UHGV virus genome: UHGV-1364187
Direction: 5' to 3' (one strand)
Length of the DNA: 64,000 nt
Origin: a virus
The position numbers and the translations under genes are program-made. The stretch's first letter is position 1; the number at the start of each line of letters is the position of its first letter. The notes under the pieces are model-generated. The model was given only the letters and a program-made list of their open reading frames with translations, made no database searches and had not been told where the DNA came from. Shown in pieces: positions 1 through 64,000 of this stretch.

Positions 1-51
1 CTTCAACTTATTCGCAATCAATACATCAAACTAATAGAGGAGGTATACTAA

Positions 52-873
52 ATGTATAAAGGACTCGTCAAAACAACCGATATTACAAATTATAATATAT
101 TTAGAGGTGTAACTGACTTTGGTAACGTAAACCAGTTCATGGCATTTGAAGGTGGTCGTTCATTCATTAAAGTTATTTCATCTCCTAGATTCTTAACAGA
201 GTATGCTTTAACATCAAAAGACACGGAAGTTGCTGCTGTAGTTAATAACTATGTACATCTTCTTGAATATGAATTCTTAGGTCTTGAAGGATTAGAAGAT
301 ATTACTTCTGAAACTCAAGATATCAATGATGGTCTTCGTACTCTACAATTAATCAATAAAACTACTGAACAAGCATCTGCTACTATCGCACTTAATGGAT
401 ATCATGAACGTTCTGGTGGTTTAATGTGGAGATATCATGATATGTTCTTAAGAGGTATTGTTGATCCTGGTTCTGGATTTAAACATTATCACGGATTAAT
501 TCAAAAAGGTATCCTTAAGAAAGGTTATGCTAATGAAATCTTCCAAATCATGTACTTTGTAACAGATTCAACTGGTCTTGACCTTGAAGCTGCTTACTTA
601 TTATCATGCTGCCAATTAACAAACGCTAATCAATTTGCAAACACACAAAAAGGTGAATACAACTTCAAAGAAATCTCTGTAGAGATGAACTGTTTCCCTG
701 TTCGTAATGATTACGTTAACAAAGCTGCAGCTGATCACTTAAAGAACATGACTATTATTCGTAATTCAGCTAACTATGTTTGGACTGGTACAGAAGGTAT
801 GGCTGGTACTAATGCTTCTAGTAATGGTGCTGTCGGATATAATGGACCAATCGAAACATATGATAATATTTAA
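52..873 (+). CDS. hypothetical protein, possibly a virion structural protein
   Basis: Clean 273-aa ORF with a strong RBS (GAGGAGG) 8 nt upstream. It is followed by a perfect bidirectional terminator hairpin. No motif was recognised. Confidence 0.6.
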   Translation: MYKGLVKTTDITNYNIFRGVTDFGNVNQFMAFEGGRSFIKVISSPRFLTEYALTSKDTEVAAVVNNYVHLLEYEFLGLEGLEDITSETQDINDGLRTLQLINKTTEQASATIALNGYHERSGGLMWRYHDMFLRGIVDPGSGFKHYHGLIQKGILKKGYANEIFQIMYFVTDSTGLDLEAAYLLSCCQLTNANQFANTQKGEYNFKEISVEMNCFPVRNDYVNKAAADHLKNMTIIRNSANYVWTGTEGMAGTNASSNGAVGYNGPIETYDNI

Positions 874-881
874 TATAAATA

Positions 882-916
882 TACAGACTAGAAATTAATC
901 TAGTCTGTATATTTAT
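882..916. terminator. bidirectional rho-independent terminator between convergent genes
   Basis: 11-bp perfect stem tacagactaga/tctagtctgta (882-892 and 899-909) with loop aattaa. T/A-rich runs flank it on both strands. Confidence 0.7.
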
Positions 917-3111
917 TACATTTCTTCATTTTGTTTATCTTTTAATGCTGCATATTGAATATGTGCTCTAGCTTTAGCTTTATCAATTTTATCCCAAGGT
1001 AATATTCCAGCATATTCAATTCTCATCATAGTATTACCAAAGATATCTATTTCTTCTGGACTTATTCCTTCTCTATTTTCTCCGTATGCTAATTCGACAT
1101 ATTTACTTTTTGTATTTAATGCATTTTCTATAGTCATATCTACTTGTTGATTATTTTGATATTTTGGTGCTGGTAATACCATTTCAATAACATCATTACC
1201 ACCAAACTCGTTATTATACAACTTGGTTAAAAATGGATTAAACATATTTTCAGTTTTCGTCTGTCTCTTATAAGCCTTTTTTAACATTTTGCTATTATTC
1301 ATTGTTAATTGTGTGGCAAAATCCACTTGTTGTAATCTGGTTTGAACAGCTTCTAATGGAACTCCTGTAGGACTTATAGCCATATTCTCTAGCATTTCCA
1401 TTAATTCTGTTTTTACTGGAATATCTTGTCCCTGCATAATTTCAAATCTTACAGGCGGTCCATCATTTCCTTCTGGTATAATCATATCATTAAATCTTCC
1501 TGTTACATTAAGGAAGTTATTTAAGTTATTGATATCTCTCATACCAAAGTTTCCTTTTTTAATTTGGTTGATAGTGTTCATCATAACAGCAGCTATATTC
1601 GTATCGATTGTTGATCTTACATAGTAAGCTCTTTTATCTTGTCCTCTTGTAATAATACCTAATACTGTACTGATATATAAACTTGTATATAGTTTAGCTG
1701 GTATTATTGATTTTTTAAGATCTGATATACCTCTATGTGTTTTTGGATCTTTTCTAAAATAAAAATGTACTACATCTTCTGGTGGAATATATGTAACTTT
1801 TACATTAGATAAATTATCACCATGATCTACACCATATTTTAGAATATTGTATAATTCTTCTTTAAAATCTTGATGTGAATTAATGAAGTTTACATCTATA
1901 GCATCTGATAATTGTTTTGATAATACTCTAATAGCATTATCTCGTGTTGTAGATGATTGATTTAACTCTTCCATTGTAGTAGTTCTTCTAATATGTGAAG
2001 TTAAATCTGTTGCACTCTTTGATAATGATTCTAGTTTTGAATCATCACAATCGATATAATAATATCCAGCACATAAATCTCCAATGTATAATGGGACTAT
2101 TTTTTCTCTTGCAAGTTCTTTTACAATAGAACCTCTTACATTGAAACTATTAGCTGTAACTTTACTATTTTTACTAGTATCTGATAAACCATCTGTAGTT
2201 TCAAACTTATTATCTGGTTTAAGATCATCGTACATATCTTTTATGTCTTTTGAATTATAATCCATTATTGTTTTTAATTTCTTTCTTTCTACAGCAGCTT
2301 CTCTAATAAACATGTCTCTATCCATACTAATATTAATGTCTAATTCACTAATACTTTCTAATTCTTCTTTTGTCAAATCCAATTCTACATTTTGACTAGT
2401 AGAATTCTCATATACTAATGTGTTTTCTGTAATAGTAAGTTTCTTAGTTCCTTCTATTTTTTGATTTCTTCCATTAAAGATATCACTAAATGCCTGTTTA
2501 TATGGTTTCACATAGTAATATACTTCTCCATATTTAGCAGTTTTGTAATAAATATCATCTACTTTTTCTTCTAGATTATACTCATTTTTTAGTTTTTCTA
2601 TATTGGATCTAAACTGAACACTATCCACTGCAGATACATTATTCATATACATAAACTCTTTATTGAATTGCTCTGATGATAATACATTCTCTTTAAGTAT
2701 ATCTAGAGCTTCTTCTAACTGAGGCATATATGTACATATAGTATCAATTTCATCATCCATATCTTTAATATATTTATTCTCTGAATATACATTAATAAGA
2801 TTTTCTATATTAGCATCATTTTCAAATATCTTCTTTAATCCACCTTCTATATCTTTTTCATCTTTACGAATATTATTATAGAGAATAGTTAATGAGGACA
2901 ATCCACTATCATCTGTATTTCTTTGAACGATACTATTGATAGCATTTGTAAGACCTGTATGCAAATCATTTAACTCATCTCTATTTATTGTACTATTAAA
3001 ATAATTTGACATATAAGACCTATTTAATAAATTTTGAATATTACTTGCTAATTTGTTTATTACATTATTTGATACATGTTTTTCTTGATTATCATCCTTT
3101 TTCTTAGCCAT
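916..3111 (-). CDS. large hypothetical protein of about 730 aa
   Basis: Long ORF. The likely start is MAKKK at 3111, preceded by AAAGGAG. No confident motif was found. A weak YxDxDD segment was considered as a PolB motif C and not accepted. Confidence 0.6.
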   Translation of the reverse strand: MAKKKDDNQEKHVSNNVINKLASNIQNLLNRSYMSNYFNSTINRDELNDLHTGLTNAINSIVQRNTDDSGLSSLTILYNNIRKDEKDIEGGLKKIFENDANIENLINVYSENKYIKDMDDEIDTICTYMPQLEEALDILKENVLSSEQFNKEFMYMNNVSAVDSVQFRSNIEKLKNEYNLEEKVDDIYYKTAKYGEVYYYVKPYKQAFSDIFNGRNQKIEGTKKLTITENTLVYENSTSQNVELDLTKEELESISELDINISMDRDMFIREAAVERKKLKTIMDYNSKDIKDMYDDLKPDNKFETTDGLSDTSKNSKVTANSFNVRGSIVKELAREKIVPLYIGDLCAGYYYIDCDDSKLESLSKSATDLTSHIRRTTTMEELNQSSTTRDNAIRVLSKQLSDAIDVNFINSHQDFKEELYNILKYGVDHGDNLSNVKVTYIPPEDVVHFYFRKDPKTHRGISDLKKSIIPAKLYTSLYISTVLGIITRGQDKRAYYVRSTIDTNIAAVMMNTINQIKKGNFGMRDINNLNNFLNVTGRFNDMIIPEGNDGPPVRFEIMQGQDIPVKTELMEMLENMAISPTGVPLEAVQTRLQQVDFATQLTMNNSKMLKKAYKRQTKTENMFNPFLTKLYNNEFGGNDVIEMVLPAPKYQNNQQVDMTIENALNTKSKYVELAYGENREGISPEEIDIFGNTMMRIEYAGILPWDKIDKAKARAHIQYAALKDKQNEEM

Positions 3112-3162
3112 TGTAATATCTCCTTTCATTGTATTATAATTAACTAGATGTTGCCAAAATAG

Positions 3163-3196
3163 AATAGTATTAGACTTTTATTAGTCTAATACTATT
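3163..3196 (-). terminator. hairpin terminator downstream of the 3203-3841 gene
   Basis: 14-bp perfect stem aatagtattagact/agtctaatactatt, followed on the minus strand by tatttt. Confidence 0.45.
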
Positions 3197-3202
3197 CCGT
3201 AT

Positions 3203-3841
3203 CTATAGAAATCTATATGTTATATATACATCTATTACAATTTTCTTCTTTTTATATACAGTAAACTTACTAGTGAAATATTTCAATTTATCTGTAGATT
3301 TATCATTATATATACTTAATGATAGTTTATCTCCTTTATTTATTGGTAATAATCCTTTATATAATGACATGATGTATCCATTCTTTCTATACATAACTAC
3401 TCCATCTTTAGCAAGCATTGATGATAATCTAACAATATCAGGATCATCTGTTATGTCATCATAAAAATGATCATATTTTACAAAATTAGATAATTTATAT
3501 ATTAGATTTATTCCATCTGGAGGAACAACTATATTCATTATAATAATAGGTTGACTCTCTCCATTTAACCATATATACAAATTACCATACATATCCATAT
3601 CTACACTAAATAAGTTCTTATCACATATTGCATATATATCAGGTATGAAATAACAATATATCAATCCATTATTAAATTCATCTAAGATAAATTCAGTTGT
3701 TTTTGCATATGAAAATAACTTATTTGATGATACTAAAGATGATCCGTGGATCATCAATATATCATCTGATTTAAGAATTTTTAGAATATCTATAATTGAA
3801 TTAACGGTTTGATTTTGCAAAGTTTTCATCGTAGTATTCAT
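3203..3841 (-). CDS. hypothetical protein
   Basis: 212-aa ORF that overlaps the upstream polB fragment by 41 nt. Confidence 0.5.
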   Translation of the reverse strand: MNTTMKTLQNQTVNSIIDILKILKSDDILMIHGSSLVSSNKLFSYAKTTEFILDEFNNGLIYCYFIPDIYAICDKNLFSVDMDMYGNLYIWLNGESQPIIIMNIVVPPDGINLIYKLSNFVKYDHFYDDITDDPDIVRLSSMLAKDGVVMYRKNGYIMSLYKGLLPINKGDKLSLSIYNDKSTDKLKYFTSKFTVYKKKKIVIDVYITYRFL

Positions 3842-5744
3842 ATTGAACTCCTTCCATAGCTTTATTCATATTATTATACGTTGATATGAATATAGCAGGT
3901 TTATATAATTCTTTAGAAAATTCTGCAGGTCTCATTAATAAATTATTATTTACAATTCTAGCAGGAATAAACATACCTGTATGTTTATCTACATATTCAT
4001 AGTTACTACAGATCATTTGTGTTGTAAAGAATTCTTCAATATCATGAAGCATTTCTTTGTAATCTGCAAGATGAAGATATCTATGACAAAATTCGACAAT
4101 ACTTTCAGATTGAAGACATTCAAACATATCTCCAGCTCTATCATATTTCTCATTATCAAATGGATTTTCTTTATCATAAATCGCGTTATGTGCAATAACT
4201 CTAGCGATAATAGTATTAGGTGCAATATTATGTTGATCTATTTCACTTGGGTACAGGGCTTTAAAGTCAAAATCATCGCCATTATCAAATAACCATGTAG
4301 GTTTTCCATTAATTTTAACAAATCCATCTCTAACAACATGAGTTGGATCTCCTACTAATGCACCTGCATATTTATTTTCGGGTTTTTCACCGAACTTGTT
4401 AGCATTACATCCCATTATTAATCCATCTTCATAAAACTCTTTTGTTCCTCTATTAGAAAGATATACAGTTTGCCTATGTGATTTTGGAATACGAGTATTA
4501 TTAAGTAAAGCTTTATTGAAAATATATCCTACATCATCACATCTTTGTTCAACTACTTTTTGTACTATTGTATCCATGATGTTATATAAAGTAAAATCTC
4601 TAAAATTATAATATTCTCTATCTGCAAATCTAAGATTAGGTGGAAATGCTTCATATTTACCAATCTTAGCTATCATTTTACCTATGGTATCCAATTTATA
4701 GTTAGGAAACTTTGATTGACCTTTACGTCTACTTGCAAAATGTTGCAATTGGTCCATGTAAATAGTATATCCACTTATAGCAGAATAATCACCTTTAAGT
4801 TCAAATTCATTTTTGTGTTGTTCGTCTATATAATATTTACATTGTTTGTATTTAAAATCTGGATGACACATGATATCCATTGGATCATATCCTAATTTTT
4901 TAATTCTTTCCATGATATATGGAATATCAAATGCCATGTTCCATGCCAATACAAAATCTGGTTGTGTTGAATTTATATACATAAATAAATCTTGAAGTAA
5001 AGTTATTTCGTCATCATAAAATACTTGATCATAAACATAATCTATTACTCCTAATCGAGTAGCTTGTTTCCAACCACCTACAGATTTAACAACAAAGTCA
5101 TAAGCAGCTTTTTGAAATTCTCCTCTCATAACTTCTTGTTCTAATTGAGCAACTTGTGGATTAGTTGGATCTCTAAGTATCAAAGTAGTAACAATTTTCA
5201 TTTTATCATTTACTAATGTGATTAAGTTTATTGGATAATCTCCATAGTGATCTGATAAATCTTCATCTCCAGGCATATCTTTAACTCTAACCTCAATATC
5301 TAGATATGCTTTTGATAAATCAAATAATTGATTTTGATAATTCTGACTGAATACAAATCTATAGTAATCATTTATATCCATATCAGCTAAGAATACTTCG
5401 TTAAGTGTAAATAATCTCTTATTTGCACTAAAATTTTTATTCTTCATATTTTCATAAAAGTATTCTAAATTTCCAGTTTCTTTAGCTATACTTTTTAATA
5501 AATCTTTATATTTACAAGTAACTGGACGTACTCTTTCTTTTTCTATGAATAGATGATGATAATCTAATATTTCATTATCATTAGCCATAAAATAAGTATA
5601 AGTTGGATTTACAATATCTTGATGATGTTTCAATCCAGTATCATTATCTCGATATATAACAGTCATTACATCTTTATCATCGTACTGACCGTAGATTGTA
5701 TCAAGAATTGTTAAGTTTGATCCTTTATCATATCCTTTAATCAT
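3801..5744 (-). CDS. family-B DNA polymerase, N-terminal fragment (3'-5' exonuclease domain plus palm motif A only)
   Basis: Exo I motif YLDIEV, an Exo II-like motif FDIPYI and Exo III YNIMDT are present. Motif A is DFKALYPSEI (DxxSLYPS). The ORF ends about 140 aa after motif A, with no motif B (KxxxNSxYG) or motif C (YGDTDS). Confidence 0.75.
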   Translation of the reverse strand: MIKGYDKGSNLTILDTIYGQYDDKDVMTVIYRDNDTGLKHHQDIVNPTYTYFMANDNEILDYHHLFIEKERVRPVTCKYKDLLKSIAKETGNLEYFYENMKNKNFSANKRLFTLNEVFLADMDINDYYRFVFSQNYQNQLFDLSKAYLDIEVRVKDMPGDEDLSDHYGDYPINLITLVNDKMKIVTTLILRDPTNPQVAQLEQEVMRGEFQKAAYDFVVKSVGGWKQATRLGVIDYVYDQVFYDDEITLLQDLFMYINSTQPDFVLAWNMAFDIPYIMERIKKLGYDPMDIMCHPDFKYKQCKYYIDEQHKNEFELKGDYSAISGYTIYMDQLQHFASRRKGQSKFPNYKLDTIGKMIAKIGKYEAFPPNLRFADREYYNFRDFTLYNIMDTIVQKVVEQRCDDVGYIFNKALLNNTRIPKSHRQTVYLSNRGTKEFYEDGLIMGCNANKFGEKPENKYAGALVGDPTHVVRDGFVKINGKPTWLFDNGDDFDFKALYPSEIDQHNIAPNTIIARVIAHNAIYDKENPFDNEKYDRAGDMFECLQSESIVEFCHRYLHLADYKEMLHDIEEFFTTQMICSNYEYVDKHTGMFIPARIVNNNLLMRPAEFSKELYKPAIFISTYNNMNKAMEGVQYEYYDENFAKSNR

Positions 5745-5873
5745 TCCTAATTCCTCCTATTTTAATATGTTTACGTCATTATTATAATGTTTCATGATAT
5801 ATAAAAATATATAAAACCTTAAATCTGTAACATTTTTGTAAAATGATTAAAATTGGATAAAGGAGGAGTTATT

Positions 5874-6878
5874 ATGAATAACTTAGTAATCCCAGCTACT
5901 ATAGAAGATAAAAATGACAGTAGTTTTATGAATGGTATTTCTCTTAATTTAGATTTCTTTAATGGTGAAAATGAAATAGCTACATGTGATATAGAACCAA
6001 TGGTTACATCAGAAAAGAAAAAAAGAGGAAGACCAGCAGGAAGTACTAATAAGAAAAAGAAAGAAGATAGTGTAGAAACAAAAGAGACTGCTGACGGTAC
6101 AGTTATTGTTGTTGCAGATGATAACAAATCTGAACATTTACCAACAGTATACTCTAATGAAGATTATATGAATGGATTTGAATTAGGTAATAGTGTAATC
6201 AGACAATCTATTGCACAATTAGATGAACTTGGATATCAAGTTATGGAAGAGTTCAACAAAGTAAAGAATTCTCAAATGAAATCTAAATATGTTGTTCTTC
6301 CACAATTAGCATCGGCTATTAGTTCTATTATCAATAGTAAGATTAGTGCTGGTAATAGTATTAATAAAACAACAAAAGATGCATTTGATCTTGAACTTAA
6401 ACGTATGAAAGAAACAAATGCAACACAAAGTGAAATGTCTGATGAAGAATTTATTATGAATGCTTATAATGCATATATTTCTGCACCAGTAGGTGCACAA
6501 CCAATGGCATTACCTCCATCAATGGTCAACATGACAACTGCAGGTGATCAGATTGTTAGAGCTGCTATTGGAAATTCTAATGATGGATATAGTCAGTATA
6601 TGGGTAATATTACACCAGAACAAAACTTAATGAATTATGAACATAATCCAAATGTTCAAACTGTTGTTGTATACGATGTTGCAAATCCAAGAAATATGTA
6701 TTTTGATGTAATTGACATAACAACAGGTCAAAGTATTCCTAATGTACCAAAACCTGATGCTATGTTTTTGGAAAATCTTACATTAGATCAACGTAATATG
6801 GTTGCAAGAGATACTAATCTTGATAGAACATATAAGTTGATTTTATTAAATGCTAATAGTTCTATTGGGAATTATTAA
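5874..6878 (+). CDS. hypothetical protein with an AT-hook-like KRGRPAGS segment
   Basis: The ORF opens at 5853 (TTG). The ATG at 5874 follows AGGAGG at the right spacing. The basic stretch KKKRGRPAGSTNKKKK resembles an AT-hook. Confidence 0.6.
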   Translation: MNNLVIPATIEDKNDSSFMNGISLNLDFFNGENEIATCDIEPMVTSEKKKRGRPAGSTNKKKKEDSVETKETADGTVIVVADDNKSEHLPTVYSNEDYMNGFELGNSVIRQSIAQLDELGYQVMEEFNKVKNSQMKSKYVVLPQLASAISSIINSKISAGNSINKTTKDAFDLELKRMKETNATQSEMSDEEFIMNAYNAYISAPVGAQPMALPPSMVNMTTAGDQIVRAAIGNSNDGYSQYMGNITPEQNLMNYEHNPNVQTVVVYDVANPRNMYFDVIDITTGQSIPNVPKPDAMFLENLTLDQRNMVARDTNLDRTYKLILLNANSSIGNY

Positions 6879-6883
6879 TAAAA

Positions 6884-6924
6884 AAGACTGATATCTTGTA
6901 AATGATATCAGTCTTAACTTTTTA
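6884..6924 (+). terminator. rho-independent terminator
   Basis: 12-bp stem aagactgatatc/gatatcagtctt, then aacttttta. Confidence 0.7.
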
Positions 6925-6945
6925 GTAAAAAAGAGAAGTGAGTTG

Positions 6946-7227
6946 ATGTTTATGCGTAATGTTGTATTTAGAGCCAGAGAATTTATTATAGTAAAACAAT
7001 ATGAAGATAAGTATATGGTAGTAAATACTAAAAAAGATTTTAAACATGGTCATACTCATATAAATAATTTAGAATATGGAAAGTTAATGATATTTATATT
7101 AATAGAAAAACGTATAAAAAATAAAAAACATAAACGATTATTAAAAAATAAACATTTTATAGAAAGTCTATATAGAATATCTAATAGTGATGAACAAGTA
7201 GAAAAAATAATAAGAAGATCTAATTAA
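6946..7227 (+). CDS. small lysine/arginine-rich hypothetical protein
   Basis: 93-aa ORF, very basic. Its stop lies inside the terminator hairpin at 7212-7237. Confidence 0.4.
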   Translation: MFMRNVVFRAREFIIVKQYEDKYMVVNTKKDFKHGHTHINNLEYGKLMIFILIEKRIKNKKHKRLLKNKHFIESLYRISNSDEQVEKIIRRSN

Positions 7228-7245
7228 AGATCTTCTTATTATTTC
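7212..7245. terminator. bidirectional terminator hairpin
   Basis: 10-bp stem aagaagatct/agatcttctt with loop aattaa, then attatttctt. Confidence 0.55.
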
Positions 7246-7314
7246 TTAACTCACATCTATATTATCAGAGATATATCTCTGGAACATAGGTAATCTGTAC
7301 ATATATGTTAATTG

Positions 7315-7566
7315 TTATTCAAGCGTATATATAGTTTTAATCTTATATTTAGATTTTTCTACTACATAATAATCATAATATATATCTTCGCTAGCATATA
7401 TCCGTTTTGTTAAATCTTTATTTTGTGTTCGGATAAATTCTTTAAGTTTAGTTTCTTTTACTATTAATATAGAATCATAATACCCATTTTCACACAAATC
7501 AGATCTTAATACTACATAATTTGTATAATCATCTGATATTACATCACCAATATTAAATCTCTCCAT
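7315..7566 (-). CDS. small hypothetical protein, tandem paralogue of 7569-7832
   Basis: Shares an N-terminal F-x-IGD motif and a YVVL segment with the neighbouring gene. Confidence 0.5.
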   Translation of the reverse strand: MERFNIGDVISDDYTNYVVLRSDLCENGYYDSILIVKETKLKEFIRTQNKDLTKRIYASEDIYYDYYVVEKSKYKIKTIYTLE

Positions 7567-7568
7567 AA

Positions 7569-7832
7569 TTATTTATCCTCCTTAAAAAACATGTATTTTT
7601 GTCTTTCTATTATTCTAAAGAATTTAGGTTCAGAATTAAACCTATACATAAAAGCAATAGATGCTAAATTATCTAAAGTCAAATTACACAAATCATTTTC
7701 TCTAATACAATATATAGCAAAATATCCTTCTTCGTCTTTATCTTCTATAACATTCAAAACTACATATAATTCTCCATAACAATCTTTAACAAGATCTCCT
7801 ATTGAAAATGGATTAATGTTCATTATTATCAC
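7569..7832 (-). CDS. small hypothetical protein (paralogue)
   Basis: SIGDLVKDCYGELYVVL in this gene matches NIGDVISDDYTNYVVL in the neighbour. Confidence 0.5.
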   Translation of the reverse strand: MIIMNINPFSIGDLVKDCYGELYVVLNVIEDKDEEGYFAIYCIRENDLCNLTLDNLASIAFMYRFNSEPKFFRIIERQKYMFFKEDK

Positions 7833-8148
7833 TCTTTTCTTCTTTCATAAGATATTCTAATAAGGTATTAATTTGTTCCACATACTGATCATTATTTTCC
7901 ATACATTCTAATTTAATAGTATTGAAGTAGTTTAAGAATTGTGTTATTTTAGTTTTGTATGTTGGTATATATAATAATGGAGTATTATCTGACATACATA
8001 GCATAATTCCATTTATATATTCTATACCAATATCTTTTAATTTCTTCATACATTTATCAGAAGAAATAGCTAATAACATATCATCATTCTCGATTTTATA
8101 TGATATATAGATATCCTTTCTAGGTATCTGTATACATTTTGTCATCAA
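7813..8148 (-). CDS. hypothetical protein
   Basis: 111-aa ORF in a minus-strand operon. Confidence 0.45.
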   Translation of the reverse strand: MMTKCIQIPRKDIYISYKIENDDMLLAISSDKCMKKLKDIGIEYINGIMLCMSDNTPLLYIPTYKTKITQFLNYFNTIKLECMENNDQYVEQINTLLEYLMKEEKSDNNEH

Positions 8149-8794
8149 TACATAATTTAATCATCACATCATTATAATCTTTCTCTATCAAATAGCAATA
8201 TGATGTATTATTAATATCTGGGTTAACAAAACACATATTAGTAGGTCTTTTGTGACAAGTTGATAATTTTAAGAATTTCGCCAAAGTGCCTGTTCCAGTA
8301 ATTCGTATAACTTCATAATCATGATTCAATAATTTATCTTGTTTTGATACTATATTATCAATATCATTTATATTAAATGCGAAATCATTAAAAGAGTTTA
8401 CAGTGACTACTCCTTCATAATCGTCAATGTCTTCTTCAGCGTTACAATAGAATAATATTTTATAACTATTCTCTTGTTTTGTCTTGTATGCTACTATATA
8501 ATTATGTAAATTAGCATAGATTGTGTCTACTTTTTGTTTAACATAGAAACTTAATGTATAATTTTCATCATGATTATTAACAATATAACAATATACGTTA
8601 ATAAAAGTATATATACTATTAAGATAATCATCATATACAATTATTTTAAAATCATATAATGATAATAATGTTTCTCTGTTTCGTATCATGTTTAAGATAT
8701 CTTGTTTTGCTTCTGGGTAGATAAGTGTACGATATACAGTATCATATTTTTTACTCATTTCTTTCATTTGTTTGTAAAAATTATTATTCATCAT
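8120..8794 (-). CDS. hypothetical protein, paralogue of 8887-9624
   Basis: Shares a D-x-NI-x-x-QDKLLN block with the next gene. Confidence 0.5.
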   Translation of the reverse strand: MMNNNFYKQMKEMSKKYDTVYRTLIYPEAKQDILNMIRNRETLLSLYDFKIIVYDDYLNSIYTFINVYCYIVNNHDENYTLSFYVKQKVDTIYANLHNYIVAYKTKQENSYKILFYCNAEEDIDDYEGVVTVNSFNDFAFNINDIDNIVSKQDKLLNHDYEVIRITGTGTLAKFLKLSTCHKRPTNMCFVNPDINNTSYCYLIEKDYNDVMIKLCIDDKMYTDT

Positions 8795-8845
8795 AAAGCA
8801 TCTCCTTTTATATTATTTTATTCATATATATAATATAACTGAAAT

Positions 8846-8889
8846 AAAGATTAGTATACTAAAATGTATACTAATCTTTATTTTTTTTA
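8846..8889. terminator. strong hairpin terminator
   Basis: 14-bp perfect stem aaagattagtatac/gtatactaatcttt, followed by tttttttt on the plus strand. It lies directly after the minus-strand stop at 8887. Confidence 0.6.
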
Positions 8890-9624
8890 AATCTGTTCAA
8901 ATTGATATATAGATTTTTGACTAATCTTAAATCTAGATTTACTTACAATTTCTACAGTAGGATCTATAAAATATTCTATATACATACTATCATTAGAAGA
9001 TATATATCTAAATATATTAAGTTTATTAATAGCAAATACTCCAGTAATATTAGAATCGTTTATAATATCCACAATAATATATTGAGTCTTGTTTCCATTG
9101 ATATATACAATATCTCCGATTTCATAATCTACTTTATTGTCAATATTAATAGTCTTTGAGTATATAGAATTCAATAACTTATTCTGATTGCTTATAATGT
9201 CTTCTATATTCCCCATATCAAATATAACAGATTTTGTTATAATAGATAATTCATTTACAGTATTGATATTAAAACTGTTAGTAAATAATAATGGTAATAG
9301 ACCATTAGAACTTCCCTCATTTATCCATATCACCATTCCATTAATATCATCTTTATTGTCAATCTTTGGCATGGATATATAAATATCTATTATAGTCTTA
9401 TTGTCAACGTTAAATGGTTTAATATAGATATCATGTTGTTGTGATACAATAGTCCCCTTAGATGATAATGTTACATTAGCTTTAAAATTATTAACAAAAA
9501 GCATCTTTTCTAATATTTCTCTTAACTTACTCACATCTGGATAGAATAATTCTGTTGTATTACACATGTCATCTTTTTCCATTTTAGATATAGAAACTAT
9601 ATCTTTTATAAATTTCCCCTTCAT
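8887..9624 (-). CDS. hypothetical protein (paralogue of 8120-8794)
   Basis: The ORF extends to 9660. The likely start is MKGKF at 9624, behind GAGGGGG. Confidence 0.5.
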   Translation of the reverse strand: MKGKFIKDIVSISKMEKDDMCNTTELFYPDVSKLREILEKMLFVNNFKANVTLSSKGTIVSQQHDIYIKPFNVDNKTIIDIYISMPKIDNKDDINGMVIWINEGSSNGLLPLLFTNSFNINTVNELSIITKSVIFDMGNIEDIISNQNKLLNSIYSKTINIDNKVDYEIGDIVYINGNKTQYIIVDIINDSNITGVFAINKLNIFRYISSNDSMYIEYFIDPTVEIVSKSRFKISQKSIYQFEQI

Positions 9625-9706
9625 AAAAATATCCCCCTCATAAAATAAATTAGAGTACATAATTACTCTTTATTTTCTAGTTAGAAGTAATTATGTACTC
9701 ATGTTT

Positions 9707-12352
9707 TTAGTATTTATATATAATGTTACTTTCAGGATATTCATCATCAGATTTAAGTAAAATAAGATCAATATTATTGTATGGAATTTCTTGATTATGA
9801 GAAATCATAATAACTTGTTCTAATCCTAATTCATCGATCATTTTATACATTACATCTATAAATCTTCGCCTATTATGACTATCTAATTGTCCATCAGCTT
9901 CATCCAATTCAAATATATTATACTTAGTTGATGATTGATATAATATGCTGAATGACAATATCATAGATACAATAGCTTCTTGTCCAGATGACATAGAACT
10001 TACATCATCATGTGGCAATGTACCACCAATACATGGTATTTTGAATTCATTTTCATCTATATTAAATGGTAATAATGAATATTCTCCATCAAATACTATA
10101 TCCATTAGACTATTAGCTATATTTAATGTAGAATTTGAATATAAAGCCATAAACACTAACCCTATTCCTTTAGTTGGAGAACAATGTTTCTTTATGAGTT
10201 CTATCTTAGCATATTTAGTATTATATTCTTCTAATTCTACTAAATATCCTTCTAATAATTTAAGACTATGTCTTAATGTATCTCTATCATCTATAAGAGG
10301 TTTTATGACATTATTAATCTGATCTAGTTTTATCTTAGTTTGTTCTATAAGATTTAAATTTTGTTGAATAATTTGCATAGATGATTGTAAAGTATACACT
10401 TTTGAATTTAAATCTGATATTTGATTTTCTATATTATCGTATTCTTGTTTATATGATAACACTTTTTGAATTTGTTCTAATAACGTAGTCTTTGTATTGT
10501 AATTTGATCTTAATTCGTTAAGTTTATCATTATTATCACTTATCTTTATATCAATTCCATTAATATCTTCAAATAATATAGATATAGATTTCTCTATATA
10601 TAATATCATATCTTTCTTTGAAGATAATTGTTGATATTGAACATTAAGATTATCTAATCTAGATTTAGTATTTGTATACAATAGAAGAATACTACTATCT
10701 TCCATATATTTATGAATAAGATCTACTTCTTTATTCAGATAATAATAATTCTGTATACATGATATTACATCTATAGATATATTAACTTGATCTAGAATGG
10801 TTTTATAATTATTAACCATTCTATTACATATATCTATATCATTCTTACATTTGATAATCTCTATATTCTTAACTTTATCTGAGTATAGAGATTGTAGTTT
10901 GATATCAAGTTCTTTTTTCTCTAATTCTAATCTATCTATATTTTCTTGTGGATTTTGATTTAGAGCATCTATAGCACTCTTAATAAATGGGCAAGAATCT
11001 ATATTACAATTAGATGGTCTATTATCTAATACTTTTATGATATCCAATAATGTATTGTATCTTGTAATTTCATTTGATATGAATACTAGTCTACTTTCAA
11101 TATTAGATATATCTTTATCATAATCTATATTGGATATATTATCTATAGATTGTATAACATCAACTGTATATTTATCTCTTACCATAGATATATTATTAAC
11201 AATATCTGATAATATACTAAGAACAGATTGTAAGAATTCTATTGTAAATCCTCTATCAACAATAGACTTCTCTTTTATAATATCATCATATTGTTTAACT
11301 TCTTCTGTTAATGTTTTAATCTCATTTTCTAATTGATTATAATCATATTCAGATTGTAAAGATGCAATTTCTGTTTGATGTTTCTGTAATTCATTACTTT
11401 TAGATTCTCTATTAGATAATAAAGACATATTATTATTCTCTAATATTTTAATTTCTGTATTAAGATTTGTTATTTCATTTGATGTGTTTGAATATAAATT
11501 ACTTATACCTTTAAGATCGAAGTTGTATGATTTACATATAGAAACAATCTGATTAGCAACAGATTTCTTATTATTAGTAATTTCCATCAATGATGTACAT
11601 AAAGAATTATATGTTTCTTGTATGGACCCATCTGGATCATTCAATTGAATAATACTTTTATATTTTGCTAATTCTTCTACAATAAGATCTTTCTCGTACA
11701 TAGCTTTATTTAATCTTTCTTCAACTCCAGTTAAAGAGTTAGTAAGATATTCTCTATCTCCAATAGAAGAGATTTTAGCTGTTGTAGAATTTATAAACGA
11801 TTTAAATATAGAAGATCTCTTTACTAGAACTTTATACATATCATTATAATCTGTAAGCTCTGTAATAATAGAGTTCATGAATTTCTTTCTTTCACTTGGA
11901 GTCATACTAACTATACTTCTACATCTTTGTCCTAATTTACTTAATATAAGAAAGTTAGCATCTAAACCAAGTTCATTATATAAAGCTTCTTTATATGAAT
12001 TGACATTAAGGTTTGGATTAAGATCTATTAGTTCACCATCATCATTTAGTTTATGAAAATGAATCTTTGTTGTATCCCTTAATCCATTGCTCTTTACATT
12101 GTATAATATCTTTATGAAATATTGATTATCTATATCGATCTCTTTACATGCTGGAATTTCTGGAATTAAACTACTACTATCATCTGGCAAAGGATTAATA
12201 GCATTTAGTAATGATGATTTACCAGTTCCATTCATACCAGCTATAACAATTATTTTGTTTATAGATTTCGATAAATCTATTTCAATTTCATCTAAATTAA
12301 GTCCGTTCTTTATACCTATAAAACCAGTTAATTTAACTCGTGTATATCTCAT
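9707..12352 (-). CDS. Rad50/SbcC-like ATPase (T4 gp46-like recombination/repair ATPase)
   Basis: N-terminal Walker A GMNGTGKSSLLNAI, about 600 aa of coiled-coil-like sequence, then C-terminal ABC signature SGQEAIVS and Walker B/D-loop IFELDEADGQLD. Confidence 0.8.
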   Translation of the reverse strand: MRYTRVKLTGFIGIKNGLNLDEIEIDLSKSINKIIVIAGMNGTGKSSLLNAINPLPDDSSSLIPEIPACKEIDIDNQYFIKILYNVKSNGLRDTTKIHFHKLNDDGELIDLNPNLNVNSYKEALYNELGLDANFLILSKLGQRCRSIVSMTPSERKKFMNSIITELTDYNDMYKVLVKRSSIFKSFINSTTAKISSIGDREYLTNSLTGVEERLNKAMYEKDLIVEELAKYKSIIQLNDPDGSIQETYNSLCTSLMEITNNKKSVANQIVSICKSYNFDLKGISNLYSNTSNEITNLNTEIKILENNNMSLLSNRESKSNELQKHQTEIASLQSEYDYNQLENEIKTLTEEVKQYDDIIKEKSIVDRGFTIEFLQSVLSILSDIVNNISMVRDKYTVDVIQSIDNISNIDYDKDISNIESRLVFISNEITRYNTLLDIIKVLDNRPSNCNIDSCPFIKSAIDALNQNPQENIDRLELEKKELDIKLQSLYSDKVKNIEIIKCKNDIDICNRMVNNYKTILDQVNISIDVISCIQNYYYLNKEVDLIHKYMEDSSILLLYTNTKSRLDNLNVQYQQLSSKKDMILYIEKSISILFEDINGIDIKISDNNDKLNELRSNYNTKTTLLEQIQKVLSYKQEYDNIENQISDLNSKVYTLQSSMQIIQQNLNLIEQTKIKLDQINNVIKPLIDDRDTLRHSLKLLEGYLVELEEYNTKYAKIELIKKHCSPTKGIGLVFMALYSNSTLNIANSLMDIVFDGEYSLLPFNIDENEFKIPCIGGTLPHDDVSSMSSGQEAIVSMILSFSILYQSSTKYNIFELDEADGQLDSHNRRRFIDVMYKMIDELGLEQVIMISHNQEIPYNNIDLILLKSDDEYPESNIIYKY

Positions 12353-12414
12353 TATAAGCACCTCTTTTCGTTATTATAGATAAGTTAACGATACAATAAA
12401 AATATAAAGAGAGA

Positions 12415-13626
12415 TTAACTCTCTTTATATTTTTTCATTAATAAGTCTAAATTTTTCTTTGAAATTTTACCTTTATCAATGGACAAAGTTACAATAATAT
12501 GAGAATCTGTTACATTTTGAACATTAGTAACATTAATTTCTTGCAGATTTAAAAATGTTTTAGAACTATCATCTGATGCAACATCAACTCCAATTAATTC
12601 TACTTCATTTTTAATTTCTGGAACGTTTAATAGGTTATAGTCTTGTTGTTTTGTAAATCTTTCTGTATATACTCTTCTGCGATAATCATCTAAGATTCTG
12701 TCTGTTTCTTTAAGATTATATTCTGATTCATATATGTTTGTTGATGTTTTATGCCTTAATTTATCAGCTTCAATATGTAAGTTTTCAACAGTTTCATCTA
12801 CCAATTTTTTGTAAGTATTATTATAACGATCATCTAATGTATTTTTCATCAATTTTGCAGTTCTTGATAATTCATCTAAATCTTTACAAATATACGAATC
12901 TCCGCATTCTATATTTGATTTAGACTTGTCATATTCTTCTAGAGCTTTTTTAATCTCATCTTTTACAAGTTGTCGTATTGTATCAATATAATTTACAGGA
13001 ATACCTTTACTTGGTTTAATATCATAATCTAATATAATATTACCTCTGGTATTAGAAGTATATTCAATCATAAAAATGTAGCATTTAATAATACCTACAG
13101 TATTATTGATATCATACTTATGATCTACTGTATATAAATTATTAGCAATAATATTAAGATTTTTAAACTGTTTTTCGTCTTCATATTCTCGTCTAAATAA
13201 TTCAACCCAATCAGGATTTTGTTTCTCATTCTCTCTATTTATCAGATGATTAATTCTATCATATTCATCAACTTTTATGTATATTGGTAGTAATCTAATA
13301 TTGTTTTCTAGACAATATTTTCTATAGTTTTCATACATATCTACTGGTCCTTGAACAATAAATAGACTACCATCATCAAGTTCTGACTTGTGTGTAGCAT
13401 AATTCCATTCACCATTAGTAGTATTATATGTTCTCTTTTCAAAATATTCATATTCATAACATTTCATATTTTCTAAGAATCTATATTCACTGTCATCTTC
13501 TCCATCTCTTCTAGGGCGATCAGTATCAAGTTTAATTCTTTTTATATCAAGTTCTTCTACCAATTTATTTGTAATAGTTGTCTTTCCGCTTCCTGTTTTT
13601 CCTAAGATAAAAATTATAGTTTTCAT
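12415..13626 (-). CDS. guanylate-kinase-like P-loop nucleotide kinase with a long C-terminal extension
   Basis: GKTGSGKTT Walker A plus TDRPRRDGEDDSEYRF (GK-type T-x-R-x-x-R-x-G-E-x-D-x-x-Y-x-F). About 200 extra C-terminal residues have no recognised motif. The start MKTII follows AAGGAGG. Confidence 0.65.
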   Translation of the reverse strand: MKTIIFILGKTGSGKTTITNKLVEELDIKRIKLDTDRPRRDGEDDSEYRFLENMKCYEYEYFEKRTYNTTNGEWNYATHKSELDDGSLFIVQGPVDMYENYRKYCLENNIRLLPIYIKVDEYDRINHLINRENEKQNPDWVELFRREYEDEKQFKNLNIIANNLYTVDHKYDINNTVGIIKCYIFMIEYTSNTRGNIILDYDIKPSKGIPVNYIDTIRQLVKDEIKKALEEYDKSKSNIECGDSYICKDLDELSRTAKLMKNTLDDRYNNTYKKLVDETVENLHIEADKLRHKTSTNIYESEYNLKETDRILDDYRRRVYTERFTKQQDYNLLNVPEIKNEVELIGVDVASDDSSKTFLNLQEINVTNVQNVTDSHIIVTLSIDKGKISKKNLDLLMKKYKES

Positions 13627-13935
13627 ATTATTCTTCCTCCTTATTTTCAAGTAATTCTATTAATTCTGGATATTTTTCTATATCTAGTTTGATTTTAAAA
13701 TCCAATATATGCTCATCATTATTGTATGCTATTTCAGTAATATAACATCCAGGATAACACTACTCTATATCTTTTTTATATTTATCTATATGTGCTTCAT
13801 TCGTATTTACAAAGTTATATGTCTTTTTGCATTTTTCTATTTTATCTATTATATTTTCTATAATTCTTTTATTTTTTATATTCATACACATAATTATATA
13901 ACCTCCTTAAATTATTATATTTATGTACTGTATGA

Positions 13936-13975
13936 TATAAAAAAATAAAAAAGAAGAGGATTAGTCCTCTTCTTT
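13936..13975 (-). terminator. rho-independent terminator
   Basis: 10-bp stem aagaagagga/tcctcttctt, followed on the minus strand by ttttatttttttat. Confidence 0.7.
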
Positions 13976-14257
13976 TGTAAATTTTATAATAAAGTTATTT
14001 ATACGTGTATTTGTTTGTAAAGGAATTGGTATACCATTTTCCCATAATATAAGATATTTCATTCTACACTTATTACACTTAAAATAACTTATATAATTAG
14101 CAGCTTTATCTATAGATGAAAAATTATTCATCCTAAGCATTAATTGATAATTCATAGGTCTTCCATTAATATCATACAATTCAATAGAATGTTCAGATAA
14201 ACAATTTCTACATACAGAGTATGGTACTATTATTGCTGGTATCTCTAATGAACCCAT
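13961..14257 (-). CDS. small Cys-rich (zinc-ribbon-like) hypothetical protein
   Basis: Contains CRNC...CNKC Cys pairs. 98 aa. Confidence 0.5.
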   Translation of the reverse strand: MGSLEIPAIIVPYSVCRNCLSEHSIELYDINGRPMNYQLMLRMNNFSSIDKAANYISYFKCNKCRMKYLILWENGIPIPLQTNTRINNFIIKFTKEED

Positions 14258-14269
14258 AAATGATCCTCC

Positions 14270-14911
14270 TTATAGAATAGCATATATTCCATTATTAACA
14301 ATTAGTTCATTAATAGGATCATCTAGTTGTTTAGATAATTCATATATGTCTAATCCTTTCTCTTCTGATAAAGATTTAAATATATCTTTAATTTTAGCAT
14401 CTTCTAATAATTTATCAATATCTGCTACGCTACTACATGTATCTTTAACCAGTTGTATTACCATTATATATGGAATATAATTTTCATATACATATCCTTC
14501 ATATAATCCAATATCTGATATAATCAATTTAAAAATTGCTCCTGTTGTTCTGATATATGAATAATAAGATAGTTCTTGTAAACCATATTTATAATTTAAA
14601 GTCATACATTTAACTTTATTATCCATTGGGTTGTTCATATGTGATAGTATAATATTACCATCATCAACATCACCCATGATTGCATAATATTCTGTATTGT
14701 TTAATTCATAAAATTTTGTACATATACAATTATTTACATCATGTTTTTTATCAAAGTATGCCACAGGAATACTCATCCATTTAGGAAGAGGTTTCCAACA
14801 TGATTGTGGTGTATTTATAATACCTTTTACTGCTCTATAAATAGATATTATTTTTGGTTCATATGCAAGTTCATTTACTTCTTTTTGTGATAAAAATAAT
14901 TCATTATACAT
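14270..14911 (-). CDS. hypothetical protein
   Basis: 213-aa ORF in an operon. Confidence 0.5.
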   Translation of the reverse strand: MYNELFLSQKEVNELAYEPKIISIYRAVKGIINTPQSCWKPLPKWMSIPVAYFDKKHDVNNCICTKFYELNNTEYYAIMGDVDDGNIILSHMNNPMDNKVKCMTLNYKYGLQELSYYSYIRTTGAIFKLIISDIGLYEGYVYENYIPYIMVIQLVKDTCSSVADIDKLLEDAKIKDIFKSLSEEKGLDIYELSKQLDDPINELIVNNGIYAIL

Positions 14912-15225
14912 TATATAATTCCCCTTTCATAATCACTATATCTATAAAATGGATTGAATTGAACTTTTTGTTGTTCAAATTCTGGTTCGTGTTCTCCAGA
15001 ACCATCATCAATGAAATATCCATCTATACTATTTCCTGTATATGGATATTTACTATGGCATTTCAAACATTCAATATAACTTTCTCCATATTCACATGTC
15101 TGGAATGGTTTACCATTAACGTCGATATATGTCTCCTCAGTCATTGTTTCTATTATTCTAAAATGAATACTTCCACAATGTGGACATCTTGTTACATCTG
15201 TCAAAAATGCTGGGATAATTAACAT
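14911..15225 (-). CDS. small zinc-ribbon hypothetical protein
   Basis: Contains CPHCGS...CLKCHS. Confidence 0.5.
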   Translation of the reverse strand: MLIIPAFLTDVTRCPHCGSIHFRIIETMTEETYIDVNGKPFQTCEYGESYIECLKCHSKYPYTGNSIDGYFIDDGSGEHEPEFEQQKVQFNPFYRYSDYERGII

Positions 15226-15230
15226 ATCAA

Positions 15231-15464
15231 TTACCCCCTTAGATTTGTTACTTTTGGTTTTGTAAACTTAACTTCTGATTCTTCACCTTGATAAACAATG
15301 ATAGTATCTTTAAATCTATCATTGTATTTGTTTGATATCTCTGTAAATAATCTAGCTTCTCCACCAACCATTACAGTTCCAGGAATATATTTTCTTCCTA
15401 TTTTCTTTTCTAATTCTAGTCTTTTCTTATGTTGCTCTTTTGAATATAGAAAATACTTAATCAT
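15231..15464 (-). CDS. hypothetical protein
   Basis: 77-aa ORF, tightly packed with its neighbours. Confidence 0.4.
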   Translation of the reverse strand: MIKYFLYSKEQHKKRLELEKKIGRKYIPGTVMVGGEARLFTEISNKYNDRFKDTIIVYQGEESEVKFTKPKVTNLRG

Positions 15465-15543
15465 ATAAATTCCTCCTTTAAGATTAGAAATTATATAATT
15501 GTTATAGATTGGATAAGTATCTATATAGATACTTATCCTTTTA

Positions 15544-17265
15544 CTATTTTTCTATATATGCTGGTACGAATGTTCCTGGGATAATTAAAGAATTTTCTTC
15601 TACCTTCCTCACATAATCTACAGTATTCTGTAGACAACATGCAGCTTCTTTCAGAATTTCAATTTCTTCATCATCACCTTGCCCAAGAACTTTCTTCTTA
15701 AATGTTGCACCTTCAACAAGCCCTACAGATTCTTTATATAGATTCATTAATTCACTAAATTTTTCTTCCCAAGAATTTGGTTCTTCAAAATCTTTAAAGA
15801 ATCCATCTTCTCTTAGATTAGAATATGGAGTAATATTTCCAGTTAATCCTGGATTAGAATCACTACTTGAACATGTATCAATATTACATAAGTTAGATAC
15901 ATCCATACGCCTTTGAATTTCAGATACATTAGAGCCAGTCTTTTCTCCAATACCAGATATACCTTTATAACTAAATTTAGTACAGAATATAGCATCATCT
16001 TCGTTAACACTATTTCGATAATTTACTAAACTACATTTTGTAATCTGTGATAATAGATAGTTTGGAGAAATATTGATAGCTTTTCTTATAGTAGAAATAG
16101 TTGCACGTTTACCACTTACTGAAATACGCTTAATACCATTAGATAATTTTATAGCATATAAAGATGCTAGATATTCATCTAATCTTACTCTCTTTAATGA
16201 TGAATCTTGGTTATCTTTCATCATAAGATCAGAGAAGTTTCTAATCATCCATAGTAATACTTTATAAATATCATCTTTATACTCTAAAGGTAATTTAATA
16301 GCAGCTTTTGTAGATGGATCGTAAATACCTTCTAGAGATTCTAACAGTTTAACACCTTTTTCATGACTGTATTTAGTGAGAGTTACATCATTATCCAAAC
16401 GATCTATCCAGTAATCTATAGTAAACAGATCTTCATATACTACATCTTTGTTAATCACTTTTAAGATTGTATATATAAGAGATTGTGTTACATAATCACT
16501 ATCGAATATCATTTTTGGAACTTGAATATAAATCTCATGTTTTTCAAATATATACATATTAGAATTATCATCTGGTTTGTCTTTTAATACCTTTATGCAA
16601 CCAATACCAGATTGCATAAAAGTACCCATCAAACCAAACTTAGCTAATAGATATTTGAATACTATAATATTCCTATTGAATATATTAGATGAATATAATA
16701 CAATAGGAAGTTCTTCACCATCAATAGTAGTCAATTTATTATGGAATCTAAATATCTTAATAGGCATAAATATAGTCTTTTGTGTTGTTGAAGCACATTT
16801 GGCATTAGTATTAGCATTATTATATGTGCTACCATCTACTATCTGAAACATTGGTAAATAGTAATTTCCTTGTAATTCAAAGTAATATTTATCTGTATAT
16901 CTTGGTAAATTAATAAGTACATCCAAATCTTCATACTTATCTCTAATACCAATTGTATAGTGCACAATCATAAGTCTAGTCTTAGAATTTCTAATTGGAA
17001 TATAATCATAGATATTTTCAATAGGTTTAGATATCCTATCAATCCTATCTTGTTCATATTTTCTCATAGTATTATAGATTTCTATTGGACTATCGATGAC
17101 TTCAAATGAATTTACTTTAATAGTGAAATATTTATCACGTTGACAAGTGAGAATTACATTCTGTAATTCTCTTACTATATTATCATCATTTCTTTGAAAT
17201 AGTTGCGGATTGAATCTTTCCCTTTCATCAAATGAGTAATTGTATAAAAGTTCAGGAATGTTCAT
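15544..17265 (-). CDS. multisubunit RNA polymerase beta subunit, N-terminal/middle fragment
   Basis: C-terminal part RRMDVSNLCNIDTCSSSDSNPGLTGNITPYSNLREDGF aligns with bacterial RpoB [40 protein letters not shown]. The ORF ends near the E. coli approximately-580 equivalent. Confidence 0.65.
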   Translation of the reverse strand: MNIPELLYNYSFDERERFNPQLFQRNDDNIVRELQNVILTCQRDKYFTIKVNSFEVIDSPIEIYNTMRKYEQDRIDRISKPIENIYDYIPIRNSKTRLMIVHYTIGIRDKYEDLDVLINLPRYTDKYYFELQGNYYLPMFQIVDGSTYNNANTNAKCASTTQKTIFMPIKIFRFHNKLTTIDGEELPIVLYSSNIFNRNIIVFKYLLAKFGLMGTFMQSGIGCIKVLKDKPDDNSNMYIFEKHEIYIQVPKMIFDSDYVTQSLIYTILKVINKDVVYEDLFTIDYWIDRLDNDVTLTKYSHEKGVKLLESLEGIYDPSTKAAIKLPLEYKDDIYKVLLWMIRNFSDLMMKDNQDSSLKRVRLDEYLASLYAIKLSNGIKRISVSGKRATISTIRKAINISPNYLLSQITKCSLVNYRNSVNEDDAIFCTKFSYKGISGIGEKTGSNVSEIQRRMDVSNLCNIDTCSSSDSNPGLTGNITPYSNLREDGFFKDFEEPNSWEEKFSELMNLYKESVGLVEGATFKKKVLGQGDDEEIEILKEAACCLQNTVDYVRKVEENSLIIPGTFVPAYIEK

Positions 17266-17883
17266 CTATTCTTCATCCTCTCCAATATAATTCAATGGAA
17301 TTTTTATCTCTCTTCCAATTGGATTTGGTGCACCAGGTTTATCTTCTATAATAAGTGTTACATTCATATCTAAATTATCAGATATACTCTTTAATTTAGG
17401 AAATGTAATACTATTAGAGTTTGATATAATACGTTTATCATTATTAAAAGAAGCACCAAATCTATCTTGATATTTGTCTATATCAATATGCTTCTCAATA
17501 ATAGCCTGTCTTAAACCTGCCATCTCTGGTGTATCGTCTTGATTAATCTTAGGAACATAGGCTTCTGTAGAAGAACTTATAACTTCACTCTCTAGTTCTT
17601 TTAACATATGATTCATTTGAATAAGTTCTTTCATATTTTCACAATCATCAAAATTTAATATATTTGATGACATATATGGTTCTTGATTTTGTTCTTGTGG
17701 TTTAATATAATAAGAACCAACTGGATTAGAATAGAATCCAGGTAATACTCCACCTGCACCTAAATATGGTAATATATAATCTCCACATTGTACAGCCACA
17801 TCACCACGTTGATATTGATTATGGATATTGTTATTGTTAGTAACTACATCATAAATCCTATTGTTCAATTTTATCTTTTTCAT
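17266..17883 (-). CDS. hypothetical protein
   Basis: 205-aa ORF. Its stop abuts the start of the RNAP beta N-fragment. Confidence 0.5.
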   Translation of the reverse strand: MKKIKLNNRIYDVVTNNNNIHNQYQRGDVAVQCGDYILPYLGAGGVLPGFYSNPVGSYYIKPQEQNQEPYMSSNILNFDDCENMKELIQMNHMLKELESEVISSSTEAYVPKINQDDTPEMAGLRQAIIEKHIDIDKYQDRFGASFNNDKRIISNSNSITFPKLKSISDNLDMNVTLIIEDKPGAPNPIGREIKIPLNYIGEDEE

Positions 17884-17898
17884 TATAAAATCCTCCTT

Positions 17899-17943
17899 GA
17901 AAAAATAAATCTCGCATATAATAACTAAGATTATATGCGAGAT
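17899..17943 (-). terminator. rho-independent terminator
   Basis: 13-bp perfect stem atctcgcatataa/ttatatgcgagat, followed on the minus strand by ttatttttttc. Confidence 0.7.
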
Positions 17944-17963
17944 AATATGTTTATAAAACCTGA

Positions 17964-18563
17964 TTAAGCAACTTTTTCTGATGCATCAGATTTTACTTTT
18001 TGACGAATTTCTTCATCTGGAATTACACTGAATACTTTATGTCCTTCTTCAAATGCAACTTGTGCTGTGAAATATCCATCACATTCAAGTTCAACAACTT
18101 CTGAATCTTTTGCATTTACATCAAGCCATTTATATAGTTCATCTGCAAATACACTAAACATATCTACTAAGAAGCATGTTTGATTGAATTTTAATCCTGT
18201 TTCTTTGAATGAAGAAGATAATGCTACATTTTGGAAGAATGAGTCATGGATTGTATACACTTGACAATCTTCAATATCTTTAGGATCAAATGTAAATGTT
18301 AAAGACCATTCTCCAGGAGCATCTTCTGTTTCTGCTGGAGTATAACTTACAATACCTGCAAATTTTGTTACATTTTCATAGTTTTGAATAGCTAATGCTA
18401 CTTTATTATCTTTTGATTTTACCATAGCTAAAAAGTCTGCAATAGATACAATGAATGATTGTGCTACAGGTGGACATGCCTGAGCTTCCCAAGATAAATT
18501 CTTTGTTTCTAAAGCCTTTACGTAATTCATTCCTAATGTACTTTCTGCTAATGTTTGTTTCAT
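17964..18563 (-). CDS. acidic hypothetical protein
   Basis: 199-aa ORF with a strong RBS and its own terminator. Confidence 0.55.
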   Translation of the reverse strand: MKQTLAESTLGMNYVKALETKNLSWEAQACPPVAQSFIVSIADFLAMVKSKDNKVALAIQNYENVTKFAGIVSYTPAETEDAPGEWSLTFTFDPKDIEDCQVYTIHDSFFQNVALSSSFKETGLKFNQTCFLVDMFSVFADELYKWLDVNAKDSEVVELECDGYFTAQVAFEEGHKVFSVIPDEEIRQKVKSDASEKVA

Positions 18564-18723
18564 AATAAATTCCTCCTATTTATAAAAGATTATATTTTTT
18601 TAAGTAATATTCATTACTTATACACCTTAATAATATATAATTGAAATTTATATTACTCTGGTATTTTTTCTAATTACAATATAGTTTACTTGCAGTTAAA
18701 GTTTTAATATAAAGAATAGTATA

Positions 18724-21042
18724 CTAAGAAAGTATACTATTCATATTTGCAAGAAATTCTTCTAGAGTTATAATAGGAATGCCATATTTCTGTGCTGATA
18801 TTATTTTTGTAGATGGATTGTTAAATGCATCAATATTAACTACGATAAGTAAATCAGTATCTCTAGTTACAGATTTATCACTTATATCGTGTCCTAATGA
18901 TGTTACTAGATCAACTAATTCTTTATCTCTAAAGCCAGTAAATCTAATCTTCTTTCCACCACATGCATATCCAAAAGAAGATCTCATATTAACAAACGTT
19001 TTCTCTATATACATTAAATCTTCTATAAAGAATATACGTCTATCAATTACAGTTTTTGCTTTTACTTTTCCAATACCTTTGATATTGACTAATCTATTAT
19101 ATAAGATATCATCTGGAAGATTTATTATATCGTGTAATGTTATCTTATTAAGTATAAGCTTCCATGTTTCTTCAGCCATACTATCAAATCCTATAGCTCC
19201 TACAATCTGATAGTCCCATATATTAGATTCTTTTAATGCTTCTCTTTGAGCTATGAATTTATCCGCCATTATAGAACTATTAAGAGCATTTACTATAATA
19301 TCTCTATCGAGTTCCATTAATTTATTGAAAGAGAATACATTAGTTTTCAATACACTTGCTTCTGCAAATTGATCTATTCCTAACTTATCTAGCATATTAA
19401 CAGTTCTTGCAACTATTCTTCCTTTACATGCTAAATTTTTACAATATGCAGATGCACCAGATTTTGATATCTCTAATGGAGAACCACATACTGGACAGTG
19501 TGTTGGAAATGGAATAGGTGGAGTTACACTATCTATTTCATCATTATAACTATTATTAGGCTTAGTTACATATGGCATAACATCATTTACATACTCTACA
19601 TCTATAATATTACCCTCTCTTAATCCCAATTCCATAAATCTTTCATAAGAATGACCAGATGATTTAGGATGAATAGTTCCCATAAATTCAACTGGTTCGT
19701 AATGTATCATAGGTGTAATATATCCATCTTGTCCAACTGTATAAGTATATCCTTTAAATATAGTAGATTTCTTTAATGGATTAAACTTAACAGCTTGAGC
19801 ATATTTATTAACAGCATTTTCTCTACCCAATGCATGTTTGATATCTTCATCCATATATTCTATAACTACACCATCATATTGGAAATCGATATAATCTCTC
19901 ATCATTTCAGCTTCTTCAACAAACTTCTTAATTTGATATAAGATAGAAGTAAGATTTCCACTAATGATAGTATAGGTATTATATACACCTCTAGTATAAT
20001 ACTTATTAAGAAATTCTAACTGTTCATTTTTAGGTATATCTAATGAACACGCTAATGGTACTAATGTTACATATTCCATATATTTCCATGCATCTGAAGA
20101 TGAAAATAGACCACTAATAGCAGATCTGCAGTTCTTATAATTATATCCTTTAGCTTGATTGAATCTATATAGATTACTATATGTCATAATAGCCTCAAAC
20201 TGTACACCAAAATCTTCTTCTAATGGAATATTTTGTGGTGCATTAGGAAATATATAATTTCTCATAATAGGAGTTAAATCTGCAGCTTCGCCACCTATGG
20301 CATCCCCTCTTGATGTGAATAATCTACTTACCATAGAACCTTCGACAGATACTCCATCAAATTTAAGCATAAGTAATACATTAATAATTCTATTAGGATC
20401 TAGTATACCACGTTTAACATGTTCTCCAAAGAAATCCCTTTCTAATACTCTTACATTAGAATCATCAAATACTCCTAGTTCTTTTGCTTGATAATTCATT
20501 ACATGTTTACATTTTTCAAGAGTACCAACAAGATTTGGATATTGATGAGCTGTATTTCTCTTTCTTTTATCTATATTATTAGCAAATATAGCTGGAACTC
20601 TCATACATTCTCGTCTTGTTATTGGTGGTTGAAATAATAGCATATCAGTATATAATAAATCTTCATCATTAAGAATATCATTTACAAATACAGCTGGAGT
20701 AATCATATCAACTATATCATTTTTAACAAAGTTCTCATCTTTTGTTTGTATAGGTTTTCCTCCAACAGGTGCAATATATCCATGATTGACATATGATTCT
20801 CTTAATAAATCATACATTCCATCTTCTAATACTAATCCTTCACCATAGTTTTCCCATACAGTATTACAATACTCTAATATAGTTTGTGATATAGATGCAT
20901 CATCATTTTCCCATGCATTATTTAATAAATACATTACTGCATCATTTAATATTCTTTTTGCTAATGGATTTATACTTCCATTAAGATATAGGTCAGAACA
21001 AATCTGACCTATATTATTATAATATTCATTATTAGTATACAT
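18724..21042 (-). CDS. ligA: NAD-dependent DNA ligase (LigA-type)
   Basis: Adenylation motif KxDG within MLKFDGVSV. Cys4 zinc finger CPVCGSPLE...YCKNLACKGR. C-terminal BRCT-like region. Confidence 0.8.
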   Translation of the reverse strand: MYTNNEYYNNIGQICSDLYLNGSINPLAKRILNDAVMYLLNNAWENDDASISQTILEYCNTVWENYGEGLVLEDGMYDLLRESYVNHGYIAPVGGKPIQTKDENFVKNDIVDMITPAVFVNDILNDEDLLYTDMLLFQPPITRRECMRVPAIFANNIDKRKRNTAHQYPNLVGTLEKCKHVMNYQAKELGVFDDSNVRVLERDFFGEHVKRGILDPNRIINVLLMLKFDGVSVEGSMVSRLFTSRGDAIGGEAADLTPIMRNYIFPNAPQNIPLEEDFGVQFEAIMTYSNLYRFNQAKGYNYKNCRSAISGLFSSSDAWKYMEYVTLVPLACSLDIPKNEQLEFLNKYYTRGVYNTYTIISGNLTSILYQIKKFVEEAEMMRDYIDFQYDGVVIEYMDEDIKHALGRENAVNKYAQAVKFNPLKKSTIFKGYTYTVGQDGYITPMIHYEPVEFMGTIHPKSSGHSYERFMELGLREGNIIDVEYVNDVMPYVTKPNNSYNDEIDSVTPPIPFPTHCPVCGSPLEISKSGASAYCKNLACKGRIVARTVNMLDKLGIDQFAEASVLKTNVFSFNKLMELDRDIIVNALNSSIMADKFIAQREALKESNIWDYQIVGAIGFDSMAEETWKLILNKITLHDIINLPDDILYNRLVNIKGIGKVKAKTVIDRRIFFIEDLMYIEKTFVNMRSSFGYACGGKKIRFTGFRDKELVDLVTSLGHDISDKSVTRDTDLLIVVNIDAFNNPSTKIISAQKYGIPIITLEEFLANMNSILS

Positions 21043-21539
21043 TAGATATCAATCCTTTCTAGTGTAGAAAAATACATACTATAATGTTTATCCTGTGTTA
21101 CATGATAAGTTTCGTCTGTTATAACCCACTTATCTCTAGTTAATCTATCTGCTGGAAAGTAAGTATCGCCATCAAAGAATTCATCAAATTTTGTTACGAA
21201 AATTCTCTTAGTATAATCTAAGAATTCTCTATATACCCATCCTCCTCCAATAATAAAAATATCATCATCAGGATTTTCACAATCTAATAACAATATATCA
21301 TTTACAGAATGAACAACTTCTACACCAGGAATCTTTATATCTTTATGACTTAATACTATATTTCTTCTATCTGGCAATGGTCTACCAATACTTTCATAAG
21401 TCTTTCTTCCCATCACTACAGTATGACCTGTAGTGATGTCTTTAAAATGTTTTCTATCTTCTCTAACTATTCCCCAAGGTAATTCATTATCTCTACCTAT
21501 TATCATATTTCTAGATATAGCAACAATCATATTAATCAT
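21042..21539 (-). CDS. folA: dihydrofolate reductase
   Basis: MINMIVAIS-x-N-x-IG-x-DN-x-LPW...VVMGRKTYESIGRPLP-x-R-x-NIVLS is the classic DHFR fingerprint. The start was trimmed to the Met behind GGAGAG. Confidence 0.8.
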   Translation of the reverse strand: MINMIVAISRNMIIGRDNELPWGIVREDRKHFKDITTGHTVVMGRKTYESIGRPLPDRRNIVLSHKDIKIPGVEVVHSVNDILLLDCENPDDDIFIIGGGWVYREFLDYTKRIFVTKFDEFFDGDTYFPADRLTRDKWVITDETYHVTQDKHYSMYFSTLERIDI

Positions 21540-21993
21540 TATAATCTCTCCAATCTTTAACAATATATCCAGGAATAAATGTAGCTGGAATATTATTTGG
21601 TTTTATTTCTGCTGGTACAAGACAATTATTATATAATGCTCTTTCTTGCTCCAACATTATTTGAGCTGGAGTGTACATTCCTTCCTTATTAGGAGCTATA
21701 TTATTTGTATCTATAGCTGGAACAAAATATGCTGGTCTTATTCTCTGAACTAATGTCTTCTTAAATACCATTCTTAAGCCTATAGCTTTAAGATAAGTAT
21801 GCATAATTTGTGCAGTTATATTATTAGTTTCATTATCTATTTGTACATCCACGTTATATGGATCATCAGTAAGAATATTCTTAGCTAATCTTCTACCATG
21901 TGTACTAGCACTATTGATAAGTAGCATTACTAATAATAACTCAGCATCTACGTGCATTAAATTTGAAGCTTCCATAGACCCACCACTACACAA
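21532..21993 (-). CDS. RNA polymerase beta subunit C-terminal fragment, exon 2 (after the intron)
   Basis: GGSMEASNLMHVDAELLLVMLLINSASTHGRR aligns with RpoB [31 protein letters not shown]. The true exon start is about 21,985-21,993. Confidence 0.6.
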   Translation of the reverse strand: MCSGGSMEASNLMHVDAELLLVMLLINSASTHGRRLAKNILTDDPYNVDVQIDNETNNITAQIMHTYLKAIGLRMVFKKTLVQRIRPAYFVPAIDTNNIAPNKEGMYTPAQIMLEQERALYNNCLVPAEIKPNNIPATFIPGYIVKDWRDYND

Positions 21994-22470
21994 ATTGTGT
22001 AGCAGACTATATCACCACCATATACTTTAAAAAAGTACTTAGGTGCCTCCCATTTCGGATATACTATATCCTACTCTACTCACTTCGTCTATATCTAATT
22101 TATTAGATATACCTTATTTTTAACTAGATTACTAGTATATTAGCTTTCGATAGTCGTTGAACTTTAATCTTTGAATATAGTTTTATATTTATATATTATA
22201 TTTGATATTATTCAAAGATTCTTAGCTGCTGATTGTAGATCTGTTACGTTAACTTAGCACCTATTATTGAATAGGCTTTTATCTCAGCATATCAACACAG
22301 AATCAATTTTTTCTGTCTTTCGACGACATTCACACCCATCCTTACGGATCATGTTGTAGTTTGATTCTGAATAACTACTTCCCAGACAAATTAAAGAGGT
22401 TTTTACTTCTATCTTTTTCAAGATAAAAGGCACATGTATGTCTATGCAACTGGTGTACGACTGTATGGTG
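21990..22470 (-). ncRNA. group I self-splicing intron without an ORF, in the RNAP beta gene (boundaries approximate)
   Basis: Minus-strand R element gttcaacgacta (22151-22162), Q aatcagcagc (22226-22236), S gatatagtctgc (22002-22013), P-like aatttgtctggg (22381-22392) and P9 hairpin ctacacaaattgtgtag. The G+C content is higher than in the flanks. The RpoB homology resumes immediately after. Confidence 0.7.
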
Positions 22471-24220
22471 ACTCGTATAATTTACTTGCACGAGATCTTG
22501 TATTTTGCCCTCTTACATTAGTTGCTGATAAAGATGTTGTTGAGAATTTCTCTTCTGCAACTTGTTTTAATCTGTAATAATATATATGACCAGCAATAAG
22601 TTTTCTTCTAGTAGGTATGGCTCTATAATTACCCATAGAATCTTTTTGTTGAATCATAACTGTATAAGGTTCGATCCAATCAAAATGTTTATACATTTGA
22701 TCTAATAAATCTATACCATATGATTCTGTTATAGGTTCTATTTGGAAATGAATACAATCATAAGACTTGATACTGTCTAAGAATAATTTCTTATCTTGTT
22801 CTGACATATTGTCTACTATATTTTTTGTATATCTGTACATATTAGGACTTACAAAAGATAAGAAATCAAAGTACATTTGAAACGCTTCTTCATCTGTGCA
22901 TAATGGAGATCTCATTCTTTCTATAATTCTAGAACTTATAAAATTAGATTCCATTTCAATATGTTGTCCAGGATTAAGACGTCCTACTATACCTGCAGAA
23001 TTCCATATTGCGTCTGCATGTTTTCCATTGTCAAATAAAGGCATTAATTCTTCTGGTAAGAATCCAGCAATAACACCTTTACCTCCATATCTATTAGTAA
23101 TCTTATCACCAATTTGTATACGACTAACTTCATATACCATGAAATCAATTACTAAGAAAGAGAATTCATTATCTTTTTCATTCAAGAAATGTTGTCCGTC
23201 TAATATTCTCTTATGAAATAGATATAACTCTTCTAAGTCATATGATTTTTTAATACTTTTATCATTTACAATTGGTTCTAATACATTAACTATTTCTCTA
23301 GAGAATCTTTGTTGATTCATATAAATCATAGCTAATTGAGAGTATTTAGAATCTGTAAATAGTAATTCTGGATCGTTACAATATATATCACAATCTATTA
23401 GTACACCTGACCCTATTGTAACTTTAACATCAGAAGTCATTATTTTTCTTAATCTATCTTGGCTTGCAGAATAAAATTGTTCTTCATTTTTCTTTAGACG
23501 AGTACCCATAAGAATACCATCTTTTACCTCTTCTCCTACAAAAGGACATACTTTATAACTACCATCTTTACCATAAAGATTCAATGGAACGTTATTAGTA
23601 TTTATACTTATACGTTTTGGTTTGAATACTGGAGTATCAAATTTTGGACGAACAGCTTCGCTTAGAATAATACCATCTTCGCAAGTCTTAGCTATATTCA
23701 TAAATACTCCATTAAGATTTATACCATCCATCTTATTACCATAATCATCATAAGATGAGCTTTTTCTTATTACATCACCTTGTTTAATTACATCACCAAC
23801 TTTTTTACTATCCATATATTTATTATTATACTTATATCCATTTGTTTCTGTAAGATAATTATAATCTACTCTATGATATATAGTATAAGAATTATTAGTT
23901 GGATTGCGTAATATAAGAATATAATCATGTTCTGGTAAATGTTCAAATTTTGATATCTTAGCAACTATCTCATATTCCATATCAGCTAACAATACAGCAC
24001 TATTATATCTACCATATTCATTAGCATATCCAGTATCACAGAATGCGATTTCTGAATTAATAAGATCTGTTCTATGATCATTATGAACATTATACATCTT
24101 CTTTCTTGATGCTGCATTATGATTATTGAACGGTTCTTTCAATCCTTTAGACAATACGTAATCTAATTTCTTTGGAACGTATTGATCTATTCTTGTTAGT
24201 GGATCTGTTATTATTGCCAT
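22442..24220 (-). CDS. RNA polymerase beta subunit C-terminal fragment, exon 1
   Basis: GINLNGVFMNIAKTCEDGIILSE matches the RpoB GxN..VAFMPW.GYNFEDAI block. GDKITNRYGGKGVIAGF matches GDKxxGRHGNKGV, and NPGQHIEME is also present. The last roughly 20 codons before the stop at 22442 are intron-encoded. Confidence 0.7.
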   Translation of the reverse strand: MAIITDPLTRIDQYVPKKLDYVLSKGLKEPFNNHNAASRKKMYNVHNDHRTDLINSEIAFCDTGYANEYGRYNSAVLLADMEYEIVAKISKFEHLPEHDYILILRNPTNNSYTIYHRVDYNYLTETNGYKYNNKYMDSKKVGDVIKQGDVIRKSSSYDDYGNKMDGINLNGVFMNIAKTCEDGIILSEAVRPKFDTPVFKPKRISINTNNVPLNLYGKDGSYKVCPFVGEEVKDGILMGTRLKKNEEQFYSASQDRLRKIMTSDVKVTIGSGVLIDCDIYCNDPELLFTDSKYSQLAMIYMNQQRFSREIVNVLEPIVNDKSIKKSYDLEELYLFHKRILDGQHFLNEKDNEFSFLVIDFMVYEVSRIQIGDKITNRYGGKGVIAGFLPEELMPLFDNGKHADAIWNSAGIVGRLNPGQHIEMESNFISSRIIERMRSPLCTDEEAFQMYFDFLSFVSPNMYRYTKNIVDNMSEQDKKLFLDSIKSYDCIHFQIEPITESYGIDLLDQMYKHFDWIEPYTVMIQQKDSMGNYRAIPTRRKLIAGHIYYYRLKQVAEEKFSTTSLSATNVRGQNTRSRASKLYESPYSRTPVA

Positions 24221-24301
24221 GTTTCTTCTCCTCCTTGAATGTTTAATATATGATAGATATAAGAAAAAGTTCATTATATCTATCATATATATAATATATA
24301 A

Positions 24302-24763
24302 TTATGCGACGTTTTGGATCATAGATAATATGTCATCTGTAGATGATGTTAACCCTACTTCATCTTCTTCTGGTTCTTCATAAGTATCAGATAGCATAGA
24401 TTTCATCTCTTCTAAGACAATTGTATTAAATACTGATCTAAACTCTGAGTCTGTATTAAGTTTATTCTTAAATTGTTTTTGAGAGAATTTCATATCACTT
24501 CTATCACCTAGGTACAAATATGCACCTGCACCATTAAGAACTCCACGTTGTTTTAAGAACATAAACATTGATAAATCTGCATCAAATCCATCACTTTGAC
24601 TAAATACTAATGGAACAGATTGACCAGCTTTATTTGTTCTTGATTTAACAAGTGTTACCTCTGTAATGTTTCCGTCTAAGTCGAATACTTCTCCTTCTTT
24701 TAACTTAGATCCATCATCAAATCTAATAATATTATTTGCTAAGTATATAGGTGTATTGCCGCC
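24302..24763 (-). CDS. RecA/UvsX-like recombinase, exon 2
   Basis: GGNTPIYLANNIIRF matches RecA GGNALKFYASVRLDIRR and UvsX GGGTGPMYSADTVF. Confidence 0.6.
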   Translation of the reverse strand, partial: GGNTPIYLANNIIRFDDGSKLKEGEVFDLDGNITEVTLVKSRTNKAGQSVPLVFSQSDGFDADLSMFMFLKQRGVLNGAGAYLYLGDRSDMKFSQKQFKNKLNTDSEFRSVFNTIVLEEMKSMLSDTYEEPEEDEVGLTSSTDDILSMIQNVA

Positions 24764-24766
24764 CAT

Positions 24767-25150
24767 AATTTTATATTACATACGATCGCTACTCGTATTC
24801 TATAATTTTCATTATAGATTAGACTATATCTTCATCCTTATTATTAAGGAGCACTCCATTTCGAATACGCTTGTATTCTACTCTATTTCTAGATAGTCGT
24901 TGAACGTTCTTCTCATATAAGAAGCTTCGCTGCTGATTGTCCATTACAAATAAGACTTAGGATTTTGTCCATATCTCATACTAACCGCTTTTTTCTACTT
25001 TCGTAACCATCACGCTTATCTTTACAGATTACGTTGTGGTGGGTTAGTCTTTAGGAGTTCCCAGCAATTAAGAGTGTTTCCTAAATGCTCATTACTGAAC
25101 ATTCTCCCCAGTTATGCAATACGTTTAGGGAGTGATTCGTCAACCTTCAA
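24767..25150 (-). ncRNA. group I self-splicing intron without an ORF, in the recA-like gene (boundaries approximate)
   Basis: R gttcaacgacta (24894-24905), Q aatcagcagc (24929-24939), S gatatagtct (24821-24830), P aattgctggg (25060-25069) and P9 hairpin with a GAAA loop (24800-24817). It is homologous in sequence to the intron at 21,990-22,470. Confidence 0.7.
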
Positions 25151-25909
25151 ATATGATACTTGTGCTTTCTTACGTTGAGCAGGTGTAATAGCAACTGCTT
25201 GTGTAATATGATTGATTACAAATAAGATAATATTAGCAGCTTTTAATAATGGAATAATAGTTCTAAAGATCTTAGCATTAGCTTTAGCTGTTGCTGTTGT
25301 ACTCATCTGTCCTGACATTTCTTCTTCGTCAGAAAATTTCTCAGGCATTAATAATGCTAATGAATCTAAAATAACTACTGTAGGCTGTAATTTGTATAGC
25401 CTATTACCAAATTCATCATATAAACCAGTATCATATTCAAACTCACTTCTATTAGCAAGTTTGATATCACTAATCATCTTGATTCTTTGGAAGAAGTTTT
25501 CACATGTGATACCAGTATTTCTATGAATATATTTATCTTTAGCCTCTTCAGGTGTCATTTTAGCAAGTTTAAATAGTCTACTATTACTAATACCACCCTC
25601 AATATCTTCATGATATATAGCAGCATTAGGAAATGGTTTAACAATATTTCCAGCTGCTTGAATAGTCCATGTAGTTTTACCACATCCAGATCTACCAATA
25701 ATCATTACCATTGATCCATCTGCAATTCCAATAGAATAATATTGATATTGCTGACCGTCTGGAGTTTTTCCAATAGCTACAGTACCATTTCTAAAATCAA
25801 ATGTAAGAAATCCAGTTGAATATCCAACAGGTGTTTCTGTTTCAACTTTCATTCTATAATCTTTAGATTTTTCTACAGATTTTCTAAACATATCTACCAA
25901 TAAGCTCAT
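25112..25909 (-). CDS. RecA/UvsX-like recombinase, exon 1
   Basis: Walker A GRSGCGKTT, Walker B VVILDSLALL and INHITQA (RecA INQIR, UvsX INHT). The C-terminal approximately 15 codons are intron-derived and the stop lies inside the intron. Confidence 0.7.
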   Translation of the reverse strand: MSLLVDMFRKSVEKSKDYRMKVETETPVGYSTGFLTFDFRNGTVAIGKTPDGQQYQYYSIGIADGSMVMIIGRSGCGKTTWTIQAAGNIVKPFPNAAIYHEDIEGGISNSRLFKLAKMTPEEAKDKYIHRNTGITCENFFQRIKMISDIKLANRSEFEYDTGLYDEFGNRLYKLQPTVVILDSLALLMPEKFSDEEEMSGQMSTTATAKANAKIFRTIIPLLKAANIILFVINHITQAVAITPAQRKKAQVSYLKVDESLPKRIA

Positions 25910-25964
25910 AAAAAATAAACCCCTTTCTTTATTTAAGTTATTTATAAGTTATATATAATGTAAA

Positions 25965-26005
25965 AAATAAAACGTAGGCTACCATTTAGGCAACTCTACG
26001 TTTTA
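25965..26005 (-). terminator. terminator-like hairpin
   Basis: aaaacgtag...ctacgtttt stem, followed on the minus strand by attttttac. Confidence 0.45.
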
Positions 26006-26009
26006 TTTT

Positions 26010-26936
26010 TTAAGGCATAATAATATTCTCGAATGTTTGTAAGTTGTGAACAACTTCTAATATTCTAGGATAATCTGGACATGCAGAAATATCAAATCTT
26101 ACTCTATCGAAATTACTATTAAGCTTATAATCTTGTGAATATACTATTAATACTTTTCTAATATTATCTGATGTCATACTATCTAATAGATCTAATATAG
26201 CAAGATTGATTGTTGAATTAATGAAACTTGCATCAGGACCAAATGCAGCAAGTTCATTCTCTGTATAAATATCATACATAACTCCAATAAACAAAGGAGT
26301 CATATGAGAATATAACTCTTGATAGATATTTACTATCATTTGTTCTGTCATTAATTCTCTAGACTGTTGTATAAGTTTATTAGTAAGTCTTTTTGTACAT
26401 ATTACATCATCACTATTTGAATATCTACAAATAGCAATATCTGTTGCAATATGATCTGGTAAACCAATACCTATAAGTTTACTAATAATTGTTCTGTTAA
26501 TTGTTCTAGCAATAGTCATAAGTGCATTCATTGTATATTGATCTTTGTCTTCTAATACTGCATAATCATAAACTAATTTGTTCAAATAACAGATATTTGA
26601 ATGATCAATATACTGTTCTTGAGATAATACTTGATTGAGCACCATTAAGAATTTACTATTCATAAATAAACTAATATATCTACAATCATTGTAACTCATT
26701 ATAGAATATAAGATATCTGAATAGTACATCTTAATTTGTTTAAATAACTCTTCATCAGATATTGTATCAAAATCAATAGTCAACATATCTTCTGGTGTTG
26801 TTAAATTCACGTTTACATACACAGTTTTCTTCGCCTCCTCTTCAGCTTTTTTAACAGAAGCCTCAAAGAATTTATTAAAATTTGGTTTTTGTGGCTTCTT
26901 TAATTCTAAGTTCTCATAAACTTGAAAATCTTCCAT
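26010..26936 (-). CDS. hypothetical protein
   Basis: 308-aa ORF. Confidence 0.5.
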   Translation of the reverse strand: MEDFQVYENLELKKPQKPNFNKFFEASVKKAEEEAKKTVYVNVNLTTPEDMLTIDFDTISDEELFKQIKMYYSDILYSIMSYNDCRYISLFMNSKFLMVLNQVLSQEQYIDHSNICYLNKLVYDYAVLEDKDQYTMNALMTIARTINRTIISKLIGIGLPDHIATDIAICRYSNSDDVICTKRLTNKLIQQSRELMTEQMIVNIYQELYSHMTPLFIGVMYDIYTENELAAFGPDASFINSTINLAILDLLDSMTSDNIRKVLIVYSQDYKLNSNFDRVRFDISACPDYPRILEVVHNLQTFENIIMP

Positions 26937-27000
26937 ATATAAAATCTCCTTTCTAAATATTTATATTCAATAATATAATATATGATTAAAATTTAGTTTA

Positions 27001-27041
27001 ATATAAAAAAATAAAAGAGCATACTTACATGTATGCTCTTT
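27001..27041 (-). terminator. rho-independent terminator
   Basis: 11-bp stem aaagagcatac/gtatgctcttt, followed on the minus strand by tatttttttatat. Confidence 0.7.
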
Positions 27042-27050
27042 ATTAAAATT

Positions 27051-28238
27051 CTATAGTTCTTTTCCAGTTGAAGTATTAACTAGGATTGATTTTGGACTTG
27101 ATTGTTCATTGTTAATTGTTTGAGTTTTATTTGGTTCACTTGATTTCTTTTTATTCTTAAAGAAACCAGGTTTAGTTGTTCTTACATTAAACTCATCTTC
27201 TTCAATTTCCATTTTGTTAATATCACTATAGAATGAATCTTGAGTTTTATTAACTCTACTTGCAACTTCTTGATATTTTGTATAAATATCTTGAAGTTCT
27301 TTTACTGGTAATTTTAATCCAGCGATAATAATAATAGCATATTGATCTTCGCCATCTAATACTGGTTGAATATGATCGTATGCTTCATATGGTTCTCCAA
27401 CAACATCTTTAATTGCTCTATAAGAGTAATCAATGATATTCTTTGTTTCTTCATTGATATTCCATACAACACCAATACGTTTGCATGATGGTTGTTCAAT
27501 ATCAATTGATTTTGTATTTTGGATAGCTTTAACTAATAAGTCATCTAACTGTTCTTGAGTTTTAATATCTCTTCCGATAGATACTTTTTCAATTAAACTA
27601 TATCCAGGATTGTTGATAAGTTTAAAGTGGTCTGTATCATCAATATTTTGACTTCCTTCTCTTAATACTGAACCAGTAATAACTTTAAGCTCTTCTACGA
27701 ATAATTCATTAGCCATCTTTTCAGCTGCAACTTTATTACCTTTAGCATCTGATAAGAATTTTGCATTACTAATAGTATGAACTACGTATTGTGGTAAGAA
27801 TTGTTTAAATAGATTAACTGTATTTCCTAATCCTCTTGCATCTGCATGGAATCCCATTAATGGGAATTGATGTACTGTGATGCCTGTATTTTCTGTAATG
27901 TAGTTTCCTAATACAGGAGCACCACCACATCCAGTTCCACCTTCAGCACCAAATACAATTACAACTGCATCGTCATCTTCTTCTAAGAATTCTGGTAATA
28001 ATTCTTCTAATTCTCCACCATTAAGAGATTGCTCCATCATATCAGCACCAAGTTTTGTTTCTTTACCTGCACCATTAATGTCTCCAATGATGATTGAAAT
28101 ATCTCTATACTCTACTGGGATGTCTTTGTCAGTGCTATTGATAAGTTTAACATATTCTCTAGATATTGCACCTTTTTCAATTGCATCAATACTTGCTTTG
28201 TTTCCTGCTGCACCAACACCGAATAATTTTGTTTTCAT
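27051..28238 (-). CDS. tubulin/FtsZ-family GTPase (phage PhuZ/TubZ-like)
   Basis: Glycine-rich N-terminal loop GVGAAGNKA (FtsZ GVGGGGNNA). Tubulin signature GGGTG(S/T)G within GAEGGTGCGG. Long charged C-terminal tail. Confidence 0.7.
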   Translation of the reverse strand: MKTKLFGVGAAGNKASIDAIEKGAISREYVKLINSTDKDIPVEYRDISIIIGDINGAGKETKLGADMMEQSLNGGELEELLPEFLEEDDDAVVIVFGAEGGTGCGGAPVLGNYITENTGITVHQFPLMGFHADARGLGNTVNLFKQFLPQYVVHTISNAKFLSDAKGNKVAAEKMANELFVEELKVITGSVLREGSQNIDDTDHFKLINNPGYSLIEKVSIGRDIKTQEQLDDLLVKAIQNTKSIDIEQPSCKRIGVVWNINEETKNIIDYSYRAIKDVVGEPYEAYDHIQPVLDGEDQYAIIIIAGLKLPVKELQDIYTKYQEVASRVNKTQDSFYSDINKMEIEEDEFNVRTTKPGFFKNKKKSSEPNKTQTINNEQSSPKSILVNTSTGKEL

Positions 28239-28381
28239 AATAAAAATCCCTCCTAAAATATTATATATTATATAATCATGTGTTATAATATATTTTGAAA
28301 TTTAACACATGATAAGATTAGATAATAGATTAAGCTCTATTATCTAATCTTCATTCACTATTATAATATATAATTATAATT

Positions 28382-28594
28382 TTATTTGTTTACAATTTTT
28401 GACATATAATCTAGGTTTTCTTTATACTGAATTATTTCTTCGTTAAGATAATCATTTTGAATTTGTAAATCTATAATTGTTTGATTTTGTTCTTTTATCT
28501 TTTTATTAAGTTGAGTTATGTATCCTATTTCTAAAATTATTGTGAATACTATTAACCCAATTAATATGTAAGATTTTATAGATAATTTATACAT
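28382..28594 (-). CDS. small membrane protein
   Basis: One hydrophobic helix followed by a coiled-coil-like tail. Confidence 0.45.
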   Translation of the reverse strand: MYKLSIKSYILIGLIVFTIILEIGYITQLNKKIKEQNQTIIDLQIQNDYLNEEIIQYKENLDYMSKIVNK

Positions 28595-28596
28595 AT

Positions 28597-28719
28597 CTAT
28601 TTATTCTGTTTTTGATTATCTTTAACTTTTTTAGCATCTTCTTCACTAACTTCAGTAATACCTAAACCTAAATCACCTTGTTCTTGTATCATTACTAATT
28701 GTTCATCATTATTTCCCAT
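28597..28719 (-). CDS. small acidic protein of 40 aa (not in the ORF track)
   Basis: ATG 8 nt after GAGAGGAGAG. Its stop abuts the next ATG. Confidence 0.4.
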   Translation of the reverse strand: MGNNDEQLVMIQEQGDLGLGITEVSEEDAKKVKDNQKQNK

Positions 28720-28812
28720 ATATTAATCTCTCCTCTCTTATCTATCTTTTAAGGGTTCCTAGTCAACGCCTTTAAAAGCCCCTTAGTTTTTTGTTAGAAG
28801 TTTAATAAAAAC

Positions 28813-29544
28813 TTACATAGTTTTTATTTGCTTTACTTTAGAATTTTTCATTGTAAATGGCAACATGTAATCTTCATTAATAAGATTTGAATATAAATGT
28901 GAAGCTATCATATATGCATTTACAGTATTTTTTGCAATACTATCTTCTTCATCTATATCTAAATCTTCCAATCTTACCATACCTGTAGTTCTAATATCAT
29001 TATACATTTGTCCTTTAGCTACCATAGCATCAGCTTTAGGTTTATAAAATTCTGTAGCTACTTTATCAAGACCCATAACCACTAATGCATTTAATTCATT
29101 ATCAGAAGTTAAACTTCCTTTATCTTCATGTGTTAATCTACCAGTTTTACCATCACGTTTATCTATATTAGTTGGGTTACTGTTCTTCTTAGATAGAATT
29201 TGTTTCATTCTTTTTAGATGAAAATATACAACTGGAGCTGGTCTTGTTTCTAATGGATATCCATCTTTAGTATACACTGATGGATTGTATATAGTTTCAC
29301 ATATAGGAACTCCCATTACATCTAATGCATTTTTTATATCTCCATATGTAGGCTCAACTACAAATGGTTTATGATGAAATCTAAAACATAATGGTCTATT
29401 GATAAAAATTTCAAATTCTTTATCTGACATTTTTGAGAATAATTTCTTATAGTATTCTAAATTTGTATTACTTCTATCTAGTTTAGACATTACATCATAT
29501 ACTAGTCTTTCTATTTTATTTCTTACTTCTTTACTAATTGCCAT
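28813..29544 (-). CDS. hypothetical protein
   Basis: 243-aa ORF. Confidence 0.5.
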   Translation of the reverse strand: MAISKEVRNKIERLVYDVMSKLDRSNTNLEYYKKLFSKMSDKEFEIFINRPLCFRFHHKPFVVEPTYGDIKNALDVMGVPICETIYNPSVYTKDGYPLETRPAPVVYFHLKRMKQILSKKNSNPTNIDKRDGKTGRLTHEDKGSLTSDNELNALVVMGLDKVATEFYKPKADAMVAKGQMYNDIRTTGMVRLEDLDIDEEDSIAKNTVNAYMIASHLYSNLINEDYMLPFTMKNSKVKQIKTM

Positions 29545-29554
29545 AATATCTCTC

Positions 29555-30715
29555 CTATCTACTACAATTATGAGTATACAGTATAAAATATGACAGTATA
29601 GCTCTATTGTATGAATTTTTTGTTGCTATTCTCGATTTTCTCTTATTATATGCTGGACTGTTCTCTGATAAGAATATTTCTAATATCTCTTTTTGTCTAG
29701 CGATATTAGGATTCTTCGAGTTTGGTTTAGCAGTATTAGAGAATGATACGAATCTAATATCAGAAGCTCTACCATTTGGATATGTATCTAAGTATTCTGT
29801 CAAAAGAATACCAATTAACTCTTCTATCATTGGTAGATTTTGTTTATTATCTAATATAGATTCCATAATACTCTTTATTTCATCTGTTTTTACATCACTA
29901 TTGGATACATATTTACATAATCTATAATCTACGTTTTTAGTAGTCATATTTGATATAACTTTTTGTGATGTTTGATTAATTTGTAAAGTTTTACTATCTG
30001 CTCTATGAAAATTATCTTCATCATCAGAGTCTGTATCATATGTGATATATTCTCTCTTTTCAAAAGCATCATAATACATAGAGGCAACATTTTTAAGCAT
30101 AGCTTTTATTCTATCACGTAATTGCAGTATAATATATGCAACATCTTCATCTGAAAATTCTTTAATTTCATCTTTATAAGTAGATAACCATGTTTCTGTT
30201 AAACTATTAACAGCTTTGATTACACTGCCTTCTTTCTTTATATCGAATTTAGATGATAGTTTATTATTTACTACATATTCCATAATATACCTATATTGTG
30301 TTGGAGCAATTGGGAAACAAACATAATGCATGGATGGATAAAATTTACCACTAAATGATAAATATACACATGCTAAATCTAAGTCTTTTCCATGCTTAGT
30401 ATCATAGAGAAGTTTCACTAAACATATTACACATACTGTGAATTCATCTTTAGCAGCCATAGCTCTAAATTTAGCATCTTCCCAATAATATGTGTGTGAT
30501 AACATTTCTCTTACTTTATTGATATCGATATCGAATGTATTAAAGAAATCATCACGATCTTCTGCCATAAATGATATTCTATCACATGGACATGTATCAT
30601 ATAACATAGTAGATCGTTTATTCATAAATCTAGACATAATCTGTTTAAATTTTGTTGGATCATATTTAGATTTTATATATGGATATATTTCATTTTTGAT
30701 AGCGTAAGTATCCAT
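29555..30715 (-). CDS. hypothetical protein
   Basis: 386-aa ORF. Confidence 0.5.
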   Translation of the reverse strand: MDTYAIKNEIYPYIKSKYDPTKFKQIMSRFMNKRSTMLYDTCPCDRISFMAEDRDDFFNTFDIDINKVREMLSHTYYWEDAKFRAMAAKDEFTVCVICLVKLLYDTKHGKDLDLACVYLSFSGKFYPSMHYVCFPIAPTQYRYIMEYVVNNKLSSKFDIKKEGSVIKAVNSLTETWLSTYKDEIKEFSDEDVAYIILQLRDRIKAMLKNVASMYYDAFEKREYITYDTDSDDEDNFHRADSKTLQINQTSQKVISNMTTKNVDYRLCKYVSNSDVKTDEIKSIMESILDNKQNLPMIEELIGILLTEYLDTYPNGRASDIRFVSFSNTAKPNSKNPNIARQKEILEIFLSENSPAYNKRKSRIATKNSYNRAILSYFILYTHNCSR

Positions 30716-30776
30716 AAAGTTTACACCTCCTTATAGAATTACTTAGATGTTCTGACACATAAAATATACGAAGGAA

Positions 30777-31085
30777 TTAACCTTCGTATATTGCCACAAC
30801 AGCTAATCCTCCATTTTTTAATACATTGATAACAAACTGTTTCCCTTCAGGAACCATATTATCTTTTTCAAAATGGAAATTCATTGCTAAATATCTAGGT
30901 ATACATAAGTTTTGTATACCACGTTTACCTCCACAATCCATTGCAACTGATTTTGAATTAAACCTATCGAATGGTTCTACTGTAGTTGCAACAAACGGTT
31001 TATCTTCAGAATCATAATCACAATCATGACACTTGCAATCTGGTGGACATGTTTGTGGTTGTCCATTTTGATCTTCATCAGCCAT
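30777..31085 (-). CDS. Cys-rich acidic hypothetical protein
   Basis: Contains CPPDCKCHDCD. Confidence 0.45.
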   Translation of the reverse strand: MADEDQNGQPQTCPPDCKCHDCDYDSEDKPFVATTVEPFDRFNSKSVAMDCGGKRGIQNLCIPRYLAMNFHFEKDNMVPEGKQFVINVLKNGGLAVVAIYEG

Positions 31086-31098
31086 ATTAATTCACCTC

Positions 31099-31485
31099 CT
31101 AAAAATTTCTACCTATTACACGTATATTAGCCAATTCACCATCCATACATGTTATTATAAATTCTTGACCTTTACTAATAGTATCACCTTCATCACGAGG
31201 ACACATAAACGCAAATTCTTGAGCTACATTTAATAATACATAATTACTTGTCTCATATTCTTCTGGTTCTACTTTATTTTTATTTACTATATGAGAAGTT
31301 GATACTTTTTGTTTAGACTCCATCGGTTCCATTTCTGGAATTTCTGGCATTAATAATGGAATTTTAAACTTAATTCCTTGTGTTGATTGACAGTTCATAT
31401 CTTCCATCATTACTGCAGTCATATTATTCGATAATTCATTTCTAAAATTATAAGGTTTAATTTCTTTAAATAACATATATCTCAC
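31099..31485 (-). CDS. hypothetical protein
   Basis: 128-aa ORF. Confidence 0.45.
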   Translation of the reverse strand: MRYMLFKEIKPYNFRNELSNNMTAVMMEDMNCQSTQGIKFKIPLLMPEIPEMEPMESKQKVSTSHIVNKNKVEPEEYETSNYVLLNVAQEFAFMCPRDEGDTISKGQEFIITCMDGELANIRVIGRNF

Positions 31486-31574
31486 CTCCTTATTTATTAT
31501 TAGGTTATATTCTAAAAAATTAAACAGATTTTAACACATATATAATTTTAAGACATCAAAAGGAGACTTATATT

Positions 31575-31982
31575 ATGATGACAGTACAACAATTACAACT
31601 TATGATTTTATATTTATTAGGATATCATACAGATCAATACATGAACGTATTATATCAAAATGACGATCATGTAGTAATTGATGGTATGAATGTTTATGTT
31701 GAAGATGGTGTTTCTAATATAACACCTAATAATAGAAGACTATTGAATATATTATATGATTTGCATAGTATATTACCTATATTTGAATATTCAATATTTA
31801 ATTCTAATATAAAAGTTTATGCTTACTATACAGAGATTATAAATAAGAAATGTATAGTATATATACGAACAGATTCTATGACAATAGAGTCAAAACCTTT
31901 TAGTAATCATTGTTTAGCTTATATAGATATTCTATTACAGTTACACAATGTTCATATAGATTTAACTCAATTTGAAAAATAG
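31575..31982 (+). CDS. hypothetical protein
   Basis: First gene of the plus-strand block. RBS AAAGGAG. Confidence 0.5.
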   Translation: MMTVQQLQLMILYLLGYHTDQYMNVLYQNDDHVVIDGMNVYVEDGVSNITPNNRRLLNILYDLHSILPIFEYSIFNSNIKVYAYYTEIINKKCIVYIRTDSMTIESKPFSNHCLAYIDILLQLHNVHIDLTQFEK

Positions 31983-31997
31983 AAAGGGTGATTTAAT

Positions 31998-32465
31998 ATG
32001 ATTAGTTTATTAATAGCATTAGTATTCTTAATTTATAATATAAATACACTATATACAATATTAGACAAGAATAATTTATCAAATCTAAAGAAATGGTTTG
32101 AAATTGGAATTATATGTCTATGTGTTGTATGTATGAATATTGATATTAATTTCTTATATAACTTATCTATATTTATGATATCTTCAATAATTATCACTAA
32201 TATGTGTATAATTATATTAGAAAGGAGATTACAAAATGAGAAAGCTAAAACTAAACAGTGGACAAGAAAAGATAGTACAAGAAGCAGTGGATTGGTATTT
32301 CAATTCATCAGAACAAGTATTTCAAATTTCTGGTCCAGCAGGCTCGGGAAAGAGTACTGTATTACTAGCTATTATCCAACGTATTGGAATCCCTATGAGT
32401 CATGTTCTTCCTATGAGTTATGTAGGAGCAGCAGCCTTGAACATGAGACTAAAAGGATTGTATAA
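31998..32465 (+). CDS. small multi-pass membrane protein (3' extent uncertain)
   Basis: The N-terminal 75 aa are strongly hydrophobic. The ORF runs 230 nt into the helicase gene in another frame. Confidence 0.35.
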   Translation: MISLLIALVFLIYNINTLYTILDKNNLSNLKKWFEIGIICLCVVCMNIDINFLYNLSIFMISSIIITNMCIIILERRLQNEKAKTKQWTRKDSTRSSGLVFQFIRTSISNFWSSRLGKEYCITSYYPTYWNPYESCSSYELCRSSSLEHETKRIV

Positions 32466-33441
32466 TGCAAAAACTATTCATTCAGCATTATATGAATTAG
32501 TAGATATAATCAAAACAGATTCTTTAGGTAACGTTATTATGGATAAATATTTAAACAGACCTATACTTACACAAGTATTTAGACCTAGAGAATTGATTAA
32601 TAATTATTCACTTCTTATTGTTGATGAAGCTGGCATGGTTCCTAGTTATATGAGAAAAGATATACTTCATCATAATATTAAAGTACTTGCTGTTGGAGAT
32701 CTTAATCAACTTCCTAGCATAGATGGATCTCCAGCATTCTTATATACAGGAGAAGTTCATTTCCTTACAGAAATTATGAGACAAGGAGTAAACTCTTCTA
32801 TTATTGAATTGTCACAAAGAGCAATTAATGGATTACCTATTCATACAGGATATTATCCTAATGATGTATTAGTAATCGATTATGATGACTTAACTTCTGA
32901 AATGATAATGAGTTCTAATATGGTTATTTGTGGAAAAAATAATACTAGAGATTTCATAAATAATAAAGTTAGAAAAGAGATACTAGGTATTCATTCGGAG
33001 ATACCTATTTGTGGAGAACGAGTTATGTGTGTTAAAAATGATTGGAATGAAGAAGTTGATGGAATTAATTTAGTAAATGGTCTTACTGGAATAGTACTAA
33101 ATAATCCTGATGTTTCTAATTTTGATGGTAAATCATTTAGAATGGATTTTATGCCTGATTATGGTAATGGACCATTTGTAAACTTACCAATAGATTATGA
33201 GTATATTACTTCATTATCTGATCAAAGAAAGAAATTGAAAAATAGAAACTACTCTAATGGGGAATTGTTCGAGTATGCTTATGCAAGTACATGCCATAAA
33301 GCACAAGGTATGACAATTCCTAGAGTTGTATATTTGGAAGAATATCTGAATAGAGATATTCAAAATAACCTTAACTATACTGCTATTACAAGAGCAAGTC
33401 AAGGTTTAATTTATGTAAAACAAAAACGTAAGTTTTTTTAA
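32236..33441 (+). CDS. Dda/RecD-like SF1 helicase
   Basis: Walker A GPAGSGKS, Walker B LLIVDEAGMV, VLAVGDLNQLP and motif VI CHKAQGMT. Confidence 0.8.
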   Translation: MRKLKLNSGQEKIVQEAVDWYFNSSEQVFQISGPAGSGKSTVLLAIIQRIGIPMSHVLPMSYVGAAALNMRLKGLYNAKTIHSALYELVDIIKTDSLGNVIMDKYLNRPILTQVFRPRELINNYSLLIVDEAGMVPSYMRKDILHHNIKVLAVGDLNQLPSIDGSPAFLYTGEVHFLTEIMRQGVNSSIIELSQRAINGLPIHTGYYPNDVLVIDYDDLTSEMIMSSNMVICGKNNTRDFINNKVRKEILGIHSEIPICGERVMCVKNDWNEEVDGINLVNGLTGIVLNNPDVSNFDGKSFRMDFMPDYGNGPFVNLPIDYEYITSLSDQRKKLKNRNYSNGELFEYAYASTCHKAQGMTIPRVVYLEEYLNRDIQNNLNYTAITRASQGLIYVKQKRKFF

Positions 33442-33483
33442 TAAGAGAATAGTCATTCATAAAAATGAATGACTAATCTCTTA
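33442..33483 (+). terminator. terminator hairpin
   Basis: 18-bp stem with one mismatch, taagagaatagtcattca/tgaatgactaatctctta. Confidence 0.5.
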
Positions 33484-33535
33484 TTCAATTATATATTATA
33501 TATATGAATATAATATTAAAGGAGAGTGTTTTATT

Positions 33536-33916
33536 ATGGAAACAAAACAACTAGTATCACCAGCAGTTATAGTGTCAGCAGAAGAAAGGAATGCTAATTA
33601 TGATAATTTTGATAAGTATTATCTTGTCTTATTAGTATTTAATACAGATCAAGGAGAAGAAAGAGATTGGGTTGTAAAAAGAGGTCGTAAAGAAGCATAT
33701 GATCTATTAAAAGATTACATTCAAAATGATCAATATTTTGATTCTATTGCATCAAAAATTCTTGTTAATGGAAATACATTAGGAGACGAATTATGTGTTG
33801 CTAAATTTATGAGCATTATGCAATTAAGATTTAAAGATAATGAATTTAATATTGACAACTATGTTGAACCAGAAGAATACGATATTGAAGAGGCTAACAT
33901 ATTACCAGAAGAATAA
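33536..33916 (+). CDS. acidic hypothetical protein
   Basis: 126-aa ORF. Confidence 0.5.
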   Translation: METKQLVSPAVIVSAEERNANYDNFDKYYLVLLVFNTDQGEERDWVVKRGRKEAYDLLKDYIQNDQYFDSIASKILVNGNTLGDELCVAKFMSIMQLRFKDNEFNIDNYVEPEEYDIEEANILPEE

Positions 33917-33933
33917 AAAAGGAGTGAATCAAG

Positions 33934-34398
33934 ATGGCAAAACCAAATAATAAAAACAAAAAACAAAATCAAGACTATTTTAGCAAATCAATTCAACAAA
34001 AAGGAGAAGGATTTATTCAAACGAAATCTCCACAAGAATTACAAAGAGATGCTATTAGAATCTTTAGAGATATTGCTAGAGGTAATATCGATTTAGAAAA
34101 GATGGCTCAATATATGATGGACCAGACAATGTTGACAAATATGATCATAGCAGCAAAAGGAAAACTTACAGCAGAGACAATTAAACGTGATGGTGTTTCT
34201 ATGCTATACTCAGAACAATTAAGAAATCCAATGATTCAAGATACTAGTATGGTAGAAACTGTATTACAAAATCAAATGGCATTAGTAGAAGTATATACAA
34301 TTATTTGTAATATGCTTGAACAAGTGCAATTTACTAATGACCCTGCATGGTTATATACATTAGCTGCACAACTTAGTAGCTATAAGTATATAATTTAA
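33934..34398 (+). CDS. hypothetical protein
   Basis: 154-aa ORF. Confidence 0.5.
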   Translation: MAKPNNKNKKQNQDYFSKSIQQKGEGFIQTKSPQELQRDAIRIFRDIARGNIDLEKMAQYMMDQTMLTNMIIAAKGKLTAETIKRDGVSMLYSEQLRNPMIQDTSMVETVLQNQMALVEVYTIICNMLEQVQFTNDPAWLYTLAAQLSSYKYII

Positions 34399-34433
34399 CT
34401 TATTAATAATCTATTAAAAAAGGAGGAAAAATA

Positions 34434-34814
34434 ATGACACAATCAGATATCACTGAATTCAAACCGTATATGAAAGAAGATGACATATTTGTAATCATTA
34501 CTGGAAGTCAATATTCTATTATCAATACACCATCAACACCAGTTATCTTTGATGACGCTAAACAAAGAATATATTATTTTTCTATCTCTAATCATAGAAC
34601 AAATAATACACATAACGGTAATAAAAGATTTAGAGAAATGCAAATATTTGAATATGAACAAATTGAAAGTATTATTCTCATTCAAGATGTAGATGATATC
34701 ATTAAAGTTGCACAGGCTAAAGGTATTACTGGAAGTGATTTAGACCGTGTTAAGAAAGCATTAAGTGATAATCATGGTACTTATATCAATGAGAATGAAA
34801 ATGTAAAAGGTTAA
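34434..34814 (+). CDS. hypothetical protein
   Basis: 126-aa ORF. Confidence 0.5.
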   Translation: MTQSDITEFKPYMKEDDIFVIITGSQYSIINTPSTPVIFDDAKQRIYYFSISNHRTNNTHNGNKRFREMQIFEYEQIESIILIQDVDDIIKVAQAKGITGSDLDRVKKALSDNHGTYINENENVKG

Positions 34815-34972
34815 GATTTAAAACAACTGCAAACTATACAGTAATTATAGTTTGCAGTTAATAAAAAAGTGATAGTAAACAAAATTTCAATTATATATTA
34901 TTAACGTGTAAACAAGTAGTTAATCAACTACATTGTATAAAAATAATTTAAAATTTCAAGGAGGAATTAATT

Positions 34973-35803
34973 ATGTACAACAATTATAATGGTAGTTACA
35001 ATGGACAAGGAAATATGGGTATGGGATACAATGGACAATATCAAGGTCCAGTTATGACAAATGCAGTATCTCAAGAAGAAATTAAAGAACTTAGAAAAGC
35101 AGGTTCAACATCTGCTATTCCACAAGTAACAAGAGCAGAAATGTTAGCTGCAAAATGTACACATAGAGATCCACAAAAGAATTGCTTTGCAACAGTTCCA
35201 GCTAATGAAGAAGGTTATGTAGTATGTACTATTTGTGGTGCAAAATTTAGACCAGTAGAAATGACAGAACAACAAGCAACAGAAGTCGTTAATGAAACAA
35301 TCGATATTGCTCAAACAGCTAAAATGAATTTCATTGACATGAGTCCAACAGCAGTTGTTGAATATTTCCAAATGATTCCACTTCTTAGCAGATTACCAAA
35401 ATTATATGCACAAAGTTTAAACAACTTTAACAAATATGACAATGGTATGCAATATCAACAAAATGGAAATAACAACTTCTTCAATATGTTCTCAGCATTA
35501 ACATCTCCTGGTATGGGCATGGGTTATGGACAACAACCTATGTATCAACAACCAATGTACGGACAACAAATGGGAGGTCAACCAATGTATGGTCAACAAC
35601 CTATGTATCAACAACCAATGTGTGGACAACAAGCTCCACAACAAAACTACTTCTATCAACAACAACCTAATCCATTACAAGCAGCAACAACTGTAATGCA
35701 ACAACAAGGTCAGGTTGCACCAAATCAACCTGTACCACCTCAACAAAATGCTCCAGCACCACAAGCTGGAAAACCAGAAGTTAAAAATGTAATTAATGCC
35801 TAG
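34973..35803 (+). CDS. protein with an N-terminal Cys-rich segment and a C-terminal Gln/Pro/Met/Tyr-rich low-complexity repeat domain
   Basis: CTHRD...C...CTICG near the N-terminus. The C-terminal 100 aa are built from QPMYQQPMYGQQ repeats. Confidence 0.6.
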   Translation: MYNNYNGSYNGQGNMGMGYNGQYQGPVMTNAVSQEEIKELRKAGSTSAIPQVTRAEMLAAKCTHRDPQKNCFATVPANEEGYVVCTICGAKFRPVEMTEQQATEVVNETIDIAQTAKMNFIDMSPTAVVEYFQMIPLLSRLPKLYAQSLNNFNKYDNGMQYQQNGNNNFFNMFSALTSPGMGMGYGQQPMYQQPMYGQQMGGQPMYGQQPMYQQPMCGQQAPQQNYFYQQQPNPLQAATTVMQQQGQVAPNQPVPPQQNAPAPQAGKPEVKNVINA

Positions 35804-35830
35804 TACATACTAGGTATAACTTAATAAATA

Positions 35831-35870
35831 AAGTATAACTAGAATTTTCCTAGTTATACTTTATTTTTTT
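35831..35870 (+). terminator. rho-independent terminator
   Basis: 12-bp perfect stem aagtataactag/ctagttatactt, then tttattttttt. Confidence 0.8.
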
Positions 35871-35963
35871 CTGTGTAGATACAAAGGCAAATTATTTATG
35901 ATACTAATATTAAATTAACACATAATTATAGACATTAAATTTATTAGAAAGAGGTGTAATGAA

Positions 35964-38351
35964 ATGTCAAAAACATTACAGAAGAATTATCAAGAAAACA
36001 TCGATAATTACAAGAATGAGATTAAACAATTAACAAGACTTGTAGATATCGTAAGACAGATGCCTGGTATGTATATTGGTGATGTTGGATTAAAAGGTCT
36101 TATTAATATGATAAGAGAAATCTTTCAAAATAGTGGAGATCAATTAATGCGTGAAGATTCACCATGTGATCATATTATTGTATCTTTTGATGAAGCTACA
36201 TGTACTATTATAATCGAAGATAATGGTTTTGGTATTCCATTTGGTATTATGGTAAAATTATTTAGTGAACAACATGTAAGCTCGAATTATGAAAAGACTC
36301 CATTTAAGTTTACTTCTGGCAGACATGGTATTGGTTCAAAAGTAACGAATATGTTATCTAAATTCTTTGTTGTGCAATCATTTTCTAGTAAAGATAAGAT
36401 AGGTCATGAGGTAAGATTTGAAGAAGGTGTTTGTGTAGAAGACGAACATGAAATTGAAAATCCAGAAGGAAAGCAAGGCACTGTAGTAACATTTTCACCA
36501 TCAGAATTTATATGGGAAGCTGGAAGAAAGAATGGTATAGAAGAACATTTAAGTTCAGAAGAATTATTAGCATTTATACAATCTTTAGTTCCACAGCTTA
36601 ATATTGGTGCTAAAGTAATATTTAATGCAATAAGACCAGATGGTTCACAAATTCATGAAGTTCTTGTTAATGAAGATGGAATTTTTACACATATTTATGC
36701 AGCAACACAAAATAGCCTTATTGAACCTATTCATATTTTTGATAATACAGATGGTGAGCATAAGGCTGAAATTATATTTACATTTGACCCAACTTCTAAT
36801 ATTTCACCATACATCATTTCATTTGCCAATACATGTCCAGTATCAAATGATTCTAAACATGTAATTGGATTTGAGAATGGTTTGGTTGGATGGTTTAGAA
36901 AATATATGAATAATGTATATTTAAAGAATAGTAAATCGAAAACACAGATTATCGCTAATGATATTAAAGAGGGGCTAATTTGTGCAATGTCTGTATTTGT
37001 ACTAGAGCCAACATTTGATGGTCAATCAAAGAATTCATTGGCTAATGCTGATATGATTAAATATATGCAAGATTTAGTCTATAACGGACTAGAAGAATGG
37101 AGTAAACAAAAACCATCAGATCTTAATAAAGTCTGTAAATATTTAAAAGAGGTAGCAGACTTAAGAACAAAACATGAACAAGGTAAAGTTAAATTAAGTA
37201 ATAACTTTAAATCTTCTAGTATTACAGGTATGCCAAAGAAATACACTAAACCTTCTGGAAAGAAAAATTTAGAGTTATGGATTGTTGAAGGTGATTCTGC
37301 TAATGGTCATGCTAAAGTAGCAAGAAACAAAGAACTCCAAGGAACTTTTCCTATAAGGGGGAAGATGCCTAATGCCTTAACTACAGAAAGAAGTAAATTT
37401 TTATCTAATCAAGAAGTTTCATCTATCATAACAATTGTGTCTAACGGTGATGATAGAAATTATGGAAGAAACTTTGATCTAAACAAATGCATATGGGATA
37501 AAATTATAATTGGAGCTGACGCAGACGAGGATGGTAAACATATAGCAAACCTTATTCTTATATTCTTTATGACTTATATGACGCCATTAGTAATAGATGG
37601 AAGATTATATAAATCAGTACCACCATTATTTGGTATTAATTTTGGTACTGTTCAAAAACCAAATTTCAAATACTTTACAAATAGATTAGAGTATTCTGAA
37701 TATGTACAAAAAGAGTTTGCAAAGAATCATAAATTATCAACAACAACAGGTGTACAATTAACAGATAATGAAGCATTAGCTTTAATCTATAAGAATATTA
37801 TGTACACATACGAGATGGATTTAGTATGTAAACGATATGCACTTGATCCTATCTTATTAGAAACAGTATTGTCAAATATTTATGAACCATTTGAAGTTAT
37901 GAAACAAAGAGTAGAAGATAAGTTTAGATTCATGAAAGTTAATAGAAAAGGAAATATGTATGAGATTACTGGTTTAGTAAACAAAGTATATCAATTACTC
38001 ATTCTTAATGATAAACTTATTGAAGATGCTAAACATATTATAGATTTGATCCATAATGTAAATAATAATAATCTTCATTATTCTGTAGATGGTCAAATAG
38101 TTTCTATGTATACACTTATGTGTATCTATAAGAGTTCAGAACCAAAAGGACTAGTAAGATACAAAGGGTTAGGTGAAATGAATGAAGATCAACTACAAGA
38201 GAGCACAATGGATCCATATGGAAATAGAACATTAATTCAATATACTTTCGAAGATGCTAAAAAAGAAATAGATCGTATACATTGGATTAATAATAACAAA
38301 GATCAATTGTTATCTAAGATTAATGTATCTAGATACGAGTTATTAGGTTAG
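35964..38351 (+). CDS. type II DNA topoisomerase, ATPase/TOPRIM subunit (GyrB/T4 gp39-like)
   Basis: GHKL-type N-terminus (QNSGDQ, GRHGIGSKV). TOPRIM ELWIVEGDSANGHAK and IIIGADADEDGKHI. Confidence 0.8.
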   Translation: MSKTLQKNYQENIDNYKNEIKQLTRLVDIVRQMPGMYIGDVGLKGLINMIREIFQNSGDQLMREDSPCDHIIVSFDEATCTIIIEDNGFGIPFGIMVKLFSEQHVSSNYEKTPFKFTSGRHGIGSKVTNMLSKFFVVQSFSSKDKIGHEVRFEEGVCVEDEHEIENPEGKQGTVVTFSPSEFIWEAGRKNGIEEHLSSEELLAFIQSLVPQLNIGAKVIFNAIRPDGSQIHEVLVNEDGIFTHIYAATQNSLIEPIHIFDNTDGEHKAEIIFTFDPTSNISPYIISFANTCPVSNDSKHVIGFENGLVGWFRKYMNNVYLKNSKSKTQIIANDIKEGLICAMSVFVLEPTFDGQSKNSLANADMIKYMQDLVYNGLEEWSKQKPSDLNKVCKYLKEVADLRTKHEQGKVKLSNNFKSSSITGMPKKYTKPSGKKNLELWIVEGDSANGHAKVARNKELQGTFPIRGKMPNALTTERSKFLSNQEVSSIITIVSNGDDRNYGRNFDLNKCIWDKIIIGADADEDGKHIANLILIFFMTYMTPLVIDGRLYKSVPPLFGINFGTVQKPNFKYFTNRLEYSEYVQKEFAKNHKLSTTTGVQLTDNEALALIYKNIMYTYEMDLVCKRYALDPILLETVLSNIYEPFEVMKQRVEDKFRFMKVNRKGNMYEITGLVNKVYQLLILNDKLIEDAKHIIDLIHNVNNNNLHYSVDGQIVSMYTLMCIYKSSEPKGLVRYKGLGEMNEDQLQESTMDPYGNRTLIQYTFEDAKKEIDRIHWINNNKDQLLSKINVSRYELLG

Positions 38352-38363
38352 GAGGAAACAGAA

Positions 38364-40727
38364 ATGGCAACTAGAATTATATCAGTTCCAGCTAGTGAAC
38401 AATTCGAAAACGATACTATTGATTATATGATTGAAGTTAATAGAAAGAGACAGATACCATCAAGTAGAGATGGATTAAAATTTGTTCAAAGAAGAATACT
38501 AGATACTATGACAAGATTTTTAAATTGCTTCAATAAGACTGTAAAAAGCCAATCTATTGTAGGTAGAACAATGGAAATATCCCACCCTCATGGTGGTGGG
38601 GTATATGAAGCAATGAAACCATTAACAAACTGGTTTGAAGAACTTCATCCGCTTATTACAAAACAAGGATCTTTTGGTACAAAATATGGAGACCCTGCAG
38701 CTGCACCACGTTATACGGAAGCAAAAATTTCACAATTTGCAAAAGAAGCGTTAGGTCTATATGACTTAAAAGATTTTGAAAGTATAACAGATTGGTTAAC
38801 GACATATAATAATGATAATGTTGAACCAGAATATTTTCCAGCAGCAATTCCATTATTATTGATCGAAGGGTGTTTTGGTATTGGTATGGGGTTAAAAACA
38901 GAATTACCACCGCATAATTTAGTGGAGGTAATAGATGCAACATTAACTCTGCTTCATAATCCAGATGCAAAAATTATGCTTATACCAGATCAATGTATGC
39001 CATGTTATGTTTTTGATACAGACTTTCAACTTATTTCAAATAAAGGACATGGTTCTGTAACTTTTAGAGGAATAGTTGATATTGAAAAGAGAAATGGAAG
39101 AGATGCATTGATTATTAAATCAGCACCAGATATGGTATATATAAATACTGTTCATGATAAAATTGAAGAATTGGCAGAAGCCAAACAAATTCAATTAGCA
39201 GATTGGTATGAAGAAGATGCATGGAATGGTGATGGTGAAAAATATTCATGGTATGTATGTGAATTAAAGAAAGGTGCAGACCCATATTATACAAGAGATA
39301 TCTTATATAAGAAAACAGAATTAGAACATACTGTTGCTATTTCTTTTGAATCTCTTGATGATGAATATAAACCAGTAAGATATTCTTATAAATCTTATTT
39401 ACAAACATTTATTCAGTTTAGAATGCTTACTAAGTTTAGAGTAATATATTCTAAATTACAATGGTCTCTAACAAGACAACATCAAATAGAAGCATTTATT
39501 AAAGCTATGACATCTGGTCAAATTGATGAGATTATTCATAGAGTAAGACAATCTACTACAAAGAATGATGTAGAGCTTATTGAATATCTTATTCAGCTTC
39601 TAGATATTACAGATTTGCAAGCTAAGTTTATTATTGATGCTAATATCAAGAAACTTAGTCCAGTATATTTACAAGGATATCAAGAAGAATATGCTTCTTT
39701 ACAAGCAGATATTGATAAATATATGTCTGTAGTAGAAAGTGATGATTTGATACTAAGTGAAATTGAACAAGAGTTAATTCAGTTCAAGAATAAGTATGGT
39801 AAACCTAGAAATACTATTGTCATTGATGCTCAAACGGATACAATTCCAAAAGGAGAATTTAAGATTATCATTACACAAAATAACTTCATTAAGAAACTTC
39901 CACTTAATATGAATGGAGTAGGAAGTCTTAAGGGTGATAAGATTAAAACTATAATCAAAGTAGAAAATGATAAAGATATCTTATTATTCGATGAAATTGG
40001 TAAGGTATACAGATTACCAGTACACAAAATTCCAGTATCAGATAAATCTACTAACGGAACGGATGTTAGATTACTATGTAAGAATCTTACGTCAAATATT
40101 GTGACTGTTATGTATACACCAAAAGTACAAGAACTGGCACAATCTGTAGAGCCATATTATCTTACTGCAGTTACAGCAAATGGTAATATTAAGAAACTTG
40201 AACTTCAAGATTTAATTAGTGTACCATTAAGTGGTATCATCTTCTTTAAACTAGATAGTGATGCTATCAGAGATGTAAAGATTGTTCATGATAGACTAGA
40301 CATAGTAGTATATTCATCTGGAGAAGCATTAAGAATTCCAATGAGTGAAATTCCATTACAGAAGAGAAATACAAAAGGTGTTAAGTCTATGAATAACACA
40401 TCTGTTATTGATGGATTTGGAATTGTAACTCCAGATACAACTAATGTATTAGTCATCACTAATAGTGGTAAGATTAACAAACTTAGTATTGTTGCATTAC
40501 CACAAAGTGAACGTAATAAGAAGAGTACTAGAATTATTAAACTTAAACAAGGAGATAGTATTTTCAATGTACATATGTGCAATGATCATAATGTACTTCA
40601 CGTAAATACAACAAATGATAAATTTGATATTCCAGTACAAGATATACCAGATGGAAGTAGTATTTCTGGTGGTAAGAATATGATTTCTCTTAAAGGAGAT
40701 ATTCTTATCAGAACAAGTATTAGATAA
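38364..40727 (+). CDS. type II DNA topoisomerase, DNA-cleavage subunit (GyrA/T4 gp52-like)
   Basis: IPSSRDGLKFVQRRIL matches GyrA IPDVRDGLKPVHRRIL. AAAPRYTEAKIS matches AAMRYTE. Confidence 0.8.
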   Translation: MATRIISVPASEQFENDTIDYMIEVNRKRQIPSSRDGLKFVQRRILDTMTRFLNCFNKTVKSQSIVGRTMEISHPHGGGVYEAMKPLTNWFEELHPLITKQGSFGTKYGDPAAAPRYTEAKISQFAKEALGLYDLKDFESITDWLTTYNNDNVEPEYFPAAIPLLLIEGCFGIGMGLKTELPPHNLVEVIDATLTLLHNPDAKIMLIPDQCMPCYVFDTDFQLISNKGHGSVTFRGIVDIEKRNGRDALIIKSAPDMVYINTVHDKIEELAEAKQIQLADWYEEDAWNGDGEKYSWYVCELKKGADPYYTRDILYKKTELEHTVAISFESLDDEYKPVRYSYKSYLQTFIQFRMLTKFRVIYSKLQWSLTRQHQIEAFIKAMTSGQIDEIIHRVRQSTTKNDVELIEYLIQLLDITDLQAKFIIDANIKKLSPVYLQGYQEEYASLQADIDKYMSVVESDDLILSEIEQELIQFKNKYGKPRNTIVIDAQTDTIPKGEFKIIITQNNFIKKLPLNMNGVGSLKGDKIKTIIKVENDKDILLFDEIGKVYRLPVHKIPVSDKSTNGTDVRLLCKNLTSNIVTVMYTPKVQELAQSVEPYYLTAVTANGNIKKLELQDLISVPLSGIIFFKLDSDAIRDVKIVHDRLDIVVYSSGEALRIPMSEIPLQKRNTKGVKSMNNTSVIDGFGIVTPDTTNVLVITNSGKINKLSIVALPQSERNKKSTRIIKLKQGDSIFNVHMCNDHNVLHVNTTNDKFDIPVQDIPDGSSISGGKNMISLKGDILIRTSIR

Positions 40728-40733
40728 AACATA

Positions 40734-40769
40734 AACAGGAATGGATAACCCATTCCTGTTTTATTTTTT
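40734..40769 (+). terminator. rho-independent terminator
   Basis: 11-bp stem aacaggaatgg/ccattcctgtt, then ttttatttttt. Confidence 0.8.
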
Positions 40770-40810
40770 GCCTGAAACATATAAATAATGACGAAAGGAG
40801 AGTGATAGAA

Positions 40811-41359
40811 GTGGCAAGAGATAAGATTACTATTAATGAATTGTCAGACTATTTGAAACAGAAAATAGAATCATCATCTACTTCTACAAATAATAGTTAT
40901 AGTAAATCTGAAATTGACACAAAGATAGATGAAGTTAAAGAAATGATTCAAAATATTACAGTAGACCCATCACAAATAGATCTTAGTAATTATTATACTA
41001 AAAGTGAAGCTGAAGTATTTGTAAGTAAACTCATATCTACAGCTATTGTAGAGCATAATACAGATACGAAATCTCATAATGGTATTAGTACAAAAGTTTC
41101 AGATATTACGAAGATGCTAAGTAATTTATCTATATCTACTAGAGCATATAAACTTGATGTAACACAAGATATGCAAACTGAGTTTACTATATCTGATACA
41201 TCATTTACACCTGGAATTAATATTGGAAGTATTGTAGTATGGAATACTATAGTATTAACAGATTATACTATAAATGGAAGAATATTAACATTCTCTAGCG
41301 GTATCAATTTAGGATCTAATCTTACATTAGTAGTATTCTCTATAGAAGGAGTGATTTAA
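40811..41359 (+). CDS. tail-fibre-family protein (short member)
   Basis: The YSKSEIDTKIDEV motif is shared with the fibre paralogues. GTG start after AAAGGAG. The ORF opens at 40802. Confidence 0.5.
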   Translation: MARDKITINELSDYLKQKIESSSTSTNNSYSKSEIDTKIDEVKEMIQNITVDPSQIDLSNYYTKSEAEVFVSKLISTAIVEHNTDTKSHNGISTKVSDITKMLSNLSISTRAYKLDVTQDMQTEFTISDTSFTPGINIGSIVVWNTIVLTDYTINGRILTFSSGINLGSNLTLVVFSIEGVI

Positions 41360-41360
41360 A

Positions 41361-41771
41361 ATGACACCAGAGAAAACATCATCTATGACTGAATTTATAT
41401 CTGTGGGAAGTATAGAAAAAATGACTTTCCAGAATAGTATTATATTAGCACAAGCTTCAGAGTCCACTGTACAATACGGAATACATAGTATAATAGATGA
41501 CTATCTTGATGAAATACTTGAAGAATGTGTTGTATTACAACTAACTAATACAGAGATGATGACATATAAATACAAACCTTGGTTGTTATCTTATCATATA
41601 TACAATACTACAGATTTAGATTTTCTTATATTACGTCTTAATAATATGATTTCCCCAAAAGATTTTACTAAGAATAAACTTACTGTTATAAAACCTAGTG
41701 GTTTAGAGTTAATCAATAAAATATATAATGCGGAGAAAAAATATATAAGAGCAAATAGAAATACTTTATAA
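41361..41771 (+). CDS. hypothetical protein (tail module)
   Basis: 136-aa ORF. Confidence 0.5.
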   Translation: MTPEKTSSMTEFISVGSIEKMTFQNSIILAQASESTVQYGIHSIIDDYLDEILEECVVLQLTNTEMMTYKYKPWLLSYHIYNTTDLDFLILRLNNMISPKDFTKNKLTVIKPSGLELINKIYNAEKKYIRANRNTL

Positions 41772-41774
41772 AAA

Positions 41775-41820
41775 TTATATACGTCTACAATTTTTACACC
41801 GTAGACGTATATAATTTAAC
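41775..41820 (+). terminator. terminator hairpin
   Basis: 14-bp stem ttatatacgtctac/gtagacgtatataa. Confidence 0.5.
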
Positions 41821-41866
41821 ATCTATATAAATTTTATATTACTTTAGAAAAGGAGGTTAGAATGTA

Positions 41867-42622
41867 ATGAATGGTCAAATTCAGAAGTTTAATCTATCCA
41901 AAGAATTAGCAGATGAAATAGATTCAAAAGTTTCATCTAATGATATTTATACAAAAACAGAAACTGATACATTACTAGATAATAAAGCTAATTCTAGTGA
42001 TGTGTATACTAAAACTGAAGTTGATTCACTTATATCAACGTCTAGTGGATCATATACAAAAAAAGAAATAGATGATAAATTTGGTAATTTATGCTGGAAA
42101 GATCCAGTTACAGATTTTTCTAATTTATCTTCATTCTATCCATCTCCGAAATCAGGATGGGTAGTTCCAGTAATTAATGATAATATGATTTATAGATATG
42201 ATGGTTCTGCTTGGGTAGCATTAATTAAAGACGCTTCAACATTATCAAGTGGATTACTATCTACTACATTATATGAAAAACTGTCTGAAGATTATACTAA
42301 AGATGAAATAGATGATCTTATAGCAAATATATCTTTGACAGATTATTACACAAAAACACAAACAGATACATTGCTAGATAATAAAGCTAATTCTAGTGAT
42401 GTGTATACTAAAACACAAGTTGATAATCTATTATCTAATAATTCTAGTAATGATGCTGAATTAGTAAATGAAATTCTGGCTTCTAAATTAAAATATAATA
42501 GATTATTCAATTTAGATGCAGAAATTACATCATCATATATAATAGATACTTTAAAATATGATTCAAAAATATCAGATTACAACGGTTGTTCTTTCAATTC
42601 AGATTTAGGAACAATTGAGTAA
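41867..42622 (+). CDS. tail-fibre protein with repeated YTKTEVD motifs
   Basis: IYTKTETDTLLDNKANSSDVYTKTEVDSL occurs twice in the protein, and a 55-nt direct repeat encodes it. Confidence 0.6.
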   Translation: MNGQIQKFNLSKELADEIDSKVSSNDIYTKTETDTLLDNKANSSDVYTKTEVDSLISTSSGSYTKKEIDDKFGNLCWKDPVTDFSNLSSFYPSPKSGWVVPVINDNMIYRYDGSAWVALIKDASTLSSGLLSTTLYEKLSEDYTKDEIDDLIANISLTDYYTKTQTDTLLDNKANSSDVYTKTQVDNLLSNNSSNDAELVNEILASKLKYNRLFNLDAEITSSYIIDTLKYDSKISDYNGCSFNSDLGTIE

Positions 42623-42649
42623 ATAAAATAAAAAAGGAGGTATAATATC

Positions 42650-43108
42650 ATGGGATATACATCTACAATGGGTGATATTATTAAAGCCGAAGATATCAAA
42701 AAAGAAATACCTATTTATTACAGTAAAAAAGATTTAGATGAAATCCTTGGTAATTATATGAGTAATGTAGATAAAACTATTGATACAAAACTCAATAAAT
42801 TATTAGAGGATATGATTAATAATGGTGGTACTATCAGTATGACTAATTATTATACTAAAGATCAAGTACAAGATATTATCAAGTCAATGAAACCACAAAC
42901 AACAATTCATACATTAAATGTTGCGACAGATAAACAAACGGTGTTTAGTATTCCTAATATTAATGCACCAATTGCAACTTTCTTAATCTTTAATACTACA
43001 GTCAGAACTGACTATACTATTACTGGATCAACTCTAACTACTTTATTTGATGTACCATTAGGTTCACAATTATCGTTAGTAGTTGTTAATTTAGAATACA
43101 CATTCTAA
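42650..43108 (+). CDS. tail-fibre-family protein
   Basis: YYTKDQVQDII motif. C-terminus similar to 40811-41359. Confidence 0.5.
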   Translation: MGYTSTMGDIIKAEDIKKEIPIYYSKKDLDEILGNYMSNVDKTIDTKLNKLLEDMINNGGTISMTNYYTKDQVQDIIKSMKPQTTIHTLNVATDKQTVFSIPNINAPIATFLIFNTTVRTDYTITGSTLTTLFDVPLGSQLSLVVVNLEYTF

Positions 43109-43130
43109 TTAGGAAAGGAGGTGAAATATT

Positions 43131-43886
43131 ATGGCAGATAAAGGAATTACAAGAGCCAATTTATCACCAGAATTACTTGCAGAATTAGATAATATTGTTG
43201 GAGGACAATGTATTATTCCACAAAATTCTCCACCAACAACAATTCAATTTGGTGGGATTGCACCTGGAACTGATTTAAGTGGTAAAACTGTAGTAGAAAC
43301 ACTTCTACTTGCAACTAATCCATATCAGAAACCAGAGATCACACAATTCTCAACAACGAAAACGTTATATGAAGCTGGAACAACTATTACTTCTATTGAC
43401 TTAACTATTAAAGTTACTAAAAAGTCAGATGCTATCACAAATATTTCATTATATGATGGGTCTACATTAGTAACAACTTTCTCTAATGTGTCTAATGGTG
43501 GTACATTTACTTATACTTATAGAAGTACTATTAATGCTAATAAAACATTAAAAGTTACTGCTACTGATGGTAAAGAAACTGTATCTAAACAATTAGCTAT
43601 TTCATTTATCAATCCAATGTATGTTGGTACTGTTAATGGAACTATTAATAAAGTTTTACAAGCTAAAGGAACATATACATTTAGCAATATTACTTGTACA
43701 AATGATCAAGTAGTATTTAAATATGATGCATCATATGGTAATTTAGCATCAATTAAAGACTCTAACAACTTTGAAAACATTGGTGCATTTACAAAAACAA
43801 CGGAAGTTATTAGTGGAGTTACATATAATGTCTACACAAGTGGAAGTGCAACTCTATCTAACTTCAAATATATATTTAGTTTCTAA
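43131..43886 (+). CDS. tail-fibre/Ig-like protein
   Basis: The N-terminus MADKGITRANLSPELLAELD is paralogous to 55638-56552. Confidence 0.5.
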   Translation: MADKGITRANLSPELLAELDNIVGGQCIIPQNSPPTTIQFGGIAPGTDLSGKTVVETLLLATNPYQKPEITQFSTTKTLYEAGTTITSIDLTIKVTKKSDAITNISLYDGSTLVTTFSNVSNGGTFTYTYRSTINANKTLKVTATDGKETVSKQLAISFINPMYVGTVNGTINKVLQAKGTYTFSNITCTNDQVVFKYDASYGNLASIKDSNNFENIGAFTKTTEVISGVTYNVYTSGSATLSNFKYIFSF

Positions 43887-43904
43887 AGAAAGGAGTGAAA
43901 TACT

Positions 43905-45026
43905 ATGAAGGGAGCTAAAGGTATGCAGATTGGTGCTCCTTTCTCTCTACGTTCAACTGCTAGTTTGGACGATAGAGAAGAATTTGACACCTTACAAGAC
44001 ATGCTTGATTTTCCAGAAACTTCATTACCACCTTTAATTACTTCCACTATTAAAGCTACTGGTGAAATCTATACATATTGTGTATACAATACACCTAATG
44101 TAGATAGACCAGAGTTAAATAAGTGGCGTGAAGGTGGTTTAGGTGGAAGCTCTAGTAATACTTATACTAAAGCCGAACTGGATGCTATTCTAGGAAAAGA
44201 TCCATCCAGTGGTCAAATTGGAACTAATATTACAGAATTAGAAAATACTATTGGAGAAGATGCTGTTATTGATGACAGTGATCCAGATAATCCTGTAATT
44301 GTTACACCAGCAACAGGTATTAAAAAAGATATTGATGATCTAAAAGAACAAGTTAAGAATGCTTCTGGTGCAAGCGATGCAGAAAAAGTCACATATGATA
44401 ATACATATGGATATACTTCTGTAGAAGATGCACTTAATGATATTCTAGATAAAATTAACTATGTTAAACCAACAATTACATCATTATCTATTACACCTAG
44501 TGCAACCGAATATGAAATTGGTAAATCTGTTCCAAGTGTTCAATTCGATTGGGCTTTGAATAAAGATGTTACCAGTCAATCTTTAACAGATTGTACTGTA
44601 ACTATAACTGATAGAACAGCAACATATTCTACCCCACTAACTTCAACAAAAACATTCACTCTTACTGTTAGTGATGGTAAAAATTCTGCTAGTTCATCAA
44701 AAACAATTAGCTTCTTACCTAAAATTTATTGGGGTGGAGCTGAACAACCAGCAAGCTATGATGATGCTTTTGTATTAGGTCTTTCTAATAGTAAATTAGC
44801 ATCAAAATTGACTGGAACTTACACAGTCGATGCCAGTGGCACGAAGTACGGGTATCTAGTAGTACCAGCGTCACTTGGTAAACCAGCAGTACAAATTAGT
44901 GGGTTCGATACAGACCTTGACTTAGTTGCTACATTTGATCATACTAATGCTAGTGGACACAAACAGTCTTATAATGTGTATCAAGCATATCAAGGCTTAG
45001 GGGTCTTTGATATGGAAGTGAAATAA
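43905..45026 (+). CDS. tail fibre/receptor-binding protein, tandem paralogue A
   Basis: Shares DAVIDDSDPDNPV...PATGIKKDI-x-DLK and ATFDHTNASG..QSYNV with 45051-46109. Confidence 0.6.
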   Translation: MKGAKGMQIGAPFSLRSTASLDDREEFDTLQDMLDFPETSLPPLITSTIKATGEIYTYCVYNTPNVDRPELNKWREGGLGGSSSNTYTKAELDAILGKDPSSGQIGTNITELENTIGEDAVIDDSDPDNPVIVTPATGIKKDIDDLKEQVKNASGASDAEKVTYDNTYGYTSVEDALNDILDKINYVKPTITSLSITPSATEYEIGKSVPSVQFDWALNKDVTSQSLTDCTVTITDRTATYSTPLTSTKTFTLTVSDGKNSASSSKTISFLPKIYWGGAEQPASYDDAFVLGLSNSKLASKLTGTYTVDASGTKYGYLVVPASLGKPAVQISGFDTDLDLVATFDHTNASGHKQSYNVYQAYQGLGVFDMEVK

Positions 45027-45050
45027 TATTAAAAAGGGAGAGTGGTATTT

Positions 45051-46109
45051 ATGGCAGCAGTTAGAGTTGCAGCAAAAATCAAACAATTAAACGATGCATC
45101 CTTCTTCTTAATGGATGCAAAAGATATTGAAACTAAAGGTGGAACCGACCTACAAACATTCCTTGATGATTTATCTGGTGGGGCAGTTGAAGACATTGAA
45201 GAACTCAAAACTTTAGTTGGTAAAAAAGCGTATACAGATAATACAGTTCCAGATAGTCCTGTTGATGTTCCTTCAACAGGTATGGTAAAAGATGTAGAAG
45301 ATATTCAAGCTACGATTGGTGTTGATGCTGTTATTGATGATAGTGACCCAGATAATCCTGTAGAAACTTCACCAGCAACAGGTATCAAAAAGGATATCGC
45401 TGATCTTAAGAAAGCTATGGATACTAATGTTTGTGATGTAGACAAAATTCTTTATACTCAAGCAGATTTTCCTACTATTGCAACAGTAAAAGATGCTTTA
45501 GATCAATTATTTGAAGATCTCTATTACTTAGCTCCAGAAATCACATCATTTACTACTACACCAACTTCATTAACATTCGAAATTGGTTCTACAGTAAATA
45601 CTATCGATTTCACATGGGCACTTAATAAAGAAGTAACTAGTGTTACATTGACAGATTGTACAATTGCTGATCCAGCAGATACAACTGCTCAATATGCTAC
45701 TCCATTAACAACAGATAAAGAATTCGTTCTTACTGTTACTGATGGAAAAGAAACAGCTACTGCTAAGAAGAATGTTAAATTCTTACCATATGTATATTAT
45801 GGAAAAGCTGCAGCTCCAGATGGGGTTACAACAAACTATGATGATACATTCGTATTAGGTTTACCACAAAAAGCATTTAAATCAAATGCTAAAGGTAGTT
45901 ATGATATGACTTTAGGTGTAGATGAATTTGGATATTTAGCACTTCCAGCTTCATTTGGAACACCAAAAGTTAAAATCGGTGGATTTGATACAGAATTAGA
46001 TTTAGCTGCTACATTTGATCATACAAATGCTAGTGGATATCAACAATCTTATAATGTATTCAAAACAGGTAATGCTAACTTAGGTGCAATCTCTATGGTT
46101 GTCGAATAA
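45051..46109 (+). CDS. tail fibre/receptor-binding protein, tandem paralogue B
   Basis: Paralogue of 43905-45026. ATG at 45051 after AAGGGAG. Confidence 0.6.
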   Translation: MAAVRVAAKIKQLNDASFFLMDAKDIETKGGTDLQTFLDDLSGGAVEDIEELKTLVGKKAYTDNTVPDSPVDVPSTGMVKDVEDIQATIGVDAVIDDSDPDNPVETSPATGIKKDIADLKKAMDTNVCDVDKILYTQADFPTIATVKDALDQLFEDLYYLAPEITSFTTTPTSLTFEIGSTVNTIDFTWALNKEVTSVTLTDCTIADPADTTAQYATPLTTDKEFVLTVTDGKETATAKKNVKFLPYVYYGKAAAPDGVTTNYDDTFVLGLPQKAFKSNAKGSYDMTLGVDEFGYLALPASFGTPKVKIGGFDTELDLAATFDHTNASGYQQSYNVFKTGNANLGAISMVVE

Positions 46110-46138
46110 TAAAAATTATTTTTTGGAGGTGAACAATC

Positions 46139-46354
46139 ATGGCATATGTAAGATTAGCAGATAAAATTAAACAATTAAACAATGCTAACTTCAAACTTGT
46201 AGATTCAGTTGATGTAGAGATGGATGATGGTACTGATCTTCAGACTACGGTTGACGCATTAAAAACTGCATCTGGAAGTATTGAAATGATGTCAACAGAT
46301 GATTGGAACACCTTCTTTGGAGGGCTAACAGTTGATGTTAGCTCTTCCAATTAG
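46139..46354 (+). CDS. truncated N-terminal remnant of the 45051-type paralogue
   Basis: MAYVRLADKIKQLNNANFKLVDSVDVE matches MAAVRVAAKIKQLNDASFFLMDAKDIE. Only 71 aa. Confidence 0.45.
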   Translation: MAYVRLADKIKQLNNANFKLVDSVDVEMDDGTDLQTTVDALKTASGSIEMMSTDDWNTFFGGLTVDVSSSN

Positions 46355-46386
46355 AAGGTGTTTTATTTTAGAAAGGAGTGAATACA

Positions 46387-47748
46387 ATGAGTAAATATGT
46401 GACAGAAGAAGTTCTTAAACAGGCAGCCGAAGATATTATCAGATCATTAGGTAGTCATATTGTAGAATATGAACCTTATACTGACGATGAGATTGCCGAA
46501 CTTTATAATCTTACTCCAGAAGAAGTTCAACAATTAAGCGAATTAATCAGAGATGATATTATTTCTCAATATAAACTTTGGTCTAGTAAAAAAGTTGATA
46601 GCTCTATTACAGATGCTAAATTGGAATGTAATGAATATACTGATAAAATGCTTTCTAATATCAGTAGCATTTCTTTAGAATGGTGTGAAACTTCTCTTCC
46701 AGTTACTGGAGAAACAAACAAGATTTATATATTTCCAAAAACCACTGATGGTAATACTGTAAACACTCTAAATATTTGGAGTACTACTAGTTCTGATTGG
46801 GTCACATTTGGAAATTTAGATATAGATTTTTCTCAATTTTATACTAAAAGTGAAATTGATACTAAACTTGATTTAAAAGCTAATAAAACTGAAGTACTAT
46901 CTCAAGATGGAGTTATTGTAGATAAATCATTAGCAACTACTGCTAATGTATTAAGTGCTACTACTACTGTAGAAGAATTGGATAAAAAGATAGATAAAAC
47001 AAGTATTGTTACGAGTATTACTGATTCTAGTACAGATGAACAGATTTCTACAGCTAAAGCTATTTATAATAGTATTATTAATGGAAAATTAGGATGCTTA
47101 AAATACAATACTGAGTATATGAATTCAGATACATTAAATATTTTTCTACCTAATGCCGGAATGTATAAAATTGGTTCTCCAACTAAAGGTGTCCCAGAGA
47201 ATAATTTACAAGATTATACATTATTTAATATTCCTTGGATGCTTACTGAAAATAATAATTTTGCTACACCTACATTAGAATATGGGTGTCAACTACTATT
47301 TTCACCAAGATTTATAAATAGTTTCTGGTATAGAGTTGTATGGGGATATGATAAAGACACATATACATATACTGAAGGTGATTATTCAGTATTTACAAAA
47401 TGGAGAGTAGTTAATACAACTTCTATAGAAAATATAAATCCAACAACATTAACATATGATACATCTGTTGTTTCAGAAGGAACTATTTCATATGAAGTTA
47501 GAAATGGTATTTGCTACATTTCATTCATATCTGTAAAACTTGCGACTACTGGAACTAATCAAATTATTTCATCAACACTATTACCAAAGCCAAGTCAAGG
47601 ATTTGCAACATTTTCTTTATTTAATGATAGTGTTGATATAAGAGTTGGAACGTTCTTTATTGATGGTTCTGGATATTCTAAAGTACACTGCTTTACTGCA
47701 AATACTGGTGTATGGCAAACATTTTCTTATCCAGTAGCAGAATCTTAA
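46387..47748 (+). CDS. tail fibre protein (family with conserved C-terminus ...TFSYPVAES)
   Basis: FYTKSEIDTKLDLKANKTEV motif. The C-terminus is identical to that of 49550-50839. Confidence 0.6.
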   Translation: MSKYVTEEVLKQAAEDIIRSLGSHIVEYEPYTDDEIAELYNLTPEEVQQLSELIRDDIISQYKLWSSKKVDSSITDAKLECNEYTDKMLSNISSISLEWCETSLPVTGETNKIYIFPKTTDGNTVNTLNIWSTTSSDWVTFGNLDIDFSQFYTKSEIDTKLDLKANKTEVLSQDGVIVDKSLATTANVLSATTTVEELDKKIDKTSIVTSITDSSTDEQISTAKAIYNSIINGKLGCLKYNTEYMNSDTLNIFLPNAGMYKIGSPTKGVPENNLQDYTLFNIPWMLTENNNFATPTLEYGCQLLFSPRFINSFWYRVVWGYDKDTYTYTEGDYSVFTKWRVVNTTSIENINPTTLTYDTSVVSEGTISYEVRNGICYISFISVKLATTGTNQIISSTLLPKPSQGFATFSLFNDSVDIRVGTFFIDGSGYSKVHCFTANTGVWQTFSYPVAES

Positions 47749-47749
47749 A

Positions 47750-47792
47750 ATACTATGATAACCTTAATCGGTTATCATAGTATTATTTTTTA
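47750..47792 (+). terminator. rho-independent terminator
   Basis: 14-bp stem atactatgataacc/ggttatcatagtat, then tattttttt. Confidence 0.8.
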
Positions 47793-47924
47793 TATACTAA
47801 AATACATCTATAGCGTCAAATGTATTATTTTAACACTATAATAAATATAATCAAACTATACTATTACAATTAGTACAGTTTACAATCACATTATATTAAA
47901 TTAAAAAGAAAGGATGTGTATTTT

Positions 47925-49520
47925 ATGGATATCACATTACGTAAAGAAAAAGGTATTACTACGGATAATCTTAAAAAGATTGTTCAGATAGGTATCAATT
48001 TCGGTGAAAAACTTAATACCATAGAAGCAGCATGTATTGAACAATATGATCCAGATACACCTTATGTTGCTGGTAATCACTGTTATTATGACAATTATTT
48101 ACAGGAAGCATTAGCAACAACAAAAGGTGAATGGAATTCATCCAGATGGAAAAAAGTAGGTGATGATCTAAATCCTATTACTAAAGATGATATTGATGCT
48201 TGGCTTGGATTATCACAAGATGAAATTAATACATTATCAAGTATTATCTTAGATAGTGAAGTACGACTAGATAAAACTTATAGTTCTTCAAAAATTTATA
48301 CAGATATACAACAGTGTTTATCAGATTCAAAAACATTTACTTTAGCACAATTTGCTAAAGCAAATAAAGCTTCATACAAAGTGGCTAATTCTTTAGATGA
48401 AATGACAGAAACTAATATCTTATATTTATATAGTGCTAGTGGAGATACTAATTATGATATTTATGCTTTAATAGACGGAACAGCTACACCTATTGGAAGT
48501 ACAACTATCGATCTTAGTAATTATTATACTAAAGATGAAGTAGATGCGGATTTCTTAAAGAAAACTGATGCTGCTTCTACATATGCTACTATTGATAATG
48601 TAAATGGTAAAGCTGATAAAACAGATATTGTTACTCCTAGTAAAACATCAACCACATCACAAATGGCAAATGCTAAAGATGTATTTGATATGCTTTCTGG
48701 AAAACAACCAATTTTAAAACACAATTTATGGGATGAAGATGCTCTTAATAGAACAGATAGAACAGAAGTTGCGTACGGGTATATAGAAACTACAACAGCT
48801 GTATCAATAGGTATAACAGACGCTACAGATTTCTTCCATGTAATATATTTACCTTGGGATATGTCATATCCTACAGAAATTTTAATTACATGCTCTGGAC
48901 AAAGTAGAATGTATTTAAGAAGTTGTTTTAATGGAACATGGAGTAATCCTAAAGAAATATTAACACGGAATAGAGTTATAGAATTAGGAGATTTAGGAAA
49001 CGGTACACGAGGATTAATATATACATGGAAAGGTGATAATGACGAAGGATATTTTGGTTTAGATTTAACAGGTGCAGATGGAACAACAAAAAGAGTTCAA
49101 TTTAATAAAGAAGCATCTAATAATATAATAGAGATGTTTAATCACGACGGTACAAATTGGAATTATCTAGGTAGATGTGCAATGACAAAAGTTAATGATA
49201 TTCCATATACACAATTGCAACTTAGTGGAACTTCTATATTTAGTGAAGGTGTAATTACATACTGTGTAAATAATGGATGGTGTAATTTTACATTTTCTGC
49301 TTTTACAAGTGCTTTAGGTTCATCTGTTGGATTATCAAGTTCTGCATTTCCTGCACCAGTTAATGGACTTATAACAGTACCATTAATAGATGATCTTAGT
49401 GGTACAGTAGTAGGAATGTTCTATATAGATAGTCAGTATGGTTCTATACCTAGATGTCATGTATATAAAGCAGGATTACGTGCATTTGCATCATTGTCAT
49501 ATAAAGTAGAAGAACCTTAA
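47925..49520 (+). CDS. tail fibre protein (paralogue)
   Basis: YYTKDEVDADFLKKTD motif. The upstream leader is duplicated with the one before 49550-50839. Confidence 0.6.
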   Translation: MDITLRKEKGITTDNLKKIVQIGINFGEKLNTIEAACIEQYDPDTPYVAGNHCYYDNYLQEALATTKGEWNSSRWKKVGDDLNPITKDDIDAWLGLSQDEINTLSSIILDSEVRLDKTYSSSKIYTDIQQCLSDSKTFTLAQFAKANKASYKVANSLDEMTETNILYLYSASGDTNYDIYALIDGTATPIGSTTIDLSNYYTKDEVDADFLKKTDAASTYATIDNVNGKADKTDIVTPSKTSTTSQMANAKDVFDMLSGKQPILKHNLWDEDALNRTDRTEVAYGYIETTTAVSIGITDATDFFHVIYLPWDMSYPTEILITCSGQSRMYLRSCFNGTWSNPKEILTRNRVIELGDLGNGTRGLIYTWKGDNDEGYFGLDLTGADGTTKRVQFNKEASNNIIEMFNHDGTNWNYLGRCAMTKVNDIPYTQLQLSGTSIFSEGVITYCVNNGWCNFTFSAFTSALGSSVGLSSSAFPAPVNGLITVPLIDDLSGTVVGMFYIDSQYGSIPRCHVYKAGLRAFASLSYKVEEP

Positions 49521-49549
49521 AATAAATAAAAAGAAAGGATGTGTTTTAG

Positions 49550-50839
49550 ATGAGTCAAAAGTTTGACATATTAACTAAAGAAGAAGTTCAATATTTATGT
49601 GGATTAATACGTAAAGTTGTAACTGTTTCTGAAGCAATTGATGATATTAATCTTAGATCAGATGGGACTTTCTCATCTGTTAAGATTGATAACTTAATCA
49701 AATTAGCAAAACAAGAATGTAATGAATACTCTGATCAGGTATGTAGTGCATTAATTAAACTTACATGTAAGAAAACTACAGTACAACCTACATTAGATAA
49801 TTCAGAAACAAATGTAATCTATTTATATTCTGCAGATGGAAATGCTCCATTTGAACAATGGTTAAAGCTTTCAGATACAGAATTAGTAGATATGGGTAGT
49901 ACTACTATTACATTAGATGGATATTATACTATTGATCAATGTGATGGTAAATTTGCATTAAAAACAGATTTAGCAGATGTAGTTACTGCTGTTAATGAAA
50001 TTAAAAATACTATTGGTACTGATACTTTAAATACTACTGATAAAACATTAATTGGTGGTATTAATGAAGTAAAAGATTCAATAGATACTAAGATTGATAA
50101 ATCAAAAATTATTACTACTATTGATAGTTCTAGTACCGATGAACAAGTACCTAGTGCTAAAGTAACATATGATGAAATAAATTGTGGTAAAGAAATAAAC
50201 GATGATATTATTTCAAAATACGGAACAGAAATTTATAAATACCCAATAGGAAGATGGTATATTCCTACTGTTGAAATATATATGAAAATGACAGATTTGC
50301 CATCAAATTCAAAAACTGCATGTACAATAGATATATCATCAATAACACCACATAGAAATATAACAAGTCCTTGGTGTTACAGAAATATAGTTTTAAGATA
50401 TATTTGCACAAATTCTGGATATATGTATATAAGATCTTTTAATAGTGGTTCTACTGGTGGCGAAATAAATTCAGATAGTGGATGGGAAAGAGTTTGTACT
50501 ACAAAAGTTGATGATGTAAGCCCTACAAAGATTAATATTAATACGGCATATATATCAAATCCTATGTGTTATTATGAAGTAAAAAATGGTATATGTTATA
50601 TAAATATGATATCAGGCAATTATATAATACCTTCACAATTAGATGGAGTTACATTAGCTTCAGGATTGCCAAAACCATCGTTAAGTCAAATTACACACAC
50701 ATACAATCTTTGGAGCAATATAAATGCACAAGTAATATTATTTGTTACTGCTGAAAAACAATTGATTCTTCATGCAAATGCTGCAGCCAATGGTGGATGT
50801 GTATTTACTACATTCTCATATCCAGTAGCAGAATCTTAA
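49550..50839 (+). CDS. tail fibre protein (paralogue)
   Basis: YYTIDQCDGKFALKTDLADV motif. C-terminus TFSYPVAES. Confidence 0.6.
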   Translation: MSQKFDILTKEEVQYLCGLIRKVVTVSEAIDDINLRSDGTFSSVKIDNLIKLAKQECNEYSDQVCSALIKLTCKKTTVQPTLDNSETNVIYLYSADGNAPFEQWLKLSDTELVDMGSTTITLDGYYTIDQCDGKFALKTDLADVVTAVNEIKNTIGTDTLNTTDKTLIGGINEVKDSIDTKIDKSKIITTIDSSSTDEQVPSAKVTYDEINCGKEINDDIISKYGTEIYKYPIGRWYIPTVEIYMKMTDLPSNSKTACTIDISSITPHRNITSPWCYRNIVLRYICTNSGYMYIRSFNSGSTGGEINSDSGWERVCTTKVDDVSPTKININTAYISNPMCYYEVKNGICYINMISGNYIIPSQLDGVTLASGLPKPSLSQITHTYNLWSNINAQVILFVTAEKQLILHANAAANGGCVFTTFSYPVAES

Positions 50840-50859
50840 AATGTCATACAAAACATTAA

Positions 50860-50896
50860 AATAAGAGTGAGAATAATCCCACTCTTATTTTTATTT
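50860..50896 (+). terminator. terminator hairpin
   Basis: aataagagtg/cactcttatt, then tttttattt. Confidence 0.55.
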
Positions 50897-50920
50897 CATA
50901 TACAAAGGAGTTGGTCTTTC

Positions 50921-52549
50921 ATGACTAAAAATTACAAAGTTTCAAAGAACATTATAAGCAATAAACTAAAACTCACTAATGTTGTACATAATAGTTTGTC
51001 TAAATTAAATATTTATGCACAAACAAACAGAAAAACATTACATAATGATTTTGAAAAGAATATTGTATTATCTGTAAATGATAAAGAATACAATATTCAA
51101 CTTCCAGTCCCTATGTATGGTATTGAATTATTTAGGGACTATGTAGATATAATTAATAAAAAATTATATAAAAAGGTATCTAAAAGAATTATTAATGGAT
51201 CAGAAAATATCTTTTCAATTCAGGTATGCAGTACTGTTGTAAAAATTTGTATCAAACTAGATCCAACTACAAATTATATTTCAAGAAATGAAGAAAGGAC
51301 TATAATGTATAGTAAAATCAACGGAGTAAAAGAAGTATCTGTTTATAATAGAGATTTCAATATTACTTTATCAAAAGATGTTCTTTCTGAATATACAGAG
51401 AATGGAGTAAAATCTTTCTTAAAAGAAAATAATCTTGTTATATACTACATTAATAAAGTTTATAAAGAATATGATTTAGATATAGAAGATATAAATTTAG
51501 TAGATGGAGAAAACGAAATATCTATTAACGGTACAGAAGAAAATGGAATTGAAATCGAATATGTTTCAACTGTAGAGCCAGAAGAAAAAATATTTAAACC
51601 TAGATTTTGTAGCGTATTAGATTTCGTAGCCACACCAGCAGATGCTAAGGGTGGTATGAGATATTGTCAAGAGACATTATATAATGAAGATATTGAAGTA
51701 TTTAATTCTCTTAAAATAACAGATGATCCATCTATTCTTGTTGTAGACTGTTATTACAACGAAGAGACAGATGAGATGTATCTATTAAAAGATAAAGATT
51801 GGTATGTAACAAATTATGCAAGTAAATATATTGATAATGGAATTAATATAGACAAAATTAAGTTACATACATTCTTCTATAATGGAGGATTAGGAAATTC
51901 AGAATATATAAGACAAGTAATTGGTAGAGATAAATTTAAAGAAAAATATGATAAGATTCTTGACGATGTAATTTATATCGCAGATAATCTAAGAGACAAA
52001 GATGGAAATAAATATATCAAAGATATTATCTTATTTAACGAATTAGATGCTTTATTCCATGATGATGAACTTACAGACTATGTTATTGATTCTGTTAATA
52101 AGATAAAAGCATTAGGATATAATTCAGGTGTATCAAATGCAAGCCCTCTTAATTTCAAGAACAATGATGAAAGATTGAAAGAAGCTTCATCTAAATTCTA
52201 TATCAACTGGTATATTAAAATTCAAGATAATAATCATGTAGTTGATATTGATAAAGTTGTAGAAAATGTAAGAAATTCAAGAGAAATAAAGATTCTTGAA
52301 GAATTTACGAAGAAATATAATAAGAAAGTGTTTATTAGTGAAACAGGAGTATTAGATGATTGGGAATATCTTCATTGCCCAACTAGATATGGATTTACAA
52401 ATGTAACACCTTCATATGGAGAGACTGAAAATATTTACTTAAACATGATGTTTAAGGCATTAAACTTAGATTATATCGAAGGTGTATGCTATTGGTGGTA
52501 TATGGGTTATAATAAACTCATTAATCCAATTCAAGAATATACTAAATAA
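50921..52549 (+). CDS. glycoside-hydrolase-like protein (TIM-barrel, NE...E type), putative virion-associated polysaccharide depolymerase
   Basis: FNELDA (acid/base NE) and VFISETG (nucleophile E) lie about 130 aa apart, as in clan GH-A enzymes. ATG at 50921 after AAAGGAG. The ORF opens at 50867, inside the terminator. Confidence 0.5.
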   Translation: MTKNYKVSKNIISNKLKLTNVVHNSLSKLNIYAQTNRKTLHNDFEKNIVLSVNDKEYNIQLPVPMYGIELFRDYVDIINKKLYKKVSKRIINGSENIFSIQVCSTVVKICIKLDPTTNYISRNEERTIMYSKINGVKEVSVYNRDFNITLSKDVLSEYTENGVKSFLKENNLVIYYINKVYKEYDLDIEDINLVDGENEISINGTEENGIEIEYVSTVEPEEKIFKPRFCSVLDFVATPADAKGGMRYCQETLYNEDIEVFNSLKITDDPSILVVDCYYNEETDEMYLLKDKDWYVTNYASKYIDNGINIDKIKLHTFFYNGGLGNSEYIRQVIGRDKFKEKYDKILDDVIYIADNLRDKDGNKYIKDIILFNELDALFHDDELTDYVIDSVNKIKALGYNSGVSNASPLNFKNNDERLKEASSKFYINWYIKIQDNNHVVDIDKVVENVRNSREIKILEEFTKKYNKKVFISETGVLDDWEYLHCPTRYGFTNVTPSYGETENIYLNMMFKALNLDYIEGVCYWWYMGYNKLINPIQEYTK

Positions 52550-52564
52550 GGGAGTTGATCTTTT

Positions 52565-53521
52565 ATGACTAAATATGATAATTTAGTTGCAGCGTGCTTA
52601 TACTTGGTCTAATTTATGGTCCACATGGAGAATGTAGCCGTAGAGAACGAACCTGACGATATAGATAAGCAGATTAAAATGATTAAAGATCATAATATAA
52701 ATAAAGCACAAATTGTGCTTACTTTAGGACTAGATGATGGCGAAACAAGTAAACATAAAGGATTGTATATCGCTGGTCCTAAAAATTATGACACATCAGA
52801 TTATTTATTTAAAAGATTGGAAGAAGAAAATATAAGCATATAATTATTAAAAATCCATTTTAATTATACTGGAGTGAAGGATTGTGATAAATGGATTTCT
52901 AATACATTAGGTTCTTTAAAGGAATTTTCTAATTACTACCACGATAAAGTAATTGAAATTGCTGAAAGATATAAAGGTAGAATAGAAAATATATGCCCTT
53001 GGAATGAAACAGGATGGGGTAGTAGAGGAAATTATATCCCATTTATTAAAGATACAATTGATGATTTACATAAATTAGGATATAAAGTCACAATGAGTAC
53101 GATGGGCTTTACTGAACTTGTAGAAATTGATAAAGAAATATTAGATAAACTTGATTTCTTTAGTTGTAATAATTATCCTCACGGTTCAGTAAAAGGTAAA
53201 AAAATGTACACCAAAAGATACGGCTCAAGCATTTAGAAATTATGAGTTTGATCCATTAACAGTATATAATTGGTGTAAAAAGAATTATCCTAACAAAAAA
53301 GTATGGATAACAGAAAGTGGAACTTTTGATTCTAGTAAGCATGTGTTATTACCAGCTCTTTCTGATCCAAATATTGCAGATGGAAATAAAGAGGCTAATG
53401 GTAAAATACAAGCAAATTATTTAGATGCATTATTTACACTATATGTAAACAAATTTGAAAGAATTTGTTGGTGGTGGAAAATGGAATGTGAAGAAACTAA
53501 AAAATTATTAGGAGTAAATTA
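52565..53521 (+). pseudogene. decayed paralogue of the GH-like gene (N-terminal truncation, in-frame TAA, +1 frameshift at an A7 tract)
   Basis: Pieces 52565-52612, 52616-52843, 52874-53236 and 53222-53521 together read ICPWNETGW...VWITESG, parallel to the NE...ISETG of the intact copy. A TAA at 52841-52843 and a frame change at the A7 run (53198-53204) interrupt it. Confidence 0.55.
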
Positions 53522-53522
53522 A

Positions 53523-54170
53523 AATGACTACAATTAATAGTGATGATTTAGATTTTATCAAAGGAATGACAGTATCAAATATTTTCGATGGAGTAACTGA
53601 GCCTTTTACTTCTGTAACTATCAAAGATGATTTATATACTAAACTTTTTACAATTCAAACTCATAATAATGACCATAATGATATTGATCCTTGAGAACAA
53701 TTATTTGTTGTAGATTTTATCAATTATAGATACAAAGCAAATGGGTATGAATTAAATAAAATACCATATACTGGTATTGAAGATTTTAAGATAATTATAA
53801 ATATTAATACAAATCCAAATAATTTCCATTGTACTTATGCTTGTACAAATAAAAAAAACCATTTATTGATATTATAGCTTTAAGAACAGATGATAATAAA
53901 GTAGATTTCTATGGACTTAATAGAGTAAATGGTACTAGATTATTAAGTAGATTAAGTATTGGAAATATTTCATGTATTGATTTTTATAGAGTAGACTATA
54001 TAAAAGAACATGAATGGACTGATACGATAACAAGTGAAAAGAAAAATGATAAAGAAAGATATATTAAATGCTACTATCCTAACGTCGCTTATATGAGCGG
54101 TATTACAAATAAGATAACAGCTTTAGAAAATAGGGTAAAAGAACTAGAAGAAAAATTAACAGTTTCATAA
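53523..54170 (+). pseudogene. disrupted gene of about 216 aa (in-frame TGA at 53692-53694, frameshift at the A8 tract 53851-53858)
   Basis: Coding-like sequence with an RBS and ATG at 53523. Inserting one A at the A8 tract restores a continuous frame to the TAA at 54168. Confidence 0.45.
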
Positions 54171-54201
54171 GAAAATAAATAATACGAAGGAGTTGTTTAT
54201 A

Positions 54202-55563
54202 ATGGAAAATATTTTAAATGTAAAAGATTTTGGTGCATCTGGAAATGGTGTTGATAATGACACAGAAGCTATTAAAGAAGCATTAAAAACTATGGAAGAA
54301 AACGGTGATGATAAAATATATTTTCCTAAAGGAGATTATATTGTAGATTATGATGTAGAATTTAAAAACTTTGTTGGTGAAGGTACTATTACATTTAATG
54401 GTATGGTAATTGAACCTTTTAAATCTCATTCACAAGGAAAGAAAATTAAAATTAAAGATCTTCATGATGAAGTTAATATGGCTATGCAAGTTCCAAATGA
54501 AGTTGGATGTATAGAAAAGATTGATAAAAGAAAAAGAAATTGTGGAGCATGGCAATTAGATGATTTTTCATTCAAATCTTATAAATATACATCAAGACAA
54601 CGTGTTAATACTTGGGGCGTTGTTAGAGTGTGTGATATTAATAAAGTCCCAGATAAAGCTACATTTAAAATTGGACATATGCATACTCTTGGATATATCA
54701 AATCATTACAAAAATGGGTTATGCTTGGTACAAGTAGAGTAGCTGGAGGATATTGGGCTAGAGGGAACAATTATGTAGGAAACTTAGATATTAAATTTGA
54801 TAAATTTGGTAATGGACTTGTAGAATACGATAAAGAAACTAGAGGCGAATTAGGACTTCATTTCTGGGGTGATGTAATTCATGTAAAAGAAAAATGTCAA
54901 TATAAGTGGGATGATATTCAGAATGTAGTATGTGTATATGATATTTCTGTTACAAGTTCTACTGGAAGTGTAGAAGGTGCATGGTTTGGTTATTCAGGCG
55001 GAGATGCTAAACATGATGATTCTTCAAGAAATTATCTTGATGATGAAAACTCTATTCTAGAAATGTGTAGTGGTAGAGCAAAATTCTTACATAATTATCC
55101 TGTTAGACTATATTCTAATACATTAGATTATCCATCTAGTATGGAATATTGTAGCCAAGAATTAATCGATAATATTATTGGAGAAACTGTACATAATAAA
55201 CAAGTAGTGAATTATAGTGTAGACTTTAATACACTTATTATAGAAGGAGATTATAATGTTTGTGCAACAAATTGTGTGCATTCACCAAGATCAACTGGAT
55301 ATAATATTGGTGTATTAAATGTAAAAACAATCGATGGATATATAATTCAAGAATTTACAGAAAATAAAAATAATGAAAAGATTACTATTTTCAAAAGAAT
55401 GTATATCCAATATCATGGATGGACATCTTGGTGTACAATTCCTAAGATTTATGAAAGACCAAAGATGGGAAGTAAATGTACAGATTTAGATAGTTGTATT
55501 GAGCTTACTAATAAAATCGCTCAAGGTTTAGCAGATTTATATATTTTACAATTCGGTGAATAA
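54202..55563 (+). CDS. right-handed beta-helix (pectate-lyase-fold) tailspike/depolymerase
   Basis: The N-terminus VKDFGASGNGVDNDTEAIKEAL is the canonical pectate-lyase-3/tailspike signature. Confidence 0.65.
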   Translation: MENILNVKDFGASGNGVDNDTEAIKEALKTMEENGDDKIYFPKGDYIVDYDVEFKNFVGEGTITFNGMVIEPFKSHSQGKKIKIKDLHDEVNMAMQVPNEVGCIEKIDKRKRNCGAWQLDDFSFKSYKYTSRQRVNTWGVVRVCDINKVPDKATFKIGHMHTLGYIKSLQKWVMLGTSRVAGGYWARGNNYVGNLDIKFDKFGNGLVEYDKETRGELGLHFWGDVIHVKEKCQYKWDDIQNVVCVYDISVTSSTGSVEGAWFGYSGGDAKHDDSSRNYLDDENSILEMCSGRAKFLHNYPVRLYSNTLDYPSSMEYCSQELIDNIIGETVHNKQVVNYSVDFNTLIIEGDYNVCATNCVHSPRSTGYNIGVLNVKTIDGYIIQEFTENKNNEKITIFKRMYIQYHGWTSWCTIPKIYERPKMGSKCTDLDSCIELTNKIAQGLADLYILQFGE

Positions 55564-55568
55564 AAAAA

Positions 55569-55610
55569 ATATATGATAACCAATTAAATTTGGTTATCAT
55601 ATATATTTCA
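55569..55610 (+). terminator. terminator hairpin
   Basis: 14-bp stem atatatgataacca/tggttatcatatat. Confidence 0.5.
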
Positions 55611-55637
55611 CATTATATTAAAAGGAGTGTGATAACT

Positions 55638-56552
55638 ATGCAACAAAGAGGGATAACTAGAAACAATCTTTCTAAAGAATTAAACGCTGAATTAGACTCA
55701 ATAAAAAGTTCAGCACCTACAAATGTGTATACAAAAATAGAAGTAGATACATTATTATTAAATAAAGTAGACACTGTAATTGATAAAGATTTATCTACAA
55801 ATGATTATACAAATAATGATAAATCTAAAGTTGACCTAATACAAAATACTGGAGATGGATCATTATATTTTAATAATGCTGGTGGATATAGTGCACCACC
55901 ATCATCAGATGGTAAAGTAAAATTATCATCAACATCTACAGATTCACATTATCTAGATCAATTGATAGATGGTATTACATTAGTAGTAGAAAATGAAAAG
56001 ATTATAGCTAAAACACTTGATGGGTTAAATGTGACTATAGCTGAATTAAATTTTGTTAAAGGTGTTACATCTAGTATACAAGATCAAATTAATGCATTAT
56101 CAAAACCAATGACAATGTATGGTGTATATAATACACATGCAGATTTATTAACTGCTAGTGCAACAACTACACCTACAGATGGATCAACAGCTATAATAAT
56201 AGCCGATGAAAATAATTCAGGAAAACAATGGACTTATATATACATTGATTCTCTATCATCATGGAAACCTGTTTCTGAATCAAATGTAGTATTACGAGAC
56301 TTTACAACTAACCCTATTGATCTAACTAAAGAAGTTACAGGAGTATTACCATTAACTAATATCGATACAACAAATCTAACATTAAAGACAGATTTAGAAG
56401 ATTATCTTAAATCTGATAATTTAATTGCTGGTAGTGGAATTACGTTGACTTTGGATTCTTCTACTGGTCAAATTACAATTTCTTCTTCTGGAAGCAGTAT
56501 TGATACATCATATACTGATACGGATGTTGATGATGTAATTAATTCATTATGA
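55638..56552 (+). CDS. tail-fibre-family protein
   Basis: MQQRGITRNNLSKELNAELD is paralogous to 43131-43886. VYTKIEVDTLLLNKVD motif. Confidence 0.55.
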   Translation: MQQRGITRNNLSKELNAELDSIKSSAPTNVYTKIEVDTLLLNKVDTVIDKDLSTNDYTNNDKSKVDLIQNTGDGSLYFNNAGGYSAPPSSDGKVKLSSTSTDSHYLDQLIDGITLVVENEKIIAKTLDGLNVTIAELNFVKGVTSSIQDQINALSKPMTMYGVYNTHADLLTASATTTPTDGSTAIIIADENNSGKQWTYIYIDSLSSWKPVSESNVVLRDFTTNPIDLTKEVTGVLPLTNIDTTNLTLKTDLEDYLKSDNLIAGSGITLTLDSSTGQITISSSGSSIDTSYTDTDVDDVINSL

Positions 56553-56629
56553 TAAATATACAAGTATCTATATAGGTACTTGTATATTTAAAACATCTAA
56601 TTAAATATCATAAAAAGGAGGAGACTTAT

Positions 56630-57760
56630 ATGGAACTAAATATCAAAAATTTCATAAGAGATGTACTTAAAAAGTACGACACCAGAGTAGATACAAAGTT
56701 ATCAAATTTAAATATATCTACTGATTATACAAGTTTATCAAATAAACCTACATTAAATGGTGTAGAAATATCTGGTAATAAATCATCATCAGATTACAAT
56801 TTAATTGGAGAAGATCATGACTCTTCAACAACAGCTCATAGTGATATTAGATCATTAATATCCACTAATAAAACTACTATAGATTCACACACATCAAATA
56901 CAGATCTACATGTTTCTAGTTCAGATAGAAATTTGCTTACAGCATTAAACCATAATAAAGGTACATTTGAATCAGAGACATTATTACGTGCAGCATATCC
57001 AACAGCATCTAGTGGAGATTATTGCGTTTGTTATAATGGAACTAACTATACTGTTTGGACATACAGTACAGATTGGGTTGATACTGGACAATTAGGAAAT
57101 GTAACATCAGTAAATAATCTTACAGGAGATATTACATTAGATTCTAATAATGTAAATTACGAAACTGGTATTACATTAAAAACAAAGATAGATCAAAATC
57201 AATCCGATATACAGACATCTATAGGAGATTTATCAGCATTACAAACTGTAGATAAAACTTCTATTGTTAATGCAATTAACGAGGTTTTTCTAGAAGTCGA
57301 TAATGGGAAGACTTTATTGGCTAGTGCCATTACCGACAAAGGAGTTACTACTAGCAAAGATGATGAATTTAATACTATGCTAGGAAATCTATATAGTATT
57401 AAATCTGGAAATAATAATAAAGCAATTGTCACTTCTATATTAAGTGAGAATTCTAATAATTATACGCAAATCATGACAAAAGAAAAATACACAGTATATG
57501 CAGAAACTATATATAATGTAGACTCTGTATATACTGATAATGGAAATGGTAGTATAACTATAGACAACGATTATACAACAGTATCATGTTTAGGGTATAT
57601 TACTGTTCTAGATGAAACAAATAAACCAGTTTTTATGAAACCAAATGACAGTAATATGTATTACATGTTATCGTATATGATAGTTATAGATAGTTCTGGA
57701 AACCAAACTACTGGATTATCTGGATTAAAAGTATTGCCTCGACCATGTGTAATATTATAG
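56630..57760 (+). CDS. tail fibre-like protein
   Basis: 376-aa ORF in the fibre array. Confidence 0.5.
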   Translation: MELNIKNFIRDVLKKYDTRVDTKLSNLNISTDYTSLSNKPTLNGVEISGNKSSSDYNLIGEDHDSSTTAHSDIRSLISTNKTTIDSHTSNTDLHVSSSDRNLLTALNHNKGTFESETLLRAAYPTASSGDYCVCYNGTNYTVWTYSTDWVDTGQLGNVTSVNNLTGDITLDSNNVNYETGITLKTKIDQNQSDIQTSIGDLSALQTVDKTSIVNAINEVFLEVDNGKTLLASAITDKGVTTSKDDEFNTMLGNLYSIKSGNNNKAIVTSILSENSNNYTQIMTKEKYTVYAETIYNVDSVYTDNGNGSITIDNDYTTVSCLGYITVLDETNKPVFMKPNDSNMYYMLSYMIVIDSSGNQTTGLSGLKVLPRPCVIL

Positions 57761-57771
57761 GAGAAATAACA

Positions 57772-59028
57772 ATGAACTTAGTTACTAAAATTAATGACAT
57801 AACAGAAATATCTAAAATTAATAAAAATACATTTATAAAAGAATTACAAAATAAAGGATTTGATATTGATGATAATGCAACATACAAAGATATATCTAAT
57901 TATATAAACAAAATAGATATTACTAATAATAATATTCATCTAAATGGTATTTCAACATCATTTATAAATTCTGAATGGGTAGAGCTTAGTTCTCTACCAT
58001 CAGATTTTATAAAACATAAATCTGTAGTATACAATGGAGATATTCATATATTAGGGGGAGATGGAACTAAAAATTCCACTCTTCATTATAAATATGATGG
58101 AACTTCATGGACAAAAGTATCAACATTACCATTTGTATTTATAGATGGTCAGGCTGTAGTGTATAGAGATTGTATACATATAATAGGATCTTCATACAAT
58201 TCGACAGTAAGACCATATCATTATAGATATAACGGAACTTCATGGACAAAATTAACAAATTCACCAGCATCATACCCATATGGAGGATATGCAGTTAATC
58301 ATAACGATAAAATTCATTCTATTGGTGGAACTTATACTTATAACGATAGACATTATACATGGAACGGATCAAAATGGACATCTATAAAATCTGTACCTTT
58401 TGATACAAGATATGGTTGTGGTGTAAGTTATAATAATCACATATATGCAATTGGGAGTAGTATATCATCTAGTAAAAACAGATGGTCTAGATGGTCAGAT
58501 GAAACTTCTAGTTGGGATGATATAAAAACATTATCGGCTTCTTATACAAATGCATATGCTGTTGTATATAATAATAGTCTACATTTACTTGGTGGTTCAG
58601 AAACGAAAAGACATTATTCATTTAATGGATCTAAATGGACTTTAGAAACTACACATGAAAATTTATTATATTATGGTGCATGTGTTATTTGGAATGAACA
58701 ATTTCATATATTAGGTGGAACTGGTACAGAAAATAAACACTATGTTTTATCTAATATAACAGTAAATAATACAATAATAGTAAAAAATACTTCAACTATT
58801 TATCATGAATCTACAGAACCTACAATAACAAAGATAAATGATGAATATGATTGTATTACGTATGTTAAAGATGAATATTTAACCATTAAAGATAATGATA
58901 AAATAACATTTATTCATTCTAATAAAGATAATAAGTGTTATTTACCAAAAGGAAGTAAGATAAACGGTAATATACAAGATATATATGGTGTAATTGATTA
59001 CCCAAATTATCCATGTATTATCGAGTAA
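57772..59028 (+). CDS. Kelch-repeat beta-propeller protein (putative receptor-binding protein)
   Basis: At least 6 repeats of the form hhhYNN-x-IHhhGG....HYKYDGTSWTKVSTLPF. N- and C-terminal domains are shared with 59073-61118. Confidence 0.6.
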   Translation: MNLVTKINDITEISKINKNTFIKELQNKGFDIDDNATYKDISNYINKIDITNNNIHLNGISTSFINSEWVELSSLPSDFIKHKSVVYNGDIHILGGDGTKNSTLHYKYDGTSWTKVSTLPFVFIDGQAVVYRDCIHIIGSSYNSTVRPYHYRYNGTSWTKLTNSPASYPYGGYAVNHNDKIHSIGGTYTYNDRHYTWNGSKWTSIKSVPFDTRYGCGVSYNNHIYAIGSSISSSKNRWSRWSDETSSWDDIKTLSASYTNAYAVVYNNSLHLLGGSETKRHYSFNGSKWTLETTHENLLYYGACVIWNEQFHILGGTGTENKHYVLSNITVNNTIIVKNTSTIYHESTEPTITKINDEYDCITYVKDEYLTIKDNDKITFIHSNKDNKCYLPKGSKINGNIQDIYGVIDYPNYPCIIE

Positions 59029-59072
59029 CATAAGTTAATATTTTTTATAAACAGGAATTGGGGGTGATAAAT

Positions 59073-61118
59073 ATGTCTTTAGTTAATCAAATAAACGACA
59101 TTACAGATAGTATAAAACTATATAAGGATGCATTTATAAAAGAATTAAAAAATAAGAATATTACAATTGATTATGATTCTGGTTTTCAAGAGATATCAGA
59201 AAAAATACAAGATATTTCATCATCAGTAACTGAATTTTCAACATGTGCATATAATGAAGATTACATAAATGGGGTATGGAAAAATGTATCAACATTACCA
59301 GATAGTATATATAAGATGAAAGCTGAAGTTATTGATAATAAAATAGAATGTTTGAATGCTAATTATAGACTAGAATATGATGGATCTTCATGGACTAAAT
59401 TTACTGATATTCCATACTCATGTGGAATTGATATGTGTGTTATAAATTATAATAATGAACTTCATGTATTAGGAGGCGGTACTGGATCTAATAGAACAAA
59501 ACACTATAAATACGATGGTGATTTGTGGACCACAGTGTCAACTATACCATATCAATTTTATAGAGGAATATGTATTGTGTATAATAATGAGATACATCTG
59601 ATAGGTGGATATTCTTCTAATAATTATCATTATAAATATGATGGAAATTCTTGGACAAAAGTGGCAGTGTTACCATTCGCTTCAGTGTACGGTACAGCTG
59701 TAGTGTATAATAATGAAATACATGTTATTTCTGCAAATTCAACAAATGCTTCAAAAGGGAATCATTATAAATATGATGGGACATCATGGAGTTTAGTTAC
59801 TACATTTGAACCTGTAAAAACAAATAATGATAGATCTTGTTATTCAATAGCAGTTGTTTATAATAATAAGATACATGTATTCAATGCGTACGATTCATAT
59901 TATAATACATATGATGGTACATCATGGACTTCTATTGGAAATTACCCATATGGCACATATAGTGCAATTGTTATATATAATAATAAAATACATTCATTGG
60001 GAGGCAGTAATACTAATTTAACACATGTAAAATTGGAATTTTCTAATAATACAATACCTTCAAATATATCTAGTACAATTGTAGATAATATATCAAGTGA
60101 TGATGATATATTTGATAGTATATATTATAAAGGTAAAATATATTCATTTGCTAATGAATATAGATATGAATATGATGGTACATCATGGACTAAAATATCA
60201 GATATACCTAACTTATATGCAAATATTATGAGGTGTGCGGTAGCAATATATGATAATAAAATTCATATATTGGGTGGCGGTTATGCTGAAGATAGAGCTG
60301 GTCATTATTCATATGATGGTACATCATGGACTAGTGTATCATCTTTACCAATAAGATCAGTATACGCTAATGCTATATCGTATAATGGAGAACTTCATCT
60401 TATTGGTGGGGATGGATACACTACAATACATTATAAGTGGGACGGAACTTCATGGACACAACTTACAAATTTACCGTTCGATTCCAAATCAGGAACATGT
60501 GTTATATATAATAATGAAATTCATATAGTAACAAGTGTTGATAGAGGATATGATGTGCACCATTATAAATATGATGGAACGACATGGACTCTTATTCACA
60601 CATTTACTTCAGACGAAATTAATAGACCAGAATACACAAAAATGATATTATATGATAATAAATTGCACTTATTTAGTGAGTTTAATAATAGATATTATAT
60701 ATTTGACGGGACATCGTGGACATATGTATCTAATTATACATACGATGGATATGCTTCCAGTGGTATAGTTATATATAATGATAAAATTAATACTATAGGT
60801 GGATATTCTAAAATGTATAGATATATTATAGATTATAATGAACTTTCTATAAATTGTACAATGATAATTCCTAGTACATCAACAATATACCACGAAACTA
60901 CATCTCCTACTATAACTAAAATAAATGATGATTATAATCTTATATCTTTTATAAAAGGTGAATATTTAACTATTGCTAATAACAACAAATTAATATATGT
61001 GTGTAAGAATGATACTACTAATAAGTGTTATTTACCAAAAGGAACAAAAATTAATGGAACAGAAATAACAACATACGGAGTAGTGGATTATCCTACAACA
61101 GCATGTATTATAGAATAA
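59073..61118 (+). CDS. Kelch-repeat beta-propeller protein, long paralogue
   Basis: About 12 YDGTSWT repeats. Both ends are homologous to 57772-59028. Confidence 0.6.
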   Translation: MSLVNQINDITDSIKLYKDAFIKELKNKNITIDYDSGFQEISEKIQDISSSVTEFSTCAYNEDYINGVWKNVSTLPDSIYKMKAEVIDNKIECLNANYRLEYDGSSWTKFTDIPYSCGIDMCVINYNNELHVLGGGTGSNRTKHYKYDGDLWTTVSTIPYQFYRGICIVYNNEIHLIGGYSSNNYHYKYDGNSWTKVAVLPFASVYGTAVVYNNEIHVISANSTNASKGNHYKYDGTSWSLVTTFEPVKTNNDRSCYSIAVVYNNKIHVFNAYDSYYNTYDGTSWTSIGNYPYGTYSAIVIYNNKIHSLGGSNTNLTHVKLEFSNNTIPSNISSTIVDNISSDDDIFDSIYYKGKIYSFANEYRYEYDGTSWTKISDIPNLYANIMRCAVAIYDNKIHILGGGYAEDRAGHYSYDGTSWTSVSSLPIRSVYANAISYNGELHLIGGDGYTTIHYKWDGTSWTQLTNLPFDSKSGTCVIYNNEIHIVTSVDRGYDVHHYKYDGTTWTLIHTFTSDEINRPEYTKMILYDNKLHLFSEFNNRYYIFDGTSWTYVSNYTYDGYASSGIVIYNDKINTIGGYSKMYRYIIDYNELSINCTMIIPSTSTIYHETTSPTITKINDDYNLISFIKGEYLTIANNNKLIYVCKNDTTNKCYLPKGTKINGTEITTYGVVDYPTTACIIE

Positions 61119-61136
61119 AAAAAGGAGGAATATTTT

Positions 61137-61484
61137 ATGACAACGACAGACTATAAGTACAATAATCAAGAAGTATCATATGAAATCTTAAGTAATGGAT
61201 ATGAAATTTATTTAAGTGGAAGATTATGGATATCACAAAAAGAACCATATATTCCAAATCCATCATTATCATATGAAGAAAATTGCTTAAATCAGATTAA
61301 AGAAACCTGTACAGCAGTTTCTAAAGATGAAACAGAATTAGAACAACTTAAAACAACTAATATGCAATTAGAATCACAAATTTCAGAATTAGACAAAACA
61401 TGTAGTATGCTATTATTACAAATAGCACAATATCATAATGAAGAAATGTCTTCTTCAACAACAGATACTACTACAACAAAATAA
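61137..61484 (+). CDS. coiled-coil hypothetical protein
   Basis: 115-aa ORF. Confidence 0.45.
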   Translation: MTTTDYKYNNQEVSYEILSNGYEIYLSGRLWISQKEPYIPNPSLSYEENCLNQIKETCTAVSKDETELEQLKTTNMQLESQISELDKTCSMLLLQIAQYHNEEMSSSTTDTTTTK

Positions 61485-61514
61485 TACAATTATAAATTAA
61501 AGGAGTTGTTAATC

Positions 61515-61676
61515 ATGATTTCATTTTACAATCAAATTAAAAGATATTATTTACAAGGACGATATACAGAAAATGATTTAGACACATTCGTAAAAGCTGG
61601 TATGATAACGGAGAGTGAAAATAATGAAATTATCAAAGCAAAAGTTGAGATTGAGTCTAATAATTCTACTAACTAA
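61515..61676 (+). CDS. XkdX-family small protein (53 aa, not in the ORF track)
   Basis: IKRYYLQGRYTENDLDTFVKAGMITESE matches the XkdX pattern (KRYYD.GLWT...V..GKIT..EY..I). Confidence 0.55.
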   Translation: MISFYNQIKRYYLQGRYTENDLDTFVKAGMITESENNEIIKAKVEIESNNSTN

Positions 61677-61722
61677 TATTAACTTTTATATAAATAATAT
61701 TTTTGAAAGGATGGTGAAAAGA

Positions 61723-61896
61723 ATGTGGTATCCTGTTATTAGAAGATATTATTTACAAGGAATGTATACAGATGCAAATTTAATCGTATTTGTTACTGCT
61801 GGTATGATTACAGAGCAACAGATGAACGATTTAATTGCTGAAAAAGAAGCTCTTGAAAAAGAGCAAGACAGCACTTCTACAGAAGATGGAGAATAA
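61723..61896 (+). CDS. XkdX-family small protein, second copy
   Basis: MWYPVIRRYYLQGMYTDANLIVFVTAGMITEQQ. The ORF opens at 61615. Confidence 0.55.
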   Translation: MWYPVIRRYYLQGMYTDANLIVFVTAGMITEQQMNDLIAEKEALEKEQDSTSTEDGE

Positions 61897-61903
61897 TAAG
61901 ATG

Positions 61904-61949
61904 AAACCCATAGTGATAAAAATGTCACTATGGGTTTTTACATTTTAAT
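61904..61949 (+). terminator. rho-independent terminator
   Basis: 13-bp perfect stem aaacccatagtga/tcactatgggttt, then ttttacatttt. Confidence 0.7.
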
Positions 61950-61977
61950 AATACTTTATAAAAAGGAGGAGTTTATC

Positions 61978-62427
61978 ATGAATACTGGTGATATAATCTT
62001 AGTAAAAAATAATAAGTTAATTAGTAAGATTATTAAATGGTGGACTAAAAGTGAATATTCACATGTAGCATTAGCAGTGGATGATTTACATATGTATGAA
62101 ACAAATTATGATACTAATTCACATATAAAGATTATAGATTTTCCAACTAATATGTATGACATATATAGACTTAAAGATACATCAAAATTAGATACAGAGA
62201 AACTCAATAAGTTTATGAAAGAACATCTAAAAAATAAATATGATTTAGGTGAAATCTTTAAAATTGTATTTAAAATAAACACACCAGATGATGATGGTAA
62301 ATATATATGTTCTATGTTGGTCAGAGAAGCTTTCTTAGATCAGGGAATAGATTTAACTCCTGGAATTGAAATTCCAACTCCAGAAGATTTAAGTCATAGT
62401 GAGCTATTATATAAAGTAGAAGAATAA
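61978..62427 (+). CDS. YiiX/YaeF-like permuted papain-fold (C92) peptidase, putative cell-wall hydrolase or lysis protein
   Basis: GDIILVKNN..ISKIIKWWTKSEYSHVALAV, with a later Cys in YICSMLV. ATG at 61978 after AAAGGAGG. Confidence 0.55.
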   Translation: MNTGDIILVKNNKLISKIIKWWTKSEYSHVALAVDDLHMYETNYDTNSHIKIIDFPTNMYDIYRLKDTSKLDTEKLNKFMKEHLKNKYDLGEIFKIVFKINTPDDDGKYICSMLVREAFLDQGIDLTPGIEIPTPEDLSHSELLYKVEE

Positions 62428-62430
62428 TTA

Positions 62431-62462
62431 GTAAGTGTGCAGTTAAAATACTGCACACTTAC
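62431..62462 (+). terminator. hairpin
   Basis: 13-bp perfect stem gtaagtgtgcagt/actgcacacttac. Confidence 0.45.
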
Positions 62463-62493
62463 ATTATAATAAAATAGAAAGGAGGTAATATGA

Positions 62494-63354
62494 ATGAATT
62501 TAAGTAGTATTACTGATGTAAAATGGAATGAAAAAGATATACAAAAATTATTATATTGTGGTAATACATTATGGGAAAGAAAAACAGAAAATGTAAAATA
62601 CACAGAGTATAATACAGATAGACTTGATACTGATATTGAACTTAAATATTATAGTGCTGTAGTGTATAATGATCAAATACATTTAATAGGAAAAAATTCA
62701 TATGTAACACAACATACAATATTTGATGGAACTAGTTGGAGCTATGGTACTAATTTTAATTATGGACCTGGTGTTGCTGCAGTGTATAACGGTAAGATTC
62801 ATAATATGAATGGATATGGGTGGTATAGTTATGATGGATCTTCATGGTCTAGTGAAGGAAGTGTACCATATCCATGTAGTCAAGCTGCAATTGGAGTTTA
62901 TGATAATGAGATCCATATAATGGGTAGTATAACTTCTGAATATGGCAAGAAACATTATAAATATGATGGATCATCTTGGTCAGAGGACACATATTGGCTA
63001 CCAGGACAAAATACTGGTGGAGGAAATATAGTTAAATATAAAGGTAAGATATATTATGGAAATATGGAATGGGACGGAACACGCATTACTGTATTAGGCG
63101 ACCATTTAATTAGATCATCATGTTATAATGATATAATATACAATGGATATTTGTATATATTTGCTGATGATTTAGCCAGTGGAACTATAGGTCTATTTAA
63201 TGCTATATTTAGATACGATGGTTCCAATTTAGAATTTATAGGTAGAACACCATATAGTATGCAGAAAGCATTAACTGTATTATATAATAATAAAATTCAT
63301 ATTATTGGTAAGAATGATGTACTAGCAAGTTCTCATTACATGTTAAATATTTAA
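62494..63354 (+). CDS. Kelch-repeat beta-propeller protein, short paralogue
   Basis: Repeats FDGTSWSYGTNF, YDGSSWSSEGSVPY and YKYDGSSWSED. Confidence 0.55.
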   Translation: MNLSSITDVKWNEKDIQKLLYCGNTLWERKTENVKYTEYNTDRLDTDIELKYYSAVVYNDQIHLIGKNSYVTQHTIFDGTSWSYGTNFNYGPGVAAVYNGKIHNMNGYGWYSYDGSSWSSEGSVPYPCSQAAIGVYDNEIHIMGSITSEYGKKHYKYDGSSWSEDTYWLPGQNTGGGNIVKYKGKIYYGNMEWDGTRITVLGDHLIRSSCYNDIIYNGYLYIFADDLASGTIGLFNAIFRYDGSNLEFIGRTPYSMQKALTVLYNNKIHIIGKNDVLASSHYMLNI

Positions 63355-63369
63355 GGAGGAATATAAATT

Positions 63370-64000
63370 ATGAATAATTCAGATTTTATTAAAATGATGG
63401 TAGAATATAATAAAGATTGTAAATCAACTTTTAAATCTGTTTCTATTGCACAAGCTATAGAAGAATCTGGTAGCGGAACATCAAATTTATATGTGTTAGC
63501 TAATGCTTCATATGGTATTAAAGCGACATCAACATGGTCAGGTAAAGTATATTCAACTGCAACTAAACAAGTATATAGTTCTTATGATGAAGCTAAAAAA
63601 GTTGGAGGAACTTTATATAGAGCTTATAATTATATAAAAGACTCTGTAATAGATCATGATAAATTCTTACAAGCTAGTAGATATACTCCAGTAAGAAATG
63701 CTAAATCTTATCAAGAAGCATGTTTACAATTAAGATTATGTGGATATTGTCCAGATGATGGATATGAAACAAGACTTATGAAAATTATAACTAAATATAA
63801 TCTTACTCAATACGATGAACCATTAGAATTTCCATTTAAAGTTAAAGTTGTATATAGTGGAAAGGATGGTGTAAATGTAAGAAAAAATCCAGATTATAAA
63901 GATTCATCAATAGATAATGTCAATGGACCTATTATGTATGGCAGTCAATGTACTGTAGTAGAATTAGTTGGTGATTTTTATAAAACAAAGTCTGGTTTAT
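63370..64000 (+). CDS. endolysin: N-acetylglucosaminidase (LytD/FlgJ-type) with an SH3b-like domain, 3'-partial
   Basis: SIAQAIEESGSGTS matches the glucosaminidase AQAALESGWG motif. The later VKVVYSGKDGVNVRKNP is SH3b-like. RBS AAGGAGGA. The gene runs off the window. Confidence 0.65.
   Translation, partial: MNNSDFIKMMVEYNKDCKSTFKSVSIAQAIEESGSGTSNLYVLANASYGIKATSTWSGKVYSTATKQVYSSYDEAKKVGGTLYRAYNYIKDSVIDHDKFLQASRYTPVRNAKSYQEACLQLRLCGYCPDDGYETRLMKIITKYNLTQYDEPLEFPFKVKVVYSGKDGVNVRKNPDYKDSSIDNVNGPIMYGSQCTVVELVGDFYKTKSGL

Follow-up and report, generated by a model that had tools for sequence, protein, structure and literature searches.

In the 64,000-nt window analysed here, a stretch of the virus genome UHGV-1364187, three plus-strand genes encode proteins A (57772–59028, 418 residues), B (59073–61118, 681 residues) and C (62494–63354, 286 residues). 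Each is defined by its open reading frame and translation and is preceded by a plausible ribosome-binding site, GGAG for A (57772), GGGGGTGA for B (59073) and GGAGG for C (62494). Fibre-like paralogues with PHROG tail-fibre and tailspike matches fill ∼20 kb on the same strand, and A and B stand at the 3′ end of this run; within it, the 54193–55563 gene product has a pectate-lyase-like N-terminus. The gene 5′ of A (56630–57760, plus strand) encodes a tail-fibre-like protein of 376 residues, which matches the PHROG tail-fibre families phrog_26419, phrog_2137 and phrog_25848, and its stop codon is 11 nt upstream of the A start. Pfam also marked a weak GH113-like protein among the neighbouring genes.

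Directly 3′ of B, one plus-strand gene (61137–61484) encodes a 115-residue protein, a predicted coiled coil whose Pfam matches are weak and of coiled-coil type only; this gene is kept 3′ of the B orthologue in L023. The fibre operon ends with two tandem XkdX-like small genes (61515–61896, plus strand; Phage_XkdX, phrog_134, L001 gene calls), which are 53 (61515–61676) and 57 (61723–61896) residues in size; their identity is 47% between the proteins and 76% between the DNA sequences. Next comes a terminator-like hairpin with a 16-bp stem and a T-rich tail (61903–61938, plus strand). The gene order, from fibre genes through Kelch and the ∼116-residue gene to XkdX, is the same in L032 and L022, and the 116-residue gene of L032 lies before XkdX; gene content varies in a related contig that lacks A. 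When location in a tail-fibre module was tested, A and B were found with fibre- or tailspike-like genes upstream and with the XkdX-like genes and the terminator-like hairpin downstream.

C has different neighbours. Upstream of it, a public gene call (61978–62427, plus strand) gives a Peptidase_C92/NlpC-P60-like protein of 149 residues (PF05708, 28.2 bits against a cut-off of 27; phrog_1128, E 1.6e-32), which by its sequence is a candidate cell-wall amidase. A perfect 13-bp inverted repeat (62431–62462) separates the C92 gene from C. Downstream, the 5′ part of a plus-strand glucosaminidase gene (63371–64000; 222 residues, L001 gene call, PF01832, Pfam E 9.8e-18) starts 16 nt past the C stop and extends beyond the window; its product is a candidate endolysin. 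The tail-fibre and lysis setting claimed in the earlier note therefore holds, at the end of the fibre cluster and beside cell-wall hydrolases.

Members of the Kelch superfamily are recognized by tandem repeats of ∼44–56 residues in which Gly-Gly comes after a hydrophobic run and Tyr and Trp are conserved at spaced positions. A, B and C are paralogues made of 38–51-residue Kelch repeats, and the same signature (hydrophobic run, then GG, spaced Tyr and Trp) is present. Counted by the motif xIHxxG ... HYKYDGTSWT, there are six blades in A, 6+6 in B and six in C, and the consensus over these 24 blades is (V/I)VYNNxIH(I/L)xGG ... HYKYDGTSW(T/S). The closing sixth blades are shorter, 28–34 residues as cut. 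Degenerate forms of the GG occur in B (blades 1, 4 and 5) and in C (several blades). One blade HMM, built solely from metagenomic homologues, was run on the 227 ORFs of the window; it matched B (E 3.5e-96, 12 blades), A (8.8e-62, six blades) and C (1.4e-32, 4–5 of six blades significant), and no other window ORF at E < 0.1. In BLASTP, A and B share 36% identity (E 1e-65) and align over their N-termini (residues 1–60) as well, A being collinear with B residues 320–681 at 36% identity; C and B share 29% identity (E 2e-23). Kelch repeats and paralogy, as read earlier from the letters, are thus borne out by the HMM, the motif count and BLASTP.

The Pfam check suggested with that reading succeeded in part: A exceeds the Kelch_6 cut-off (32.1 versus 25.3 bits) and B the Kelch_2 cut-off (22.4 versus 21.3), whereas C stays under the Kelch_2 threshold (16.5 versus 21.3). 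B also scores above the NANM cut-off (53 versus 45). We tried NanM (PF24996) membership and rejected it, as the full-length match failed; the best stretch of B covers profile positions 293–329 of 350, and relatives show this single-blade pattern too. C matches no PHROG family. A sequence search of the PDB gave KBTBD, KLHL and Keap1 proteins with E-values of just 1e-3 to 1e-2.

A, B and C differ in domain layout. A contains one helical hinge (residues 1–50, nt 57772–57921), one six-bladed Kelch propeller (residues ∼66–335, nt 57967–58776, six blade-HMM matches) and one lineage-specific C-terminal β domain (residues 331–418, nt 58762–59025). In B, the hinge (residues 1–50) is followed by propeller 1 (residues 67–323, nt 59271–60041), a short linker (residues 324–330), propeller 2 (residues 331–589, nt 60063–60839) and the C-terminal β domain (residues 594–681, nt 60852–61115). 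Different from A and B, C has neither the hinge nor the C-terminal domain; its disordered N-terminus (residues 1–31) precedes one six-bladed Kelch propeller (residues 35–285, nt 62596–63348). The C-terminal β domains of A and B are 60% identical over 88 residues, so that the N- and C-terminal domains described earlier as common to both are indeed shared. A search of 1.84 billion representative proteins found no relatives of the 88-residue domain outside this lineage.

AF2 modelled B and C with confidence throughout the propellers, and blades were counted from DSSP strings and motifs. The B model (mean pLDDT 79.8) has two 24-strand blocks, each closed by an N-terminal strand; its pTM of 0.56 leaves the relative domain orientation uncertain, and the pLDDT of the hinge and the C-terminal domain is just 55–76. 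The C model (pLDDT 77.8, pTM 0.80) has 24 strands, with the N-terminal strand completing blade 6. In Foldseek, the best matches of B are six-bladed Kelch domains, such as that of NS1-BP (5yy8, TM 0.74, rmsd 3.1 Å over 274 columns), and those of C are the designed Kelch proteins SAKe6, NS1-BP (TM 0.70), Keap1 and LZTR1. A and C are accordingly predicted to form one closed six-bladed Kelch propeller each and B two; for A, the fold would be that taken over from the B model. The β-propeller expected from AlphaFold is thus supported by the predicted models, with 12 blades in B and six in C. We rejected membership of the BTB-Kelch adaptors: Pfam found no BTB or BACK domain, and the N-terminus of A and B is a helical hairpin of 50 residues, that of C being disordered.

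In the helical hairpin of A and B, a tail-fibre protein motif recurs in divergent form, VSDGKxLvAnAITdKGVxT...F..M..NI..I (hhalign probability 93.9%, E 1.5e-7), a homology drawn from a 46-column profile alignment. The canonical hinge lies in the adjacent 56630–57760 protein (residues 214–260, nt 57269–57409, NAINEVFLEVDNGKTLLASAITDKGVTTSKDDEFNTMLGNLYSIKSG; HMM E 2.9e-18), where it is followed by a C-terminal domain of another kind. In homologues, the motif is placed between a fibre shaft and a Kelch propeller, and nine of 15 hinge copies match the tail-fibre family phrog_26419; the PDB search gave one marginal match, ‘Tail fiber protein’ 31he (E 0.13). A and B themselves contain no fibre shaft and no recognised baseplate-attachment domain.

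More than 800 metagenomic relatives of the propeller were found among 8000 scored candidates. The earlier statement that Kelch propellers are uncommon phage modules is overstated in view of this number and of the jumbo-phage reports. In the viral contig L013, Sipho_tail (Dit) is fused to Kelch in a gene that directly follows a tape-measure gene and precedes one for Sipho_Gp37; other relatives combine Kelch with BppU_N and CBM_5_12 (P0092), with Sipho_Gp37 (P0110) or with long fibre shafts (P0022, P0024, P0066 and P0116), and some lie beside, or are fused to, GDSL lipases. The closest full-length relative of C, P0122, is 34% identical, and the gene after it encodes a further Kelch protein and not a lysin. 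Among 50,697 phage records, tblastn returned one weak match (26% identity).

Several known systems resemble these proteins in part. Kelch-like proteins are on record in the jumbo phages CBB, EL and phiR1-37 and in Erwinia phages; one of the three in CBB, CBB_552, was detected in virions by mass spectrometry (PMC5259590). The best structural matches in BFVD come from jumbo phages; among them are a Noxifer ‘virion structural protein’, a CBB ‘structural protein’, PhiPA3 gp360 (E 1.7e-21) and single-propeller CBB proteins (TM ∼0.7). Like A, B and C, the jumbo-phage proteins (CBB_550/552/554 of Pectobacterium phage CBB, those of the Pseudomonas phages EL, PhiPA3 (gp360), PS119XW and Noxifer, and those of Yersinia phiR1-37 and Erwinia Eneladusvirus) are six-bladed, single or tandem, and present in several copies; however, sequence similarity is almost nil, their hosts are Gram-negative, and the hinge and orphan C-terminal domain of A and B are not reported there.

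Staphylococcus phage phi11 Gp45 has a helical stem, a β-propeller platform thought to bind GlcNAc on teichoic acid, and C-terminal all-β tower domains (PMC4901313). Its parts follow the same order as those of A and B, and both phages have Gram-positive-type features, the tail-tip place of A and B being a presumed one. Different from A and B, Gp45 has five non-Kelch blades and a long triple coiled-coil stem, and its trimer and baseplate position are experimental (PMC4901313). The evolved Dit, BppU and Tal baseplate proteins of siphophages, with their inserted or appended carbohydrate-binding modules, host relatives of the A/B propeller (L013, P0092 and P0110); A, B and C lack those domains and are encoded by separate genes within the fibre cluster of a jumbo phage. 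Keap1, KLHL2/12/17/20, NS1-BP and other BTB-Kelch proteins share the fold and the repeat signature (TM 0.6–0.74), but BTB/BACK occurs only there, identity is 11–19% and the biological setting is another. The resemblance to eukaryotic and poxviral Kelch proteins is one of fold only.

Taken together, A and B are probably (about 0.6) structural proteins made late by a jumbo phage of the gut with a genome of ∼256 kb, serving as distal host-binding tips of a multi-fibre tail apparatus; we infer their presence in virions, their ligand and their role in adsorption. Because the hinge joins shaft to propeller in related proteins, that of A and B would probably let them oligomerise or dock onto a partner in the fibre or baseplate. 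The rigid propellers, one in A and two in B, would present their loop surfaces to a ligand on the host surface, for which a glycan of the cell wall or capsule is the likeliest candidate, and the 88-residue β domain would cap A and B; by analogy, a ‘tower’ or assembly domain could fit. The fusions of relatives to Dit/Sipho_tail, BppU_N, Sipho_Gp37 and fibre shafts support a tail-tip and adhesion role; the receptor-binding role proposed earlier would be plausible for A, B and C, its support lying at the level of the family. A more speculative proposal, which we consider rather doubtful, is that the 47-residue hinge serves a large, undescribed gut-phage adhesin family as its universal joint: shafts would end in a hinge, and interchangeable tips, Kelch or other, would start with one. 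A and B would then be shaft-less tips that dock on the 56630–57760 fibre (branched and multivalent) or form a tip-swap reservoir through hinge recombination, with single and double Kelch propellers as a main glycan-binding receptor module of gut Firmicutes phages.

Two readings would take A, B and C away from adhesion. The partners of eukaryotic and poxviral Kelch domains are usually proteins, not glycans, and the three proteins could be non-structural and intracellular, binding host or phage proteins for takeover or as a scaffold, like poxvirus BTB-Kelch proteins. Kelch is a classic protein-binding module, the best PDB matches are all substrate adaptors (Keap1, KLHL proteins and NS1-BP), poxvirus Kelch proteins are among the BFVD matches, the jumbo-phage proteins are described as lacking an elucidated function, and in CBB two of three were undetected in virions. 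This reading is nevertheless very unlikely: Pfam found no BTB/BACK or other adaptor domain, the genes stand where a fibre operon ends, the N-terminus of A and B is akin to a tail-fibre motif, and propellers of this family occur in fusions with Dit, BppU_N, Sipho_Gp37 and shafts. Scarcely more probable is that the propellers are carbohydrate-active enzymes (NanM-like sialic-acid mutarotase, galactose-oxidase-like or glycosidase) that alter or break down glycans of the host surface, virion-borne or not. The NANM score of B, a label common among relatives, would fit, as would the pectate-lyase-like and weak GH113-like neighbours, the relatives that adjoin or carry GDSL lipases and the six-bladed propellers of phage endosialidases (PMC4901313); yet that score consists of short single-blade matches (profile positions ∼287–332 of 350), the structures match Kelch adaptors and not sialidases, NanM or galactose oxidase, and a signal peptide is not evident.

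C fits the fibre-tip reading less well, as it lacks both common domains, has no PHROG match and lies in the lysis neighbourhood. It is a propeller of the same family with no added domain, and its gene appears to share a transcript with that of the glucosaminidase endolysin; C may be another adhesin or an accessory for wall binding. Its place between the Peptidase_C92 and Glucosaminidase genes, the hairpin upstream, the 16-nt gap downstream and the missing A/B domains would suit a stand-alone wall-binding propeller that works in the lysis cassette with the C92 amidase, the glucosaminidase or both. We regard this as unlikely on balance, since P0122 precedes another Kelch gene and no lysin, and Kelch propellers are not known to serve as wall-binding subunits of endolysins.

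The Kelch fold, this genomic setting and the occurrence in jumbo phages are already on record, and the gain is incremental. Should A and B prove to be adhesins, gut phages would have in the Kelch propeller a frequent, almost unannotated host-recognition module, with >800 unnamed relatives from a single capped search; this would aid host prediction and the annotation of receptor-binding proteins in metagenomes, and the rigid six-blade unit, single or double, with its conserved hinge would offer handles for host-range engineering.

The repeat expansion or contraction proposed in the earlier note is not supported; the difference between A and B amounts to one whole six-bladed propeller and not to a varying repeat count. 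At the DNA level, repeat families of 11–13 copies are spaced at 126–141 nt, with 60–78% identity; Tandem Repeats Finder reported no array, and the repeats in A, B and C are, judged by their divergence, old. Homologues have six, 12 or 18 blades, and the B orthologue at 55% identity still has 12. These multiples of six, the DNA identities and the 12-blade orthologue give no support to expansion or contraction. Each blade of propeller 1 in B has its counterpart in propeller 2, a match that points to duplication of a whole propeller as the way in which B arose from an A-like form.

On the + strand, the open reading frames A (57772-59028, 418 aa), B (59073-61118, 681 aa) and C (62494-63354, 286 aa) encode three paralogous Kelch-repeat proteins, as the earlier note had read from the sequence. 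All three have a Shine-Dalgarno-like sequence suitably spaced from the start codon. DNA repeat families with a spacing of 126-141 nt and 11-13 copies extend across the three genes, and the repeats are far beyond chance. We trained one HMM of the blade (a single Kelch repeat) solely on metagenomic homologues and ran it against all 227 ORFs in the window that are 50 aa or longer. It matched B (E 3.5e-96, 12 blade matches), A (E 8.8e-62, 6 blade matches) and C (E 1.4e-32, 4-5 blades significant), and none of the other ORFs at E < 0.1. Counted by the strand motif xIHxxG, A contains 6 blades, B contains 6+6 and C contains 6. A is collinear with residues 320-681 of B (36% identity, E 1e-65), and C shares 29% identity with B (E 2e-23). 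A and B were also said to have common N- and C-terminal regions, which agrees with our alignments: their first 60 residues can be aligned too, and their C-terminal 88 residues are 60% identical, compared to 36% over the whole collinear alignment, which is mostly propeller.

In Pfam, Kelch_6 is above the cut-off for A, as are Kelch_2 and NANM for B; C is below threshold. For B, AlphaFold2 was run on an alignment of 31 sequences and gave a model with a mean pLDDT of 79.8. B is predicted to start with two helices (residues 3-27 and 38-49), followed by one disordered spacer, 24 strands at 67-323, one short low-confidence linker, 24 more strands at 331-589, and one C-terminal domain of eight strands (594-681); the placement of these domains relative to each other is uncertain (pTM 0.56). 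In either propeller of the model, the sixth blade is completed by the N-terminal strand. The model of C (pLDDT 77.8, pTM 0.80) shows one six-bladed propeller with a disordered N-terminus. The blade counts are based on DSSP strings together with sequence motifs. In a Foldseek search of the PDB with the B model, six-bladed Kelch domains ranked at the top: NS1-BP (5yy8; target TM 0.74, rmsd 3.1 Å over 274 columns) was first, with Keap1, KLHL proteins and the designed SAKe6 proteins behind it. The matches also include tandem-propeller proteins, for example LRP6, and the C model matched the same Kelch neighbours. For A, we infer a Kelch propeller because it is 36% identical to B's second half. The predictions for B and C thus bear out the proposed Kelch β-propeller fold, and the Kelch assignment of the three proteins is sound.

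Repeat expansion or contraction had been suggested as the mechanism of variation; the pairing of the blades, their counts in sixes, the age of the DNA copies and a 12-blade orthologue do not support it. Each of blades 1-6 in the first propeller of B finds its best or tied-best match in the same-position blade of the second propeller, with normalised scores of 37, 48, 49, 45, 49 and 33, and both propellers lack GG in blades 1, 4 and 5. These positional matches and common peculiarities indicate a one-step duplication of the whole propeller. Detected blades number 6 in 83 of 129 family members, 11-12 in 24 and 18-19 in 2, a clustering that is expected if closed propellers alone are viable. Identity among the DNA repeat copies of A, B and C is 60-78%, and no array was reported in these repeats by Tandem Repeats Finder; on these grounds, together with the counts in sixes, we reject a repeat array that is actively expanding or contracting. 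P0001, an orthologue of B with 55% identity, has kept its 12 blades in the same layout, along with the two end domains. A 55%-identical orthologue of B lies on contig L023 (ERZ27229639:k119_164262), which comes from the same sample and belongs to a second, related phage. There it directly follows the orthologue of the tail-fibre-like gene at 56630-57760, with no A between them, and one ParA-like gene downstream replaces the Peptidase_C92, C and glucosaminidase genes. It is gene content that varies.

The N-termini of A and B, here called the hinge, are divergent forms of one 47-aa helical motif, VSDGKtLvAnAITdKGVxT...F..M..NI..I, which in many homologues sits between the fibre shaft and the Kelch propeller. 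The canonical hinge occupies residues 214-260 of the adjacent tail-fibre-like protein (56630-57760; E 2.9e-18), where a different C-terminal domain follows; this protein has no relative that we could find in the PDB. Neither A nor B was matched by a narrow hinge HMM; only the broader profile-profile comparison related the N-termini of A, B and P0001 to the motif (93.9% probability, E 1.5e-7, 46 columns). A and B thus start exactly at the point where the interchangeable tip of their relatives starts. Nine of 15 copies of the hinge motif match the tail-fibre family phrog_26419. With the hinge profile as query, the search for homologues gave seven short fragments and nothing more, and the match in the PDB was marginal (E 0.13). 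Pfam contains no match to the C-terminal 88-aa domain; in 1.84 billion representative proteins, searched exhaustively with HMMER, it occurs in the clusters of A and P0001 only.

Compared to 50,697 phage records, region 57000-63900 has no match at near-identity in DNA, and tblastn of B gave one weak match, to a hypothetical protein of the Xanthomonas jumbo phage XbC2; these records therefore hold no annotated close relative. The protein search with B yielded at least 814 significant proteins among 8000 candidates, nearly all unnamed and metagenomic. One of them, 844 aa long and encoded at 7119-9653 of the 50.8-kb siphovirus-like IMG/VR viral contig L013, has Sipho_tail (Dit) at its N-terminus and Kelch propellers after it. 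Its gene directly follows the tape-measure gene and precedes a Sipho_Gp37 gene; the protein is an 'evolved Dit' bearing the propeller family of A, B and C. In other homologues, Kelch repeats are joined to BppU_N and CBM_5_12 (P0092), Sipho_Gp37 (P0110), LysM and fn3 (P0028), GDSL lipase (P0068 and P0084) or long fibre shafts (P0022, P0024, P0066 and P0116). On other large contigs, the grouping of fibre genes, Kelch genes and XkdX recurs, or lipases, tailspikes and wall hydrolases are encoded next to Kelch genes; several Kelch paralogues are frequent within one genome. The hinge as a module boundary and the many unannotated relatives are the parts that most deserve further work.

The nearest BFVD structures are jumbo-phage proteins, including PhiPA3 gp360, a PS119XW protein and a Noxifer 'virion structural protein'; a 'Kelch-like' protein of EL and Kelch-like and 'structural' proteins of the Pectobacterium jumbo phage CBB belong to the same nearest group. 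CBB has three Kelch-like proteins, of which CBB_552 was detected in virions by mass spectrometry, and Kelch-like proteins were earlier reported from giant Pseudomonas and Yersinia phages (PMC5259590); their function in jumbo phages was described as still unknown (PMC7760394). The order of parts in A and B recurs in the solved receptor-binding protein of the Staphylococcus phage phi11, which has a helical stem, a propeller and a beta tower; its propeller is five-bladed and thought to bind GlcNAc (PMC4901313). Kelch-like propellers are already known from jumbo phages, in one case as a virion component, and so are receptor-binding proteins that bear a propeller.

We put at about 0.6 the probability that A and B are carried on the virion as tail-fibre tip proteins. 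The hinge would serve in assembly or docking, the rigid propellers would offer a surface that binds a ligand of the host envelope, probably a glycan, and the orphan C-terminal domain would cap or stabilise the assembly. As a proposal, this receptor-binding reading is reasonable. That the three proteins are instead carbohydrate-active enzymes is unlikely: the NANM label of B spans single blades only, for which reason we reject its membership of NanM, and the structural neighbours are adaptors, not enzymes. Such neighbours could point to intracellular protein-binding Kelch adaptors, an improbable role here, since A, B and C contain no BTB/BACK domain and both the gene position and the fusions of their relatives speak against it.

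For C, the gene order 3′ of B has to be weighed: one 115-aa gene, two XkdX-like genes, a hairpin, Peptidase_C92, a second hairpin, C, and the glucosaminidase gene, which begins 16 nt after C. A function of C alone as a lysis accessory would suit these neighbours and is doubtful, because the gene after its closest full-length relative is another Kelch gene, not a lysin. As a member of the same family, C may be either one more adhesin or a partner that binds the wall for the flanking hydrolases. The tandem XkdX-like genes (61515-61676 and 61723-61896) share 47% protein identity and 76% DNA identity over 78 nt. The first hairpin (61903-61938) is strong and terminator-like. The second, between the C92 gene and C, is a perfect 13-bp inverted repeat, GTAAGTGTGCAGT...ACTGCACACTTAC (62431-62462); lacking a T-run on the + strand, it may be bidirectional or an element of RNA stability, as opposed to a simple terminator. 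Sigma-70-like promoter matches (104, against 95 expected by chance) are at chance level and were left out of the argument, and scanning the window for Rfam families and tRNAs gave no matches.

Between ∼41.8 and 61 kb, the + strand genes all form families of fibre-like paralogues, with PHROG tail-fibre and tailspike matches and, at 54193-55563, a pectate-lyase-like N-terminus among them. The last large genes in this run are A and B. The tandem paralogues at 43905-45026 and 45042-46109 are 48% identical, and those at 46378-47748, 47916-49520 and 49550-50839 are 26-31% identical, which suggests that the Kelch genes are preceded by a large multi-fibre cluster. A stretch of ∼950 nt at 53237-54192 has no ORF longer than 59 aa; it may be a regulatory spacer or what is left of a decayed gene. 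The short ORFs before it (52616-52843 and 52874-53236) resemble remnants of a glycoside-hydrolase-like gene similar to 50867-52549 (GH113 match weak).

The window comes from a gut-metagenome contig of 256,505 bp (ERZ27229639:k119_250412); short contigs of several other gut samples carry A and C in identical copies. The contig encodes a Dda-like helicase, both topoisomerase II subunits, an NAD-dependent ligase, a family-B polymerase exonuclease domain and an RNA polymerase beta-like fragment (Rpb2_6, E 3.4e-14); the match of a tubulin/FtsZ-like protein is weak (23.3 bits, under the cut-off of 33). This gene content fits a jumbo phage. These genes lie at 1-41000 (e.g. 22442-24286 and 27051-28238 on the − strand, 35964-40727 on the + strand), as does an SMC/RecN-like ATPase. 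A multisubunit phage RNA polymerase and tubulin recall the nucleus-forming phiKZ-like phages; the candidates here are genes of a gut phage of 28% GC. About 5 kb past the window end, L001:15116-15964 (−) encodes a metallo-beta-lactamase-fold protein with a Pfam Anti-Pycsar_Apyc1 match, a candidate anti-defence enzyme degrading cyclic nucleotides; a DnaB helicase, a SpoIIID-like regulator and a 1061-aa PA14-domain protein are encoded nearby.
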